From: an uncultured Pseudomonadota bacterium
Lineage (GTDB): Bacteria; BMS3Abin14
Length of the DNA: 51,753 nt
Reading direction: 5' to 3'
Assembly (NCBI GenBank): GCA_964454175.1
Contig: CAYVSA010000005.1
Coordinates: 2,201 to 53,953, forward strand
Shown here: positions 1 through 51,753 of the stretch, one piece after another
Numbering within the stretch: the first letter of the stretch is position 1
Layout of the letters: every line of letters begins with the position of its first letter
Made by a program: the position numbers and the translations under genes
The notes under the pieces: generated by a model
What the model saw: the letters and a program-made list of their open reading frames with translations, nothing else
What the model was told of the DNA's origin: nothing
The model's database searches: none

Positions 1-697
1 TGAGTTCTGCTATCTTATCGTTAAGACGTTCTATCCGGCTCTGGGGCGGCTCTGAACGGCCTGCAAGATCGTTTCTTTCCTCGATGAGGCCGTCTCTCTC
101 GTCCTTCAGATCATCCAGTTCGTCTCTGTTTTTATCCAGTTCAGAGTTCGTCCTCTCCAGCTTTTCCCCAAGCTTTTTCCTCGCTTCCCTGACTTCAACC
201 TTCAATTCTCGCCGCAGCTTGTCTCTTTTGAAATTAAGCAATGCGATCTCCCGGTCTGCCTCCAACAGGGACAGTTCCAGTCTCCTTTGTCTTTCTCGCA
301 TGATCGCACCTCTGAGCGCCGCCGCCCTGGCTGCAGATTCGGCCCTGAGCCGCTCTGATTCCGGTGGCAGGAGGGACACCCTGATAACCCTGGTTCCAAT
401 GTTGACCTGGTTGAAGGCCTCTGCAGTGAGGGGGGCTGACCAGAACCTCTCGCTCGATATCTCGAATGGATAAATTTCGGCAAAAAGCTCCCCCGATTCT
501 GTCAGGAGTCCGAAGTCCATCTCCCTTGTGAGGCCGTCCCTGGATCCTGCCGGGACGGACACACTCATGGTCTCAGCATTGGTAAAATCGACCCTGTAAG
601 TTGCCTGTTTGTTTTCAGACGCTGCTTCAACGGCCAGGTATGATCCAGGAAGCAGAAGCGCAGCGACCATAAGAACTGCTGATATTTTTTTAGTCAT
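1..697 (-). CDS. Exported hypothetical protein with long coiled coil (3' end runs off the window; absent from the ORF track)
   Basis: Manual translation from ATG 697 is open to the edge: MTKKISAVLMVAALLLPGSYLAVEA (signal-peptide-like), a ~85 aa globular part, then charged heptads (RERQRRLELSLLEADREIALL...ELDKNRDELDDLKDERDGLIEERNDL). AGGGA RBS 8 nt upstream; 38 nt after the RND stop. Confidence 0.8.
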   Translation of the reverse strand, partial: MTKKISAVLMVAALLLPGSYLAVEAASENKQATYRVDFTNAETMSVSVPAGSRDGLTREMDFGLLTESGELFAEIYPFEISSERFWSAPLTAEAFNQVNIGTRVIRVSLLPPESERLRAESAARAAALRGAIMRERQRRLELSLLEADREIALLNFKRDKLRRELKVEVREARKKLGEKLERTNSELDKNRDELDDLKDERDGLIEERNDLAGRSEPPQSRIERLNDKIAEL

Positions 698-735
698 GTG
701 CCGTTTCCCTGACGCGTGCCCTATACAGATGAATT

Positions 736-3700
736 CTATTCCTGCAAAGCCGTCCCGGAACGGCCAAGCCGGTCACGAAACCACGAAACCATACCGCGAA
801 GGGACGCAGTCTCCGCAAGAGAATACAGCACTGGCACCACGATCAGGGTAAGCAGGGTTGCCACGGCAAGGCCGAAGATGACCGCCACCGCCATGGGAGC
901 CCACCACTGTGCTGACTCTCCTCCAACCTGCAGGCTGAAGGATTTGAAGTCGAAACTGACCCCCAGAGCCATCGGCGTGAGGCCAAGGATCGTGGTTATG
1001 GCAGTGAGCATGACCGGGCGGAATCGGACCGTACCGGCCCTGATAAGGGCTTCTGTCAGCTCCATACCCTGCTTTCTGAGCAGGTTAATGTAGTCTATGA
1101 GAACGATCGCGTTGTTCACTACGACTCCGGCAAGGGAGATAATGCCGATACCCGTCATAATGACACCGAAGGGCATTCTGGTGATGAGCAGACCCAGAAA
1201 AACTCCTATCAGGGACAGTATAACTGAAGAGATAACGATAAGGGACTGGGCCAGCGAGTTGAACTGGGTCAGCAGCACCAGGAAAATCAGGAATACAGCT
1301 ATCATGAAGGCCTTTCCCAGAAAAGCCGACGACCTTTCCTGCTCCTCGAAGTCGCCGCCGTAGGTGATCGAATAACCCGATGGAAGATCCAGTGCAGACA
1401 GGTGCCGCTGTACATCCTGAACGATCTCAAGAGAACTGCGCCCCGCATTAAAACCCGTGATCCTGATGAGCCGCTTCTGATCAAGGTGCCTGATAGCGCC
1501 AAAGCCTGTCCTGATCTCCAGGTGGGCCACCGACGATAGGGGTACAGGATTTCCAGCCCTGGTCGGGATCAGCAGGTTCTCGATCTGGGAGAGGGTCTTG
1601 CGATCCTTTTCGGGCAGCCTCGCTATAATGTCGTACTCATCTTTGCCTTCCCTGTAGTCGCCGATCTTCCACCCGTTGACCGCGGCCTTTACGGTATTGG
1701 ATATCTCGATGGTGGAAAGACCAAGGAGGGAAGCTTTTTCACGGTCCACGTGGACCGCTATTTCGGGTTTGGCTCTGGAGAGATCATCTTCAACATCTAC
1801 CAGCCCCGGTATCTGAGCCATTATCTCCTTGGCTTTTTCGATGAGAGAGGTGAGAACCTCCACGTCCTCCCCCTTGATCTTGACTACTACCGGCGCATCT
1901 ACAGGCGGCCCCATTCGTTCCTTTTCCACCTTGATGTCGGCACCAGTAATGCCCTTCAGGTCCCGCCTTATCCTGTCCACCACAACGGCAGAGCTCTCTT
2001 TCCGCTGCTCCTTTTCAACGAACTCTACCGAGACCTGGGCCCTTCTGGACTCACCGGCGCTCCCCCAGCCGGACCCGATACCTACTTCACCGGTCACGTA
2101 CCTGAGGTCAGGCTCTCCCGAAACGATCGATTCCACCTCTCTTGCCATGGCGTTGGTGGTGTCCAGGCTTGTTCCCTGAGGGGCCTTTATTGACACGATA
2201 GCCCTGTTTGGATCCGTTTCGGGAAACAGCTCCGTTTCCGGGTTTGAAGCGATGTAGACACTGGCAATGCCCAGGAGGAATGCAAAAGCAATAAAAATAG
2301 AAAGGAGACGATGTCTCAGGGAGATTTCCAGAAGCGAACGGTAACCCCTGACGATCGCCTTTTCCTGTCTGGTTTTATCGTCGCCCTTTTCCTTTTTCGC
2401 CACTCGAAGGTAAGCCGCACATACAACGGGGTTTATTACCAGGGCAACGAAAAGGGAGGCTGACAGTACTATTATGAGTGTCATGGGCAGGAATTTCATG
2501 AACTCTCCCATGATGTCAGGCCAGAAGAGCATGGGCCCGAAGGCACAGAGCGTCGTCACGGTTGAGGCGATAATGGGCCAGCCAACTTCAGATGCTGCCA
2601 GACTGGCGGCCTCCACCCTGCCCTTACCCTCCTCCATGTGCCTGTAAATATTCTCTACAATGACTATGGCATTGTCCACGAGCATGCCCAGGGCCAGAAT
2701 GAGGGAGAAGAGAACGACCATGTTGAGTGTTATCCCCATGACCTGGAGGACGGCAAACGATATGAGCATTGAAAATGGTATTGCCAGCGCAACAAAAAAA
2801 GCGCTCCTGATTCCCAGGAACAGGAACAGGACAACGAGAACCAGGACGAGGCCTGTGAGGATGTTGTTTTCCAACTCACCCACCATCCTCCTGATATCCT
2901 TGGACTCATTGAGCGTTACTGTGAATTCGACACCCGAGGGAAGGTGCGGCCTTGCTGCAGCCAGGAGAGCAAACACCTGGTCGGACACCTGTATGATGTT
3001 CTCACCAGTTCGCTTCTTGATAGATAGCGAAACACTGGGACGGTCGTTGATACGAGCGAAAGTCTTATGGTCCTCGAAAGTGTCGCTGATAACCGCAACG
3101 TCTTTCAGGTATATCGGTCTGCCGCCCCTGGCGACCAGTATCAGGTTGTCTATCTCTGACGGGTTTGTAAACTCACCGGGTATGCGCAGCATGTACTTAC
3201 CCTTGCCAAGGTCGATACTGCCTCCCGGAACATTGACGTTTTCCCTCTGTATCAGAGTCATGATCTCAGTGAAGCTCAGTCTGTAGGCAGCCATCCTCTC
3301 CGGATCGAACTCAACCCTGATCTCCCGCTCCCTGGAACCCGTTACATCTACCTCCAGAACTCCCGGGACCTCCTCGATCAGATCTTCCATCTCCTCAGCG
3401 ATCTTTTTGAGGACTCTTTCCCCCACATCGCCTGAAATGGCAACCATGAGAATGGGCCACTCTGAAAGGTTGATCTCGAAAACAGCCGGATCATTCTCCA
3501 GGTCTGTCGGCAGGTCACCCTTGGCCTGGTCAACCTTGTCACGTACACGCTGCATGGCTTCGTCGATATCCACATCAGGGATGAACTCTACCTCCACCAT
3601 GGAAGCGCCCTCCGCACTGACGGACCTTATCTCCTCGACATCCTTGACCGCCCTGAGCTTTCGTTCCAGGGGAAGGGTGATCAGGTTCTCAACATCCTCG

Positions 3701-3867
3701 GAAGCTGCTCCTTCGTAGGTCGTCTGAACAAGGATGATAGGGATGGTGATGTCTGGGTTGGACTCTCGGGGCAGTGTCACATAGCTGAAAAGCCCTGCGA
3801 TGAAAATGATCAACATGAGGGCGAAGATCGTGCTTCGCCTGGCAATAGCTGAATCGGTGATGAGCAT
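736..3867 (-). CDS. RND efflux transporter permease subunit (AcrB/AcrD/AcrF family)
   Basis: 1043 aa, two-repeat RND layout; LPRESNPDITIP, GMLVDNAIVIVEN, RFRPVMLT; adjacent MFP and TolC. Confidence 0.95.
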   Translation of the reverse strand: MLITDSAIARRSTIFALMLIIFIAGLFSYVTLPRESNPDITIPIILVQTTYEGAASEDVENLITLPLERKLRAVKDVEEIRSVSAEGASMVEVEFIPDVDIDEAMQRVRDKVDQAKGDLPTDLENDPAVFEINLSEWPILMVAISGDVGERVLKKIAEEMEDLIEEVPGVLEVDVTGSREREIRVEFDPERMAAYRLSFTEIMTLIQRENVNVPGGSIDLGKGKYMLRIPGEFTNPSEIDNLILVARGGRPIYLKDVAVISDTFEDHKTFARINDRPSVSLSIKKRTGENIIQVSDQVFALLAAARPHLPSGVEFTVTLNESKDIRRMVGELENNILTGLVLVLVVLFLFLGIRSAFFVALAIPFSMLISFAVLQVMGITLNMVVLFSLILALGMLVDNAIVIVENIYRHMEEGKGRVEAASLAASEVGWPIIASTVTTLCAFGPMLFWPDIMGEFMKFLPMTLIIVLSASLFVALVINPVVCAAYLRVAKKEKGDDKTRQEKAIVRGYRSLLEISLRHRLLSIFIAFAFLLGIASVYIASNPETELFPETDPNRAIVSIKAPQGTSLDTTNAMAREVESIVSGEPDLRYVTGEVGIGSGWGSAGESRRAQVSVEFVEKEQRKESSAVVVDRIRRDLKGITGADIKVEKERMGPPVDAPVVVKIKGEDVEVLTSLIEKAKEIMAQIPGLVDVEDDLSRAKPEIAVHVDREKASLLGLSTIEISNTVKAAVNGWKIGDYREGKDEYDIIARLPEKDRKTLSQIENLLIPTRAGNPVPLSSVAHLEIRTGFGAIRHLDQKRLIRITGFNAGRSSLEIVQDVQRHLSALDLPSGYSITYGGDFEEQERSSAFLGKAFMIAVFLIFLVLLTQFNSLAQSLIVISSVILSLIGVFLGLLITRMPFGVIMTGIGIISLAGVVVNNAIVLIDYINLLRKQGMELTEALIRAGTVRFRPVMLTAITTILGLTPMALGVSFDFKSFSLQVGGESAQWWAPMAVAVIFGLAVATLLTLIVVPVLYSLAETASLRGMVSWFRDRLGRSGTALQE

Positions 3868-3873
3868 CTTCGG

Positions 3874-4983
3874 CTATCCTTCCTTTCCCTGCTGCTCCAC
3901 AATATTTACCGGCCCACCGTCACTGACAAGCTGTTGTCCTTTAACGATGAGGTTCTCACCTTCCTGCAGCCCGCCATGGACTACCACACTCCCGTTCAGG
4001 ATCGGTCCCAGGTGGACCTTCCGCTCTGTTGCGCTTCCGTTCTCCACCACGAAGAGAAATTTCTCGCCGTCCCTGTCGATGATGGAATACAGGGGAACTA
4101 CAAGTACATCCTCAAGGATACGTCTGACAAAACGTACGCGGACTATCATGCCGGGGCGCAGCAGGCCCCTGCTGTTGTCCATCTCTATTCTGGTGGGGTA
4201 TGTCCTGGTCATCTCGTCTGCCTGATAGCTCACATGGATGATCTTGCCGTCCTGACCTCTAACATCCGTGCCCATGATACCGGCGGGCAGCACCATGACC
4301 TTCTGTCCAGTTCTTATGGCGCCAACGTCCTTTTCCGGGACATCCACGATCACCTTCAGGCGATCCACCTTGACCACTACAGCGGCTGGCATCCCGATGT
4401 TCCCGTACTCTCCCCTGTCCACTTTAAGATCGTCAAGAATGCCTTCGATGGGACTCCTTAAGGTCGTCTTCCTCAGTGCTATATCCGTCTGCTCCAGCGT
4501 TGATCTTGCCGACTCGAAATCTTTGCGAGCTTCATCAAAGTCCCGCTCACTGATAAGTTTTTCAGAAAGCAGGGATTCGGCCCGGTCCAGCTGTTTCTTC
4601 TTCACATCGAAATCGACCCTGTTCCTGTCGTGCTGACTCTGCAGGGTTTCGCTGTCGATCCTCAAGATGGCTTCACCTGCCTTTACCGGGTCTCCCTCGC
4701 TTGGGCCTACCCACCTTATAGGTCCTGCCTGTTCCAGCGACAGGGTGAGGTTCTCCCACGCCTCCAGCGTCCCTGGCAGGGTAAATTTCTCCTCAACATT
4801 TTCTGTTACCATCTTTCTGACAACAACATTGGTGGGCTTTATCTCTCTCGCCACTTCCGGAGGGGCTTTTTCGGGAGGTGCCTGACTGCTTTTCCCGTTA
4901 CTGACGACGAGGATCCCCACCGCTGCCACCGCCAAACCGATCACGGTTATCAGCCAAAACTTTCTGGATGGTGCTTTTCTCAT
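3874..4983 (-). CDS. RND periplasmic adaptor (membrane fusion protein)
   Basis: N-terminal TM anchor, hairpin coiled coil, LRSPIEGIL lipoyl-like motif, LRPGM beta-barrel motif. Start moved from 5040 to ATG 4983 (GGAGGG RBS; avoids overlapping TolC). Confidence 0.92.
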   Translation of the reverse strand: MRKAPSRKFWLITVIGLAVAAVGILVVSNGKSSQAPPEKAPPEVAREIKPTNVVVRKMVTENVEEKFTLPGTLEAWENLTLSLEQAGPIRWVGPSEGDPVKAGEAILRIDSETLQSQHDRNRVDFDVKKKQLDRAESLLSEKLISERDFDEARKDFESARSTLEQTDIALRKTTLRSPIEGILDDLKVDRGEYGNIGMPAAVVVKVDRLKVIVDVPEKDVGAIRTGQKVMVLPAGIMGTDVRGQDGKIIHVSYQADEMTRTYPTRIEMDNSRGLLRPGMIVRVRFVRRILEDVLVVPLYSIIDRDGEKFLFVVENGSATERKVHLGPILNGSVVVHGGLQEGENLIVKGQQLVSDGGPVNIVEQQGKEG

Positions 4984-5002
4984 TGTTCCGCCCTCCAGGA
5001 CT

Positions 5003-6322
5003 TTATTCAAAATTGAAGACACCCAGGTCAAGGGCGCCAATGGAATAGAGGAGAGCAGCCCGCGCTATCCTCGTATTGTACTTGTGGTTAACTGACATAT
5101 TCTCCGATTCGGCCAGGCCATCCTGTGCAGCCAGAACATCCAGGTCGGTGGCCGCGCCCAGGTCGAACTGGATCCGGGCAAGACGGTAGTTTTCCCGGGC
5201 ACTATCCAGGCTTGACCTGACCAGATCCTTCTGCGCATCGAGGGCAAGGAGTCCACGATACGCTTCTTCCACCTCAAGGTCAGACGCTTTCAAAAGCTTG
5301 CCGTGGGATTCTTCAGCCTGCCTCACTCTGGACGTGGCTTCCTTCGACTGCAGCCTTACCAGCCCGCCCTGGAAAAATGGCCACTCCAGGCTCAGAGCGA
5401 CTTGCTTTTCGGGGACAAAAGGAGCCTGATCGGAATACTGTGTGTAGGATGCGGACAGGTTCAGAGTTGGATTACCGCCTGCCTTGACAAGCCTGGCTTC
5501 CTGTTCACTGATCCTGACCATTTCCGCAGATTGCAGGAGGTCAGGTCTGTTTGTTCTTGCGGACACTACATACTCATTCAGCGCCAACTCCTCCAGATCC
5601 ACATCCGGGGGAAGGGTCACTCGGACTTGCCCATCTGCACCGATGAGCTGGGCAAGCCGCTTCTTTGAGAGCGCAAGCTCCTTTTCGGCCTCCACACGGT
5701 CCCTCTGTGCCGCGGTGAGAGCAACTCTGGCAGAGAGAACATCAGTTTTCGAAGCCTGACCGACCTCGAGCTTTGCCTGCGAAGAGCGCAGCTGCTCTTT
5801 CACCCTGTCGATCCGGCGGTCCTCCAGCAGCAGCAGCTCTTCGGCTGTCAGAACCTGGTACGATCTGGCCACCAGGTCCATCAGAACACCCTCTTTAGCG
5901 TACTCAACCCCATACTCTGCCGCTTTGAATGTATATTGGGCGCCTTTTCGAGCGGTCCAGACACGGCCTCCGTTGTACAGGGTCTGGTTAAGGTTGAATC
6001 CCCAGGTTGTGTTCTCAAGAGTGGAGCCGTCGTCATAATACAGCTTTGAGGCGCCGGCTGTTGCCGTCAGGTTTGGGAAAAGAACGGTAATTGCCTGCTT
6101 TTTTAAAAGCCGCGCCTGCTCCAGCCCCTCGGTAGCGATCCTGATGTCGTTATTTGCTCCCAGAGCCATTGAATAGGCTTCCCGCAGGTCCAGGTCAGCG
6201 TCAGCGGCCCGGACACCGGTACTGGACAGTGACACAGCCGCTGCGATCACCATGATCACAAAAAGCATTGCCGGGGAGTTGGGGCTCCCAGCAGCCGGAG
6301 AACGGTCTTTAAATATTGTCAT
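5003..6322 (-). CDS. TolC-family outer membrane efflux protein
   Basis: Signal-like segment, two OEP repeats (ARIQFDLGAATDLDVLAAQ; KLEVGQASKTDVLSA). Start could be ATG 6268. Confidence 0.92.
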   Translation of the reverse strand: MTIFKDRSPAAGSPNSPAMLFVIMVIAAAVSLSSTGVRAADADLDLREAYSMALGANNDIRIATEGLEQARLLKKQAITVLFPNLTATAGASKLYYDDGSTLENTTWGFNLNQTLYNGGRVWTARKGAQYTFKAAEYGVEYAKEGVLMDLVARSYQVLTAEELLLLEDRRIDRVKEQLRSSQAKLEVGQASKTDVLSARVALTAAQRDRVEAEKELALSKKRLAQLIGADGQVRVTLPPDVDLEELALNEYVVSARTNRPDLLQSAEMVRISEQEARLVKAGGNPTLNLSASYTQYSDQAPFVPEKQVALSLEWPFFQGGLVRLQSKEATSRVRQAEESHGKLLKASDLEVEEAYRGLLALDAQKDLVRSSLDSARENYRLARIQFDLGAATDLDVLAAQDGLAESENMSVNHKYNTRIARAALLYSIGALDLGVFNFE

Positions 6323-6935
6323 TTCCTACCCCCTCCCCCGCACATTCCACCTCTTTTGCCTGGTTCTGGACAGCCAGGCTCCTGCGGCAGAACTCAACTA
6401 TCTCCCCTGAAATATCCGGTATTTTCAAAAGTCCATGGACCTGGGTATGGTGCATGCCAATTATAAGGAAGTGGAGCAGCAATGCAGTATTTTCGGGTGT
6501 GACAGCCCTTATACTGCCATCGTTGACTCCTTTCCTGATACATTCCCTTTTTGCGTTGATAATCTTCTGCATCAGGGAACTGAAATAGACGTGAAGATCA
6601 TTTGAGTCAGTGTCAAGGACCCTCGTCTCCCGAAAAGCCACCGCAATAGAATCGGATCTTTCCCCGAGAAATGAGAGGCTGAAATTAAGAACTCGTTCCA
6701 GGCATTCCCACCCTGTACCAGGGCCGTCTGCTGCTGCTTCAATTCCCTTGACATAGGACAAAACGAGTTCATCGCATATTGAAACCAGGAGATTTTCCTT
6801 GCTGCCGAAGTGGTGAAATACAGTCCCCTGCGCTACTCCCGCAGATTGAGCGATCTCTGATGAGGCCGTTCCATTGAAGCCCTTTCTCGCGAAAAGCTCC
6901 GTGGCTGCTTCAAGTATCTTCTCTTTTCTCGACAT
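6309..6935 (-). CDS. TetR/AcrR-family transcriptional regulator
   Basis: ILEAATELFARKGFNGTASSEIAQSAGVAQGTVFHHFGSKENL is a TetR HTH; overlaps the TolC start by 14 nt. Confidence 0.95.
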   Translation of the reverse strand: MSRKEKILEAATELFARKGFNGTASSEIAQSAGVAQGTVFHHFGSKENLLVSICDELVLSYVKGIEAAADGPGTGWECLERVLNFSLSFLGERSDSIAVAFRETRVLDTDSNDLHVYFSSLMQKIINAKRECIRKGVNDGSIRAVTPENTALLLHFLIIGMHHTQVHGLLKIPDISGEIVEFCRRSLAVQNQAKEVECAGEGVGNDNI

Positions 6936-6972
6936 GTATTGATCTCCGGATTGTTGTTTAAAAGTGTCGCAC

Positions 6973-7017
6973 TGACTGACTGGTCAGTCAATATACAGCA
7001 ATAAAGCTTTATGTCAA
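6973..7017 (-). promoter_or_regulatory. Sigma70-like promoter with perfect palindromic operator of the tetR-efflux operon
   Basis: TTGACA (7017-7012), 16 nt, TATATT (6995-6990); palindrome TGACTGAC-TG-GTCAGTCA at 6973-6990 touches the -10 and covers the expected start site. Confidence 0.8.
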
Positions 7018-7229
7018 GATAAGATTCAGGGGAAAGGTTCCATTTCTGATCAGAATGAAGTCCGCCCCCATTGTTTTTCTGCTATTCTGTTTACATCCCT
7101 GATTTGCAGGTGTATTTACGCTGTCGATCTGTCTATCCGCAGCAGGCCTGCAGCTTTGCCACCTGCGCGGCCTTCCTTCACGGCCGGATATTGAAAGAAT
7201 ATTAATGTTTGTCCTATGAGGAGGATGAA

Positions 7230-8402
7230 ATGAAAAAGAAGCAGGAATTTTCTACACTTTGTGTACACGGCGGCGAGCTGATGGGACCGGATGGTTCGCC
7301 ACATACTCCCATTTACAACTCCACCACCTTCCGGTTCCCCTCCACAGCCGACCTGTTGGACGTCGTGGAGGGCAGAAAAGAAGGGAATCTCTATACCCGC
7401 TACGGTCTGAACCCAACCATAAGAAGCCTGGAGACAAAGCTCGCAGGTCTGGAAAATGCCGAGTCCGCCCTGGTTTTCGCATCAGGAATGGCCGCTGAAG
7501 CCGCTCTTTTCCTCTCGCACGGTCGCAAAGGTATAGTGTGCCTCGGAAACGCCTACGGTGGAACTCTGGAATTACTTGCCGACCAGATGCCGCTTCTGGG
7601 GATCACTACATACCTGCCCATTGAAGTCGACTCTCACAAGCTCGAAGAGATCCTGAAAAACCGACCCGGGCTTGTCTTTTTTGAAACTCCAACTAACCCG
7701 ACCATGGAATTATTCGACATAAGGATCATCTCAGAACTCGCCCACTCCTACGATGCTCTCGTTGCCATCGACAACACCTTCGCATCCCCCGTTAACCAGC
7801 AGGTACTGGAACTGGGGGCCGACATTGCAGTTCACAGTGCCACAAAGTACCTGGGCGGGCACAGCGACATCACCGGCGGGGCGATCATGGCTTCAGCCGA
7901 ACTCATTGAGAGTATACTGCCCTGGCGCAAGAACCTTGGACAGATGATGGCACCGGAGACAGCTTCAATGCTCTCAAGGAGCATCCGTACTCTACCCATA
8001 AGGGTCGAGCGGCAGAACAGGAGTGCTGAGGCGGTTGCAACGGCCATGGTACAACACCCGAAGATCTCTCGAGTACTTTACCCCGGGCTTCAGGGTTTTC
8101 CGGAACACCACCTGGCAAAAAGTCAGATGTCCGGGTTCGGCGGGATGCTGACTCTTGAAGTTGACGGTTCAGGTGATGATGCAGCGAAAGTTGTGGACAA
8201 CCTGAAGATCATCATGATAGCTGCCAGCCTCGGTGGCGTTGAGAGCCTGGCCACCCAGCCCATTACCACCACCCACCACGGCCTCACCCCGCAGGAAAGG
8301 GCGCAAAGGGGGATCACCGACTCGATGATCCGCATCTCGGTCGGCATGGAGGACGCGGGGGACCTGATCGCTGATCTGAACGGGGCGTTGGATAAAATAT
8401 AG
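7230..8402 (+). CDS. PLP-dependent trans-sulfuration enzyme (cystathionine gamma-synthase/lyase or methionine gamma-lyase family)
   Basis: YTRYGLNPT, FETPTNP, IDNTFASP, PLP lysine HSATKYLGGHSD, ASLGGVESL, IRISVGMED; GAGGAGG RBS before ATG 7230. Confidence 0.92.
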   Translation: MKKKQEFSTLCVHGGELMGPDGSPHTPIYNSTTFRFPSTADLLDVVEGRKEGNLYTRYGLNPTIRSLETKLAGLENAESALVFASGMAAEAALFLSHGRKGIVCLGNAYGGTLELLADQMPLLGITTYLPIEVDSHKLEEILKNRPGLVFFETPTNPTMELFDIRIISELAHSYDALVAIDNTFASPVNQQVLELGADIAVHSATKYLGGHSDITGGAIMASAELIESILPWRKNLGQMMAPETASMLSRSIRTLPIRVERQNRSAEAVATAMVQHPKISRVLYPGLQGFPEHHLAKSQMSGFGGMLTLEVDGSGDDAAKVVDNLKIIMIAASLGGVESLATQPITTTHHGLTPQERAQRGITDSMIRISVGMEDAGDLIADLNGALDKI

Positions 8403-8411
8403 CAATAGAGA

Positions 8412-8453
8412 TTGGGCGTTGGTCATTGGACATTGGTCATTGGTCGTTGGACC
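8412..8453. repeat. Tandem heptamer tract TTGGNCN x6
   Basis: ttgggcg ttggtca ttggaca ttggtca ttggtcg ttggacc between two convergent stop codons. Confidence 0.85.
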
Positions 8454-8463
8454 GGCTCGCGAA

Positions 8464-9567
8464 TCACTGTCCCGCAAGCCTGACCACCTCCTCCGCGATC
8501 GCCATCGACGCCGTCAGGCCGGGGGATTCGATACCGTAGAGGTTCACCAGTCCTCCTATACCGTGGCTCTCAGGCCCCTGGATCATGAAATCGGCAGCCG
8601 CTGCGTCAGGACCAGTGATCTTTGCCCTTATCCCGGAATAATCCGGATGCAGGGACCCCTCGGGAAGACCTGGCCAGTACTTTCTTATCGACTCGTAGAA
8701 AGATCCGGCGCGGCACGGATCGACAGAGTAATCCACACTCTCAACCCACTGGGTATCCGGTCCGAAACGGACCTTGCCAGCGAGATCGAAGGTGAGGTGA
8801 ATACCAAGGCTCTCTTCACCGGGAATGGGGTAGATCAGGTGTTCGAAGGGTGCGCTGCCTGATATGGCAAAGTAGTTGCCCTTGCACATATAAGACGGCG
8901 GGATACTCTGTAGTGGAACCCCCTCGATGGAGTGAGCAACAAAAGGGGCGTGGACCCCGCCGCAGTTTATAACTGTGCGGCATAAAACGATCATAGGCTC
9001 CTGCCCGCCCACATCAAGGACTATGCCCTCATCCGCGACGCGTCCACCCACGACACGGGTACCCAGAACCAGGTCTGCGCCTCCCTCCCTGCAATCTCTG
9101 AGAAGCGCCTCCATGAGGGAATGGCTGTCTACGATCCCCGTAGAAGGTGAAAGGATCCCTGCCTCGCCGTCGAGCCCAGGTTCAACCGCGCGCAGGTCCT
9201 TTCCACTGAGCTGCACCAGATCATCCACACCGTTCTTCCTGGCCTGGACCAGCAGCCTTTCGAGCTCCCGGACCTCCCCTTCACCAGCGGCGGTTATTAC
9301 CTTTCCGATCCGTTTGTGATCGATCCCCCGCTCTGTGCAGTATTCGTACATCAGATCTCTGCCGCGGATGCAGAGCCTTGCCTTGAGACTGCCGGGAGGG
9401 TAGTAGATCCCGGCGTGTATAACCTCGCTGTTCCTGGAGGACGCCTCGTTCCCGATCCCATCCATTGCCTCGAGGATAAAAACTTCACGTCCCGATAAGG
9501 CCATTTCCCTGCCAACGGCAAGCCCGACAATGCCGGCGCCTATTATTATGCAGTCCAGTTTCTCCAC
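8464..9567 (-). CDS. FAD-dependent oxidoreductase, L-2-hydroxyglutarate oxidase (LhgO)-like
   Basis: IIIGAGIVG Rossmann motif, SSRNSEVIHAGIYY, LGIHLT, YGIESPGLTASMAIA; start moved to GTG 9567 (AGAGGG RBS). Confidence 0.85.
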   Translation of the reverse strand: MEKLDCIIIGAGIVGLAVGREMALSGREVFILEAMDGIGNEASSRNSEVIHAGIYYPPGSLKARLCIRGRDLMYEYCTERGIDHKRIGKVITAAGEGEVRELERLLVQARKNGVDDLVQLSGKDLRAVEPGLDGEAGILSPSTGIVDSHSLMEALLRDCREGGADLVLGTRVVGGRVADEGIVLDVGGQEPMIVLCRTVINCGGVHAPFVAHSIEGVPLQSIPPSYMCKGNYFAISGSAPFEHLIYPIPGEESLGIHLTFDLAGKVRFGPDTQWVESVDYSVDPCRAGSFYESIRKYWPGLPEGSLHPDYSGIRAKITGPDAAAADFMIQGPESHGIGGLVNLYGIESPGLTASMAIAEEVVRLAGQ

Positions 9568-9572
9568 AATCC

Positions 9573-9621
9573 CTCTTGCCTTCTGCCTCCTGCCTGGGTT
9601 CAGTTTCTGGTTTCTTGTCTC
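9573..9621. repeat. Degenerate heptamer tract (CTYYTGC x3, then a linker and TGGTTTC-like units)
   Basis: ctcttgc cttctgc ctcctgc ctgggtt cagtttc tggtttc ttgtctc. Confidence 0.6.
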
Positions 9622-9679
9622 CCTTACCTCAACACCCATAACTCATCTGCGAACCCGGTGGCTCTGTTGTGAAAACACG

Positions 9680-9707
9680 TTGGCCGTTGGACACTGGACG
9701 TTGGACA
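9680..9707. repeat. Tandem heptamer tract TTGGNCN x4
   Basis: ttggccg ttggaca ctggacg ttggaca; same family and orientation as 8412-8453. Confidence 0.8.
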
Positions 9708-9717
9708 CGTCAGAGTT

Positions 9718-10842
9718 TTACTCACCCATCCATCCCTGATTCCCCTGTGTGAGCAAAACTCGTCTTCCCCCTCCCCTTTCCCACACTCCTGTGAGGCTGG
9801 CAGCGAACACAACAAAATCCTGGTGGAAGGGGGCAACTGTCACGCCCCCGAATGTATGATTGTCGCCGAAGGCCACGTGTACAGTTCCAAGGATCTTTTC
9901 CGACTCCAGGACGTTGTCCGGGCGGGTTGCACCCGGGTTGGTCCCGATCCCCAGTTCGGCAACGTTTGTATTTTCTGGATGGGCTGAGAAGAGTCCGTCC
10001 AGCCACCTGACTTCATCAGGGTCGTCGCCAGAGACCGCGACGGCCCTCCCCTTCTCAATGTCCACTGTAAGTGGCGTATTCAGCCTGGAAACATCGCTCC
10101 ATTCAACTACGAGCCTGCCCTCGGTGGTCCCCTCCATCGGGGCCAGAAAGACCTCTCCTGCAGGAAGATTACCGAAAGACCCGGGTTCTGTGAGGATCCC
10201 ATCATCGGCGAGAATTGGCCTGCCTTCTATACCCACCAAAAGGTTCGTTCCGTTCGGAGCACTGACTTCACAACGGCCAGCGCCTTCCAGGGCCCTTGCC
10301 AGTGTCCGCGTGGATGAAGCCAGCTCGATCCAATCCACATCCATGCTCGTGAAGAACATCCCCCTTTCAAACAGGGGCATGCTTGCGTACCGGGCACCCG
10401 AGTGGGTGGTGAGAAGTTTCCTGAAGCTGGTGTGGCTTGTCGAAAAATGCGTCAGCGCAACTACGATGTCAACAGCATCCTCTGCGACCTCAGCAGCCAC
10501 GTTTCCGGCCCTGGTCTGGTCGTTGTCATCACCGCTCTTTCTCATGATCCTTCCCAGGACTCCGTCCTCTTCCAGTTTCTGTACACCGTCCACACCGAAG
10601 GCAGCCTCCCAGACCTCGTAGGAGGGCTCCATACCGTGCCCGCCCGCAGGATTAAATACGAGGGTCTCTGCACCGGGATGGACGGTTTTCAGAAGAGAGG
10701 AAAGCTCAGAAACAAGTTCCTCCGATTTTTTATCGGGGCCCCTGTCGCCAAGGAGAAGAAGCCGCTCATTCTCCCGTACCCCCAGATTGACCTTCAGAAG
10801 AGACTCGAGCGGGGCTTTCAGGCCTTTTCCCCCTGCCGACAT
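9718..10842 (-). CDS. Aminopeptidase T-like metallopeptidase (M29 family)
   Basis: NLPAGEVFLAP, AELGIGTNP, ESEKILGTVHVAFGDN. Confidence 0.85.
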   Translation of the reverse strand: MSAGGKGLKAPLESLLKVNLGVRENERLLLLGDRGPDKKSEELVSELSSLLKTVHPGAETLVFNPAGGHGMEPSYEVWEAAFGVDGVQKLEEDGVLGRIMRKSGDDNDQTRAGNVAAEVAEDAVDIVVALTHFSTSHTSFRKLLTTHSGARYASMPLFERGMFFTSMDVDWIELASSTRTLARALEGAGRCEVSAPNGTNLLVGIEGRPILADDGILTEPGSFGNLPAGEVFLAPMEGTTEGRLVVEWSDVSRLNTPLTVDIEKGRAVAVSGDDPDEVRWLDGLFSAHPENTNVAELGIGTNPGATRPDNVLESEKILGTVHVAFGDNHTFGGVTVAPFHQDFVVFAASLTGVWERGGGRRVLLTQGNQGWMGE

Positions 10843-10843
10843 C

Positions 10844-12226
10844 CTATTCTCCTTTTTCCGGACCGCGAAGGCCCAGCTGTTTTATCTTCCTGTGAAGGTT
10901 GCTCCGTTCCAGACCAACCTCCTGGGATGTCCGGGACACGTTCCATTTGTTTTTAGAGAGCCTCACCGTGAAGAACTCCTTTTCGAATTCCTCCTTAGCC
11001 CGACGGTAATCGAGTGGTATCTCTACCCCGGAGCTGTCTCTCTTATTTTTGCCACTCTCCAGGAGGGAAGCCGGGATGAGGTTTAAATCAACCGTTTTCC
11101 CATCCGCGAGGATCACCATGCGCTCAACAACGTTTTTGAGTTCCCTCACATTACCGGGCCAGTTGTAGGAGACCATGGCGCCTAACGCCTCGACTGTAAA
11201 CCTGAGCCCCGGCTTACTGTACTGTCCGCCGAACTCATCAACGTAGTTTTCCACCAGCAGATTAATATCGTCTCTCCTGTCCCTTAGGGGAGGCAGCACG
11301 AAAGGAAAAACATTCAGCCGGAAAAAAAGGTCTTCCCTGAAACTGCCTCTGGAGATCTCCTCCTCAAGATCCTTGTTAGTTGCCGCTATGATCCGGACAT
11401 CCACTTCTATAGGCCTGTTTCCTCCAACACGTTCAAAACTCTTTTCTTCAAGGACCCTGAGGATCTTGGCCTGCGTCGCCAGGCTCATATCACCTATCTC
11501 GTCAAGAAAGAGGGTTCCGGAGTTAGCCAGGTCAAACTTTCCCAGCTTCCTGGATGTGGCTCCAGTGAATGCTCCGCGCTCATGCCCAAACAGCTCACTC
11601 TCAATAAGGTTTTCCGGTATTGCAGCACAGTTAACCGCCACAAAAGGCATCATGCTTCGCCTGGAATGGGTGTGGATCGCTCTGGCAAGGAGCTCCTTAC
11701 CTGTACCATTTTCTCCGGTGATCATGATCGAAGCCAGCGTTGGGGCCACAATAGCGACCTGGTCGAGTATCTTCAACATCACCTCAGATTCACCTACCAA
11801 CTGAGACGAGACTTCATGGCTGCTCCTCAGTGCCCGGTTCTCCTCTACAAGGCTCCTCTGGTTGAGGGCATTTTTCAGGACAAGGACCAGGCGATCTATG
11901 GAAAGGGGTTTTTCCAGAAAATCGTATGCCCCGAGTTTTGTCGCCGTCACGGCAGTCTCGATTGTTCCATGGCCGGACATTATGACAACCGGCAAATCCT
12001 CATCCAGCTGCTTGATCCCCTTCAAGGTCTCTAAACCATCCATTCCCGGCATCCAGACGTCGAGTAGGACTGCATCAAACTTTTCCGCGGCAACTCTGTT
12101 CAGCGCACTTTCACCGTCTTCCGCCTCCATGATGGAGTATCCCTCGTCCTGGAGTATGGCCTTGACACTCGACCTGACACCCCCCTCATCGTCCACCACG
12201 AGTATCAACCCGCTCTCACCCTTCAA
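10844..12226 (-). CDS. ntrX: Sigma54-dependent response regulator, NtrX-like
   Basis: REC (VVDDE, LLDVWMP, EKP), AAA+ (GENGTGKEL, GAFTGA, FLDEIGD), Fis-type HTH (GLERSNLHRKI); follows an NtrY-like kinase. Confidence 0.88.
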   Translation of the reverse strand: MKGESGLILVVDDEGGVRSSVKAILQDEGYSIMEAEDGESALNRVAAEKFDAVLLDVWMPGMDGLETLKGIKQLDEDLPVVIMSGHGTIETAVTATKLGAYDFLEKPLSIDRLVLVLKNALNQRSLVEENRALRSSHEVSSQLVGESEVMLKILDQVAIVAPTLASIMITGENGTGKELLARAIHTHSRRSMMPFVAVNCAAIPENLIESELFGHERGAFTGATSRKLGKFDLANSGTLFLDEIGDMSLATQAKILRVLEEKSFERVGGNRPIEVDVRIIAATNKDLEEEISRGSFREDLFFRLNVFPFVLPPLRDRRDDINLLVENYVDEFGGQYSKPGLRFTVEALGAMVSYNWPGNVRELKNVVERMVILADGKTVDLNLIPASLLESGKNKRDSSGVEIPLDYRRAKEEFEKEFFTVRLSKNKWNVSRTSQEVGLERSNLHRKIKQLGLRGPEKGE

Positions 12227-12244
12227 TGGTACCCACCTCCTTTA

Positions 12245-14458
12245 TCAGCCCCTGGGCCTCGGTTCAATGTCTACCGGTATGCGTACAGTCAGGATACTCC
12301 CGGCGGGAATGTTAGGCTCGAAAGTGATCTCACCGCCGTGTTCTTCAATAACGCGCCTTGTTATGGCCAGACCGAGGCCGGTACCCTCTTTTTTTGTTGA
12401 AAAGTACGGATCGAATATCCTTTCCCGGAGTTCGTCCGCTACCCCGATACCCTCATCCGCAACACTGACTGCCACGACCCCTTCAGCCGTCAGAAACTCG
12501 CTGGATATTCTCACTCCACCTTCTCCCCTGGCCTTGACTGCCTGGAGGGCATTTTCTATAAGGTTGATCATAACTCTTCTCATCTGCTGCCTGTCGTAGC
12601 TGATCTCCGGGACACTATCCTTAAGGTCGACTTCAAATCCCCCTGCGAGCTCCTTCCTGCCAGCAAAAAGTGAAACCGCCTCACTTATGGTCTCATTGAT
12701 ACTCCCTGGAACCGGCTGCAGCGTTGGCAGTCTTGCAAACCTGGAAAACTCGTCGACAAGACTTTTCATTCCCTCAACCTCGCGAATAATGGAATCGGTA
12801 CACTCCAGGAGAAGTTGGTTTTTTTTATCATCCAGCTCGCCGCCAAGCCTCCGCCTGAGCCTTTCGGCAGAGAGCTTGATAGGAGTGAGGGGGTTCTTGA
12901 TCTCATGGGCGATACGCTTGGCCACCTCGGACCATGCGGCTTTTTTCTGAGCATCAACAAGCTTTGTCATGTCTTCCAGTACAAGGACCGTACCAAGAGG
13001 GCTTCCCTCAAGGTCCTCCAGCCTGCTGATATTTATCACCAATATGAGGGGTCTTCCCTGGACTATGATCGGGATCTCCTTCTTCACTGACCTCCTGAGT
13101 CCAGCCGGGAGTTCTCCCAGAAGATCATCGATCAGTTTTGCGTGTTCAGGACTCAGCATTTTTGCGTAATGCCTGCCCATAACATCCTCGGATTTTACTC
13201 CGAACATGATCTCGGCAGCCCTGTTGAAAGTGTTTATAAGGCCCTCAGGGTCAATAGAAACCACACCGGTGCCAACGTTTCTCAAGACCGTTTCCGTATA
13301 CTGGCGTCTTTCCTCGTTCTCGTTGTAGGCGTTCTCAAGGTTCCTGTGGGCCTCTTCAAGTTGGAGGCGTCCCGTTTGAAGCTCCTCGGTCATCCTGTTG
13401 AAGGCATCTATGAGGATCCCGACTTCGTCGTGAGAATCACTTTCGACCCTGACTGAGAGGTCTCCTGAAGCAACCTTCTCTGTTCCCTCTGCTAATTTAC
13501 CTATGGGAATGGTGATCCCCCTGGCCAGATAAAACCCCAACCACGTCGCCGAAAACAGGATGAGCATAGCCAGGACAAGGAGGTAAACAACGTAGTTCAT
13601 CCTGATAGGACGCTTCTGGAGCTTCATTTCCGTCCAGCCCCGATAGGTGACTGCCAATTTCTCGGCCTTTGTGGAAATATCTTCGGGAAGGTGGAGTGAA
13701 ACGACGACAGCTCCCTGTCCCTCGCTTGTGCCTACTGGAGCGGACGCCTTGATGAATTCCCCTTTTTCTGCACTCACGATGTTGTCTGTAACCCTTCCAA
13801 CGGTACCGTTCTGCACCAGGCTGTCACGAGAATCAGTGATCATCTGCGGAACCTGGTCGTCCCAGGATCTTGCAAGGTGATCACCAGTGGGCCCGAAAAC
13901 CTCCACTGCCGACAAGGCGTAATCACGGCGCAAGCGCTCAACAAGGTCCTGGAGTTCTTTGCCCTCGCTGGCACTCCCCAGTCTCTGTGATACTTTCTGC
14001 GCCATGGTTCGAGTCCTGCCTGTCATGGTACTGTAATACTCCTGCGTGACGGATACCGCATTCTCCATCGCGTGCTCAACATCGAGATTGAACCAGAAAT
14101 CTATGCTGTCGCTGATGAATCCCCTTGCCACGAAAAAGAGCAGGACCGTCGGGATCACTGTAAACCCTACAAATATGAGAACCAGCTTGGTCCTGAGATG
14201 ATATCCGAAAACGCGCTGACGCCCCTCGTAATAGAGTTTTATCGCGTTTCTCGCCAGGAGGAACAGGAGGGCAGTAACCAGGAGGATGTTCAGGTTGATC
14301 AGGAAGAAAACAAAAAGGTTCCCGCCCTTGGGAGCAGCGCCCTGAAGCTCACGGTAGCGTCCTCCGTAAAAGAGAACAACAGCTATAGCCAGAAGCAGCA
14401 CGGCTATGGCAGTGGCCCTCGTCCTAGCATCCTTGATCCTGAATACCGGCAGTTTCAT
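12245..14458 (-). CDS. ntrY: Membrane sensor histidine kinase, NtrY-like (TMs-HAMP-PAS-HisKA-HATPase)
   Basis: AWSEVAKRIAHEIKNPLTPIKLSAERL H-box, NLIENA, DEGIG, YFSTK, GTGLGL; N-terminal LRTKLV/SIDFWF segments typical of NtrY. Confidence 0.88.
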   Translation of the reverse strand: MKLPVFRIKDARTRATAIAVLLLAIAVVLFYGGRYRELQGAAPKGGNLFVFFLINLNILLVTALLFLLARNAIKLYYEGRQRVFGYHLRTKLVLIFVGFTVIPTVLLFFVARGFISDSIDFWFNLDVEHAMENAVSVTQEYYSTMTGRTRTMAQKVSQRLGSASEGKELQDLVERLRRDYALSAVEVFGPTGDHLARSWDDQVPQMITDSRDSLVQNGTVGRVTDNIVSAEKGEFIKASAPVGTSEGQGAVVVSLHLPEDISTKAEKLAVTYRGWTEMKLQKRPIRMNYVVYLLVLAMLILFSATWLGFYLARGITIPIGKLAEGTEKVASGDLSVRVESDSHDEVGILIDAFNRMTEELQTGRLQLEEAHRNLENAYNENEERRQYTETVLRNVGTGVVSIDPEGLINTFNRAAEIMFGVKSEDVMGRHYAKMLSPEHAKLIDDLLGELPAGLRRSVKKEIPIIVQGRPLILVINISRLEDLEGSPLGTVLVLEDMTKLVDAQKKAAWSEVAKRIAHEIKNPLTPIKLSAERLRRRLGGELDDKKNQLLLECTDSIIREVEGMKSLVDEFSRFARLPTLQPVPGSINETISEAVSLFAGRKELAGGFEVDLKDSVPEISYDRQQMRRVMINLIENALQAVKARGEGGVRISSEFLTAEGVVAVSVADEGIGVADELRERIFDPYFSTKKEGTGLGLAITRRVIEEHGGEITFEPNIPAGSILTVRIPVDIEPRPRG

Positions 14459-14467
14459 CTTGCTTCC

Positions 14468-15058
14468 TCAGTAGGTAAAGTCGACCTGGGCCCAGGGGGT
14501 TTCACTGTTGAATATGGATGTGAAAAAAAAGAGGTATCCGAAAACTGAGGGCAGCTCCACCGAGTCAAGGGTGGCCATGACCCTGACCCTGTACCGAGTG
14601 CCTTCCCTGAGCTTCTCAAGAGGATACAGGGGCCACTTCTGAACACCCTTCATCCAGTTGAGGGCTTCCGTCTCGTCCTTGGTGGACCTTTCCTGCGGCT
14701 CGCTGTAGCCGTCGCCGGTGAAGCGGTAAAGCTGCTTAACGGGATTATACTGCAGGACGTGGACGAGCTTTTCCGTTCTGACGAGTTTCTCGCCAAGTAT
14801 GGACCCTTTCCTTGTAAGCCTTATTTTAAAACGAAAAGTCAGAGGAACACCGCCCTTTAACGCCTCCTTCATGAACTCGTCCAGTTCCGCCGAAAGGGAG
14901 GTTGTCAGAAGGACGTCATCCTTGCCCTGCACCAGTGCGATATTCTCAATGACCGGAGTTTTCTTGCTTTCGGCGACTGCTGACGAGGAGAAAACAGCCA
15001 GTGCTATCATAGCAGCCAGAAAAAGAGCAGCACCTCTTGGGAGGGAGGGGGTCAGCAT
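14468..15058 (-). CDS. Exported protein, probably DUF4390 family
   Basis: Signal peptide, ALKGGVPLTFRFKIRL, YNPVKQLYR; sits directly before ntrY-ntrX where DUF4390 genes usually lie. Family call is from context plus resemblance. Confidence 0.7.
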   Translation of the reverse strand: MLTPSLPRGAALFLAAMIALAVFSSSAVAESKKTPVIENIALVQGKDDVLLTTSLSAELDEFMKEALKGGVPLTFRFKIRLTRKGSILGEKLVRTEKLVHVLQYNPVKQLYRFTGDGYSEPQERSTKDETEALNWMKGVQKWPLYPLEKLREGTRYRVRVMATLDSVELPSVFGYLFFFTSIFNSETPWAQVDFTY

Positions 15059-15065
15059 CAGGCAG

Positions 15066-15093
15066 ATTATAACACCGCAGAGTATTAGCTCAA
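15066..15093 (-). promoter_or_regulatory. Extended -10 promoter, probably giving a leaderless transcript
   Basis: TG-T-TATAAT (15074-15066), TTGAGC 16 nt upstream; 7 nt between -10 and ATG 15058; no SD. Confidence 0.6.
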
Positions 15094-15256
15094 GAAGAAA
15101 GTGTTGTATTTTTGCAACAACAGTTTTTAACCTGAAGAGAAAAACCTTTGCCGAGGTTTATTTGAAAAGATAAGAGCCTGTAACGCAGAGGGCCGCCAGG
15201 AGGGCTATCCAGCCCTGACCGCAGAGAACCGCTGGGAGTACAAAGGACGGGTTTGA

Positions 15257-15284
15257 ACCACAGAGGACACAGAGAGCACAGAGG
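15257..15284. repeat. Short CACAGAG repeats x3
   Basis: accacagagg acacagagag cacagagg; related cgcagag units at ~15184 and ~15221. Confidence 0.6.
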
Positions 15285-15416
15285 AAAACCTTTTTCGGGT
15301 TTTACAGCAAAGGACAAGAACTAATTTAGCGCGGTGTTCGCGGAACACATCAAATCAAATGACAAGAGCCGTTTACTGGGTTTAGGGGTGATGTACTTAC
15401 TTAGATACATCGATAC

Positions 15417-15944
15417 TTACAGACCCGACTCCAAGACCCCCTTTATTTTCTCTACAAACGGCCCGACAGTGGTTAGGTTCATCCTGTCGAACCCAGCCGG
15501 CTCCTTCCCGATTCTTTCGTGAAACGCCAGGATCCTTTGCCTGTCCTCATCGTTGAGTTCTTCCATGATCATCCTGCCACTGAAAACGGCCACTGCATCA
15601 GGTACCTCGGGCAAAAGCGATGTGAGTTTGTCCAGGTTGGCATTCCCACCCTCCCCTGCCTTCGGTATCCACAGTGTATCCCCGCAGACGACAAAAGCAC
15701 CGGCTATGCGTCCTGATAACTCTGAGCCGAACCGGTCCAGGAATCCGGCCATCTCAGGCAGGACTGTGTAGCCATAGATCGGACTTCCAAGGACGATCGG
15801 CAGGGCCAAACTGCTGCTGTCAATTATCCCGGACCCTGCCTCACGGACGTCGAGCAGCGAAAATTCCAGGCCGTCAGCTATCGCTCCCGCATATTCCCGG
15901 GTGGAACCGTACCTGGATGCATAGACTACTATACCGTTTTTAAT
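15417..15944 (-). CDS. Flavodoxin-domain protein (Flavodoxin_5/HemG-like), probable ATT start
   Basis: The ORF-track frame (TTG 15809) extends upstream through KNGIVVYASRYGSTREYAGAIA, the FMN phosphate-binding loop; no ATG/GTG/TTG in frame before TAA; ATT at 15944 follows AGGTG. Confidence 0.75.
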   Translation of the reverse strand: MKNGIVVYASRYGSTREYAGAIADGLEFSLLDVREAGSGIIDSSSLALPIVLGSPIYGYTVLPEMAGFLDRFGSELSGRIAGAFVVCGDTLWIPKAGEGGNANLDKLTSLLPEVPDAVAVFSGRMIMEELNDEDRQRILAFHERIGKEPAGFDRMNLTTVGPFVEKIKGVLESGL

Positions 15945-15959
15945 AAAGCACCTGCATTC

Positions 15960-15998
15960 AAGTTATTATAACTTTTAGTTAATATTTTACTTTAACTA
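15960..15998 (-). promoter_or_regulatory. -10 box with two inverted repeats upstream of the flavodoxin-like gene
   Basis: TATAAT 15970-15965 inside AAGTTAT-T-ATAACTT (15960-15974); TAGTTAA-N9-TTAACTA (15976-15998). Confidence 0.6.
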
Positions 15999-16029
15999 TA
16001 AACCTGGTATGTTGTTCCCAGACACCACT

Positions 16030-16740
16030 TTAGAGCACCACACCTATCTCCGATAGTTCCTTCTCGATGACGTCAACCCACCCCCTGTTTGCAGCTGGAT
16101 TTGCCGGGCTGGGATGGCTTATGCGTCCGGTTTTTATATCCAGCCCTGACAGGGATTCGAGACACCGGCTGTATGCAAAAACTCCAATGCCGATAACGTA
16201 TGAGGGAGAAAAATACTGGATAGTACTCCTGAGGATGGTGTCGCACTGCTCAAAGAGCTTTTCCCTGGCGCCCACCGGGAGCTTGTCAGGCGTAATATTG
16301 CGCCCCTCTGCATCAAAGAAGATCAATGGACAGTAATTAATCACAAAAAATCGCACGAAAAAATCCTCAGCGTTTTTGTACCGCTCTCTTGCCCAGCCCC
16401 AGAGGCGGCTCCCACTGACTTCACTACGGGAGCAATCAAAGCCCATCACCGGTCTTTTGGGGTGCTCGAGATCCGGTTTACCCACGGTTCCCTTAATCCC
16501 CATCCAGTCCCGGACAAAGTTCACATCTCCAAAGGGGACGCCGGTCTGTGCCATTCCCCACGGCCCAGGATTCATACCCACCATGATAATTTCTTTTGGC
16601 GGCTGTCCGAGTATTCTGAAGTAGTTCGCATAAGGCCGTGCCGCATAGCTCATGGGGTTGTAAACATATTTAATTCGTTCACCGTAATCCAAGGTCTCCA
16701 TACTCATGGAAAGCCTTTTCGTTACCCGAAGCAGATCCAT
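16030..16740 (-). CDS. smug1: Uracil-DNA glycosylase family 3 (SMUG1-type)
   Basis: GMNPGPWGMAQTGVPFG, SEVSGSRLW, NYCPL, HPSPANP. Confidence 0.92.
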   Translation of the reverse strand: MDLLRVTKRLSMSMETLDYGERIKYVYNPMSYAARPYANYFRILGQPPKEIIMVGMNPGPWGMAQTGVPFGDVNFVRDWMGIKGTVGKPDLEHPKRPVMGFDCSRSEVSGSRLWGWARERYKNAEDFFVRFFVINYCPLIFFDAEGRNITPDKLPVGAREKLFEQCDTILRSTIQYFSPSYVIGIGVFAYSRCLESLSGLDIKTGRISHPSPANPAANRGWVDVIEKELSEIGVVL

Positions 16741-16767
16741 TCAGAGACCCCGTCTCCCGGCCTGTCA

Positions 16768-16808
16768 CCAAAACAAAGGGGCGTCCAGTAAACTTTGCTG
16801 AACACCCC
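16768..16808 (-). terminator. Probable intrinsic terminator after rubrerythrin
   Basis: Minus-strand GGGGUGUUCAG...CUGGACGCCCC hairpin (two GU pairs work only on this strand) followed by UUUGUUUU. Confidence 0.6.
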
Positions 16809-16842
16809 AATCGATGGCTCCCACCCGCAGTTGTTGGTAATC

Positions 16843-17337
16843 TCAGTCCACCCTGTAGAATGCCGACTTCCCCGCTCCGCAGACCTCGCAGACATCGGGG
16901 GCGCTTCCCTCAATCGTATTGCCGCAGATCTTGCAGATGTAGTAGTCTGTCTCCTCATTTTTCCCGATATCAGCCAGCGCCTTTTCATATAGCGCCGCGT
17001 GCACTTTCTCAACGGCATTGGCATAAGCGAAACTCTTCAGGGCGGTGCTTTCACCTTCGCTTTCCGCATCCAGTATCATCTGAGGGTACATACTCGTGAA
17101 TTCGTGGGTCTCGCCCTCGATGGCATCCCGGAGATTATCCTCGGTGCCGCCAACTCCCTTGAGTGCGTTAAGATGGCTGTGCGCATGAATCGTCTCCGCC
17201 TCTGCAGCGGCCCTGAAAAGCCTTGCTATCTGCGCAAGACCTTCCTCTTCTGCCTTCTTTGCATAGGCCAGATACTTCCTGTTTGCCTGCGACTCACCAG
17301 CAAAGGCTTCCTTTAAATTGTCTTCTGTCCTGGACAT
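16843..17337 (-). CDS. rbr: Rubrerythrin
   Basis: AFAGESQANRKY, EAETIHA, EGETHE, EKVHA diiron ligands; C-terminal CKICG...CEVCG rubredoxin site. Confidence 0.95.
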   Translation of the reverse strand: MSRTEDNLKEAFAGESQANRKYLAYAKKAEEEGLAQIARLFRAAAEAETIHAHSHLNALKGVGGTEDNLRDAIEGETHEFTSMYPQMILDAESEGESTALKSFAYANAVEKVHAALYEKALADIGKNEETDYYICKICGNTIEGSAPDVCEVCGAGKSAFYRVD

Positions 17338-17691
17338 CCGGTAACCTCCTCTTTAACTGAAACTGTTCATGATTATGTTTAAAGCCACTGCGTTAAGAAT
17401 ATCCCCCGGGAGGTCTATTATCAAGCTCAAGTATTCATACTCGTGGCACATCCACCATATCTACTATATGTCACCTTAGTAAAAACAGGCCATTGAGAAA
17501 TTTTACACTGAGATTGGACCAGGAAAAACAGCCTCCTGCGTATCACAGTTTTTGAATTTTCATCGTAAATGTGGCATATTCGAAGCACTCTTGTTGATCA
17601 CCCTGCTTTGATCTGCAGTTTATGAATTTATTTCCTTACAGGTTTTGAGCCGTCCCGATCAGGTTTATGAAATTATGCAGGTGACCACGAA

Positions 17692-18414
17692 TTGAAAACA
17701 GTTATCGTTATCGACCCATCCGATCACTATCGTAATTTTCTGCAACAGTTCCTTGAGCGTCTGGATTACGCGGCTTTGCCCGCATCAAGCGTAGGCAGTG
17801 GAATGGAGCTTGTAAGACGGAATCTCCCTGATCTTGTCATCATCGGCGATGGTTTCGCAGATAGTGGCGAACAGCAATTGTGTCAGGTAATAACGAACGA
17901 CCCCCTCACAAGTAAAATACCGGTAATAATGCTGCATTCTGATCATAGTGAAGGGTCCAGAGAAGCCGCACAAGCAAGCGGGTGTACCGAATTTCTGTCT
18001 AAACCAGTCAAAACAAGGGCACTATATGACAGTGTCGAAAAGTTTGTTTCCGGGCGCCGTAGAACTCACATAAGGACCCCCATGAACATTGGCGTAATGC
18101 TCAAAGGTCCTGTGGAAAGTTACGGAGCGGTTTCACGTAATTTCGGTGAGGGAGGAGTGTTTCTCGGGACAGATTCACAGGAGCCGGAGGGAACAAGGCT
18201 GGATATGACTTTTAGTCTTCCGGGCATCACTGAGAAATTCCACGTTGAGGGTGAAGTGACTTTTTCGTCAGGCATACAGGGTGAAGCCGTTTCGATGGGT
18301 ATGGGGATAAAGTTCACTGACCTCGACCCAGGCACTCAGTCGTCCCTGTCCGACTATATGTTACGTTATCTGTCAGGCGCTGAAACTGGGGACAGTATCA
18401 ACCTGCATTCGTAA
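17692..18414 (+). CDS. Atypical receiver + PilZ-domain protein
   Basis: REC fold (PDLVIIGDG, PVIML, FLSKPV), then RRRTHIRTP (RxxxR) and NFGEGG, GMGIKFTDL. TTG start. Confidence 0.8.
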   Translation: MKTVIVIDPSDHYRNFLQQFLERLDYAALPASSVGSGMELVRRNLPDLVIIGDGFADSGEQQLCQVITNDPLTSKIPVIMLHSDHSEGSREAAQASGCTEFLSKPVKTRALYDSVEKFVSGRRRTHIRTPMNIGVMLKGPVESYGAVSRNFGEGGVFLGTDSQEPEGTRLDMTFSLPGITEKFHVEGEVTFSSGIQGEAVSMGMGIKFTDLDPGTQSSLSDYMLRYLSGAETGDSINLHS

Positions 18415-18436
18415 CCCGCAAACTACGCCTTTAGCT

Positions 18437-19186
18437 CTACTTCTTGTTTTTCCTGATCAGATCAGCTATCTGGACCGAGCCTTTTTCCAATGCAAGATCA
18501 AGAGGGGTCTTGTCGTTTTTATTCCTGATATTGGCTGAAGCACCAGCATCCATCAGGAACTCCACGATATCTGCTCTTTTCGCTGATACAGCTGCATGCA
18601 GGGCTGTCCAGCCACGATTATCCACGGCATTTACGTCCGCACCTTTTTTTACAAGCAGCTTTACCAGGGCGCTGTCCTCCCTGGCGGCCATGTGCATTGG
18701 TGTCGATCCACCTGCCGATTTGACCCTTACATCAGCCCCCGATTCAACTAAAATTTTAGCAATTTCCAGGTTTCCGTCCATCAGGGTTGCCATAAGCGGG
18801 CTGACGCTGGAATCGTCCTTCACGTTTATGTCAGCATGTCTTTTTATGAGCAGCTTTATAACATCGATGTGTCTGCCCTGGACAGCCTTGAGAAGAGGTG
18901 TTGCTCCATCCCTGTTCCTGGCATTTACATGAGCCCCGCTCTTTATGAGCAGATCGACCACCTTTGCATGGCCGTTTATGGCCGCAAGGTGAAGCGGAGT
19001 GAATCCACCACCGCTACTCTCGGTTGCTGCCGCGGGGTCCCTGGCCAGAATGCTTCTGACCTTGTCCACGTTGCCCCTGTTGGCAGCCATAAAAAGTTCA
19101 GCAGAACCTGCAGCCTGGCTGGTCCAGATGAACAACGTAATAAACGCTGCCGGGATTATTAATTTGCCACCAGGATAAAGGCTCAT
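18437..19186 (-). CDS. Exported ankyrin-repeat protein
   Basis: Signal-like N-terminus; about six repeats (GFTPLHLAA, GATPLLKAV, GSTPMHMAA, GWTALHAAV, DKTPLDLA). Confidence 0.92.
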   Translation of the reverse strand: MSLYPGGKLIIPAAFITLFIWTSQAAGSAELFMAANRGNVDKVRSILARDPAAATESSGGGFTPLHLAAINGHAKVVDLLIKSGAHVNARNRDGATPLLKAVQGRHIDVIKLLIKRHADINVKDDSSVSPLMATLMDGNLEIAKILVESGADVRVKSAGGSTPMHMAAREDSALVKLLVKKGADVNAVDNRGWTALHAAVSAKRADIVEFLMDAGASANIRNKNDKTPLDLALEKGSVQIADLIRKNKK

Positions 19187-19224
19187 AAGCTTTCCTCGCG
19201 CAGTGCATGCGCATCGTTATAATG

Positions 19225-19254
19225 AGAAGGGGGGAGCCGATGCCCCCCCCTTCT
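19225..19254 (-). terminator. GC-rich hairpin downstream of sdhB (terminator or 5'UTR stem of the ankyrin gene)
   Basis: AGAAGGGGGG/CCCCCCTTCT 10-bp stem; U tail weak. Confidence 0.5.
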
Positions 19255-19373
19255 TAAACAAGCAGATTCTAACATATATATTTTATTTTGTATGTCACTT
19301 AATAAGAATCGGGGTCTGTTATTATGCGCGAAGACTCCGGTGATCGTCCACCATAAGAGTCACTGGTACAAGC

Positions 19374-20147
19374 TTATCCCTGTGGGCACAGCGTTTTCAT
19401 GTACTCCCTGTTAAGCCTGGCGATGAACTTTACATCGATGCCCTTCGGGCACGCCGCCTGACACTCGTAGTGGTTGGTGCAGTTTCCGAACCCGCACTCC
19501 TGCATGGCCTTGAGCATATTTGTTACACGCTCCCGGGCTTCCACCTGCCCCTGAGGGAGAGCAGCCAGCTGGGCGACTTTTGCACCCGCAAAGAGCATCG
19601 CAGCTCCGTTAGGGCAGGCTGCAGCACATGCACCGCATCCTATACATTCCGCGGCATCCATCGCGTAGTCTGAATCCTCTTTGGAGATCAGAATGGAATT
19701 ACCGTCAACTGCCGCTCCTGTATTAACAGAGATAAAGCCGCCAGCCTGGATTATAGTATCCATTGCATTGCGGTCCACCATCAGATCCTTCAGTATAGGA
19801 AAGGCTTTTGCCCGCCAGGGTTCTATATATATGGTGTCCCCGTCCCTGAAGTTGCGCATGTGCAGCTGGCAAATGGTGGTCCTCTCCTGGCCGCCGTGGG
19901 GAACGCCGTTAACCACCTGAGAGCATGTACCGCAGATACCTTCCCTGCAGTCGTGATCAAAGACTATCGGCTGCTTATCTTCCTTTATAAGGTCCTCGTT
20001 AACAACATCCAGCATTTCCAGGAAGGAGTGGTGCTCTGTAATGTTTTTCGCCAGGTAGGTCTCAAACCTGCCTGGCTGACCCGGCCCCTTCTGCCGCCAT
20101 ACTATAAGCTTTAACGTCATTGTCTTATGTTCAGCCTGTGCGTTCAT
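19374..20147 (-). CDS. sdhB: Succinate dehydrogenase/fumarate reductase Fe-S subunit
   Basis: [33 protein letters not shown]; TAATG overlap with sdhA. Confidence 0.95.
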
Positions 20148-22060
20148 TATTTATAGCTCCTTACTGCAGGTTCGATAACTTTGAATTCCAGCGGCTCCTT
20201 GTGAAGCACCGGCTCCTGGCCGACTCCGGTAAATTCCCATGCTGCCGAGTAGGTGAAGTTCTCATCATCACGCTGAGCTTCCCCTTCGGATGTCTGGTGC
20301 TCGACCCTGAAGTGTCCGCCGCAGGATTCTTTCCGGTGAAGTGCATCACGGCACAGGAGTTCTGCAAACTCCAGGAAATCTGCCGCCCTGCCGGCGTTTT
20401 CAAGCTGCTGGTTGATCTCACCACTTTCGCCTGGAACCTTGAGATCTTCCCAGAACTGGCCACGGATCTCGGGGATCTTTTCAATAGCCTCCGTGAGGCT
20501 CTCCTCGCTCCTGGCCATGCCGACTTTATTCCACATGAGTGACCCTAGCTCGTGCATGAAATCAGAGACCGTACGGCTTCCGCCGATGGAAAGCAATTTT
20601 TCGCGATCGTCCGCCACCTCTTTAATTGAGGCAAGGCACTCCGGGCTGTCGACCTGAAGTTTGCCGGGCGCGGTCTGGGTAAGATAGGTGGAGATCGTGT
20701 ACGGTATAATAAAATACCCGTCTGCAAGGCCCTGCATCAGGGCACTCGCCCCGAGTCTGTTGGCTCCGTGGACAGAGAAGTTGGCCTCCCCAAGGACGAA
20801 AAGCCCCGGGATGTTGCTCATCAGGTTGTAATCTACCCACAGACCGCCCATTACGTAGTGAGGTGCAGGGTAGATCCGCATCGGTACCTTGTACCCGTTC
20901 TCCGCTGTAATCTGTTCGTACATCTCAAAGAGGTTGCCGTATCGCTCCCGGATAAGATCCTCTCCAACCCGCATTATGGAATCTCGGAAATCAAGGTAAA
21001 CTCCCCTGCCTCCAGGCCCAACACCCCGCCCTTCGTCGCACTGCTCCTTTGCCGCCCTGGACGCTATGTCCCTGGGCGCAAGGTTGCCGAAGCTTGGATA
21101 TTTTCTTTCGAGATAGTAATCACGGTCCTCTTCCGGGATCTCGTTTGGCGGACGGTTGTCACCCGCTTTCCTGGGGACCCAGCACCGCCCGTCATTTCGC
21201 AGGGACTCGGACATGAGCGTCAGTTTAGACTGGTGACTTCCGGTTTGAGGTATACAGGTCGGATGGATCTGTGTGTAGCACGGGTTGGCGAAGTAAGCAC
21301 CCCTTTTGTGGGCCTTCCAGATAGCTGTAACGCTGCATCCCCTGGCATTGGTGGAAAGGTGATAAACGTTGATATATCCTCCTGTACACAGGAGAACTGC
21401 ATCACCGACATGACACCGGATCTCACCGGTAACAAGATCACGGATGGTTATGCCCTTTGCTTCTCCGTCAACCAGTATCAGATCCAGCACTTCTGTCCTC
21501 GGGTGAAGCTTGACTGTGTTCGCCTTTATCTGTCTTGACAGGGCGGAATAAGCTCCCAGGAGAAGCTGCTGCCCTGTCTGGCCCCTTGCGTAGAAGGTCC
21601 TTGAGACCTGGGCACCGCCAAAGGAACGGGTATCAAGGTATCCACCGTAATCCCTCGCAAAAGGGACTCCCTGGGCCGTACACTGGTCTATTATCTCATT
21701 GCTTACCTGGGCAAGCCGCCAGACGTCCGCCTCACGGGACCTGAAGTCGCCGCCCTTTATAGTGTCGTAGAAGAGGCGTTTAATGCTGTCACCGTCATTG
21801 TTGTAGTTCTTCGCCGCGTTGATACCACCCTGGGCAGCAATGGAGTGGGCTCGCCTGGAGGAGTCCTGGTAGCAGAAGGACTCGACATTGTAGCCAAGTT
21901 CACCCAGTGTGGCTGCAGCTGAAGCACCAGCAAGGCCAGTTCCCACGACCAGGATCTTGTATTTACGTTTATTTGAGGGATTTACCAGCTTCATATCGAA
22001 GCGATATTTATCCCAACTCTGTTCTATTGGTCCTGTTGGACTTTTTCCATCAAGTATCAC
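20147..22060 (-). CDS. sdhA: Succinate dehydrogenase/fumarate reductase flavoprotein subunit
   Basis: VVGTGLAG, covalent-FAD His [35 protein letters not shown]. Catalytic direction cannot be read from sequence. Confidence 0.95.
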
Positions 22061-22071
22061 TGTAATGCCCC

Positions 22072-22737
22072 CTATTTGGTAAGGATCCCGGCAATGATCA
22101 GGGCCGGGATCGCACCATAACCCAGCAGGAACAGGATCGAGAGGAGTTTACCGCCCATGCTGAACCTGGGCAGCGTCCGGTCGTTATTCCAGCCCAGAGA
22201 CTGGAAAGTACTCTGGATGCCGTGGTTGAGGTGGAGGAAGAGAACGATCATGGCGAAAATATAGAAGCCCGCGACCAGCGGTATCCGCAAACTGCTGATC
22301 ACCATGAGGAAGACATCGAAGCGATCCTTCCAATCAAAGGCCTGGACAACATCCGGCGTTGCCCTGAAGGTGAACTGGGCGAGGTGTACCAGGATGAAAG
22401 CCAGCAAAAGTGCTCCAGTCCAGATCATGGTCTTACTGGAAAAAGTCGCCCTGAGGTTCTTCTTGACAGCGTATTTTTCTGGATTAGCGCCCCAGTTCTC
22501 CAGCGTCAGGACAATTCCCAGGTAGACGTGAAGACAGAGCATCGAGATCATGAAAACCCTGAATGCCCATACCAGCGGGGCGAGTTCACGAAGATGTTCT
22601 GCGTATGCATTAAGCCAGTCGGAACCAATGAATATGGTGGAATTTCCCAGTAGGTGCATGACGACAAACAGGAGCATAAACAGACCGCTTACTGCCATAA
22701 GCATCTTTTTGCCTACGGAACTTGATAACAATGACAT
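22072..22737 (-). CDS. sdhC: Succinate dehydrogenase cytochrome b subunit (single anchor, five-TM type)
   Basis: KKMLMAVSG; four candidate heme His (MHLLGN, LHVY, VHLAQF, LHLNHG). Confidence 0.92.
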
Positions 22738-22927
22738 GGCACCTTTCCTTTAGTAGTGAGGTTTAAGTTCTGGATTAATTTACAACTCCCGCCCTGGTTG
22801 CATTTACAGGGCTGAAACATCAAACTTTACGTGGTACTTTGAACAACCACCTCCTTCTGGGTCCACAACGACGGGCATGACGGCGAAGCGCCATCTGCCA
22901 TCAGCAGTTGCGGACGGGACCGTCCGG

Positions 22928-23464
22928 TTACCCGATAAGATCGTAGCCCAGCTGCAGGGCTCTCTTGTTGAGGTCCTCGGTGCCTTTTGGCACCCTTGAC
23001 AGAACCGCCTTCAGCACAGCGTCAAAAGACACTTTCTCGATCAGGTGTGAAATGGCGCCCAGAGCGACGATGTTGGCCACGAAAGTCTTTCCGATCTTTT
23101 CCTTCGCGGTTTCGATTATGGGTAGACTGTGGACTGTGTAGCCGCCCTCCGGCAGGTCCTTGACCATCCTGGAATCCGCAATTATCACTCCGCTGTCTTT
23201 GAGGTCGTGGGTGTATTTGTTGCAGGCCTCCTGGGTCAGGCACAAGAGCAGGTCTATCTGTGTTGCCTTTGGATAATCAATGTCCCCGTCGGAAATAATA
23301 ACCTCGGACTTGCTTGCTCCGCCGCGCGCTTCCGGACCGTAGGACTGGGTCTGCACAGCGTTCATTCCATCGTACAGTGCGGCGGCCTCAGCCAGGATAA
23401 CACCTGCCAGCACCAGGCCCTGACCACCTGCACCACTCAACCTTACTTCATACCGGTCTGACAT
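22928..23464 (-). CDS. korC: 2-oxoacid (2-oxoglutarate):ferredoxin oxidoreductase gamma subunit
   Basis: LSGAGGQGLVLAG, QSYGPEARGGASKSEV. Confidence 0.92.
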   Translation of the reverse strand: MSDRYEVRLSGAGGQGLVLAGVILAEAAALYDGMNAVQTQSYGPEARGGASKSEVIISDGDIDYPKATQIDLLLCLTQEACNKYTHDLKDSGVIIADSRMVKDLPEGGYTVHSLPIIETAKEKIGKTFVANIVALGAISHLIEKVSFDAVLKAVLSRVPKGTEDLNKRALQLGYDLIG

Positions 23465-23479
23465 ATCAGCCTCCTGTGG

Positions 23480-24295
23480 TCAGGCTCCCTTGCCTACCCT
23501 CTCAACTATCTTGGCGTACTCGTCACAGTACTCAGGTTTTTCCTCCTGCTTGTAGACGCCAGTTATTATCTTGCCCTCAGCTTTCTCAGGGTTTTTGTCC
23601 GCTATCTTTTTGCCGATGGTATTGCCCTTGAACCAGAGGAACATATCTGTAGCGGAACCAAGCTTGTTCCTCCTGCCGTAAGTGGTCGGACAGGTACACA
23701 GCGCATCGATCACGGAGAACCCTTTGTGAGCTATTCCATCCGCGATGAGCCTTGTCAGGGGTACAGAGTGGTAGGCAGTCCCCCTCGCCACGTAGGAAGC
23801 ACCAGCCCCCATAGCGAGCTGAACCACATCAAATGCATAATCAGGGTTGCCGTAAGGGGTCGTGCTTGCAAGCATGCCGTGAGGAGTCGTAGGAGAAAAC
23901 TGGCCTCCGGTCATACCGTAAATATTATTGTTGAACACAATGAGGGTAATATTTATATTTCTTCTGCAAGCATGAATGAAGTGGTTCCCGCCAATGGCCA
24001 GGGAGTCGCCATCCCCCGCGACAACTATAACGTTCATAGCTGGTTTTGCCATCTTGACACCAGTGGCGAAGGCCAGCGCACGACCGTGGGTAGTGTGCAG
24101 GGTGTTGAAATCCATGTAGCCGGGCATTCGTGACGCACAGCCTATGCCCGACACTATCGCCGTCTGATCCTTGTCCAGTCCCTCCCTGTCAATAGCCCTT
24201 ATGATGGATTTCATCACAATCCCGTGGGCGCACCCGGGACACCAGATATGAGGCAGTTTGCCGGGTCTGATGTACTGATCATAATCGAAAGCCAT
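23480..24295 (-). CDS. korB: 2-oxoglutarate:ferredoxin oxidoreductase beta subunit
   Basis: WCPGCAHG, SGIGC, TPP motif GDGD...NN, YGMTGGQ. Confidence 0.93.
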   Translation of the reverse strand: MAFDYDQYIRPGKLPHIWCPGCAHGIVMKSIIRAIDREGLDKDQTAIVSGIGCASRMPGYMDFNTLHTTHGRALAFATGVKMAKPAMNVIVVAGDGDSLAIGGNHFIHACRRNINITLIVFNNNIYGMTGGQFSPTTPHGMLASTTPYGNPDYAFDVVQLAMGAGASYVARGTAYHSVPLTRLIADGIAHKGFSVIDALCTCPTTYGRRNKLGSATDMFLWFKGNTIGKKIADKNPEKAEGKIITGVYKQEEKPEYCDEYAKIVERVGKGA

Positions 24296-25428
24296 TACGA
24301 CACCTCCCTTATTCTATCGAGGATCTGTTCAGGAGTGATGGGTTCGCCGTCGGCCCTGTTCAGCCCCACAACCTCCGCTTTGCCTTTGGAGGAACGCTCG
24401 ACTTCTTCGATCATCTGCCCAAGATTCAGTTCGGGGACAATTATTACATCGAGTTTTTCGGCCATTTCAAGGACAGCGGCAGAGGGGAAGGGCCACAGGG
24501 TAATTGGCCTGAAGAAATCGACTTTCAGACCCTTTCCCTTTGCAAGGCCCAGAGCCGACCGTGTCGATCTGGCACTTGAGCCAAAAGCCAGCACCCCAAC
24601 CTTCGCACCTTCGGTCTCAAGATATTCGTACTTCTCGATGAAATCGAGGTTTTCGCTCACCTTGGCCATCAAGCGCTCCTCTTCCGGTTCTACGAGTGCA
24701 GCAGAGCCAGTGGGGAAACCCGTCTCGTCGTGGTTGAGTCCAGTAACGTGCCACCTGTATCCTGAACCGAAATCGGCCATGGGCGGTACCAGCCCCCCTG
24801 TTGAATCATAGGGTTTATACTCTGATGGCGGTACTGTGGGTCTCGGCCGGTCCCAGATCTCCAACTCGCCCTCAGATGGGATCGTGAATTTCTCGCGCAT
24901 GTGCCCGATGATCTCATCAGCCAGCAAAATAACCGGCGTTCTTAACCTCTCCGCAAGGTTAAAGGCCCTGACCGTTTCCGTGAATATCTCCTCAACCGAG
25001 TTCGGCGCAAGGACGACCGCAGGATGATCCCCGTGAGTACCCCACCTGGCCTGCATGACATCCGACTGGCTGGGTGAGGTAGGAAGACCTGTGCTCGGTC
25101 CGCCTCTCATGACGTTAACGATCACACACGGGACCTCTGTTATGCATGCAAATCCCATGTTCTCCAGCTTCAAAGACATGCCCGGGCCGCTCGTTGCGGT
25201 GAGACTCTTGCGTCCGGTAAGAGATGCTCCGATCACAGCAGCCATGGCCCCGATCTCGTCTTCCATCTGAATAAAAGCGCCGCCCAGTGTTGGCAGCTTT
25301 CTTGCCATTATCTCGGCAACTTCTGTAGAGGGCGTTATCGGGTATCCGGCAAAGAACCTGCAGCCAGCGTAGAGCGCTCCTTCCGCACACGCCTCATTGC
25401 CCTGAAAAAATACCGCTCTTCCGCTCAT
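24295..25428 (-). CDS. korA: 2-oxoglutarate:ferredoxin oxidoreductase alpha subunit
   Basis: FFAGYPITPSTE, QMEDE, ATSGPG, MRGGPSTGLPT. Confidence 0.93.
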   Translation of the reverse strand: MSGRAVFFQGNEACAEGALYAGCRFFAGYPITPSTEVAEIMARKLPTLGGAFIQMEDEIGAMAAVIGASLTGRKSLTATSGPGMSLKLENMGFACITEVPCVIVNVMRGGPSTGLPTSPSQSDVMQARWGTHGDHPAVVLAPNSVEEIFTETVRAFNLAERLRTPVILLADEIIGHMREKFTIPSEGELEIWDRPRPTVPPSEYKPYDSTGGLVPPMADFGSGYRWHVTGLNHDETGFPTGSAALVEPEEERLMAKVSENLDFIEKYEYLETEGAKVGVLAFGSSARSTRSALGLAKGKGLKVDFFRPITLWPFPSAAVLEMAEKLDVIIVPELNLGQMIEEVERSSKGKAEVVGLNRADGEPITPEQILDRIREVS

Positions 25429-25685
25429 TATTTACTCCCCCTCTTCCCTGACGGGTGAACCTCTATGGCGAAATCAGGACAGCTCACCTCGCAGAGCAGA
25501 CACTCGGTACACGCTTCGAGATTTACCACGCAGGCCTTGAAATCCTTCATATCAAGAACGCCGGCCGGGCATACCTTTACGCATATATCACAGCCTTTGC
25601 AGTACCTGGGGATGATCGCTATCTTTCGCTCCCCGTACTCGGCAACGACTGCTTCCTCCTTCTTACGGGCTGTATCAGCCATCAC
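25428..25685 (-). CDS. korD: 2[4Fe-4S] ferredoxin (delta subunit)
   Basis: CKGCDICVKVCP and CTECLLCEVSCP. Confidence 0.9.
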   Translation of the reverse strand: MMADTARKKEEAVVAEYGERKIAIIPRYCKGCDICVKVCPAGVLDMKDFKACVVNLEACTECLLCEVSCPDFAIEVHPSGKRGSK

Positions 25686-25694
25686 AACCTCCTG

Positions 25695-26570
25695 TCAGCG
25701 GCCAAGGACTTCGGCAACTGCCGTGCCGATATCGGCGGGACTTGAACTCACAGTGACCCCGGCCTCTTTAAGGGCAGCTACCTTTTCAGCAGCAGTGCCC
25801 TTGCCGCCGGCAATGATAGCACCGGCATGGCCCATCCTTTTTCCCGGGGGTGCAGTCTGGCCGGCGATAAAGGACACCACCGGCTTTTTGAATGTTGCTT
25901 TTATATAGGCAGCGGCTTCTTCTTCTGCCGATCCGCCGATCTCTCCGATCATTACGACCGCCTCTGTGCCATCGTCATCGTTAAAAAGCTTCAAAAGATC
26001 GGTAAAGGTGCTGCCGATGACCGGGTCACCTCCAATACCTATGCAGGTACTCTGTCCGATCCCTATTTCAGTCAACTGACCAACGGCCTCATAAGTAAGG
26101 GTTCCACTCCTGGATATCACACCCACCGTTCCCTGTTTGTGGATGAAACCAGGCATGATCCCCATCTTGCACTCGCCTGGAGTAATGACTCCCGGGCAGT
26201 TTGGCCCGATCAGCCTGACCCCGCGGCCCGCTATGGCATCTTTTGCCTTCACCATATCCAGGGTGGGGATACCTTCAGTAATGCACACAACCACACCCAC
26301 TCCTGCATCCGCTGCCTCGATGATCGCATCACCTGCGAAAGCAGGCGGTACGAATATGAGGGCCGCATTTGCTCCCTCCTTCTCAACGGCCTGGGTGACG
26401 GTGTTAAATACCGGTATGCCGTCCACATCCTGGCCGCCTTTTCCGGGAGTTACACCCGCTACTACATTAGACCCATACGCTACACACTGCTGAGTGTGAA
26501 ATGTGCCCTCGCGGCCGGTGATCCCCTGCACTACAACTCTGGTGTCACTGTTGACCAGGATGCTCATCAT
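25695..26570 (-). CDS. sucD: Succinyl-CoA synthetase alpha subunit
   Basis: [20 protein letters not shown], phospho-His RMGHAGA. Confidence 0.97.
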
Positions 26571-27739
26571 TCACCTCCCGAACCTGTGGCCGCCGAAACG
26601 GCCTTCTCCGCAGCCTGTTTGAGACCTTTTGCTGTTACGAATCCCAGGCCTGATCCTTCTATGAGACGCAGTCCCTCGTCCGCATTTGTCCCCTCCAGCC
26701 TGACAATGACCGGAACCTTCACGTCCAGAGCCTTCGCCGCATTGACGACTCCCTGGGCAACAATGTCACACCTCACTATGCCGCCGAATATATTGACCAG
26801 AACCGCCTTTACGTTCTTGTCTGCAAGGATGATCCTGAAGGCATTAGTTACGGATTCTTCCTTGGCACCGCCACCCACATCCAGAAAATTGGCAGGCTCG
26901 CCGCCAGACAGTTTGATGATATCCATGGTAGCCATAGCCAATCCCGCACCATTCACCATGCAGCCGACGTTCCCATCCAGCTTGATATATGACAGACCGA
27001 ACTTGGAGGCTTCTATCTCCAGGGCCTCCTCCTCTCCAAGGTCTCTCAGTTCGGTAACAGCCTCCTGCCGGTAGAGGGCATTGTCGTCAAAATTCAGCTT
27101 GGCGTCCAGTGCAATTACAGCTCCGTCACCGGTTGTGATAAGGGGATTTATCTCTGCCAGAGAGCAGTCCTTTTCTACGAAAAGCCTGTAAAGCTTCAGG
27201 ATAAATGAAGCCGCAGCAGAGGCAGTTTTTCCCTTAAGGCCCAGGCCGAAAGCCAGGTTTCTGGCCTGGTAGGGCATAAGTCCCATGTTTGGATCAGCGA
27301 ACTCCTTGAGGATCTTCTCGGGAGTTTCTGCCGCAACCTTCTCTATCTCAACGCCGCCCTCGGTGCTCGCCATTACTGCAATACTCTCGGAGGCCCTGTC
27401 CACGACCATTCCGAGGTAAAACTCCGAGGCGATATCAACTGCACCCTCAACGAGTACCTGGTTAACGACACTTCCACCGGGTCCAGTCTGAAAGGTTACC
27501 AGCGGCTTTCCGAGCAGGCCTCCTGCAACTTCGGACGCCTCTGCGGGCGTTCCAACGACCTTCACACCGCCTGCTTTGCCCCTTCCTCCAGCGTGGATCT
27601 GCGCTTTGACCACAACCCTTGTCCCGAGTGATTCGGCTATTGTACCTGCCGCCTCAGGAGCTGTGGCAACTCCGCCGTCCGGTACGGACACACCGTACTG
27701 CTTTAGTATCTCTTTTGCCTGGTATTCGTGGACTTTCAT
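26567..27739 (-). CDS. sucC: Succinyl-CoA synthetase beta subunit
   Basis: [42 protein letters not shown]. Confidence 0.97.
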
Positions 27740-27760
27740 GTAATTACCTCCGAAAGTAAA

Positions 27761-28318
27761 CTATGCTATCCTGAATTCCTTAACACCGTTTTTGTAAAGA
27801 TCGTTCCCTTCGCAGTCGTTGACAACAATGGCCGGAAAATCCTTGACCTCCAGCCTCCTGATCGCTTCCGGACCAAGGTCTTCATATGCGATTATTTCAC
27901 AGGAATCGATCCTCCTGGAGATGAGTGCGGCCGCCCCGCCCACTGCCGCCATGTACACAGCCTTGTGTTTGACTATGGATTCTATGACCTCAGGTGATCT
28001 TGAGCCTTTTCCGATCATTCCCTTAAGTCCCTTTTCAATGAGGATTGGGGAATAGGCGTCCATCCTGTAGCTGGTAGTTGGACCGGCAGAACCGATAGGT
28101 TCTCCGGGGCGTGACGGTGTTGGACCGACAAAGTAGATTATCTGTCCCTCCAGGTCCATGGGGAGCTTTTTTCCTTCAGCAATAAGGTCGACCAACCTCT
28201 TGTGCGCCGCATCCCGCCCGGTGAATATGGTGCCTGTGATAAGAACCTGGTCCCCCGCTCGCAGTGCTTCAACATCTGTGTCTTTCAGCGGCGGTGTAAG
28301 CCTGATGGGTTCAGCCAA
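27761..28318 (-). CDS. Fe-S fumarate hydratase (class I) beta subunit
   Basis: GRDAAHKRL, GPTTSYRMD, GKG; TCA-operon context favours fumarase over tartrate dehydratase. Confidence 0.9.
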   Translation of the reverse strand: MAEPIRLTPPLKDTDVEALRAGDQVLITGTIFTGRDAAHKRLVDLIAEGKKLPMDLEGQIIYFVGPTPSRPGEPIGSAGPTTSYRMDAYSPILIEKGLKGMIGKGSRSPEVIESIVKHKAVYMAAVGGAAALISRRIDSCEIIAYEDLGPEAIRRLEVKDFPAIVVNDCEGNDLYKNGVKEFRIA

Positions 28319-28330
28319 TTTGGTCCTCCC

Positions 28331-29170
28331 CTAGATTACCGTTTCCTTGTGCCTGTGTGCGTGGCAGTTGATATTCACAGCAACGGGCAGGCTGGCAATG
28401 TGACAAGGGTGCATCTGAATATGGACTGCAAGGGAAGTTGTTCTGCCCCCAAGCCCACCCGGTCCAATACCAAGATCGTTGACCCTTTCAAGGATCTGAG
28501 CTTCCATATCAGCCAGTTCAGGATCTTCGCTTGGCTGCCCGAGAGGCCTTAGAAGCGCCTCTTTTGCCAGCATCGCAGCCTTCTCGAATGTGCCGCCAAT
28601 ACCCACCCCGATAACAGTCGGCGGGCAGGGATTTGGACCTGATTCAGCCACCCTGTTCACGACGTAATCCATGATCCCATCTTTGCCGTCGGATGGTTTC
28701 AGCATCATCACGCGGCTCATATTCTCGCTGCCGCCGCCCTTGCCAGCAAGGGTAATTTTTACTTTTTCACCCGGTACGACCTTAAGATGAATGATCGCCG
28801 GTGTATTGTCCCCTGTGTTTTTCCTGGTAAATGGATGACACACACTCTTTCGCAGGAATCCTTCAGCATACCCCTGCCGAACACCCTCGTGAACTGCCTC
28901 CGAGATGTCACCTCCCGTGATGTGGACTTCCTGTCCAAGCTCGACGAATATTACAGCAAATCCTGTGTCCTGGCACATGGGATAAACGCCTTCCATGGCA
29001 ATGCCAGCGTTCTCGATCAGCTGCCTGATGATCTCCCTGCCTGTTGGTGAGGTTTCCGCGGCAAGGTTATCTTTCAGGGCCTCTTTAACATCATCACCGA
29101 GCTTATAGGCCGCTTCAATGGACATCTCTCTAACGGCTTCGGTGATCCGGGAAGATTCAATTTCTCTCAT
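28331..29170 (-). CDS. Fe-S fumarate hydratase (class I) alpha subunit
   Basis: CQDTG, KGGGSEN, NPCPP, CHAHRH; start moved to ATG 29170 (GGAG RBS). Confidence 0.9.
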   Translation of the reverse strand: MREIESSRITEAVREMSIEAAYKLGDDVKEALKDNLAAETSPTGREIIRQLIENAGIAMEGVYPMCQDTGFAVIFVELGQEVHITGGDISEAVHEGVRQGYAEGFLRKSVCHPFTRKNTGDNTPAIIHLKVVPGEKVKITLAGKGGGSENMSRVMMLKPSDGKDGIMDYVVNRVAESGPNPCPPTVIGVGIGGTFEKAAMLAKEALLRPLGQPSEDPELADMEAQILERVNDLGIGPGGLGGRTTSLAVHIQMHPCHIASLPVAVNINCHAHRHKETVI

Positions 29171-29335
29171 CAGTTGTTCTCCGGTAGATCCAGTTTCACC
29201 ACTCAACTGCACGCTACCTGGTACAAGGACGCGGGAAGACGCATCTTGTACACGCGGCAGCGTGAAAAAAGGGAGGACCGCCAGAATTCAAGAGCCCCCC
29301 CTCATAAAATCAAAAACTGACGTCGATACTTCCCA

Positions 29336-30274
29336 TCAAAGAGGAAGTTTTTCAACGTTTGACTTGATATCGCTCACAGACTCCTGAAGGGCGGCCATCT
29401 CCTCATCAGACAGGTCGATCTCAATAACTTTCTCGACACCGTCACCACCGATGATTGCAGGGACACCCACGTAGAGCCCACCTTTAACGCCGTACTCGCC
29501 TTCCAGACAGGCAGCAACAGGCAGGATCCTTTTTTTATCCTTGAGGATAGCTTCTGCCATCTGAACCGCCGAAGCCGAAGGAGAATAGTACGCACTTCCT
29601 GTCTTGAGAAGACCGACTATCTCACCTCCCGCTTTCCTCGTTCTCTCAACGATGGCATCTATGCGGTCCGCCGGGATCAGCTTTTCAATGGGGATACCGC
29701 CTGCGTAAGAATACCTCACCAGGGGAACCATGCTGTCGCCGTGGCCTCCCAGGACAAAAGCACTGGTGTCTTCAACGGAGATACCCAACTCCATGGCTAT
29801 GAAAGCCCTGAAACGTGCGCTGTCCAGGACCCCGGCCATTCCCAGGACCCGGTTTTTGGGGAAACCCGTGACGGCCCTGGCAACATAGGTCATTACATCA
29901 AGCGGGTTGCTGACGACGATAATAAATGCATCTGGCGAGTGCTTTGCACACTGTTCCGCACAACTCTTGACGATCTCAAAATTCTTTATGAGAAGGTCGT
30001 CCCTGCTCATACCTGGCTTTCTGGCCAGACCTGCAGTTATGATAACAACATCAGAACCGGCAGATTCCTCATAGCTGTTAGTGCCGATAATGCTGCAGTC
30101 AAAGCCTTCAACCGGCGCGGTCTCGACCATGTCAAGGGCCTTACCCTGGGGCATTCCCTCGACAATGTCTACAAGTACAATGTCGCCCAGTTCTTTAGAC
30201 GCAGCCCAATGGACGGCTGTAGCACCGACGTTGCCTGCACCGACTACTGTTATCTTGTTTCTCTTCATGGCCAT
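29336..30274 (-). CDS. mdh: Malate dehydrogenase (LDH-like)
   Basis: [22 protein letters not shown] (Arg specificity loop), VVSNPLD, LGGHGD. Confidence 0.96.
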
Positions 30275-30354
30275 TGTAACCCCCCTTTCACCTCATCCGC
30301 GTATCTTTCCAGGATAAAGCTGCTGGCAGCAATACTTCTGTAAGGGAAAATCAA

Positions 30355-30465
30355 CTACATCCGGTCGATGATCGCCTGCCCCAACTCAAAGCAGACTGTT
30401 TCCCTGGCATTTTCCATGTCGTAACCGGGAACTGTAAACTCTTTGAATTCATCCGTTAGATCCAC
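30355..30465 (-). pseudogene. 36-codon ORF resembling the extreme C-terminus of dimeric NADP-isocitrate dehydrogenase
   Basis: VDLTDEFKEFTVPGYDMENARETVCFELGQAIIDRM* versus the recalled Icd ending TVTYDFARLMEGAxxxKCSEFGxAIIxNM; lies 80 nt before mdh; an in-frame TAA at 30498-30496 rules out a full gene. Confidence 0.6.
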
Positions 30466-30530
30466 TTTAACAGCCCAGAAATTAATGAGCTCTCTTTAAG
30501 AATATTGGACTTTAACAACCATGCGGGAAT

Positions 30531-30563
30531 AAAAAAAGGGCCGGCAGTCGCAACCACCGCCCC
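30531..30563 (-). terminator. Intrinsic terminator
   Basis: GGGCGGUGGU-UGCG-ACUGCCGGCCC followed by UUUUUUU. Confidence 0.75.
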
Positions 30564-30674
30564 CCAATGACCTTCCACACCCCTGCTAACCGTGGAAAAG
30601 GGGGGAATAACCCCGAAACGGTAGTGGATAGCCAACCTTCGTTGAGAGACTCCTTCCGGCGTGAGCCGAGGTCA
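30531..30674 (-). ncRNA. Candidate structured RNA or attenuator leader ending in an intrinsic terminator
   Basis: Hand folding: closing UGACCU/AGGUCA helix enclosing hairpins CGGC-UCAC-GCCG, CAAC-GAAG-GUUG and UCCAC..ACCGU..GGGG-UUAUU-CCCC..ACGGU..GUGGA; then a GC hairpin with U7. No known family recognised. Confidence 0.5.
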
Positions 30675-30676
30675 AA

Positions 30677-30734
30677 TACAATTGTAGTATACTGTATATT
30701 GTATACCTATATAGGTGACAGTCCGGGCTGTCAA
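30677..30734 (-). promoter_or_regulatory. Promoter with stacked palindromes upstream of the TCA operon
   Basis: TTGACA 30734-30729, 17 nt, TATAGG (weak -10); palindromes TGACAG-N6-CTGTCA, ACCTATATAGGT, GTATAC twice and TACAATTGTA. Confidence 0.55.
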
Positions 30735-30804
30735 GCCATTTCATTCCCTTAAGAAGACAAAACATTATCTGAGATGAATATTACTGACAGGACCTGTCTT
30801 ATTC

Positions 30805-32601
30805 CTACTTTTTATGCCTCAATCCCAGTTCCTGGAGCTGTGCCGGTTCCACCTGGCTGGGTGCATCAGTCATCAGACAGATCGCTTTCTGGGTCTTGGG
30901 GAAGGGAATAACGTCTCTAATTGAGGCTGCACCGGAAAGTATCATCAATATTCGGTCAAGCCCGAAGGCGATCCCCCCGTGAGGAGGCGCCCCGAAACGT
31001 AATGCCTCAAGCAGAAAACCAAATTTTTCAGAAGCTTCTTCGCTATTAATGCCCAACAGCTCAAAAACCCTGCTCTGTACATCCTCCCTGTGTATCCTGA
31101 TACTGCCTCCCCCGATCTCAGACCCGTTCAGGACCATGTCATACGCCATTGCCCTAACTTTTCCAGGATCGGTCTCGAGGAGCGGCAGGTCCTCTTCAAC
31201 GGGAGCTGTAAAGGGATGGTGCATCGAGACGTAACGTCCCTGGTCGCCATCGTACTCAAAGAGCGGGAAATCCACTACCCAACAGAAGTCATATCTTCCT
31301 TCGGGCACGAGGTTAAGCAGCATGGCAAGGTGGACCCTCAGCTGTCCCAGGGATTCGTTAACCATACCAGCATCCCCTGCGATCACCAGCAGAAGGTCGC
31401 CTTCGGCAAAATCCGTGATTCGCGACACCTCTTCCCTGGCACCTTCATCAATGAATTTTGCCAGGGGCGACTGCCAGCCGTCAGGGATCCGCTTGAACCA
31501 TGCAAGCCCCTTCGCACCGTAGATCGAGACGAAACCAGTCAGATCGTCCAGTTCCTTCCTTGACATAGTCGAACCGCCTGGGACGCTCAGCCCTTTTATG
31601 ATGCCTCCGCCCTTGAGGGTTTCGGAAAATATCTTCGCTCCGGTGCTGCCCAGGACATCTGTGAGATCCTTTAATTCCAGTCCAAACCTGGTATCGGGGC
31701 GGTCAAGACCAAACCGGTCGATCGCCTCATTGAAAGGTATCCTTGTGAAAGGCCTCTTGACGTCCACATCGAGAGCAAACTTGAAAATATCTGCTACCAT
31801 CCTCTCCATAATGTCGAACAGGACGTCCACGGTTGGAAAGGATAACTCCACATCTATCTGCGTAAACTCCGGCTGTCTGTCAGCTCTCAGGTCCTCATCC
31901 CGAAAACAGTGCACAATTTGAAAGTACCTGTCGTACCCTGCGATCATCAAGATCTGTTTGAAAAGCTGTGGCGACTGGGGCAGGGCGAACATCCTGCCGG
32001 GATTGACCCTGCTGGGAACCAGGTAGTCCCGAGCCCCTTCCGGTGTGCTCTTGGTCAGAAAGGGCGTCTCCATCTCCAGAAATCCTTCGCCATAAAGAAA
32101 ATCCCTTACTTTTTTTGACACCCTCGACCTGAGAACCATATTCTCTTTCAGGCTCTCTCTTCTCAAGTCCAGATAGCGGTATTTCAGACGCACGTTTTCC
32201 GAGACGTCCCGGCCCTCACGCTCATCAAGAGAAAAGGGCGGAGTCAGGCTCTTGTTGAGCAGTTTCAGTTCATCTACGAGCACCTCGATCTCCCCGGTGG
32301 GCATCTCGGGGTTGAGCATGCCCTCGGGGCGGTCACAGACCACTCCACTGATGGCGATCACATACTCGGATCGGAGGTCTTCGGCCTTTGCGTGCGCATC
32401 ACCTGAGCGCTCAGGGTTGAAAACAACCTGGGTCAGACCCCATCTGTCCCTGAGGTCAACGAAAATAAGGCCGCCGTGGTCGCGCCTGCGGTGTACCCAG
32501 CCCATGAGAATAACTTTTTTACCTACATCTCCAGCAGAAAGAGAACCGCAGTCGTGAGTCCTCTGCCATTCGGACAACAGGTCCAGATCGATCTCGTTCA
32601 T
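30805..32601 (-). CDS. aspS: Aspartate-tRNA ligase, probably non-discriminating (Asp/Asn)
   Basis: [53 protein letters not shown]; start moved to ATG 32601. Confidence 0.97.
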
Positions 32602-32749
32602 AAATTTGCATGCCTCCCGTGAAAAACCAGGCTCAAGGGGCGGCCTGGCCAAAGAATATCTCTGTCAGTCAGAAGTAAGTTTTCCAGGTACTTTACCGGT
32701 AACAGGTGGTAAAAGATCCATCCAAAGTATTTTTCTCATCGAAAAATCA

Positions 32750-34417
32750 TCAACCGTGCCCTCTCAGTTTATTCAATACTGCCATTTGCTGCTGTATCTC
32801 CAGGGACATGGAGGCCAGATTGAGTAATATTTCGAGAGAATCGAGGTCGCGGATCGGTGTCCCTCCCGGAACTACATCACCATACATTATAGCCACCACA
32901 AGACTCTGTACAGTGATAGGCATTATCACGGCGTATTTCGGTGCAGGATCCCCTATTGCCCCGAGGAGGTCAAGACCAAGCGTATCTCCAGGTTCCTCTT
33001 CATGAATAACCTTTCCGGTGGACACTGCCTGGCTCAGAAGGTGTGATTGAGAAAGTTCGAAACTAAGGCCTTTGATCCTGCCGTTGAACTCATCGTCTTC
33101 CTTCCTCCGGTCATTACCGAAGAACCCTGACACCAAATTCTTTCGAACCAGGAATATTGCGCTTCGATCCATTTCGTTAGAGGCAAACTCAACGATGGTC
33201 TGCGCCATTTTGCCAAGGCTCTTTTCCCTGACCATCTTGTCGCTGGTCTGCCTCAGAAAACGGATGTCACCTGAATCCCGTTTCACGAGCTCCCCAACCT
33301 CCTGAAGCTCCTCCTGGGCCTGGACCAGCTGCGAGAGAAGCTCCTCGCGCAAAATGTTCTGCTGTTCCCTCTCGAAATAAACCTCGTGCCGCTGGATCAC
33401 ATTCTGTATGCACAGTGCAACCTCCTCAATGAAGAGATTGAGTTGATTTTCCAGTTCCTCCGGGGATATGTCCTTGCGCTCCGGCTTGTGGATATAGTAG
33501 GTTGCGCCCAGAAACAGGGCCCGCCTCCTTATGGTCGCATCCGGGTAGGCGGTGTTCACGATGACGGGTATGTGGCTGCTTGTTTTCTGGATCTCTTCGA
33601 GCAGCTCCAGGCCTCCGAATAGACCTTTTCCGCTAATAGTAGGCATTATAAGGTCTGACAGCACAATAGGAAGCTTTCCCTGTACATCGTACTCTGAGAG
33701 CTTGTTAAGGGCCTCATGCGGCGACTCCACCGCGTCCACCTCGAATCCGAAACTTTCCAGCTTGTCCTTGAACATCTCGCGCATGAGCGCCTCATCCTCA
33801 ACCATGAGAATGATCTCTTTCGGCTTCAATTCCCTCAGCTTGGCGCTCACCCGTTTAAGCACAGCGTTCACATTGCCGACGATGGAGCTTTCGATCTCAT
33901 CACTTCCTGGTATGAGCTCACCGAGCATCCAGTCCTCTTCCACCGCAGCGGCCAGCTGTCTGGCCTTCTCGGCCAATTCCTCTATGGGAGCAACGCCAAC
34001 GGATTCCCCCTCCGCGTCATCAGACTCCTCAACCCTGAAGAGGCCCTCGTCCCAGCTCAAAAGGTGAATCAGGGAATCTTCTACCACCGCCCGCATTGAG
34101 CTGCCAAGCGTAGCCTTGTCGATTATCCCCTGTTCAATAAGTATCTCACCAAGGTATGCCCTTTCACCCTTCTCCTTCTGTATTGTCAGGGCGTTCTGAA
34201 GCTCTTTTTCAGTAATTATATTGTTCCTCACAAGGTATCGACCGAGCCGGCTCCTGACCCGCGGTTCCCTTACATCGAGAACAACTCCACCCTTGAGCCT
34301 GACAGTGGCCAGACCAGTCTTGCCCTTGAGCGTAATAACCCCCGTAAATCCCTTGGCCTCGGCATTTTTCAGGATATCCACTACAGATTTGCTCTTAAGG
34401 CTTCCGGATGTAACCAT
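32750..34417 (-). CDS. DUF4388-type N-domain with MshEN-like motifs + receiver + GAF-like C-domain
   Basis: RLGRYLVRNNIITEKELQNALTIQ and YLGEILIEQGII; LLSWDEGLFRV; REC (VEDE, LSDLIMP, NTAY, HKP); C-terminal VIMPITVQSLVVAIMYGD. TGATG overlap with the hisS stop fixes the start at 34417. Confidence 0.8.
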   Translation of the reverse strand: MVTSGSLKSKSVVDILKNAEAKGFTGVITLKGKTGLATVRLKGGVVLDVREPRVRSRLGRYLVRNNIITEKELQNALTIQKEKGERAYLGEILIEQGIIDKATLGSSMRAVVEDSLIHLLSWDEGLFRVEESDDAEGESVGVAPIEELAEKARQLAAAVEEDWMLGELIPGSDEIESSIVGNVNAVLKRVSAKLRELKPKEIILMVEDEALMREMFKDKLESFGFEVDAVESPHEALNKLSEYDVQGKLPIVLSDLIMPTISGKGLFGGLELLEEIQKTSSHIPVIVNTAYPDATIRRRALFLGATYYIHKPERKDISPEELENQLNLFIEEVALCIQNVIQRHEVYFEREQQNILREELLSQLVQAQEELQEVGELVKRDSGDIRFLRQTSDKMVREKSLGKMAQTIVEFASNEMDRSAIFLVRKNLVSGFFGNDRRKEDDEFNGRIKGLSFELSQSHLLSQAVSTGKVIHEEEPGDTLGLDLLGAIGDPAPKYAVIMPITVQSLVVAIMYGDVVPGGTPIRDLDSLEILLNLASMSLEIQQQMAVLNKLRGHG

Positions 34418-35691
34418 CACTCTTCTCCTTTCGAGTACCCACAACCGCACCCCGTACCTTTAAGAAGTTCATCCACCGGGACCTCCTCCTGTGTTTTGTT
34501 CCTGAAGTCCTTTATCTTCACAACGCCCCTTGACATCTCATCATCCCCCAGGATGATGACACGTTCTACTCCCAGTTTGTTGGCGCTTCTCAACTGCGCT
34601 TTCAGGCTCCTGTCCTCAAGGTCCGATCGCACTCTGTAGCCGCAGCCGCGGAGTCTGTCGGCAATGCTCATGGCGGCGACCCTGGCCCCGCTTGTTGCCG
34701 AAGCCACAAAGTAATCCAACTCCGGCAGTCCATTGTCAGGCCGATCCACAATATGGCCCAACCTCTCTAAGCCTATCGCAAACCCTATCCCGGGGACATC
34801 GCCCCCGATCTCCCTGGCCAGGCCATCGTACCTGCCGCCGGCAGCAACTGCATTCTGTGATCCGAGCCGTTCACAGACTGCTTCAAAAGCCGTCCGGTTG
34901 TAGTAGTCAAGTCCCCTGACTATCTTCGGATCAACCTCGTACGGCACCTCCAGGCCGTCCAGACCATCTGTCACCCTCTGGAAGTGAACCAGACAATCAG
35001 GGCACAGATAGTCCAACATTACCGGTGCCTTTTCAAGGGCCTCTCTGCACCCTGGGACCTTGCAGTCCAGGACTCTCAGGGGGTTTGTCTGCATCCTTCT
35101 TTTACAGTCGCCGCACAACAGATCAACCTGTTTATCCAGATAAACGACCAGGGCCTTCCTGAAGGGCGGTCTGCACGACTCGCACCCCAGAGAGTTGACC
35201 AGCATTTTCGTATCCGCAACGCCGAGCAGGACGAATAGCCTGTGAAGCAGATCGATCACCTCCGCATCAACAAGGGGGGCCTCACTGCCGAGGGCCTCCA
35301 ACCCCATCTGATAGAATTGGCGGTACCTGCCCTTCTGCGGTTTTTCATATCGGAACATGGGACCGGAATAGTACAGTTTGGAAAGCCCACCTCTGGATTT
35401 CCAGCCACCTTCAAGATAGGCTCTCACGGCAGAAGCCGTTCCTTCCGGACGCAAGGTGATGCTCTTTCCCTTCCGGTCGGAAAAAGTGTACATCTCCTTT
35501 TCCACGATGTCGGTAGACTCCCCAATGGACCTGGCAAACAGCTCTGTTGCTTCCACAAGGGGAAGCCGGATCTCATGGTAGCCGTAGCTCTGGAAATGAT
35601 CCCCTGCCAAGCGTTCGATCTCGCTGAGCTTGTGAGCTTCCTGCTGATCAATATCGCGGAATCCACGAATCGCCTTGATCCTGTTCGCCAT
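34417..35691 (-). CDS. hisS: Histidine-tRNA ligase
   Basis: EKEMYTF, LRPEGTA, FRYEKPQKGRYRQF, RGLDYY, GGRYDGL. Confidence 0.97.
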   Translation of the reverse strand: MANRIKAIRGFRDIDQQEAHKLSEIERLAGDHFQSYGYHEIRLPLVEATELFARSIGESTDIVEKEMYTFSDRKGKSITLRPEGTASAVRAYLEGGWKSRGGLSKLYYSGPMFRYEKPQKGRYRQFYQMGLEALGSEAPLVDAEVIDLLHRLFVLLGVADTKMLVNSLGCESCRPPFRKALVVYLDKQVDLLCGDCKRRMQTNPLRVLDCKVPGCREALEKAPVMLDYLCPDCLVHFQRVTDGLDGLEVPYEVDPKIVRGLDYYNRTAFEAVCERLGSQNAVAAGGRYDGLAREIGGDVPGIGFAIGLERLGHIVDRPDNGLPELDYFVASATSGARVAAMSIADRLRGCGYRVRSDLEDRSLKAQLRSANKLGVERVIILGDDEMSRGVVKIKDFRNKTQEEVPVDELLKGTGCGCGYSKGEE

Positions 35692-35700
35692 CCCGGATGC

Positions 35701-37149
35701 CTACCCCTGATCCTTGACCGGCGGATTTTCAGGCTCGATTTCGCTCCGGCTTGCCGTTCTTTCGGGGGCGGCTATGTAAACAACGTTCTTCCTCCCGAAT
35801 TTACCCCTGTACATTGCCTCGTCCGCAAGGTGAAGGAGCTCGATCTTTCCGGTTGCATGCTCAGGATAGGAAGCGACGCCGATGGAGATGGTAAGCCTTA
35901 TATTGTAGCCTTCCTCTCTCATGAAAACATAGCTTTCAACTGTCTCCCGGATCCTTTCAGCAACGATCCTGGCTCCTCCGGAAGTAGTGTCAGTCAGGAC
36001 AACAATGTACTCATCCCCGCCGTAACGGGCTACGGCATCTACTTTCCTGACGGCCTGCTTGAGAATTCCCGCCATTTCGATCAGGATCTTGCTACCCACA
36101 AGGTGGCCGTGTTTGTCATTTACCTGCTTGAATGAATCCAGGTCAAGGAAGAGTATCGACATATGGGTGTTCAGGCGCTGAGCCCTCAGTAACTCCCTGT
36201 CCAGGATGTTGTTGAGATAGCGGTAATTGAAAACGTTCGTCAGGTCATCGGTGATCGTCAGTATCTTTGCCTGGGAGTAGAGGAGCGCATTTTCGATGGC
36301 CGCACCGGCGTGTTCGGACAAAAAGGCTGCCACGTGTGTATCTCTTTCCGTAAATGCTCCTTCTCTTTCTGTATCGAAAAATACGACCATCCCGACCAGA
36401 TCCTTCTTGTTCCTGAGAGGAATAAATATGATCGACCGGATATGGTCAACGCTCGTTCGGAATTTAACCTGCAAAGAAGCGATCTTCTCGGGGATGACCG
36501 GGCCCACGGCCGAAGACATGACGTCCGTGTAGGCGGTGAAGACGTCGCTGTCGATGCTGTCGTTTAATTCAACGTCGAATCCCTCCGAGGCGATCACATT
36601 TGATTCGCCCTGCTCCTGGTCAAGAAGATATAAAAACCCCCGGGTCGCTCCGGTTTCCTGCATGAGCAGATCAAAAATGAGCTCGTAAAGCTCTTCGATC
36701 TCTATGGTTCTCGTGATCCTGCTTCCAATGTTGTGGAGCTTCAAACTGCTTTTCAGCTCCCTGTTTTCCTGGGCCAGCCTTATCTTGTCTATGGCACGGT
36801 GCACAACTATCTTGAACTCGGGCGGATTAAGTGGTTTTCTGATGTAGTCAAGGGCCCCCAGCTTCATGGCCTTCACAGCGCTTTCCACAGTGCCATGACC
36901 TGTAATGACGATGATCTCGAGGCCTGGCATTTCTTTCCGCGCCCAGTCAATAAGATCCAGACCAGACTTTTCGGGCATGACCATGTCAGTAACAACCAGG
37001 TCAATACCGCCCTGGTTAATCAAGTCGATAGCCTCGTCTACGCCCGGCGCTTCGCTGACTTCGAAAACTTCTTCTTCTTCCAGAATTTCGCGACAGAAAA
37101 CTCTGGCAAATTTGTCATCATCCACGACGAGAATTCGGGATTTGTTCAA
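35701..37149 (-). CDS. gacA: REC-GAF-GGDEF dinucleotide cyclase, Hypr type (probable 3',3'-cGAMP synthase)
   Basis: DLDSFKQVNDKHGHLVGS has Ser (codon 36093-36091) where c-di-GMP-specific enzymes have Asp; RKVD I-site; GGDEY; intact REC; comEC-gene-hisS order. Start moved to TTG 37149 (GGGAG RBS). Confidence 0.82.
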   Translation of the reverse strand: MNKSRILVVDDDKFARVFCREILEEEEVFEVSEAPGVDEAIDLINQGGIDLVVTDMVMPEKSGLDLIDWARKEMPGLEIIVITGHGTVESAVKAMKLGALDYIRKPLNPPEFKIVVHRAIDKIRLAQENRELKSSLKLHNIGSRITRTIEIEELYELIFDLLMQETGATRGFLYLLDQEQGESNVIASEGFDVELNDSIDSDVFTAYTDVMSSAVGPVIPEKIASLQVKFRTSVDHIRSIIFIPLRNKKDLVGMVVFFDTEREGAFTERDTHVAAFLSEHAGAAIENALLYSQAKILTITDDLTNVFNYRYLNNILDRELLRAQRLNTHMSILFLDLDSFKQVNDKHGHLVGSKILIEMAGILKQAVRKVDAVARYGGDEYIVVLTDTTSGGARIVAERIRETVESYVFMREEGYNIRLTISIGVASYPEHATGKIELLHLADEAMYRGKFGRKNVVYIAAPERTASRSEIEPENPPVKDQG

Positions 37150-37197
37150 ATTTGATCTCCCGTAAAATTCATCTAACAATTTAGAAAATAACACTTT

Positions 37198-37226
37198 TTC
37201 TTATCAGAAGGGCATACCCTTGTCAA
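37198..37226 (-). promoter_or_regulatory. Possible sigma70 promoter of the gacA-hisS unit
   Basis: TTGACA 37226-37221, 17 nt, TAAGAA preceded by TG; the -10 is imperfect. Confidence 0.35.
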
Positions 37227-37288
37227 TAACCACCATCATAACTCACCGGAATGCAGGGTAAAAAACCATACCAGCCCTACCTGGTGCT

Positions 37289-39613
37289 TCACCAGAACCC
37301 CGGAAGGCCGCTCTTATTTGTGGAGGAAAAAATGCTGATCCCGTCTCCGATCCCGGTGGTCCTGAATGGTATGCCCCGCCTCTCGAACCACTTTACCACT
37401 GTCATGGAGGGAAGCGATGAGGTGCCCGGTTTTCTGGCAGTGCACACTGCAAGTGAAAGAGCCGGCATTTTCCTGGAAAACCCTTCCCCTGAAAATCTTC
37501 CAAATCCGTTTGCACTTCCGTGATGCGGTACCTTGAGAACATCCAGACTACCAAACTCTTCCCACTCCGAGATCACCTTTTCCCATGGAGAGTCCCCTGT
37601 GAACAGAACATGAAAATGTCTCCAGCTCATCCCGGTAGACAGTGAAGTCCTGTTAAGGTCGTTCCTGTCTGCAATAAGTCCTTCTCCAGGCCAGAATATC
37701 CTGAACTTTATTTCTCCTTCCACGATCCTGTCACCCCTTTTTACGAAAGACACCCTGGTACCGGATGAACACCACTTCAGGACATTTTGCCAGAGGCCCA
37801 GACCTCCTCTGGTTTGAGGCAGTACAAGACGCCTTACAGGATAGTTTCTCAGAAGAAAGACAGCTCCGCCCATGTGATCTGGATGATTATGGGTCAGGAA
37901 TAGCACGTCTATCTTATTTATGCCCCGACGTTCAAGGTAGCGCGCGATCACCGGCGTTCCGGTGCCGGGATCTGGGCGGCCCGTATCGACAAGGACCGTT
38001 TTGCCCCCGGTCTGGATAATAGCTGCATCCGACTGTCCGATCCCCGGAAAAGTCACCAGAATTCCGTGTCGCAGCCTGCTTCGCTCAATTTCATTTCCTG
38101 CTGCCCCAAGTATCACCGGGATGAGTACGAGTACTGCACAGCGCCTGAGGGAACCCTTCCATCTGAGCCACAGGAATACTGAAACCACTGCACCTGAAGA
38201 AGCTAACACGGATCCGGAAGGGTTCAAAGGAAGCCAGACCCACGGCATTACCGCTGCCTTTTCTATAAATATCAGCACAGGTGTTGCGATAATTTTCCAG
38301 ACGGTGAATATCCATCCACTGATCGCAGGTGAGACAACTGCGAAAAAATCGCCCACCACTGCAAGGGGGATGAGAACAAAAGCAAAGGGCACGATGGTGA
38401 TCGTGTTGATAACAGGGCCAAGAACCGGGATCCCCCTGAAGATCACCGTTATGAGCGGGAGTGTTCCGAGAAATGCACCCATGGACACCCTCAGGGAGCC
38501 GAAAATGAAACTGTCGCCCTTTCTTACCGACGAGGCAATTCCCAGGCACGCAGCGACAGAAAGGCATAGTGACAGATCTGGCTGCGGTCTTCCTGACAAC
38601 GAAGAGATGACCACAAAAGCCACAGCGATGTTGTTGGTAAGGGATGTCTCTCTGCCAATGACAGGGGCCACCAGAAAGATCACAGCGAAAAACGCGGCCC
38701 TGCTCGAAGAAGTACTGATACCGGTCACTGCAAGGTAGAAGACTACCAGCAGACCTCCACACCATGCAGAAGTGAGGTAGAAGAGAACCCCCTGCTGACC
38801 GGCAGGAAGGCCAGCACCTAGAAGCCGCAACAGGATCATGCCTGCCAGCAGGGCAGAAGCGACATGGACACCAGATATGGCAAGGAGATGATATGTGCCG
38901 GTGTGTCTCAGCGCAAAAGACAATTTTCCCGATGTACGCCCTCTTATACCCGCTGCGATGGCAGAGAGCACAGCAGCGGCATCTGCGGGTCCTGTTTCCG
39001 CCAGCATGATAATCCTGCTGCGTACTTTCCCCAGAGCGCCCGAAACCACGGGTCTTGTTATCAGGAACAATTCCCCATTTTTCAGGTTACTTCGGTAAAA
39101 AGGAGCACCTTTCCCCCCGGTTTTTACCAGAGAAGCCCTGAAACGAATTCGGTCTCCAGGCAACAGATCTTCATGGGCAGTTTTCAGGAAAACTGTAAAG
39201 TTGGTTTTCTGCCTGATCTTTCCCGCAGTGGATCCCACATGAACCAGCAGTTCCAGTTTTCCATCAGTTCCGTTTCCTGTTGACAGCACTGTTCCTTCCA
39301 GTGTCTCCGACCGGAGCCTGTCCGGCATGGAACTCTTTTTCACAGCGTGTTTTATCGCGGTGAGCACACCTCCGGCAAAGCCGGTCGCCGCTACAGAAAG
39401 CGTTGATGGCCTTAAAAACGTTCCAGCAAAGATCGCTGCAGACTGGAAGAGCACTCTTTCGGCCGAAACCGGGAACTGTCCCGCTGCGAACAGGCCAGGC
39501 AGAAAGCCGCAGGCCAGTACTGCTGCCTGGAATCGAAAAGCCAGGGAATGCGCTGCAACCAGTTTTAAGCATCCCTGCCTGTTTTCCTCCCCCTGGGGCT
39601 TTTTCACAAACAT
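37289..39613 (-). CDS. comEC: ComEC/Rec2 DNA-uptake channel with metallo-beta-lactamase domain
   Basis: HLLAISGVHV, SSSRAA, multiple TMs, GQSDA, THNHPDHMGG, FTGD, KVPHHGS; start uncertain. Confidence 0.88.
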   Translation of the reverse strand: MFVKKPQGEENRQGCLKLVAAHSLAFRFQAAVLACGFLPGLFAAGQFPVSAERVLFQSAAIFAGTFLRPSTLSVAATGFAGGVLTAIKHAVKKSSMPDRLRSETLEGTVLSTGNGTDGKLELLVHVGSTAGKIRQKTNFTVFLKTAHEDLLPGDRIRFRASLVKTGGKGAPFYRSNLKNGELFLITRPVVSGALGKVRSRIIMLAETGPADAAAVLSAIAAGIRGRTSGKLSFALRHTGTYHLLAISGVHVASALLAGMILLRLLGAGLPAGQQGVLFYLTSAWCGGLLVVFYLAVTGISTSSSRAAFFAVIFLVAPVIGRETSLTNNIAVAFVVISSLSGRPQPDLSLCLSVAACLGIASSVRKGDSFIFGSLRVSMGAFLGTLPLITVIFRGIPVLGPVINTITIVPFAFVLIPLAVVGDFFAVVSPAISGWIFTVWKIIATPVLIFIEKAAVMPWVWLPLNPSGSVLASSGAVVSVFLWLRWKGSLRRCAVLVLIPVILGAAGNEIERSRLRHGILVTFPGIGQSDAAIIQTGGKTVLVDTGRPDPGTGTPVIARYLERRGINKIDVLFLTHNHPDHMGGAVFLLRNYPVRRLVLPQTRGGLGLWQNVLKWCSSGTRVSFVKRGDRIVEGEIKFRIFWPGEGLIADRNDLNRTSLSTGMSWRHFHVLFTGDSPWEKVISEWEEFGSLDVLKVPHHGSANGFGRFSGEGFSRKMPALSLAVCTARKPGTSSLPSMTVVKWFERRGIPFRTTGIGDGISIFSSTNKSGLPGFW

Positions 39614-39791
39614 GCATAAGAGGAAGCAATTTCCCGGCCAAAATAGAGTTCTGCTGACTCATGTCCGCATATATTTATTCGCGACCGATCAGGCCAACGG
39701 GAGGATTGGAGATACTGCAATTGCTATTAAGAGGGTTTTACTTACAGACTTTTTTGGAAAACCAGGGTTCGCGCCTGGGCTGAGTTCTGAT

Positions 39792-41051
39792 TTACCTGCC
39801 CTTTCTAAAAAGGCCGAGCAGTCCCTTCCTCCCCTTTTTCCCGGCAGGTCCGGAGCCTTTTTCTTCTTCCTGACTCGAGTCCTCTATGTCCAGCTCGTGA
39901 AAAGTCGGATCGTACCGTGGGGCAGGTGCCGTAACTGGCTCGGAAAGTTCTTCGACAGGTATTTCCCCGGAAACAGGAGCCGTTGGGACATCCAGTGATG
40001 ATTCATTCTCACCCGGGCGATCCTGTACGGGCTGTACAGGCTCCTCAGCCTTTGTCTGGATCGGTTTAACGTACAGTTCAATCTTTCGCCCGTCTTCTGC
40101 GTCTTCTCCGTACCGGGTACTTTTCAGGACCCGGGCAACCAGAGCCAGTTTCAGGTGCAGTTTACCGCCCTCCGGCAGAGGCACATCGAGGTCCAGTATC
40201 GCGCCGTCGGCAGACGAGCCTCCAGCAGACTCGGGTTTTCCTGCCGCCTCCTGTGCCTGGTTATGATCGGCTTCTTCTTCTATCTGCTCATCTTCAGCCA
40301 TTTCGGGCAGCACCATTACAGGTTGGACGCGGGACGCAGTATTGGAATGAGGGTCAACTGGCGACTCCCCGACGGGGGTCGATGCACGGGCAGGTTCGGG
40401 GGGCGCGGCATTATGCATCGCTTCGCCACCGGTTTCAGCAGTCTGACTGTCCTGGCCGTTTTGCGGCAGATCGTCTCTGGCCTCCCGGACTACCAGCTTC
40501 ACTACTTCCCTTAGCGTCTCCAGGACACCGGTACCTTCAGTAGCCACCGCTTCTGTCATCGGCATCCCGTACCTGTTGAGGAGATGCTTTATGGTGCTAA
40601 TAGGCATCAGATTTTCGAGATCGCGCTTGTTGCACTGGATAAGGTGAGGAAGGCTTTTCAGTTCCTTGCCATGTGACTGAAGGTTCTTTTCCAGGTTGAG
40701 AATGCTCTCGATGTTTGCATCCTTCATGGTCATCTGCGAATCGGCTACGAATACGATACCATCAACTCCCTTGAGCACCAGCTTGCGCGTAGCGTTGTAG
40801 TGAACCTGGCCGGGCACTGTATAAAGATGCATGCGTATCTTGTAACCGCCCATCTCACCAAGGTCCACCGGCAGAAAATCGAAAAACAGGGTTCTGTCCG
40901 TCTGTGTCGCAAGAGAAACCAGCTTCCCCTTGAATTTCGATTTTATCTGTTCGTGTATGTACTGGATGTTAGTCGTTTTACCGGAAAGACCGGGACCGTA
41001 GTATACAACCTTGAAATTGACCTCTTTTTTATGAAAATCAATGACCGGCAT
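39792..41051 (-). CDS. MglA-family small GTPase with ~230 aa C-terminal extension
   Basis: KVVYYGPGLSGKTTN, DRTLFFDF, YTVPGQ, NKRD; acidic Pro-rich extension. Confidence 0.9.
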   Translation of the reverse strand: MPVIDFHKKEVNFKVVYYGPGLSGKTTNIQYIHEQIKSKFKGKLVSLATQTDRTLFFDFLPVDLGEMGGYKIRMHLYTVPGQVHYNATRKLVLKGVDGIVFVADSQMTMKDANIESILNLEKNLQSHGKELKSLPHLIQCNKRDLENLMPISTIKHLLNRYGMPMTEAVATEGTGVLETLREVVKLVVREARDDLPQNGQDSQTAETGGEAMHNAAPPEPARASTPVGESPVDPHSNTASRVQPVMVLPEMAEDEQIEEEADHNQAQEAAGKPESAGGSSADGAILDLDVPLPEGGKLHLKLALVARVLKSTRYGEDAEDGRKIELYVKPIQTKAEEPVQPVQDRPGENESSLDVPTAPVSGEIPVEELSEPVTAPAPRYDPTFHELDIEDSSQEEEKGSGPAGKKGRKGLLGLFRKGR

Positions 41052-41055
41052 CGTA

Positions 41056-41856
41056 CTACCTGCTCTTCCTCTTCTGGGCGATCAGCCTTTTGGCGTTAGC
41101 TCTCAGTGCTGATGGCAGGGACCGACTGGCGTCGATCAACTCCAGGTCACGCAGGTTCATCCTGGGGAGGAACCTGATACTCACATCTAAAGGTGTCTTG
41201 GGATTGAACATAAGGCTTTTCACTATGTTCCTGTTACTTGTCCACTCTCTGTTACGGCCAATGGTTCTGAGTATCTCGGAATTGGTGCCCGTATTTTTCG
41301 TGAGAAGCTCCAGTTCGCTTTCCTTTATTCCAGGGTTTTCGAGGACGGACATATAAACTTCCCTGTTAGTATCTTTTACCAGGAGGTTCCTTGCTTCCTT
41401 GTCGCCCTTAAAGGCCAGCTTGATCTTCTCACCTACGTTCATTTTCTGGATGCGCTGCTCCATGGACAGACGCTTGTGATCTTCTGGTTCGGCTTTGTCT
41501 TCCGGCGCACGATTCCTGGCAGCATCTGCACCTTTTACCGGAGCGGCCGCAGCTGAGTTGTCCATAAAGGCGCCATCCTCACCGAGAAATTCGTGCAGGT
41601 ATACGGGAAGAGACGGATTTTTTTTGAGGGCCTTCACCCACTCTAAACGACCGCTGGAGTGCCTTGCAAAAAAGTCCAGTATTTCCACGGACAGGTCCGG
41701 ATCTGAGAGGACATCAGCCATTTCAGCAGGAGGTGCAGCCTTTATGCCGCTCACAGCCGAATGACGCTCGTCAGGGCTTGAGGAGGTCATCATGCCGAAA
41801 AGTTCGGTAAGCTTTTGAGTTGTTATCTTACCCAGAGGACTACCCCATTTCATCAC
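41056..41856 (-). CDS. Hypothetical alpha-helical repeat protein
   Basis: 266 aa, good codon context, 4 nt before the GTPase gene; C-domain QRIQKMNVGEKIKLAFKGDKEARNLL...NPKTPL resembles conserved deltaproteobacterial hypotheticals (recalled). Confidence 0.75.
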   Translation of the reverse strand: MMKWGSPLGKITTQKLTELFGMMTSSSPDERHSAVSGIKAAPPAEMADVLSDPDLSVEILDFFARHSSGRLEWVKALKKNPSLPVYLHEFLGEDGAFMDNSAAAAPVKGADAARNRAPEDKAEPEDHKRLSMEQRIQKMNVGEKIKLAFKGDKEARNLLVKDTNREVYMSVLENPGIKESELELLTKNTGTNSEILRTIGRNREWTSNRNIVKSLMFNPKTPLDVSIRFLPRMNLRDLELIDASRSLPSALRANAKRLIAQKRKSR

Positions 41857-41893
41857 ACCAGGTCAGGAGGGTTCTACAAAGTTCAGGATTCGA

Positions 41894-43144
41894 TCATTGC
41901 AGTTTGACCACAATTGCGTCGAATCCCTTCTTCTTCAGTTCATCCCGCGACCGGGCGGCTTCAGCCTTTGAGGCATATTTCCCCACCCTGACAAGGGTTA
42001 TGGGCATTTGGGTCTCTCTTCGCTCCAGTTTAACAGGGTATCCCAGAGCCCTTATCCGCCCGCTAACCCTCCTCGCATTTCCGGAAAGCAGGTAACCGCC
42101 GGCATTGATCACGTAGCCCCTGGATGTACGTCTGATAGTTGCCTCAATGCCCGTTCTCACGATCTGTTGGTGGGCCTTTGTCCCCTCGTCCCTGGTGAAA
42201 GGGCCCACAGTCAGGAAGTTCATAGAAGCACGCGTAGTACCCTTTTTGTAAAAGGGTTCATACCCGGTTCCGCTCAGCTTGTTCTCAAGTTCTTTAACAC
42301 TTGACTGGAGTATTAGTGCACCTACCTGAACGGAATATCCGGATGCACCCAGGACAGTGGATCTTCCCTGCCGTACTGAACCTTCTGTTTTAACGGTTGG
42401 GGAGACAGCAGCTGTCTTTTCCTCATCAGCGGTTGAAGCTGCAGGCTCCTGCTTTGTCGGTTCCACCGGTGGGACCTGCACACCCCTTTCTGCTGAGGCT
42501 GGCGACTGATCCCCGGGAGCTTCCTGTTCCTGAGCCGCTGGAGCCTTCCCGGGTGAACTTTCTGAGACCTCCACCGGGGTGGGTCGTACCACCTCAAGTT
42601 CAACGGAGGGGATCTGAGCTTTTTGCTGTATAGGCGCTGATACAATGGGCCTTCTCTCTTTTTTAAGATAGGTCAGCGCTGCCCAGAGGAGGACCAGGAT
42701 GACAAGTATGGCGCCTCCAACCAGGACGAAGGCTGAAGGTCCTTTACGATCAGGCATTGAACGCCTGGCCTTTGGCGGACGTTTTTTGATCTCGACCGGC
42801 TCCGGAGGATCCGGATCTTCATCAGGTATCGGGCCGGATGGGCTCTCAGGTTCCCCTTCAAAGGCGTCAGGAATCGAGGAATGGGGATCTTCAGCCGGTT
42901 CTTCAGAAAAAAAGTCTGCGGGGAGGTCGAAGTCAGGGCTATCTAAAGACGGCTTTGGCATATCTTCACCGTCCATGGACTGCGCCTCCGGCTGGGCAGC
43001 ATCACCAGAAGCACGATCATCATCAAAAACCACATCGTCTTCCTGAGCACTGGCGTCAGCGGACCCTTTTTCCTCTTCCTTGCTGTCAAAGGAGAATGGA
43101 TCCAGATGCTCCCGTTTGGGAAAAAGATCGAAATCATCTCCCAT
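41894..43144 (-). CDS. Single-pass membrane protein with tandem SPOR (denuded peptidoglycan-binding) domains
   Basis: Acidic disordered N-terminus, TM (FVLVGGAILVILVLLWAAL), Pro-rich linker, YSVQVGAL...LTVGPF, YVINAGGY...VRVGKYASKAEA...GFDAIVV. Confidence 0.85.
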   Translation of the reverse strand: MGDDFDLFPKREHLDPFSFDSKEEEKGSADASAQEDDVVFDDDRASGDAAQPEAQSMDGEDMPKPSLDSPDFDLPADFFSEEPAEDPHSSIPDAFEGEPESPSGPIPDEDPDPPEPVEIKKRPPKARRSMPDRKGPSAFVLVGGAILVILVLLWAALTYLKKERRPIVSAPIQQKAQIPSVELEVVRPTPVEVSESSPGKAPAAQEQEAPGDQSPASAERGVQVPPVEPTKQEPAASTADEEKTAAVSPTVKTEGSVRQGRSTVLGASGYSVQVGALILQSSVKELENKLSGTGYEPFYKKGTTRASMNFLTVGPFTRDEGTKAHQQIVRTGIEATIRRTSRGYVINAGGYLLSGNARRVSGRIRALGYPVKLERRETQMPITLVRVGKYASKAEAARSRDELKKKGFDAIVVKLQ

Positions 43145-43223
43145 AGTATCTTCCTCTTTCTTGTGGTTATTGTTATTAGGATCTCTATGTCATTAGAACA
43201 CGTGAAGCCGGGTATTTCAAATG

Positions 43224-43275
43224 TTGATGACTTTGCAAAAAGTTATCAACCTTGAACCTTTAACGTTAAACGCTC
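43224..43275. repeat. 11-bp inverted repeat followed by AACNTTN-like heptamers x4
   Basis: TTGATGACTTT-GCAA-AAAGTTATCAA, then aaccttg aaccttt aacgtta aacgctc. Confidence 0.6.
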
Positions 43276-43293
43276 CAAGATATTCAGCTGTTC

Positions 43294-45363
43294 CTATTCT
43301 CTTGCAGCCTCCACGATCTTTTCTGCCAGGTGAGCAGGTACCTCCTCATAGGATGAGAAGGCCATGCTGAAAGAGCCCCTGCCCTCTGTCATTGATCTAA
43401 GATCAGGTGCATATATCAGAACTTCGGACATAGGCACCTGCGCGTGAACGACCTGCTGTCCGGCACCGGGTTCCATTCCCACAACTTTTCCCCTGCGGGA
43501 GTTAAGGTCTCCGATGACAGCACCCATGAAGTCATCCGGAACAGTTACATTAAGATCAACTATGGGTTCCAGCAAAACCGGTTTGGCGTCCATGAACCCT
43601 TTCTTGAAACCCATTGAAGCAGCGATCTTGAAAGCCATTTCAGATGAGTCTACCGAGTGATATGAGCCATCATAGAGCGTGACCCTCACATCCGTGACGG
43701 TAAAACCTGCAAGCACTCCTTCAACCATGGCTTCTCTGACACCTTTTTCAACAGCGGGAATGTACTGCCTGGGCACCACACCGCCGACTATCTTGTTCAC
43801 AAATTCGAAATCAGACCCCCGTGGCATGGGCTCAATTTCAAGCCAGACGTCACCGTACTGGCCGCGGCCTCCAGACTGTTTTTTGTACCTGCTCTGCAGT
43901 TTTGAGGTACCCTTTATTGTCTCCCTGTACGGTACCTTGGGAACTCTCATCTCCACCTCAACCCCGAACTTTTCCTTCAGACGTTCGACCGTCACCTCAA
44001 GGTGAAGCTGACCCATACCGGAAATAGTATTCTCGCGTGTCTCCTCCAGCCTTGCAACTTTCAGCGATGGGTCTTCTTCCATGATCCTGGCAAGGGAACT
44101 ACTCACCTTCTCCTCGTCGCCCTTTGACTTCGGTATGATGGCGTAGGAGAGCGCAGGCTCAGGCAGCACTGTTTCCGGAAGGAGGAAGTGATCCGAGTCA
44201 CTGCTCAGAGTGTCACCGGTTTTAGTCTCCTTGAGTTTGGCCACCGCTGCAAGCTGACCAGCCGATACTGATGGTACCGACTCCTGTTTCTTACCAGACA
44301 GCACGAAAATGTTGCCGAACCGCTCTTTGGTCTCACGGGTCGCATTCCAGAATCCCGTGTCGGATTTGAGAGTACCGGAAATAACTTTGAAGATTGTCAG
44401 CCTGCCGGCAAAAGGGTCGGCCAGGGTCTTGTAGACATATGCCGAAAAAGGCGAATCAGGGAGGGGAGCGCGCTCCACCTCTTCACCCTTTTTGTCCACG
44501 CCCTTTACGGGCCCTTTATCAGCTGGTGAGGGCATCAGACTGGTTATAGTATCCAGCAGTTTCCTAACCCCTACATTCATAGTGGCCGATCCGCACAATA
44601 CGGGCATTATCTCGCCTGAAACAACCCCGGCCCTGAGACCTCTGGCAATTTCTTCGTTTGTGAGATTTCCTTCGTCCAGATACTTCTCAACCAGTTCGTC
44701 CTCCCCCTCAGCAGCCGTTTCTACAAGTTTTTCCCTGTATTCTTCGGCACTGGCCTTCATGTCATCAGGAATATCCTTTTCCTCGAATTTGCCCGAAGCG
44801 TCCTTGCTGTAGACGCACGCTTTCATCGAAAGGAGGTCCACTATACCCTCAAATGAGGCCTCTTTACCGATGGGCAGCTGTAGAAGGACCGGGTTCGCAC
44901 TCAGTACCGAGCTTAACTGCTCCACAGCCTTTTCGAAATCAGCTCTTTCACGATCCATTTTATTTACGAATGCGATCACACCCGCCCCGTTTTTCCTGGC
45001 TACCCCGTAGAGGCGCTCAGTCTGGGATCTTACACCGGATACAGCCCCTACCACGAGGAGCGCGCCTTCGCAAACCCTCAGTGCGTACAGGGCATCGGCT
45101 GTAAAGTCCTGATAACCAGGGGTATCGATCAGTCCGACCAGGGTGTCCTGCCACTTCAGTGTTGTGGTCGCAGCGCTGGTGCTGATCTGCCTGGAGATCT
45201 CCTCGGGAAGAAAATCCATAACGGTGTTACCGTCGTTTATAGATCCCACCCTGTTAGTCAAGCCCGCATCAAAGACCATGGACTCCGCCAGAGATGTCTT
45301 GCCCGCGCTCCCGTGGGCAATAATTGCGACGTTCCTGATGTTTTCAACTTCATACCCTTTCAT
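43294..45363 (-). CDS. Elongation factor G paralogue (EF-G2-like)
   Basis: Five-domain EF-G layout (KQSGGRGQYG, YHSVDSSEMAF, LLEPI) with divergent G motifs AHGSAGKTS, RQISTS, DTPGY; start 45363 or 45369. Confidence 0.92.
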   Translation of the reverse strand: MKGYEVENIRNVAIIAHGSAGKTSLAESMVFDAGLTNRVGSINDGNTVMDFLPEEISRQISTSAATTTLKWQDTLVGLIDTPGYQDFTADALYALRVCEGALLVVGAVSGVRSQTERLYGVARKNGAGVIAFVNKMDRERADFEKAVEQLSSVLSANPVLLQLPIGKEASFEGIVDLLSMKACVYSKDASGKFEEKDIPDDMKASAEEYREKLVETAAEGEDELVEKYLDEGNLTNEEIARGLRAGVVSGEIMPVLCGSATMNVGVRKLLDTITSLMPSPADKGPVKGVDKKGEEVERAPLPDSPFSAYVYKTLADPFAGRLTIFKVISGTLKSDTGFWNATRETKERFGNIFVLSGKKQESVPSVSAGQLAAVAKLKETKTGDTLSSDSDHFLLPETVLPEPALSYAIIPKSKGDEEKVSSSLARIMEEDPSLKVARLEETRENTISGMGQLHLEVTVERLKEKFGVEVEMRVPKVPYRETIKGTSKLQSRYKKQSGGRGQYGDVWLEIEPMPRGSDFEFVNKIVGGVVPRQYIPAVEKGVREAMVEGVLAGFTVTDVRVTLYDGSYHSVDSSEMAFKIAASMGFKKGFMDAKPVLLEPIVDLNVTVPDDFMGAVIGDLNSRRGKVVGMEPGAGQQVVHAQVPMSEVLIYAPDLRSMTEGRGSFSMAFSSYEEVPAHLAEKIVEAARE

Positions 45364-45435
45364 GCACATGTTCCTCCGTGGTCAGTTTGAAGGACAAGGA
45401 GCTGTTCAATGCCCCCGGTGATTTGATCCCAGTGG

Positions 45436-45480
45436 TCGCTAAATTCGGTAAGCGTAACATTTAGCGAAAAAGTGCGTCAA
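45436..45480 (-). promoter_or_regulatory. Possible promoter with 9-bp inverted repeat upstream of the EF-G paralogue
   Basis: TTGACG 45480-45475, 18 nt, TACGCT preceded by TG; TCGCTAAAT-N14-ATTTAGCGA at 45436-45467. Confidence 0.4.
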
Positions 45481-45515
45481 GGCAATCCTCAACAGCTCCT
45501 CCCTATTCCAGCATT

Positions 45516-46295
45516 CTACCTGTTTCTTTCATAGAGGATGTACAACCCGTCAAGTGTGAGGTCCGGCAGGACTTCCTTTATAACACAGGATTTGTCAGTC
45601 AGGATATCGGCCATGCCGCCTGTGGCAATCACGTAAGGCTCGTCTTCCATCTCCCCTGCAATCTTGTTCACGAGCGAGTCAACCAGTCCTGCGTAACCGA
45701 AGATGATCCCGGACTGGATGCTGTTTATGGTGTTTTTCCCCACTACTTTTTGTGGCACCTCCAGTTCAACCCTGGGAAGTTTTGATGCCTTCAGGAAAAG
45801 AGCGTCAAGGGATATCTGCATCCCCGGAAATATGACTCCTCCAAGATAATCTCCCTTTGCGGAGACAACATCAAATGTGATGGCCGTTCCGAAGTCAATT
45901 ATGACCATCGCCCTTTGAAACCTCTCATAAGCCGCAACAGTGTTGGCTATCCTGTCTGCTCCAACCTCCCTGGGGTTGTCGTAAAGAATGGGCATACCGG
46001 TTTTTATACCCGGCCCCACTACAAGAGGCTCGATCCCGAAACTTGCCTTGGCCATGGCGATGAGGGCCTGGCTTGCCGGAGGAACAACACACGAAATGGA
46101 CATCCCGTAAAGTGATCCGGTATCGATGCCTGCCCCGCGCAGAAGGTCCCGGATCAGGTGACCGTATTCATCTGCTGTTCGGCTTCTGTCTGACCTTATC
46201 CGCCAGCGAGAGATCAGTTCGGCTCCGGAAAATGCTCCCAGAACCGTCTGCGTGTTACCTACGTCTATGCACAAAAGGATCTTGGATATAGTCAC
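45516..46295 (-). CDS. coaX: Type III pantothenate kinase
   Basis: IDVGNTQT, SCVVP, VGADR, IDFGTA, ATGG. Confidence 0.96.
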   Translation of the reverse strand: MTISKILLCIDVGNTQTVLGAFSGAELISRWRIRSDRSRTADEYGHLIRDLLRGAGIDTGSLYGMSISCVVPPASQALIAMAKASFGIEPLVVGPGIKTGMPILYDNPREVGADRIANTVAAYERFQRAMVIIDFGTAITFDVVSAKGDYLGGVIFPGMQISLDALFLKASKLPRVELEVPQKVVGKNTINSIQSGIIFGYAGLVDSLVNKIAGEMEDEPYVIATGGMADILTDKSCVIKEVLPDLTLDGLYILYERNR

Positions 46296-47026
46296 TTCCT
46301 GGCCTCATCGGATCCGGAAAGCAGGTCCCCGGTATGAACGCTTACTGTCCCATCAGCGGTCAGCAGCACCAGGGAGCCGTCTTCATCAATAAATTTCGGG
46401 AGGCCAGTGATCTCACCATGACCGTTCCTGACAACCACCTGGTTCTCCCAATCTGCGTGGCTCGCCCACATGGTTCTGAGATGGTCCCACTCATGGCCTG
46501 TAAAGGAGCGGCTGTTTTTTTTCAGACTATTCACGATCCGCTCAAGCAGTGAACCCGGGTTCCAGTCTCCCTCTATCTCATCCAGTGCTCCAGTCCTTGC
46601 CTTGATCTCGATCGGGACAGCATCGGGATCCAGACTGATATTAATTCCCATACCAGCGACAATGTACAGTACTTTTTCGCCCTGGCTCTTCGCTTCAACC
46701 AGAACTCCTGCAACCTTACGGCCCAATAACAGGATATCGTTGGGCCATTTGAGGGAGAGTGGGGGTGTCCTGACACCCAGGGCCTCGAACAGTGCGTAGG
46801 ACACGACAGCCGGCATTCTGGTTAGAAAGCGCGGACTGATCTCAGGCCGCATGAGGACCGATAGATAGAGATTCCCCGGCGGAGAGTACCAGGTCCTGTC
46901 CTTTCGGCCCTTTCCTTTTGTCTGCTCCTCGGAGGTGACAACGGTCCACTCGGGGGCACCTTCCTCTGCCATTTGTTTGAGGATATCGTTAGTAGAGGTA
47001 ACTGATTTGTATCGGTGTATTTTCAT
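46292..47026 (-). CDS. birA: Biotin-protein ligase without DNA-binding HTH
   Basis: STND, EEQTKGKGR, KWPND, KVAGVL, GMGIN. Confidence 0.93.
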   Translation of the reverse strand: MKIHRYKSVTSTNDILKQMAEEGAPEWTVVTSEEQTKGKGRKDRTWYSPPGNLYLSVLMRPEISPRFLTRMPAVVSYALFEALGVRTPPLSLKWPNDILLLGRKVAGVLVEAKSQGEKVLYIVAGMGINISLDPDAVPIEIKARTGALDEIEGDWNPGSLLERIVNSLKKNSRSFTGHEWDHLRTMWASHADWENQVVVRNGHGEITGLPKFIDEDGSLVLLTADGTVSVHTGDLLSGSDEARK

Positions 47027-47099
47027 ATTGACCGAGTTGAGAGCGGAGTTTAGTGTTTCAGGTTGCAGAAATTCACACCCACCTGATTGGGAGATGAAC

Positions 47100-47945
47100 C
47101 TAATTTTCGGCTACAACATCCATCCCGATGTCCACAGCCGTGACAGAGTGAGTGAGGGCTCCCATTGAGATATAATCGACGACGCCCGTGCGCAGATACT
47201 GTTCAAGGTTTGATTCATTGACGCCGCCGGAGATCTCGACGAATGTTCCTTCACCAGCCAGTTCTGCAGCAATTTTTGCCTGTTTCGGAGAAAAGTTGTC
47301 CAGCATCACGATGTCCGCACCTGATTCAATGGCCTCCTTCAGACCATCCATATCCTCCACTTCCACTTCCACCGTCATCCCGTCAGGTGCCCGTTTTTTA
47401 GCCTTTGAGACCGCCTCTGTAATACTACCGCAGTAGGCAATATGGTTGTCCTTTATCAGTATCCCATCGTAGAGCCCCATCCTGTGGTTGCTGCACCCGC
47501 CAGTCCTCACAGCATACTTATCCAGCCATCTCCACCCGGGTACTGTTTTTCTGCTGTCTAAAACGACGACCCTCTGTGCGGCTCTTTCACTGATCCGCCT
47601 TGATGTTGTGGCTATGCCGCTCAGCCGCTGCAGGAAATTAAGGACAGTTCGTTCACCGGTAAGAATAGGGCCAAGCGGTCCGGATATTTGCGCCAGGGTC
47701 TGTCCGGTCATCACCACAGCACCGTCCTGATGCATGGTCTCGACCTCAATACGCGGGTCAACGGCCTCGTAAATACAGGCAGCAAGTCTCAATCCGCAGG
47801 CCACACAGTCTTCTCTGGGAATGATCTGCGCCTTCCCCAGGGCAGATTGGTCAACCAGGCTTTCAGTTGTTATATCTCCGTCGCCTATATCCTCGGCCAG
47901 CGCGGCATCGACCAGACGCATCACAGCTTCGGGAAAATCACGCAC
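47100..47945 (-). CDS. nadC: Quinolinate phosphoribosyltransferase
   Basis: ALAEDIG, ERTVLN, SRKT, NHRMGL, IKDNH, EVEV, MLDNF, SGG. Confidence 0.96.
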   Translation of the reverse strand: MRDFPEAVMRLVDAALAEDIGDGDITTESLVDQSALGKAQIIPREDCVACGLRLAACIYEAVDPRIEVETMHQDGAVVMTGQTLAQISGPLGPILTGERTVLNFLQRLSGIATTSRRISERAAQRVVVLDSRKTVPGWRWLDKYAVRTGGCSNHRMGLYDGILIKDNHIAYCGSITEAVSKAKKRAPDGMTVEVEVEDMDGLKEAIESGADIVMLDNFSPKQAKIAAELAGEGTFVEISGGVNESNLEQYLRTGVVDYISMGALTHSVTAVDIGMDVVAEN

Positions 47946-50589
47946 CCAACCGCTCCAGGCTTTCTTTCAGCTTGTCCTGAGCAACACGAAGCTCCTCAGC
48001 AATATCCCTGTTTTTCTGAACGACCTGGGTTGGAGCCTTTTTAAGGAATTGATCGTTTGACAGTTTTTTCTGCACCTTATCGAGGTCCGCAGATATCTTG
48101 CCCAGCTCCCTGCTAATCCTGTCTCTTTCCCCGTCAACATCAACGAGATCACTGAGCGGCATGTATATTTCCTCTCCCCTCACAACTGCCGAGACCGCTT
48201 CGGCCGGTATTTTTCCGGATCCGCTGATCTTCAAACTCGACAGGCCGGCCAGCCTCGTAATGTCTTCCTTACCCGCAGTCAGAACAGACGTTATCTCATC
48301 GTCTCTAGCAATGATCTCCAGGGGAACTTTTACCGCAGGCGCCACACCTGTTTCCAGCCGCAGGTTTCTGATGCCCGTGATGAAATCCCTGAGAATACTG
48401 ACGGATCTCAGGGAAGAATCATCAATTTCTTCTTCATCAGGCTCAGGGAAGGGTGCCTTCACAATAGTATCCCCTTCAACGGGCAGTCTCTGCCAGACTT
48501 CCTCCGTAACAAAGGGCATTACCGGGTGCAGAAGCCGCAGAGAGATCTCAAGGACATGGGCAGCGGTTCGGACTGTCTCCAGGCGTTTTTCTTCCCCCCT
48601 GGCCCCGTAAAGTGATGGCTTGGCAAGCTCAAGGTACCAGCTGCAGTACTCATTCCAGAAGAACTGATAGAGGGTGTTCGCGTAATCATTGAAGCGGTAG
48701 TCGTCCAGTGCGGCAGTGGCCTCAACGACAACCTCTGCCACCCTGCTCCGCATCCATTTGTTGTGCAGTTCTGAAGACACCGGCAGGGACTGGATCTGCT
48801 CACTGGACAGGTCCTGCGTAAAGGACAGAACCAGTTTTGAAGCATTCCACAGTTTGTTCACGAAGTGCCGGTATCCTTCTATCCTGTCCTCGGCGAGACG
48901 AACATCCCTTCCCATGGCCGCAAAGGCTGCCAGCGTGAAACGAAAAGCATCGGCTCCGTACTGGTCTATTATCACCAGGGGATCAATGATATTCCCCAGA
49001 GACTTGCTCATTTTACGGCCCTCAGCGTCCCTCACAAGAGCGTGAATGTAGACGTCCCTGAATGGCACGTCATCCATGATCTTAAGCCCCATCATTATCA
49101 TCCTGGCTACCCAGAAGAACAGGATGTCAAATCCGGTAACAAGACTGCTGGTGGGATAGAATTTTGAGAGGGCTTCGGTTTCCTCCGGCCACCCCATCGT
49201 GGAAAAGGGCCATAGTGCCGAAGAGAACCAGGTATCCAGTACGTCCTCCTCCTGTACAAGATCACCCGATCCGCACCTGGCGCACTCGGAAGGATCGATC
49301 ACCTCTACAATAATTTCACCGCAGTCCTGGCAGGTCCAGACCGGCATCTGGTGCCCCCACCATATCTGCCGGGATATGCACCAGTCCCTGATGTTGGTCA
49401 TCCATTCAAAGTAGGTCTTTTCCCAATTCACGGGAACAATTCTGACCCTGCCGTCGGAAACTGCTTTAATGGCAGGTTCAGCGAGGGTCTTCATCCTCAC
49501 GAACCACTGCCTGGATATAATGGGCTCGATGACTGTCTGACAACGGTAGCACCGCCCTACGGCGTGATCGTATTCCTCTACCTTTTCCAGAAATCCTCCC
49601 GCTTTCAGATCCTCAATCAATTTTTCCCGGCATTCATATCTGTCGAGACCTTCGTAGGAACTGCCTGCATCAGCTGTCATGGTTCCCTGTGGGGAAATAA
49701 CCGAGATCTTTTCCAGACCGTGTCTTTCACCTATCTCGAAATCGTTGGGATCGTGTGCGGGTGTGACCTTTACAGCACCAGTACCGAATTCCATGCTGCA
49801 GAAAGCATCGGCTATCATCGGGATATCACGTCCGGTCAGCGGCAGGCTGAACATCCCCCCCACCATGTCAGAGTAGCGGCTGTCTCCCGGATTAACAGCA
49901 ACAGCCGTGTCACCGAGCATAGTCTCTGGACGGGTAGTGGCAACGGTAACGTCGTTTTTCCCGGACCTGGAGGGATACCTGATGTGATAGAGAGCGCCCT
50001 TTGTGTCATGATGTTCCACTTCAAGGTCGGACAGGGCTGTCTGGCAGCGCGGACACCAGTTGATAATATAATCACCCTGATAGATCAAATCCTCACGATA
50101 CAGGCGGACAAAGACTTCGCGAACTGCGTGGGAAAGTCCTTCGTCCATGGTAAATCTTTCCCGTTCCCAGTCACATGATGCTCCCAGAGCCTTAAGCTGT
50201 TTGAGTATCACGCCGCCATAGTTTTCTCGCCATTGCCAAACCCGCTCGATAAAACCTTCGCGGCCAAGTTGGTGCCGGTCGATATTCTCAGTCGCAAGGT
50301 TCCTTTCCACAACATTCTGTGTCGCGATCCCGGCATGGTCTGTGCCGGGCATCCACAGTGTCTCAAACCCTTTCATTCTCTTGTAACGGATGAGTATATC
50401 CTGGAGGGTGTTATTCAGTGCGTGTCCCATGTGGAGAGAACCGGTTACGTTGGGAGGGGGGATGACAATGCTGTAGGGTTCGAGGGAGGAACTTTCATCG
50501 GCGTGGAAATATCCATTCTCAACCCAGAACTCATACCACTTTTTCTCGGATTCAGCGGGGTTGAAATGCTTGGGCATGGTTTTACTCAT
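47938..50589 (-). CDS. valS: Valine-tRNA ligase
   Basis: PPPNVTGSLHMGH, DHAGIATQ, DWCISRQ, KMSKS, C-terminal coiled coil. Confidence 0.98.
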   Translation of the reverse strand: MSKTMPKHFNPAESEKKWYEFWVENGYFHADESSSLEPYSIVIPPPNVTGSLHMGHALNNTLQDILIRYKRMKGFETLWMPGTDHAGIATQNVVERNLATENIDRHQLGREGFIERVWQWRENYGGVILKQLKALGASCDWERERFTMDEGLSHAVREVFVRLYREDLIYQGDYIINWCPRCQTALSDLEVEHHDTKGALYHIRYPSRSGKNDVTVATTRPETMLGDTAVAVNPGDSRYSDMVGGMFSLPLTGRDIPMIADAFCSMEFGTGAVKVTPAHDPNDFEIGERHGLEKISVISPQGTMTADAGSSYEGLDRYECREKLIEDLKAGGFLEKVEEYDHAVGRCYRCQTVIEPIISRQWFVRMKTLAEPAIKAVSDGRVRIVPVNWEKTYFEWMTNIRDWCISRQIWWGHQMPVWTCQDCGEIIVEVIDPSECARCGSGDLVQEEDVLDTWFSSALWPFSTMGWPEETEALSKFYPTSSLVTGFDILFFWVARMIMMGLKIMDDVPFRDVYIHALVRDAEGRKMSKSLGNIIDPLVIIDQYGADAFRFTLAAFAAMGRDVRLAEDRIEGYRHFVNKLWNASKLVLSFTQDLSSEQIQSLPVSSELHNKWMRSRVAEVVVEATAALDDYRFNDYANTLYQFFWNEYCSWYLELAKPSLYGARGEEKRLETVRTAAHVLEISLRLLHPVMPFVTEEVWQRLPVEGDTIVKAPFPEPDEEEIDDSSLRSVSILRDFITGIRNLRLETGVAPAVKVPLEIIARDDEITSVLTAGKEDITRLAGLSSLKISGSGKIPAEAVSAVVRGEEIYMPLSDLVDVDGERDRISRELGKISADLDKVQKKLSNDQFLKKAPTQVVQKNRDIAEELRVAQDKLKESLERLGA

Positions 50590-50605
50590 TTATGGTCCTC
50601 AACAT

Positions 50606-50641
50606 AAAAAGAGGGCTCACGGTATCCCGAAAAGCCCTCTT
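50606..50641 (-). terminator. Terminator-like hairpin between the RomR-like gene and valS
   Basis: AAGAGGGCT/AGCCCTCTT 9-bp stem followed by UUUU on the minus strand. Confidence 0.6.
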
Positions 50642-50661
50642 GTTCCTTAATTGCCCTGGGA

Positions 50662-51753
50662 TCAGGTTTCGCTTTTCATTTTAGAGATCGCCTCCCTGAT
50701 GAGCACTTCGGCAAGTTCAGGGATGACCTCCCACGCTACTTTCTCGGCCTTCTCCTCTGCTGCCTTTCTGATCAGTTCCCTGATAGCCGGGTCGTTCAGA
50801 TCAACGTGCGCACTTTTGGAAGGTCCAGTTACCGCCATTTCAGGCGGGGCTGGCTGTGCTGATGCAGCCTCAACAGGTGCCGGCGCCGGGGTGGGCGCAG
50901 GTACCGCATCCGTCAGTACCGGTGCCTGAATTTCACTCTCTATCGGGGGTGGGGCCGGCTCTTCGTGATGCGGTGCTGCCGGGATGTCCTGGACAGACAG
51001 GGATGGTGCGATCTCTTCTGCGGTGGGGACCCCTGGCCCTGCCTCTGAAGGCGAAAGGTCCTGAAATCCTTCGGACAGATCCGCCATGAACGCTTCAGGA
51101 GAGAGAGTTTCACCCGCAAGATCCTGATCGGCTTCAAGGGGGTCCGGTACTACCAATGAATGTGCGTCGCCCGTTGGGATAGAGACTGAGTCCTCCTGAA
51201 CTTCAAATGATATCTCCTCAATGGCATCGTCAAGATCAGCCAGGGAGGGGTCTACGCCATCCTGGCTTTCATCCAGCCCGAAGAAATCCCTCTCCCTGCC
51301 TTCAACCGGGCTCCTGTCAGGGTCTGCAGATGTCTCGGGAACCGCCGAAAAGACTACTTCTTCCGGTTCCTGAATCTGCCCGCCCGCGATCGGCACGTCA
51401 GGAGGAGCGGTTTCCCTGTCCAGCCCGACTTCAAAGCTGCCCACATCCACAACGCCTGCATCTTCCAGAGATCCGAAGGACGGTACAGATGTCTCGGCTT
51501 CCGTATGCGGCCCTGCAGCCGACTCAGGTTCGGGACTGGAAGCGACCTCGCCCAGGATGTCCCAGATATCGGGCTCACCCTGCGGAGCCGCACCGCCAGG
51601 GGAAGGCTCAAAGTCCATCGAATCCCCTAATCCAGCTGACAGGTCGTCCGAAACAGGCGCCGGTCCTGCCGGGGCCGGAGCCTGAACCTGCGGCTGTTCC
51701 CGCGGAATTTCCCGAGAAACCTGCTCGGGGGCCTTATCGGGCACTGCCTGCGG
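50662..51753 (-). CDS. RomR-like polarity scaffold, C-terminal part (5' end outside the window)
   Basis: Frame is open to the edge (CCG CAG GCA GTG..., so GTG 51744 need not be the start); acidic Pro/Ala-rich linker ending AEKVAWEVIPELAEVLIREAI, like the recalled RomR C-terminal helix EKIAWEVVPQLAETIIREEL; upstream of valS. Confidence 0.7.
   Translation of the reverse strand, partial: PQAVPDKAPEQVSREIPREQPQVQAPAPAGPAPVSDDLSAGLGDSMDFEPSPGGAAPQGEPDIWDILGEVASSPEPESAAGPHTEAETSVPSFGSLEDAGVVDVGSFEVGLDRETAPPDVPIAGGQIQEPEEVVFSAVPETSADPDRSPVEGRERDFFGLDESQDGVDPSLADLDDAIEEISFEVQEDSVSIPTGDAHSLVVPDPLEADQDLAGETLSPEAFMADLSEGFQDLSPSEAGPGVPTAEEIAPSLSVQDIPAAPHHEEPAPPPIESEIQAPVLTDAVPAPTPAPAPVEAASAQPAPPEMAVTGPSKSAHVDLNDPAIRELIRKAAEEKAEKVAWEVIPELAEVLIREAISKMKSET

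Follow-up and report, generated by a model that had tools for sequence, protein, structure and literature searches.

Gene order and domain content at the locus

In the 51.7-kb window (the whole stretch of DNA that was analyzed), the target gene lies on the reverse strand immediately behind a GGDEF gene and hisS (Table 1). Direct reading of the sequence bore out the previously described joining of these three genes: the stop codon TAG of the GGDEF gene at 35701 and the ATG of hisS at 35691 are separated by a 9-nt gap (gcatccggg), and the hisS stop TGA (34419..34417) overlaps the target ATG (34417..34415) by 1 nt in a TGATG junction, with an AAGGAG Shine-Dalgarno sequence located within hisS, 7 nt 5′ of the target ATG. 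The 82 close homologues of the target share the same start Met and have lengths of 552–557 aa, and a tight hisS-target junction was also found in relatives, where the two genes overlap by 4 nt in two loci (L003, L004) or lie 13 nt apart in a third (L001). Consensus scanning found no terminator-like site between the target and aspS, which, as judged from the sequence, is probably the last gene of the transcription unit; the promoter-like site before the GGDEF gene and the terminator-like hairpin behind aspS agree with one operon. The target sequence was present in only one public run, a microbial-mat DNA metagenome, and in no RNA run.

Table 1. Positions of the genes, the candidate transcription signals and the domains of the target protein in the window
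Feature	Position	Strand	Description and evidence
Terminator-like hairpin	30539..30561	(-)	Strong, with T-run; downstream of aspS; consensus scan
aspS	30805..32652	(-)	97 nt downstream of the target; Pfam tRNA-synt_2, GAD, OB
Target gene	32750..34417	(-)	555 aa, PATAN(+MshEN_N insert)-REC-helix-GAF-like response regulator; ORF and translation
GAF-like C-terminal domain	32753..33268	(-)	aa 384-555; GAF matches of homologues and Foldseek
Long helix joining REC to GAF-like domain	33293..33463	(-)	aa 319-375; AF2, low confidence at aa 364-385
Receiver domain	33464..33820	(-)	aa 200-318, phospho-acceptor Asp255; PF00072
MshEN_N-type four-helix insert ('alpha-clip') in PATAN	34058..34252	(-)	aa 56-120, predicted cyclic-dinucleotide pocket; NF053729, profile matches, predicted helices
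Half-site 2	34085..34156	(-)	aa 88-111, YLGEILIEQGIIDKATLGSSMRAV; Gly and hydrophobic residues kept, Arg38->Tyr, Gln61->Val
Half-site 1	34178..34249	(-)	aa 57-80, RLGRYLVRNNIITEKELQNALTIQ; canonical save for Asn66 in place of the turn Gly
PATAN core, N-terminal beta strands	34253..34417	(-)	aa 1-55; PF14332; AF2 strands aa 2-6, 26-32, 35-42, 45-50
hisS, histidyl-tRNA synthetase	34417..35691	(-)	Pfam tRNA-synt_His, 159 bits; stop overlaps target start by 1 nt
GacA-type Hypr GGDEF (REC-GAF-GGDEF), putative	35701..37194	(-)	Pfam REC, GAF_2, GGDEF
Promoter-like site	37262..37235	(-)	In front of the GGDEF gene; consensus scan only
Terminator-like hairpin	37285..37270	(-)	After comEC; consensus scan only

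The true start of the GGDEF gene is more likely the TTG at 37149, which gives the 482 aa of the called product P0087. Its best solved relative was the Hypr GGDEF structure 6d9m (183 bits, versus 119 for PleD), and it carries the Hypr signatures Ser348 (GHLVGS), GGDEY, a cross-dimer Tyr (FNYRY), and an RxxD I-site (RKVD); the published Hypr criteria are Ser/Thr348, GGDE[F/Y], and a non-Arg cross-dimer residue (Hallberg et al. 2019). Residue-by-residue alignment to 6d9m found the same residues at the Hypr positions, and the Hypr pattern was shared by all of the closest GGDEF homologues (117/117). With every Hypr/GacA sequence signature carried and 6d9m as the nearest structure, the earlier GacA-type assignment was upheld, and by its sequence the gene is a GacA-type Hypr GGDEF and putative cGAMP synthase. 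Since the target appears to share one operon with a putative cGAMP-type synthase, it is a testable candidate protein reader of the cGAMP pathway. The two neighbors that had been called MglA-like and RomR-like fared less well: the 419-aa protein has only weak Ras/Arf and small-GTPase matches (NCBIfam small_GTP below its cut-off, Pfam Ras and Arf only just above theirs), and the 266-aa protein matches nothing.

A PatA-type response regulator with an MshEN_N-type insert

Pfam identified DUF4388 (PF14332) over aa 4-82 of the target (69.3 bits against a cut-off of 25) and Response_reg (PF00072) over aa 203-315 (64 bits). In the AF2 model, beta strands flank a helical insert with predicted helices at aa 57-64, 70-83, 89-95, and 101-120. 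The N-terminal MshEN_N module proposed in the preliminary description is real, but it sits inserted in a PATAN/DUF4388 domain; the N-domain profile matches 17,191 representative clusters. Foldseek comparison of the N-domain model (pLDDT 87) with the PDB returned nothing below E 0.08, so that its fold-level membership is argued from sequence profiles and predicted helices only. The receiver is intact, as had been stated, with D208, D255, and K311 invariant, T289 nearly so, and E207 also conserved. For the proposed GAF-like tail, no Pfam GAF match was obtained in the target itself at E<=1, but many homologues carry precomputed GAF_2/GAF matches (PF13185/PF01590), and the AF2 model matched the REC-GAF structures 6OAQ/6OAP by Foldseek (E 2e-11 over ~365 columns), with a low TM-score because the domains differ in orientation; receiver domains dominate the matches of the full model. 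The REC-helix-GAF-like arrangement of the target resembles that in 6OAQ/6OAP. Neither a catalytic nor a DNA-binding domain was found with Pfam and NCBIfam, in line with the earlier statement that an enzymatic output is absent, and judged by these domains the target is a PatA-type response regulator without enzymatic or DNA-binding output.

NCBIfam NF053729 ('c-di-GMP-binding domain, MshE-related') matched the insert at aa 57-104 with 47 bits (cut-off 38; E 1.7e-12). The N-terminal family profile found PilF of T. thermophilus (E 1e-15), PilB of Geobacter (7.6e-10), and MshE of V. cholerae (5HTL; 3.6e-8), and the region homologous to the nucleotide-binding GSPII/MshEN domains spans aa 53-111. 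Two ~24-residue motifs in tandem (aa 57-80 and 88-111) make up the predicted four-helix unit of the insert. Both previously quoted peptides are present, well beyond chance by the NF053729 score, and one of them, YLGEILIEQGII, corresponds to aa 88-99, inside half-site 2; the description nevertheless needs amending, as 7 aa rather than 5 lie between the half-sites and the terminal Gln is missing from half-site 2 as well (Val111).

In MshEN, Gly11, Gly40, and six hydrophobic residues (Leu10/Leu54/Leu58 and Leu25/Leu29/Leu39) are critical for c-di-GMP binding; the backbone amides of Gly11 and Gly40 read guanine O6/N7 and mutation of these glycines abolishes binding, while changes of MshE Arg9, Asp12, and Gln32 cost <5-fold in affinity (Wang et al. 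2016, PMC5013675). G59 and G90, the target's equivalents of Gly11 and Gly40, do not vary among 79 close and 2 distant homologues, and the hydrophobic-cluster equivalents L58, L104, M108, L73, L77, and L89 are all conserved in the 79. At the level of sequence, the target therefore retains every residue on which c-di-GMP binding by MshEN has been shown to depend critically, and a census of PATAN proteins indicates that their inserts generally carry the MshEN determinants. The two half-sites differ in their remaining positions. In half-site 1, R57, L58, G59, N66, L73, L77, and Q80 are invariant or nearly so among the 79 homologues. Half-site 2 has Y88 and V111 in place of the Arg at position 1 and the Gln at position 24, which fall outside even the relaxed motif [RKPN]...[QNKRYWST]; the corresponding changes in half-site 1 of MshE lower affinity by <5-fold. 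Across the family, position 88 is mainly Phe (F65/Y7) and position 111 is Val in 79/79, while among 76 other PATAN proteins Val was never found at this position and Tyr was found twice.

At the turn glycines, the target has N66 at Gly18 and G at position 97 (A in most relatives), and its 7-aa spacer compares with 6 aa in most relatives and a canonical 5. Geobacter PilB (5ZFR, 5TSG) has the same RNN turn Asn and also a 7-aa spacer, so Asn66 and the long spacer are ordinary variants, and Asn66 as a mark of altered specificity was rejected.

Neighborhoods of the orthologues and the nature of the ligand

In the window's lineage, the entire neighborhood from SPOR to mdh is syntenic, so adjacency here carries little weight alone, and synteny within the lineage was rejected as proof of coupling. 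The gacA-hisS link is ancient, and Geomonas has comEC-gacA-hisS without the target gene. Distant orthologues (33–37% identity, alignment A3), which occur in other settings, are more informative. On three contigs of one lineage (P0244), a REC-GAF-HD-GYP gene is followed after 17 nt by the orthologue and, ~2 kb past it, by a GAF-GGDEF gene with Ser348, a cross-dimer Ala, and a GGDEF motif; this second Hypr GGDEF is only 32% identical to the GacA-like one, and its end overlaps a dCache-HAMP-HD-GYP gene with RPYQ, which combines the PmxA architecture with the RxxQ signature of cGAMP phosphodiesterases. The HD-GYP directly upstream of the orthologue has RPPQ on the three contigs bearing P0244 itself (L063, L064, and L067) and RPYK on a sister contig (L068). 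In a second lineage (P0384), the orthologue stands between a type IV minor-pilin cluster (GspH-like, N_methyl, PilX_N) and a canonical REC-HD-GYP gene, in surroundings with an Asp348 GGDEF and an RPYR HD-GYP, that is, canonical c-di-GMP enzymes. The Tier-1 genome CP070698.1 has a CHASE2-GAF-HD-GYP gene 3 kb downstream. Altogether, GGDEF or HD-GYP genes are immediately or nearly adjacent in 3/5 orthologue lineages, in differing arrangements, and no cyclic-dinucleotide genes were found within 10 kb in two lineages (L071 and L147). More distant Desulfuromonadales homologues, 22–26% identical, head CheY-CheA-CheW clusters; no che gene was found in the 51.7 kb of the window, which in this respect is not a chemosensory locus.

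Because the critical MshEN residues are kept and enzyme neighborhoods recur in distant orthologues, the target is likely, as far as its sequence can tell, to act as a cyclic-dinucleotide effector. A different reading holds that the alpha-clip makes protein contacts without binding a nucleotide, so that the target would be an ordinary PatA-type regulator and its gacA-hisS position a lineage-specific insertion accident between hisS and aspS. Consistent with this are the synteny of the whole neighborhood in the window's lineage, the target-free gacA-hisS of Geomonas, and the absence of cyclic-dinucleotide genes near the orthologues of two lineages and the distant che-cluster homologues. Furthermore, cyanobacterial PATAN acts by binding PilB1 and PilC, with its insert proposed to mimic the PilB N-terminus, and XpsE and PilF GSPII-A are MshEN-like yet do not bind c-di-GMP despite overall similarity. 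However, the non-binder XpsE has lost Gly11, Gly40, and several Leu, whereas the target retains every known critical residue class under strong conservation, and the recurrent adjacency to GGDEF or HD-GYP genes in differing arrangements also speaks against it; we give this reading little credence.

If the target is an effector, its ligand comes into question. The preliminary description proposed a protein receptor or partner for 3′,3′-cGAMP. In a dedicated receptor of this kind, the altered half-site 2 would read the adenine half, and the target would be the protein reader of the Hypr GGDEF pathway. Hypr GGDEF neighbors in two unrelated arrangements and of two subtypes (GacA-like, and the 32% identical GAF-GGDEF) point in this direction, as do the RPYQ of the HD-GYP coupled to the second Hypr enzyme and the RPPQ of the HD-GYP upstream of the orthologue, given that Rxx(Q/N) is a mark of phosphodiesterases specific for cGAMP and is limited to 4.69% of HD-GYPs. 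The changes of the base-stacking Arg38 to Phe/Tyr and of Gln61 to Val are conserved in 79 sequences of the window's lineage and atypical among PATAN inserts, and a parallel Arg-to-Tyr change at the base-stacking residue of Hypr GGDEFs relaxes the guanine preference. On the other hand, the guanine-reading backbone amides are unchanged in the target, and the only measured affinity of an MshEN domain for cGAMP, a KD of 330 μM for VcMshEN, is ~660-fold weaker than that for c-di-GMP (0.5 μM; Wang et al. 2016, PMC5013675). In addition, the P0244 orthologue, which has the most cGAMP-flavored cluster, has a canonical half-site 2 ending in Gln, which separates the Phe/Tyr and Val changes from Hypr linkage; the idea that Phe/Tyr88 and Val111 track it was accordingly rejected. 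The RPYK of the sister contig, the Asp348 GGDEF and RPYR HD-GYP beside the P0384 orthologue, and the binding of c-di-GMP by Bdellovibrio Bd2402, which has Phe at an Arg position, also argue against a dedicated receptor.

What stands of the earlier proposal is therefore the Hypr neighbor, the module itself, and the recurrent enzyme neighbors, while the Asn provides no evidence of a new specificity and the one MshEN domain measured binds c-di-GMP more tightly than cGAMP. The co-occurrence with Hypr GGDEFs that it had put forward as a check likewise holds in part: it was found in two unrelated arrangements, but most Hypr GGDEFs have no target-type neighbor, and the P0384 orthologue lies beside c-di-GMP enzymes. 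Selectivity for cGAMP over c-di-GMP is doubtful and a dedicated 3′,3′-cGAMP receptor somewhat more so, although cGAMP may be a ligand.

Proposed function and comparison with known systems

The reading we favor, by a modest degree of confidence, is that the target is a PatA-type response regulator that serves as an adaptor without enzymatic activity, receives two or three inputs, takes its nucleotide from the co-operonic GGDEF, and has protein contact as its output. Its MshEN_N insert would bind a cyclic dinucleotide produced by the GacA-type Hypr GGDEF, whose gene lies two genes upstream and would be carried on the same mRNA. Half-site 1 would provide a canonical guanine-reading site. In half-site 2 the Gly and the hydrophobic cluster remain, with an aromatic residue for the stacking Arg and Val for Gln; from this composition, the pocket is expected to accept ligands of the c-di-GMP type and at the least to tolerate 3′,3′-cGAMP. 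Phosphorylation of Asp255 by a putative unlinked kinase and the GAF-like tail, through dimerization or a further ligand, may tune the same output, which would be contact with other proteins, those of type IV pilus or secretion-type machinery being the most likely partners. PATAN has been described as the output domain, with PilB1 and PilC as its binding partners (Han et al., bioRxiv 10.1101/2021.06.11.447907), and in Geobacter, pilB and pilA-C insertions alter a cGAMP reporter (PMC8835794). The position of the P0384-lineage orthologue after a minor-pilin cluster is an indirect hint of a putative contact between PATAN and a pilus motor.

In the literature searched, the parts described for Hypr/cGAMP signaling are the writers GacA, GacB, and Bd0367, the PmxA-type HD-GYPs as erasers, and the GEMM-Ib riboswitches as RNA readers. 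Myxobacteria and Bdellovibrio also use the Hypr pathway, and GEMM-Ib riboswitches are not known from either. Rfam scans, which covered the window and 8 related loci of the genomes concerned, found no GEMM or other riboswitch there. Literature searches found no protein reader of the Hypr cGAMP pathway; the preliminary description had suggested a synthase-plus-effector system. MshEN_N response regulators are already listed as c-di-GMP receptors. The family described here has a recognizable predicted dinucleotide pocket and adjoins Hypr cyclases and RxxQ phosphodiesterases, and elsewhere pilus genes. It is a long shot that the PATAN-MshEN_N-REC-GAF family is the missing Hypr cGAMP reader and couples cGAMP and phosphorylation to pilus-like machinery, in the window's lineage by way of a rebuilt half-site (Arg->aromatic, Gln->Val) that accepts adenine. 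Because PATAN inserts generally carry the MshEN determinants, direct sensing of cyclic dinucleotides might extend to PatA-type regulators as a whole, those of cyanobacterial phototaxis among them. If the target simply binds c-di-GMP, it would be a modest addition to the list of MshEN receptors.

Among known systems, the Hypr signatures of GacA/GacB are shared by the GGDEF neighbors both here and in the P0244 lineage, and a PmxA-like Cache-HAMP-HD-GYP with RxxQ is present in the P0244-lineage cluster; these enzymes make or break down the signal, but the target is without a catalytic domain. With MshE, PilB, and PilF (5HTL, 5ZFR, 5TSG, 6F8L), the target shares the tandem 24-residue motifs, the four helices, and the Gly and Leu determinants, and Geobacter PilB has an almost identical half-site 1 (SRLGxxLVRNNIITxxxLxxALxxQ). 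Unlike in these ATPases, the module of the target lies off a secretion ATPase, has no MshEN_C/N1 subdomain, is inserted in a PATAN beta core, and lacks the Arg and Gln of half-site 2.

The cyanobacterial regulators PixG, PixE, LsiR, TaxP, and PatA have the same order of an N-terminal PATAN, a two-hairpin helical insert, and then REC, and their output is contact with PilB1 and PilC's N-terminal domain. Many of them are encoded in chemosensory clusters, as are the distant Desulfuromonadales homologues of the target. In contrast, the target has a further long helix and a GAF-like domain after REC, and the partners of its gene in the putative operon are a Hypr GGDEF gene and tRNA synthetase genes, not che genes. 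No nucleotide binding by cyanobacterial PATAN inserts was reported in the literature searched.

MshEN-REC architectures have already been catalogued, and Bd2402 of Bdellovibrio bacteriovorus (REC-MshEN_N-unknown domain) binds c-di-GMP (Wang et al. 2016, PMC5013675, with reference to a capture-compound screen). The same organism also has the Hypr GGDEF Bd0367; gene linkage of Bd2402 to a Hypr enzyme was not reported in the literature searched. Unlike in the target, REC comes first in Bd2402, no PATAN core or GAF tail is listed, and the degenerate and canonical half-sites stand in the opposite order. Nevertheless, both are response regulators with an MshEN_N-only module and no enzymatic output, and both have an aromatic residue at the 'Arg' position of one half-site (Phe in Bd2402) and Asn at one turn Gly.

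Domain architecture and MshEN-like site of the regulator

In the 555-aa regulator encoded downstream of hisS, Pfam detected PATAN/DUF4388 (69 bits; aa 4-82 and one further stretch) as well as a receiver (aa 203-315), and the NCBIfam model 'cyclic di-GMP-binding domain, MshE-related' matched aa 57-104, exceeding its curated cut-off. AlphaFold models reached pLDDT 77 (full length) and 87 (aa 1-160). In them, PATAN-core beta strands border a four-helix insert (aa 57-120) on either side, and after the PATAN domain come a helical linker, the receiver, a helix ~57 residues long and an alpha/beta domain. For the C-terminal two-thirds, the REC-GAF proteins 6OAQ, 6OAP and 6OB8 gave the best matches among solved structures (E 2e-11, ~365 columns), and many homologues carry precomputed GAF matches. 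The receiver has the complete set of phospho-acceptor residues, and no catalytic or DNA-binding domain was detected in the protein. The preliminary description of two MshEN-like half-sites, an intact receiver and a GAF-like tail was thus correct, with the addition that its 'N-domain' is a PATAN domain carrying an inserted MshEN_N module.

MshEN consists of two 24-residue motifs with a 5-residue linker, in which Gly11 and Gly40 read guanine via backbone amides, two clusters of Leu hold the bases between them, Arg9 and Arg38 provide base stacking, and Gln32 and Gln61 make the ribose and phosphate contacts; glycine mutations abolished binding, any hydrophobic mutation caused a >10-fold loss, and changes of Arg9, Asp12 or Gln32 a <5-fold loss (Wang et al., 2016, PMC5013675). 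Across the regulator and 79 close homologues, conservation extends to the positions of both glycines and of all six hydrophobic residues; in half-site 1 (aa 57-80) R57 and Q80 are invariant, and the Gln61 position of half-site 2 (aa 88-111) is an invariant Val. The Arg38 position among the close homologues is Phe in 65 sequences and Tyr in 7, the regulator included. Asn66 occupies the turn Gly18 position, and the spacer between half-sites is 7 aa, compared with 6 aa in most relatives; both are ordinary deviations, because Geobacter PilB (5ZFR, 5TSG), reading SRLGELLVRNNIITKEQLAKAL..Q, also has Asn at the turn and a 7-residue spacer. In Bd2402, which binds c-di-GMP, one Arg position is Phe and one turn Gly is Asn. 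Judged by its residues, the site is predicted to be competent for a guanine-containing dinucleotide, with an unusual second half: among 76 other PATAN proteins, the Gln61 position was Gln in 63 and Val in none, and the Arg38 position was Tyr in only 2.

These 76 proteins came from a profile search with the N-domain, which found 17,191 clusters among 1.84 billion representatives. MshEN determinants were found in their PATAN helical inserts generally (Gly11, 71/76; Gly40, 72/76; Gln32, 70/76; Gln61, 63/76), and the hydrophobic positions were kept throughout.

Gene string and the neighbouring Hypr GGDEF

The regulator gene lies in a tightly packed string of minus-strand genes in the order comEC, REC-GAF-GGDEF, hisS, regulator, aspS. 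Reading of the sequence confirmed the junctions first described, with 9 bases from the GGDEF stop to the hisS ATG and a TGATG in which the hisS TGA and the regulator ATG share an A; AAGGAG stands 7 nt upstream of this ATG. A longer, GTG-initiated ORF of 566 aa was rejected as the gene, since ~80 homologues of 552-557 aa share the start MxTSGSLKS. Consensus matches place a terminator-like hairpin and a promoter-like site in the interval from comEC to the GGDEF gene and a strong terminator-like hairpin 3′ of aspS, and the scan found no such hairpin between the regulator gene and aspS; these putative sites would fit a single GGDEF-hisS-regulator-aspS transcription unit. The hairpin of aspS falls in a 460-nt non-coding stretch separating it from mdh, which has no Rfam match and contains an AT-rich run rich in short GTATAC-type palindromes.

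Features of the window around the regulator gene
Feature	Position	Strand
SPOR-domain, 419-aa and 266-aa protein trio	39792..43144	minus
comEC	37289..39613	minus
REC-GAF-GGDEF gene	35701..37194	minus
hisS	34417..35691	minus
PATAN-MshEN_N-REC-GAF regulator	32750..34417	minus
aspS	30805..32652	minus
aspS-mdh non-coding stretch	30343..30805	
AT-rich palindromic run	about 30680..30715	
TCA-cycle block	19374..30274	minus
Ankyrin-repeat protein (249 aa)	18437..19186	minus
REC-PilZ protein	17692..18414	plus

The GGDEF domain is nearest to the solved Hypr GGDEF fusion 6d9m (183 bits vs 119 for PleD), with which it aligns at FNYRY, GHLVGS and GGDE[Y/F], and all 117 of its nearest homologues have the Hypr pattern. 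The published criteria are Ser348 together with GGDE[F/Y] and a cross-dimer residue other than Arg, with mainly cGAMP formed when that residue is Tyr, Ser, Ala or Gln (Hallberg et al., 2019); by these, the enzyme should produce cGAMP. Its RxxD I-site is intact, which suggests cross-inhibition by c-di-GMP, by analogy with GacB. The order comEC then GacA-type Hypr GGDEF is kept in the window's lineage, Geomonas ferrireducens and the MAG chromosome CP070770.1, in the last followed by an FHA/sigma-54 activator (loci: window 35701..39613, L059 5525..10870 and L060 4455..8401); over such a distance, genes for a competence channel and a tRNA synthetase flank the predicted cGAMP synthase gene.

The five-gene string is kept at every locus of the window's uncultured lineage, which is weak evidence for a functional link, because the surrounding housekeeping genes are kept too. 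Geomonas ferrireducens has comEC-gacA-hisS and then neither a regulator-like gene nor aspS, and three other Hypr GGDEF loci also lack a regulator-like gene. The gacA-hisS link is therefore older than the regulator and independent of it, and the regulator gene is inserted between hisS and aspS in the window's lineage.

The 'MglA-like' and 'RomR-like' neighbours proposed earlier showed no evidence of homology: the 419-aa protein has only weak Ras/Arf-like GTPase matches and the 266-aa protein no family match. A SPOR-domain protein precedes the 419-aa protein and the 266-aa protein comes after it, and synteny of these three is maintained within the lineage (L001, L004, L006, L075). The gene for the REC-PilZ protein, which is a candidate receptor of c-di-GMP, is 15 kb away from the regulator gene; in the related chromosome CP070682.1 (L003 951..1649) it lies no more than ~1.4 kb from comEC, which places it near the cluster. 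Between it and the succinate dehydrogenase genes lies a protein with ankyrin repeats nearly throughout (Pfam Ank, 160 bits). The long co-directional block 3′ of the predicted operon comprises mdh, two-subunit fumarase, sucCD, 2-oxoglutarate:ferredoxin oxidoreductase subunits and succinate dehydrogenase/fumarate reductase, and the oxoglutarate:ferredoxin enzyme suggests an anaerobe or reverse-TCA organism.

Orthologues outside the lineage

Among the 17,191 clusters, three (P0244, P0280 and P0239) were full-length orthologues with 33-37% identity. The P0244-lineage orthologue occurs on five contig records, L063, L064 and L067 (100% to P0244) and L068 and L069 (81%). On L067, 17 nt separate the orthologue from the end of the REC-GAF-HD-GYP gene upstream, which reads RPPQ on the three contigs with P0244 itself but RPYK on L068; Rxx(Q/N), found in 4.69% of HD-GYPs, marks cGAMP-specific phosphodiesterases. 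About 2 kb downstream, beyond two opposite-strand genes (L063, L068, L069), is a GAF-GGDEF that shares only 32% identity with the enzyme of the window and reads GHLMGS (Ser348), NARY (cross-dimer Ala) and GGDEF; its end overlaps a dCache-HAMP-HD-GYP gene of the same architecture as PmxA, reading RPYQ. These genes form a compact predicted cGAMP island in an uncultured sediment lineage (L069 1..6729; L067 1296..5301; L063; L068), ordered REC-GAF-HD-GYP, PATAN-REC-GAF orthologue, GAF-Hypr GGDEF, PmxA-like HD-GYP and a FecR-domain protein.

P0384 (53% identical to P0239; 1.04-Mb contig) follows, on the same strand (L148 1..12899), REC-PAS-GGDEF (Asp348), GspH-like, N_methyl, PilX_N and 1647-aa N_methyl/Big_1 genes, and precedes REC-HD-GYP (RPYR); the genes between the GGDEF and the orthologue are type IV minor-pilin-like. 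A P0280-like orthologue (L071, 154-kb contig) has divergent GAF/PAS histidine kinases upstream and a ParA-like ATPase downstream, with no GGDEF or HD-GYP within 10 kb, and P0357 ('Candidatus Zymog...', 169-kb contig) neighbours Rnf, NUDIX, a single REC and UvrD, with no dinucleotide genes within 10 kb. Thus, a dinucleotide synthase or hydrolase adjoins the gene or is one gene away in three of five orthologue lineages (P0244, P0384 and the window's own), the enzymes being Hypr-type in two and canonical in one. As a rough rather than computed expectation, such immediate adjacency would befall only a few per cent of genes, even with dozens of these enzymes per genome.

In the tier-1 genome CP070698.1, a CHASE2-GAF-HD-GYP (RPYR) lies 3 kb downstream of the regulator. 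In two unrelated lineages, an HD-GYP close to the regulator or its orthologue is directly followed by a FecR-domain protein (L007 12905..15902; L069 5047..8203), one being CHASE2-GAF-HD-GYP and the other dCache-HAMP-HD-GYP.

In Desulfuromonadales MAGs, full-length homologues sharing 22-26% identity head CheY-CheA-CheW clusters far from any GGDEF, and the broader family is therefore one of PatA-type chemosensory regulators. The cluster order (L027 8001..14851; also L015-L028, Desulfuromonadales/Geobacteraceae MAGs) is PATAN-REC-GAF-like protein, CheY, CheA, AAA_22 ATPase, CheW, CheY, CheW.

Role, ligand and comparison with known systems

Because the neighbourhoods recur in different arrangements and the pocket is conserved, a cyclic-dinucleotide effector is the best reading of the regulator, one that we favour with moderate confidence. 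The PATAN domain is probably its output. [quoted passage not shown] The minor-pilin surroundings of P0384 agree with this, and so does the alteration of a Geobacter cGAMP reporter by pilB and pilA-C insertions (PMC8835794).

As the ligand, c-di-GMP is possible, given the canonical determinants, the reading of guanine through the backbone, VcMshEN's 660-fold preference, the Bd2402 precedent and the canonical enzymes adjoining P0384. It is also possible that the ligand is cGAMP, as the preliminary description proposed: two contexts are Hypr, RxxQ phosphodiesterases accompany the gene, and the aromatic residue at the stacking position, confined to the window's lineage, parallels the Arg-to-Tyr change by which Hypr GGDEFs accept adenine (Hallberg et al., 2019). 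Half-site 2 is canonical in the P0244 orthologue, whose gene cluster is the most cGAMP-like, and the half-site 2 change is therefore an unreliable marker. Recognition of cGAMP, if true, would make the finding considerably more interesting.

Published lists of c-di-GMP receptors or candidates already include MshEN-REC and REC-MshEN_N proteins, and much is known about PatA-type regulators; direct sensing of cyclic dinucleotides by such regulators in general seems to be unreported in the literature searched. Within that literature, the group of PATAN-MshEN_N-REC-GAF orthologues, the repeated linkage of its members to Hypr GGDEF and RxxQ HD-GYP genes, and the general retention of MshEN binding determinants in PATAN inserts all appear to be new.

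Follow-up and report, generated by a model that had tools for sequence, protein, structure and literature searches.

The window analysed here, a 51,753-nucleotide stretch of contig DNA from an uncultured Pseudomonadota bacterium, carries on the minus strand at 35701..37149 an intact gacA-like gene that, according to the ORF listing and our reading of the sequence, runs from a TTG start to a TAG stop and encodes a 482-aa protein with REC, GAF and GGDEF domains (ORF, Pfam, database copy and BLASTP), the last predicted to be a Hypr GGDEF. The ORF lister also gave a longer alternative, a 497-aa ORF that starts with GTG and reaches 37194. We consider the TTG at 37149, the gene end already proposed by the sequence-only reading, to be the better start: a Shine-Dalgarno-like GGGAG, recognised by resemblance to the consensus only, lies ahead of it at 37157..37161 (minus strand), spaced by 7 nt; P0001, its copy in the database, is likewise 482 aa long; and the homologues all begin at this position too. 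Immediately upstream lies a comEC-like gene with Competence and metallo-beta-lactamase domains (Pfam; 37289..39613, minus strand). On the other side, hisS (34417..35691, minus strand; Pfam and junction sequence) starts 9 nt past the gacA-like stop codon, and its own stop is overlapped (TGATG) by the ATG of a gene for a 555-aa PATAN(DUF4388)-REC protein (32750..34417, minus strand; Pfam DUF4388 and REC). hisS is probably co-transcribed with the gacA-like gene, and the PATAN-REC gene seems to belong to the same transcript. A promoter and terminator scan around the gacA-like gene yielded a hairpin with a run of T behind comEC and, ahead of the gacA-like gene, a weak promoter-like site, with counts not clearly above shuffled expectation. 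Antisense ORFs, such as one of 297 aa at 35242..36135 on the plus strand, overlap well-supported genes and were dismissed as spurious. An mglA-like gene is located just upstream of comEC, and a REC-PilZ protein is encoded near the gacA-like gene.

The order comEC-gacA-hisS is found in the window, in Geomonas ferrireducens (L081) and in two MAG loci (L082 and L084); the comEC-like gene has the same position in these three loci and in L085, and hisS in these three. The order is only partial in L085 and missing in L086 and L087. In G. sulfurreducens, GSU1657 is presumably comEC. GSU1658 is gacA (PMC6456294) and GSU1659 is hisS (PMC2923632), so that the synteny named in the sequence-only reading is borne out by these two genes and by the comEC, GacA homologue and hisS of Geomonas ferrireducens.

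The GGDEF catalytic domain comprises residues 299-454 (35788..36255, minus strand; PF00990, E 2.2e-40, profile positions 2-159 of 161). Its best sequence match in the PDB is the crystallised GacA Hypr GGDEF domain 6D9M (E 9e-53, 55% identity, 90/163). Canonical cyclases score lower (PleD 3e-33, the best canonical one about 2e-33), and the NCBIfam PleD equivalog NF007135 reaches 187.5 bits, short of its cut-off of 474. On the reverse strand, the stretch N-D-K-H-G-H-L-V-G-S closes with Ser353 (AGC, 36091..36093), and alignments to 6D9M and PleD place this residue at the selectivity position, equivalent to GacA Ser348 and PleD Asp344: HMMER pairs it with the Ser of HGHLVGS in GacA and with the second Asp of GHDIGD (Asp344) in PleD. 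The Ser thus falls, as the sequence-only reading had claimed, on the Asp344 column and not away from it. Since a change from AGC to GAC or GAT takes two base changes, one sequencing error cannot account for Ser353. The active-site motif GGDEY (Gly377-Tyr381; GGC GGG GAT GAG TAC) lies at 36007..36021, and the I-site RKVD (Arg368-Asp371; AGG AAA GTA GAT) at 36037..36048, both on the minus strand. GGDEY and the Ser codon are exactly where they had been located from the letters, which had also shown an RxxD I-site. RKVD precedes GGDEY by 5 residues, the spacing seen in PleD and GacA, and aligns to REVD (Arg393) of GacA by sequence and alignment; RxxD is found in every full-length close homologue. 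Tyr309 (36223..36225, minus strand) corresponds in the HMMER alignment to the cross-dimer Tyr304 of GacA, for which the role is known from PMC6456294; the surrounding FNYRYL is identical in GacA, whereas PleD has Arg at this position. Asn344 (36118..36120, minus strand) aligns to GacA Asn339 and PleD Asn335, which makes contact with the base at its sugar face, and its column is invariant in the homologue alignment A1. With Ser in place of Asp and a PleD equivalog score below the cut-off, the protein falls outside the canonical (PleD-family) diguanylate cyclases, and it carries all the sequence features by which the literature defines Hypr enzymes, i.e. Ser, GGDE[F/Y], a cross-dimer residue (Tyr) other than Arg or Asp, the equivalent of Asn339 and RxxD.

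Among the closest homologues, 118 have a residue in the selectivity column; it is Ser or Thr in 116 of them, and GGDE[F/Y] is present in all. As background sample we used 83 GGDEF domains encoded at unselected genome loci, taken from the matches, mostly unrelated diguanylate cyclases, that were listed by a generic GGDEF-pattern scan: here the column is Asp in 76, Asn in 3 and Ser in 4 domains. Among these listed matches, the four Ser domains are the four best matches to the window protein, and none of the 79 more distant ones (0/79) carries Ser or Thr. Ser353 is, on this pattern of conservation, not there by chance. The clade to which the protein belongs spans roughly 60 database clusters at 58-100% identity and has the Tyr, Asn, Ser, RxxD and GGDEY signature in common, with Tyr at the cross-dimer position in most members. 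In BLASTP against the GacA homologue of Geomonas ferrireducens, residues 4-460 are collinear (40% identity, E 2e-112). As the sequence-only reading had forecast, the homologues are filed as 'diguanylate cyclase' or 'cell cycle response regulator'.

The 'hybrid promiscuous' GGDEF cyclase GacA works as a dimer and can convert ATP and GTP into 3',3'-cGAMP, with c-di-GMP as side product. Its Ser348Asp variant makes c-di-GMP only, Ser combined with GGEEF is inactive (the 'Goldilocks' model requires the shorter Asp together with Ser), residue 304 tunes the product ratio (mainly cGAMP with Tyr, Ser, Ala or Gln, more c-di-GMP with Arg), and c-di-GMP binds the Hypr I-site (PMC6456294). Likewise, the S214D mutation in Bd0367 abolishes cGAMP in vivo (PMC9140294). 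We propose, at a probability of about 0.8, that the window protein is orthologous to Geobacter GacA or closely related to it within the family, i.e. a cGAMP-making Hypr GGDEF; the complete Hypr signature, 6D9M as best match and the collinearity with a GacA homologue all point to the cGAMP synthase that the sequence-only reading had put forward. If the enzyme works as GacA, GacB and Bd0367 do, one purine NTP would bind in each GGDEF half-site, Glu380 of one monomer would deprotonate the 3'-OH of its partner's substrate, and c-di-GMP made by other cyclases would occupy the I-site and switch the enzyme off. Phosphorylation of Asp55, and possibly a GAF ligand, may set the geometry of the dimer, with regulation predicted to travel along a helical spine REC-helix-GAF-helix-GGDEF as in REC-GAF dual-sensor proteins.

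The REC domain (residues 6-113; 36811..37134, minus strand; PF00072, E 4.9e-26) was described as phosphorylatable from the sequence, and it does retain the phospho-acceptor Asp55 (GAC at 36987-36985), the acidic pair Asp11/Asp12, Thr83 and Lys105; in alignment A1, Asp55, Thr83 and Lys105 are invariant and the acidic pair is nearly so. Because Geobacter GacA remains active with the D52A mutation, which makes the phospho-acceptor Asp dispensable there, the role of the REC domain is uncertain. The GAF domain follows at residues 150-286 (36292..36702, minus strand; GAF_2, E 1.8e-11, and also GAF_3 and GAF) and is flanked by long helices at 109-147 and 268-298 in AlphaFold models (pLDDT 84-85). Conservation of the GAF is strong within the window clade, with Pfam matches in hits P0001-P0060, but Pfam finds no GAF in the middle region of Geobacteraceae GacA homologues. 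Nevertheless, the middle regions of 27 Geobacter-type homologues, combined into an HMM, match the GAF core of the window protein (E 1e-20). Identity of the Geobacter-type region to this core is 13-27%, and by the profile similarity the Geobacter-type GacA homologues carry a diverged copy of the same GAF in their middle. The intervening GAF noted from the sequence therefore stands as a domain, but not as a departure from GacA.

A protein with these features might still act in its own cell mainly as an ordinary diguanylate cyclase, with Ser just loosening its specificity. Hypr enzymes also make c-di-GMP, being promiscuous in vitro, with the in vivo product set by ATP:GTP ratios and cooperativity; the natural Ser-bearing enzymes Cabther_A1065 and Ddes_1475 make more c-di-GMP, and GSU3350 remained a diguanylate cyclase after Asp-to-Ser mutation, such that Ser alone is not sufficient (PMC6456294). 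In addition, the Rfam searches of the window turned up no cGAMP-specific effector, and the nearby REC-PilZ and MshEN-like proteins belong to classical c-di-GMP receptor types. However, the natural enzymes that lean towards c-di-GMP have an Arg at the cross-dimer site (PMC6456294), where the window protein has Tyr like GacA; GacA (PMC6456294) and Bd0367 (PMC9140294) are cGAMP-specific in vivo; and the near-absolute conservation of Ser/Thr and GGDE[F/Y] argues for selection on altered specificity. We consider a diguanylate cyclase in practice unlikely. Far less probable still is a degenerate GGDEF domain that serves as a cyclic-dinucleotide receptor or scaffold instead of an enzyme: the domain, 55% identical to an active crystallised enzyme, has all its catalytic residues intact (GGDEY, Asn344, Glu380 as general base and Asp379 for metal binding), even if it also retains an I-site that should be able to bind c-di-GMP. 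Many REC-GGDEF proteins are indeed receptors, a precedent that we counted in favour of this alternative.

More evenly balanced, at slightly less than an even chance, is the possibility that the GAF binds no ligand and serves for structure or dimerisation within the helical spine instead of sensing a small molecule, in which case control of the predicted cGAMP synthase would come from the REC domain and the I-site alone. The divergence of the Geobacter-type counterpart beyond Pfam detection suggests a relaxed pocket, an NKFDE-type cNMP motif is not evident in the GAF when read by eye, and Foldseek cannot tell cNMP-binding from other GAFs (E 2e-7 versus 1e-6, identities 10-19%). Conversely, a ligand is favoured by the strong conservation of the GAF within the window clade and by GacB, a related GAF-GGDEF Hypr enzyme that is switched on by cAMP via its GAF (10.1101/600031); residues 107-471 of the window protein, covering GAF and GGDEF, are 34% identical to a Corallococcus GacB-like protein. 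The Foldseek top matches of the GAF (Lcd1 with cAMP, PDE5A/PDE2A and the dual-sensor kinase 6OAP) are headed by the cAMP-bound GAF of a diguanylate cyclase, but with trivial margins over bilin, haem and orphan GAFs, and for this reason the fold match was rejected as evidence for cAMP as the ligand and kept only as a lead.

Compared to GacA (GSU1658; Gmet_1914, PDB 5VS9/6D9M), the window protein has a common length and a common order of REC, middle region and GGDEF, the equivalents of Ser348, Tyr304, Asn339, RxxD and GGDE[F/Y], a full-length identity of 40% to the Geobacteraceae homologue and the same gene order; the differences are a middle domain that is clearly a GAF and a host lineage with a ValRS only about 59% identical to that of named Deltaproteobacteria MAGs. 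The Rfam search, at gathering threshold or with E up to 5, returned no family from the 51.7-kb window, including GEMM-I (c-di-GMP-I) riboswitches and thus the GEMM-Ib riboswitch of the Geobacter GacA system, and no HD-GYP phosphodiesterase is encoded in the window; a downstream cGAMP pathway is accordingly not demonstrated. With GacB (MXAN_2643, Myxococcus xanthus) the protein shares a homologous GAF-GGDEF core with Ser, GGDEF motif and RxxD, but GacB is without REC, and its Corallococcus homologue has Ala at the cross-dimer position instead of Tyr. The I-site of GacB is inhibited by c-di-GMP (10.1101/600031), and activation by cAMP has been shown for GacB only. Bd0367 of Bdellovibrio bacteriovorus is, like the window protein, a response-regulator-type Hypr GGDEF with Ser and I-site, and it is the sole in vivo source of cGAMP and governs gliding motility (PMC9140294). 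The PDB entries 6ZXB, 6ZXC and 6ZXM, considered as Bd0367 structures, are titled in Foldseek as DgcR, a canonical cyclase with Asp, and were consequently not used as Hypr comparators. Bd0367 is shorter than the window protein, its REC leading straight into GGDEF, and is not known to have a middle domain of GAF length. With PleD and WspR the protein has GGDEF fold, I-site and REC control in common, and PleD is the top whole-chain Foldseek match, yet Ser replaces Asp344, Tyr replaces the cross-dimer Arg and PleD has GGEEF. The dual-sensor histidine kinase (6OAP/6OAQ/6OB8) shares the REC-helix-GAF-helix layout, 6OAP/6OAQ matching residues 19-309 by sequence (E 1e-16) and also by fold, and offers a model for how two inputs can act on a single helical spine, but it has a histidine kinase output, a bilin-binding GAF and no catalytic likeness to the window protein.

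The kind of enzyme is thus already known, belonging by all indications to the GacA Hypr subfamily, and what appears new, with good support from the alignments and profiles, is its lineage together with the GAF identity of the middle region. The clade would extend the GacA family past the cultured Geobacter, Myxococcus and Bdellovibrio, and recognising the previously undescribed middle region of GacA as a GAF gives a handle on what activates GacA, D52A being active. Hypr GGDEFs are uncommon, and in automated annotation they regularly end up as diguanylate cyclases; models of c-di-GMP signalling for this uncultured lineage would, with such an enzyme misfiled, be wrong by one second messenger.

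The PATAN-REC protein encoded past hisS, to which its gene would be translationally coupled, scores 47 bits against NCBIfam NF053729 (cut-off 38), and a PDB search matched its residues 50-108 to the PilB N-terminus. The NCBIfam match locates an MshEN-like motif pair at residues 57-104 (34106..34249, minus strand), in which RLGRYLVRNNIITEKELQNALTIQ and YLGEILIEQGIIDKATLGSSM are separated by KEKGERA. MshEN domains consist of tandem 24-residue motifs, RLGxx[LVI][LVI]xxG[LVI][LVI]xxxxLxxxLxxQ, with a 5-residue spacer (PMC5013675); motif 1 of the PATAN-REC protein fits this pattern except for Asn in place of Gly10, and motif 2 has Tyr for the initial Arg and Val for the final Gln, with a spacer of 7 residues. 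We infer that the protein is a candidate cyclic-dinucleotide receptor tied to gacA. The asymmetry of the pair, with a near-canonical guanine-type first half and a diverged second half, would be in keeping with a ligand that is itself asymmetric, for example cGAMP. We know of no protein effector for Hypr-made cGAMP. It is a long shot that the PATAN-REC protein is this missing effector, linking cGAMP to the control of MglA-type polarity and surface motility, with the GAF, separately, turning the gacA-like enzyme into a three-input cGAMP synthase that would respond to phosphorylation, to a ligand of the GAF and to c-di-GMP bound at the I-site. The effector side has a testable candidate in the PATAN protein, given its MshEN-like motif, and in the mglA-like gene. 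In L082 and L084, too, a PATAN-REC orthologue lies at this position, and the motif pair is conserved in the three orthologues.

The gacA-like gene at 35701..37149 (-) is a single intact gene read on the reverse strand, as the sequence-only reading had proposed, and its TTG start at 37149 is supported over the GTG at 37194 to which the mechanical ORF (ORF listing) extends, because GGGAG (37161-37157, (-)) stands 7 nt upstream of the TTG, the protein's database copy (P0001) has 482 aa and the homologues in a multiple alignment all have their N-termini at an equivalent M-x-x-x-R/K-I-L-V-V-D-D-D. Pfam recovers a receiver (REC, E 4.9e-26), a GGDEF domain (E 2.2e-40) and the intervening GAF domain that had been noticed by eye (GAF_2/GAF_3/GAF, best E 1.8e-11). 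The receiver, which had been read as phosphorylatable, keeps the phospho-acceptor Asp55 (36987-36985) along with Asp11/Asp12, Thr83 and Lys105. Upstream lie a hairpin with a T-run directly after the comEC stop (37285..37270 (-)) and a weak sigma-70-like site (37262..37235 (-)), both consensus matches whose counts are not clearly above those in shuffled controls.

In the GGDEF domain, the Ser codon AGC (36093-36091, last residue of NDKHGHLVGS) and GGDEY (36021-36007) lie exactly where they had been reported, the RxxD I-site is RKVD (36048-36037, 5 residues N-terminal to GGDEY), and alignment to the canonical diguanylate cyclase PleD puts the Ser on the second Asp of GHDIGD, 9 residues past the conserved Asn, i.e. 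on Asp344. One erroneous base is not enough to turn an Asp codon into AGC. When all PDB sequences were compared by phmmer, 6D9M, in which the Hypr GGDEF domain of Geobacter metallireducens GacA is fused to T4 lysozyme, came out on top by far (E 9e-53, against ~2-4e-33 for DgcR and PleD), with 90 of 163 GGDEF residues identical (55%) and HGHLVGS the same in both proteins. For Hypr enzymes, the cyclase subfamily making 3',3'-cGAMP, the published rules (PMC6456294) call for Ser or Thr at position 348, for Asn339, for an RxxD I-site to which c-di-GMP binds, for an obligatory GGDE[F/Y] (Ser with GGEEF is inactive, in the "Goldilocks" model) and for a cross-dimer residue 304 that tunes the product, Tyr, Ser, Ala or Gln going with mainly cGAMP and Arg with more c-di-GMP. 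The window protein has every one of these features: Ser353, Asn344, RKVD, GGDEY and Tyr309, the last within FNYRYL, a motif identical to that of GacA.

Among the best 120 database relatives, 116 of the 118 covering the selectivity column have Ser or Thr there, and all of those covering it have GGDE[F/Y]. In a background sample of 83 GGDEF domains, taken from the genome loci among the matches listed for generic GGDEF patterns, the column reads Asp in 76, Asn in 3 and Ser in 4, and the 4 Ser-bearing domains are exactly the 4 best matches to the window protein. To the extent that sequence can show it, the Hypr interpretation is supported: this is a GacA-family Hypr GGDEF gene, and its product is very probably a cGAMP-capable cyclase, which automated sources mislabel, as had been predicted, as a diguanylate cyclase. 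It belongs to the already known GacA-type Hypr kind rather than to a new one, and the moderate value of the finding lies in the clade's clear GAF domain, the uncultured lineage and the adjoining candidate receptor. Separately, Gly replaces Ser/Thr/Asp at the selectivity position (GHTAGG), with Pro at the cross-dimer position, in two GacA-type homologues, one of them P0085 (encoded at locus L085, 5001..6401); the publications consulted do not discuss this Gly variant.

Published descriptions present GacA as a Rec-GGDEF protein whose GGDEF domain begins at residue 294, which leaves ~170 residues undescribed, and in the Geobacteraceae homologues Pfam gives no GAF match even when E values up to 1 are admitted. 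Intermediate deltaproteobacterial homologues yield weak Pfam GAF matches (in P0072 the full GAF_2 profile is matched at E 5e-4), the middle region lines up collinearly in the multiple alignment, and an HMM built from this region alone of 27 "GAF-cryptic" homologues (13-27% identical to the window protein there) finds the window GAF core at E 1e-20 (60 bits); moreover, the PDB entry name of Gmet_1914 includes "GAF domain-containing". On these sequence comparisons the GacA family is REC-GAF-GGDEF throughout, so that the GAF is no new architecture and the window clade is one in which it is well preserved. A 366-aa Corallococcus protein that resembles the described Hypr enzyme GacB (GAF-GGDEF architecture, Ser, GGDEF, RxxD) is 34% identical to the window protein across GAF and GGDEF, which suggests that a GAF-GGDEF Hypr module is ancestral and that the receiver would be a later addition in GacA-type proteins.

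AlphaFold models (pLDDT 84.9 for the whole protein; 83.6, pTM 0.79, for the GAF segment) show REC, a long helix (109-147) and the GAF sandwich, with a further long helix (268-298) leading into GGDEF. By sequence (E 1e-16) and by fold, the REC-GAF half resembles 6OAP/6OAQ, a dual-sensor histidine kinase that sets a precedent for one helical spine serving two sensory inputs. The isolated GAF finds its best Foldseek match in the Leptospira cyclase Lcd1, whose GAF has cAMP bound, followed by PDE5A/PDE2A GAF domains. As the margins are negligible (E 2e-7 versus 1e-6, identities 10-19%), a cyclic-nucleotide ligand is only a lead, consistent with the activation of GacB by cAMP (10.1101/600031). Since the Geobacter phospho-acceptor mutant D52A remains active and regulation there is dominated by the I-site (PMC6456294), cross-inhibition by c-di-GMP would, by analogy, be the best-supported control of the window enzyme.

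A REC-GGDEF protein of Geomonas ferrireducens (Geobacteraceae) matches residues 4-460 of the window protein in one BLASTP segment (40% identity, E 2e-112), and the gene order comEC, gacA, hisS given for Geobacter was right in essentials: GSU1658 is gacA (PMC6456294), GSU1659 is hisS (PMC2923632), and Geomonas has comEC, the GacA homologue and hisS. Relatives at 90% and 68% identity keep this order and also have in common with the window the PATAN-REC gene downstream, as well as aspS. It is not universal, as one deltaproteobacterial MAG has comEC alone (L085, where an FHA-sigma54 activator lies downstream of the homologue and comEC upstream) and both comEC and hisS are absent beside the homologue in two other loci examined (L086, L087). 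Because the window ValRS is 65-84% identical to the closest MAG proteins and ~59% to Deltaproteobacteria/Desulfobacterales MAG proteins, a pattern repeated by the GacA-like clade, the host by these identities is an uncultured lineage with deltaproteobacterial affinities.

No cGAMP riboswitch linked to the gene was found in the window by Rfam searches (none of the families reached the gathering threshold, and no credible match appeared at E up to 5), nor any HD-GYP phosphodiesterase by domain searches. Two positions downstream of the gacA-like gene, a PATAN/DUF4388-REC gene (Pfam; 32750..34417 (-)) is translationally coupled to hisS, its ATG overlapping the hisS stop (TGATG). Residues 57-104 of its product match NCBIfam NF053729, "cyclic di-GMP-binding domain, MshE-related" (47 bits, cut-off 38), and residues 50-108 match the PilB ATPase N-terminus in the PDB. 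This putative cyclic-di-GMP-binding MshEN-like motif pair (34106..34249 (-)) has a near-canonical 24-residue motif 1 (RLGRYLVRNNIITEKELQNALTIQ), a diverged motif 2 and a spacer of 7 residues rather than the 5 of the published definition (PMC5013675), and the motif is kept in both PATAN-REC orthologues examined (MAG loci L082 and L084). VcMshEN binds cGAMP ~600-fold more weakly than c-di-GMP (PMC5013675). Directly upstream of comEC, in the window (39792..41051 (-)) as in the 90% relative (L084), lies the gene for an MglA homologue (residues 2-192 match M. xanthus MglA at E 1.3e-67) with a C-terminal extension of ~225 residues that looks low-complexity, acidic- and proline-rich. As gliding in Bdellovibrio is controlled by Bd0367-derived cGAMP (PMC9140294), a link to motility is a reasonable hypothesis. 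Co-location with the PATAN-REC and MglA genes is lineage-specific and among housekeeping genes, and a functional link to them is therefore weakly supported.

Elsewhere in the window, a self-contained two-component system at 10844..15058 (-), comprising an NtrY-like sensor kinase (HAMP-PAS-HisKA-HATPase), an NtrX/NtrC-like sigma-54 activator and a DUF4390 protein, has nothing that ties it to the cyclase's orphan receiver. An RND efflux operon (736..6935 (-)) encodes an AcrB-like pump, an HlyD-family adaptor, an outer-membrane factor and a TetR-family regulator. A compact TCA or reverse-TCA block (19374..30274 (-)) holds genes for the cytochrome b, flavoprotein and Fe-S subunits of succinate dehydrogenase/fumarate reductase, a 2-oxoacid:ferredoxin oxidoreductase of three subunits, both succinyl-CoA synthetase subunits (alpha and beta), a split class I fumarase and malate dehydrogenase. 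A REC-PilZ protein encoded about 17 kb away from the cyclase gene (17692..18414 (+)), with RxxxR present (RRRTHIR) and Gly in place of the usual Ser in its second PilZ motif (N-F-G-E-G-G), is a possible c-di-GMP receptor, and directly downstream of its gene and convergent with it (18437..19186 (-)) lies the gene for a 249-aa protein in which ankyrin repeats take up almost the whole length (Ank in Pfam, E 2.7e-48).
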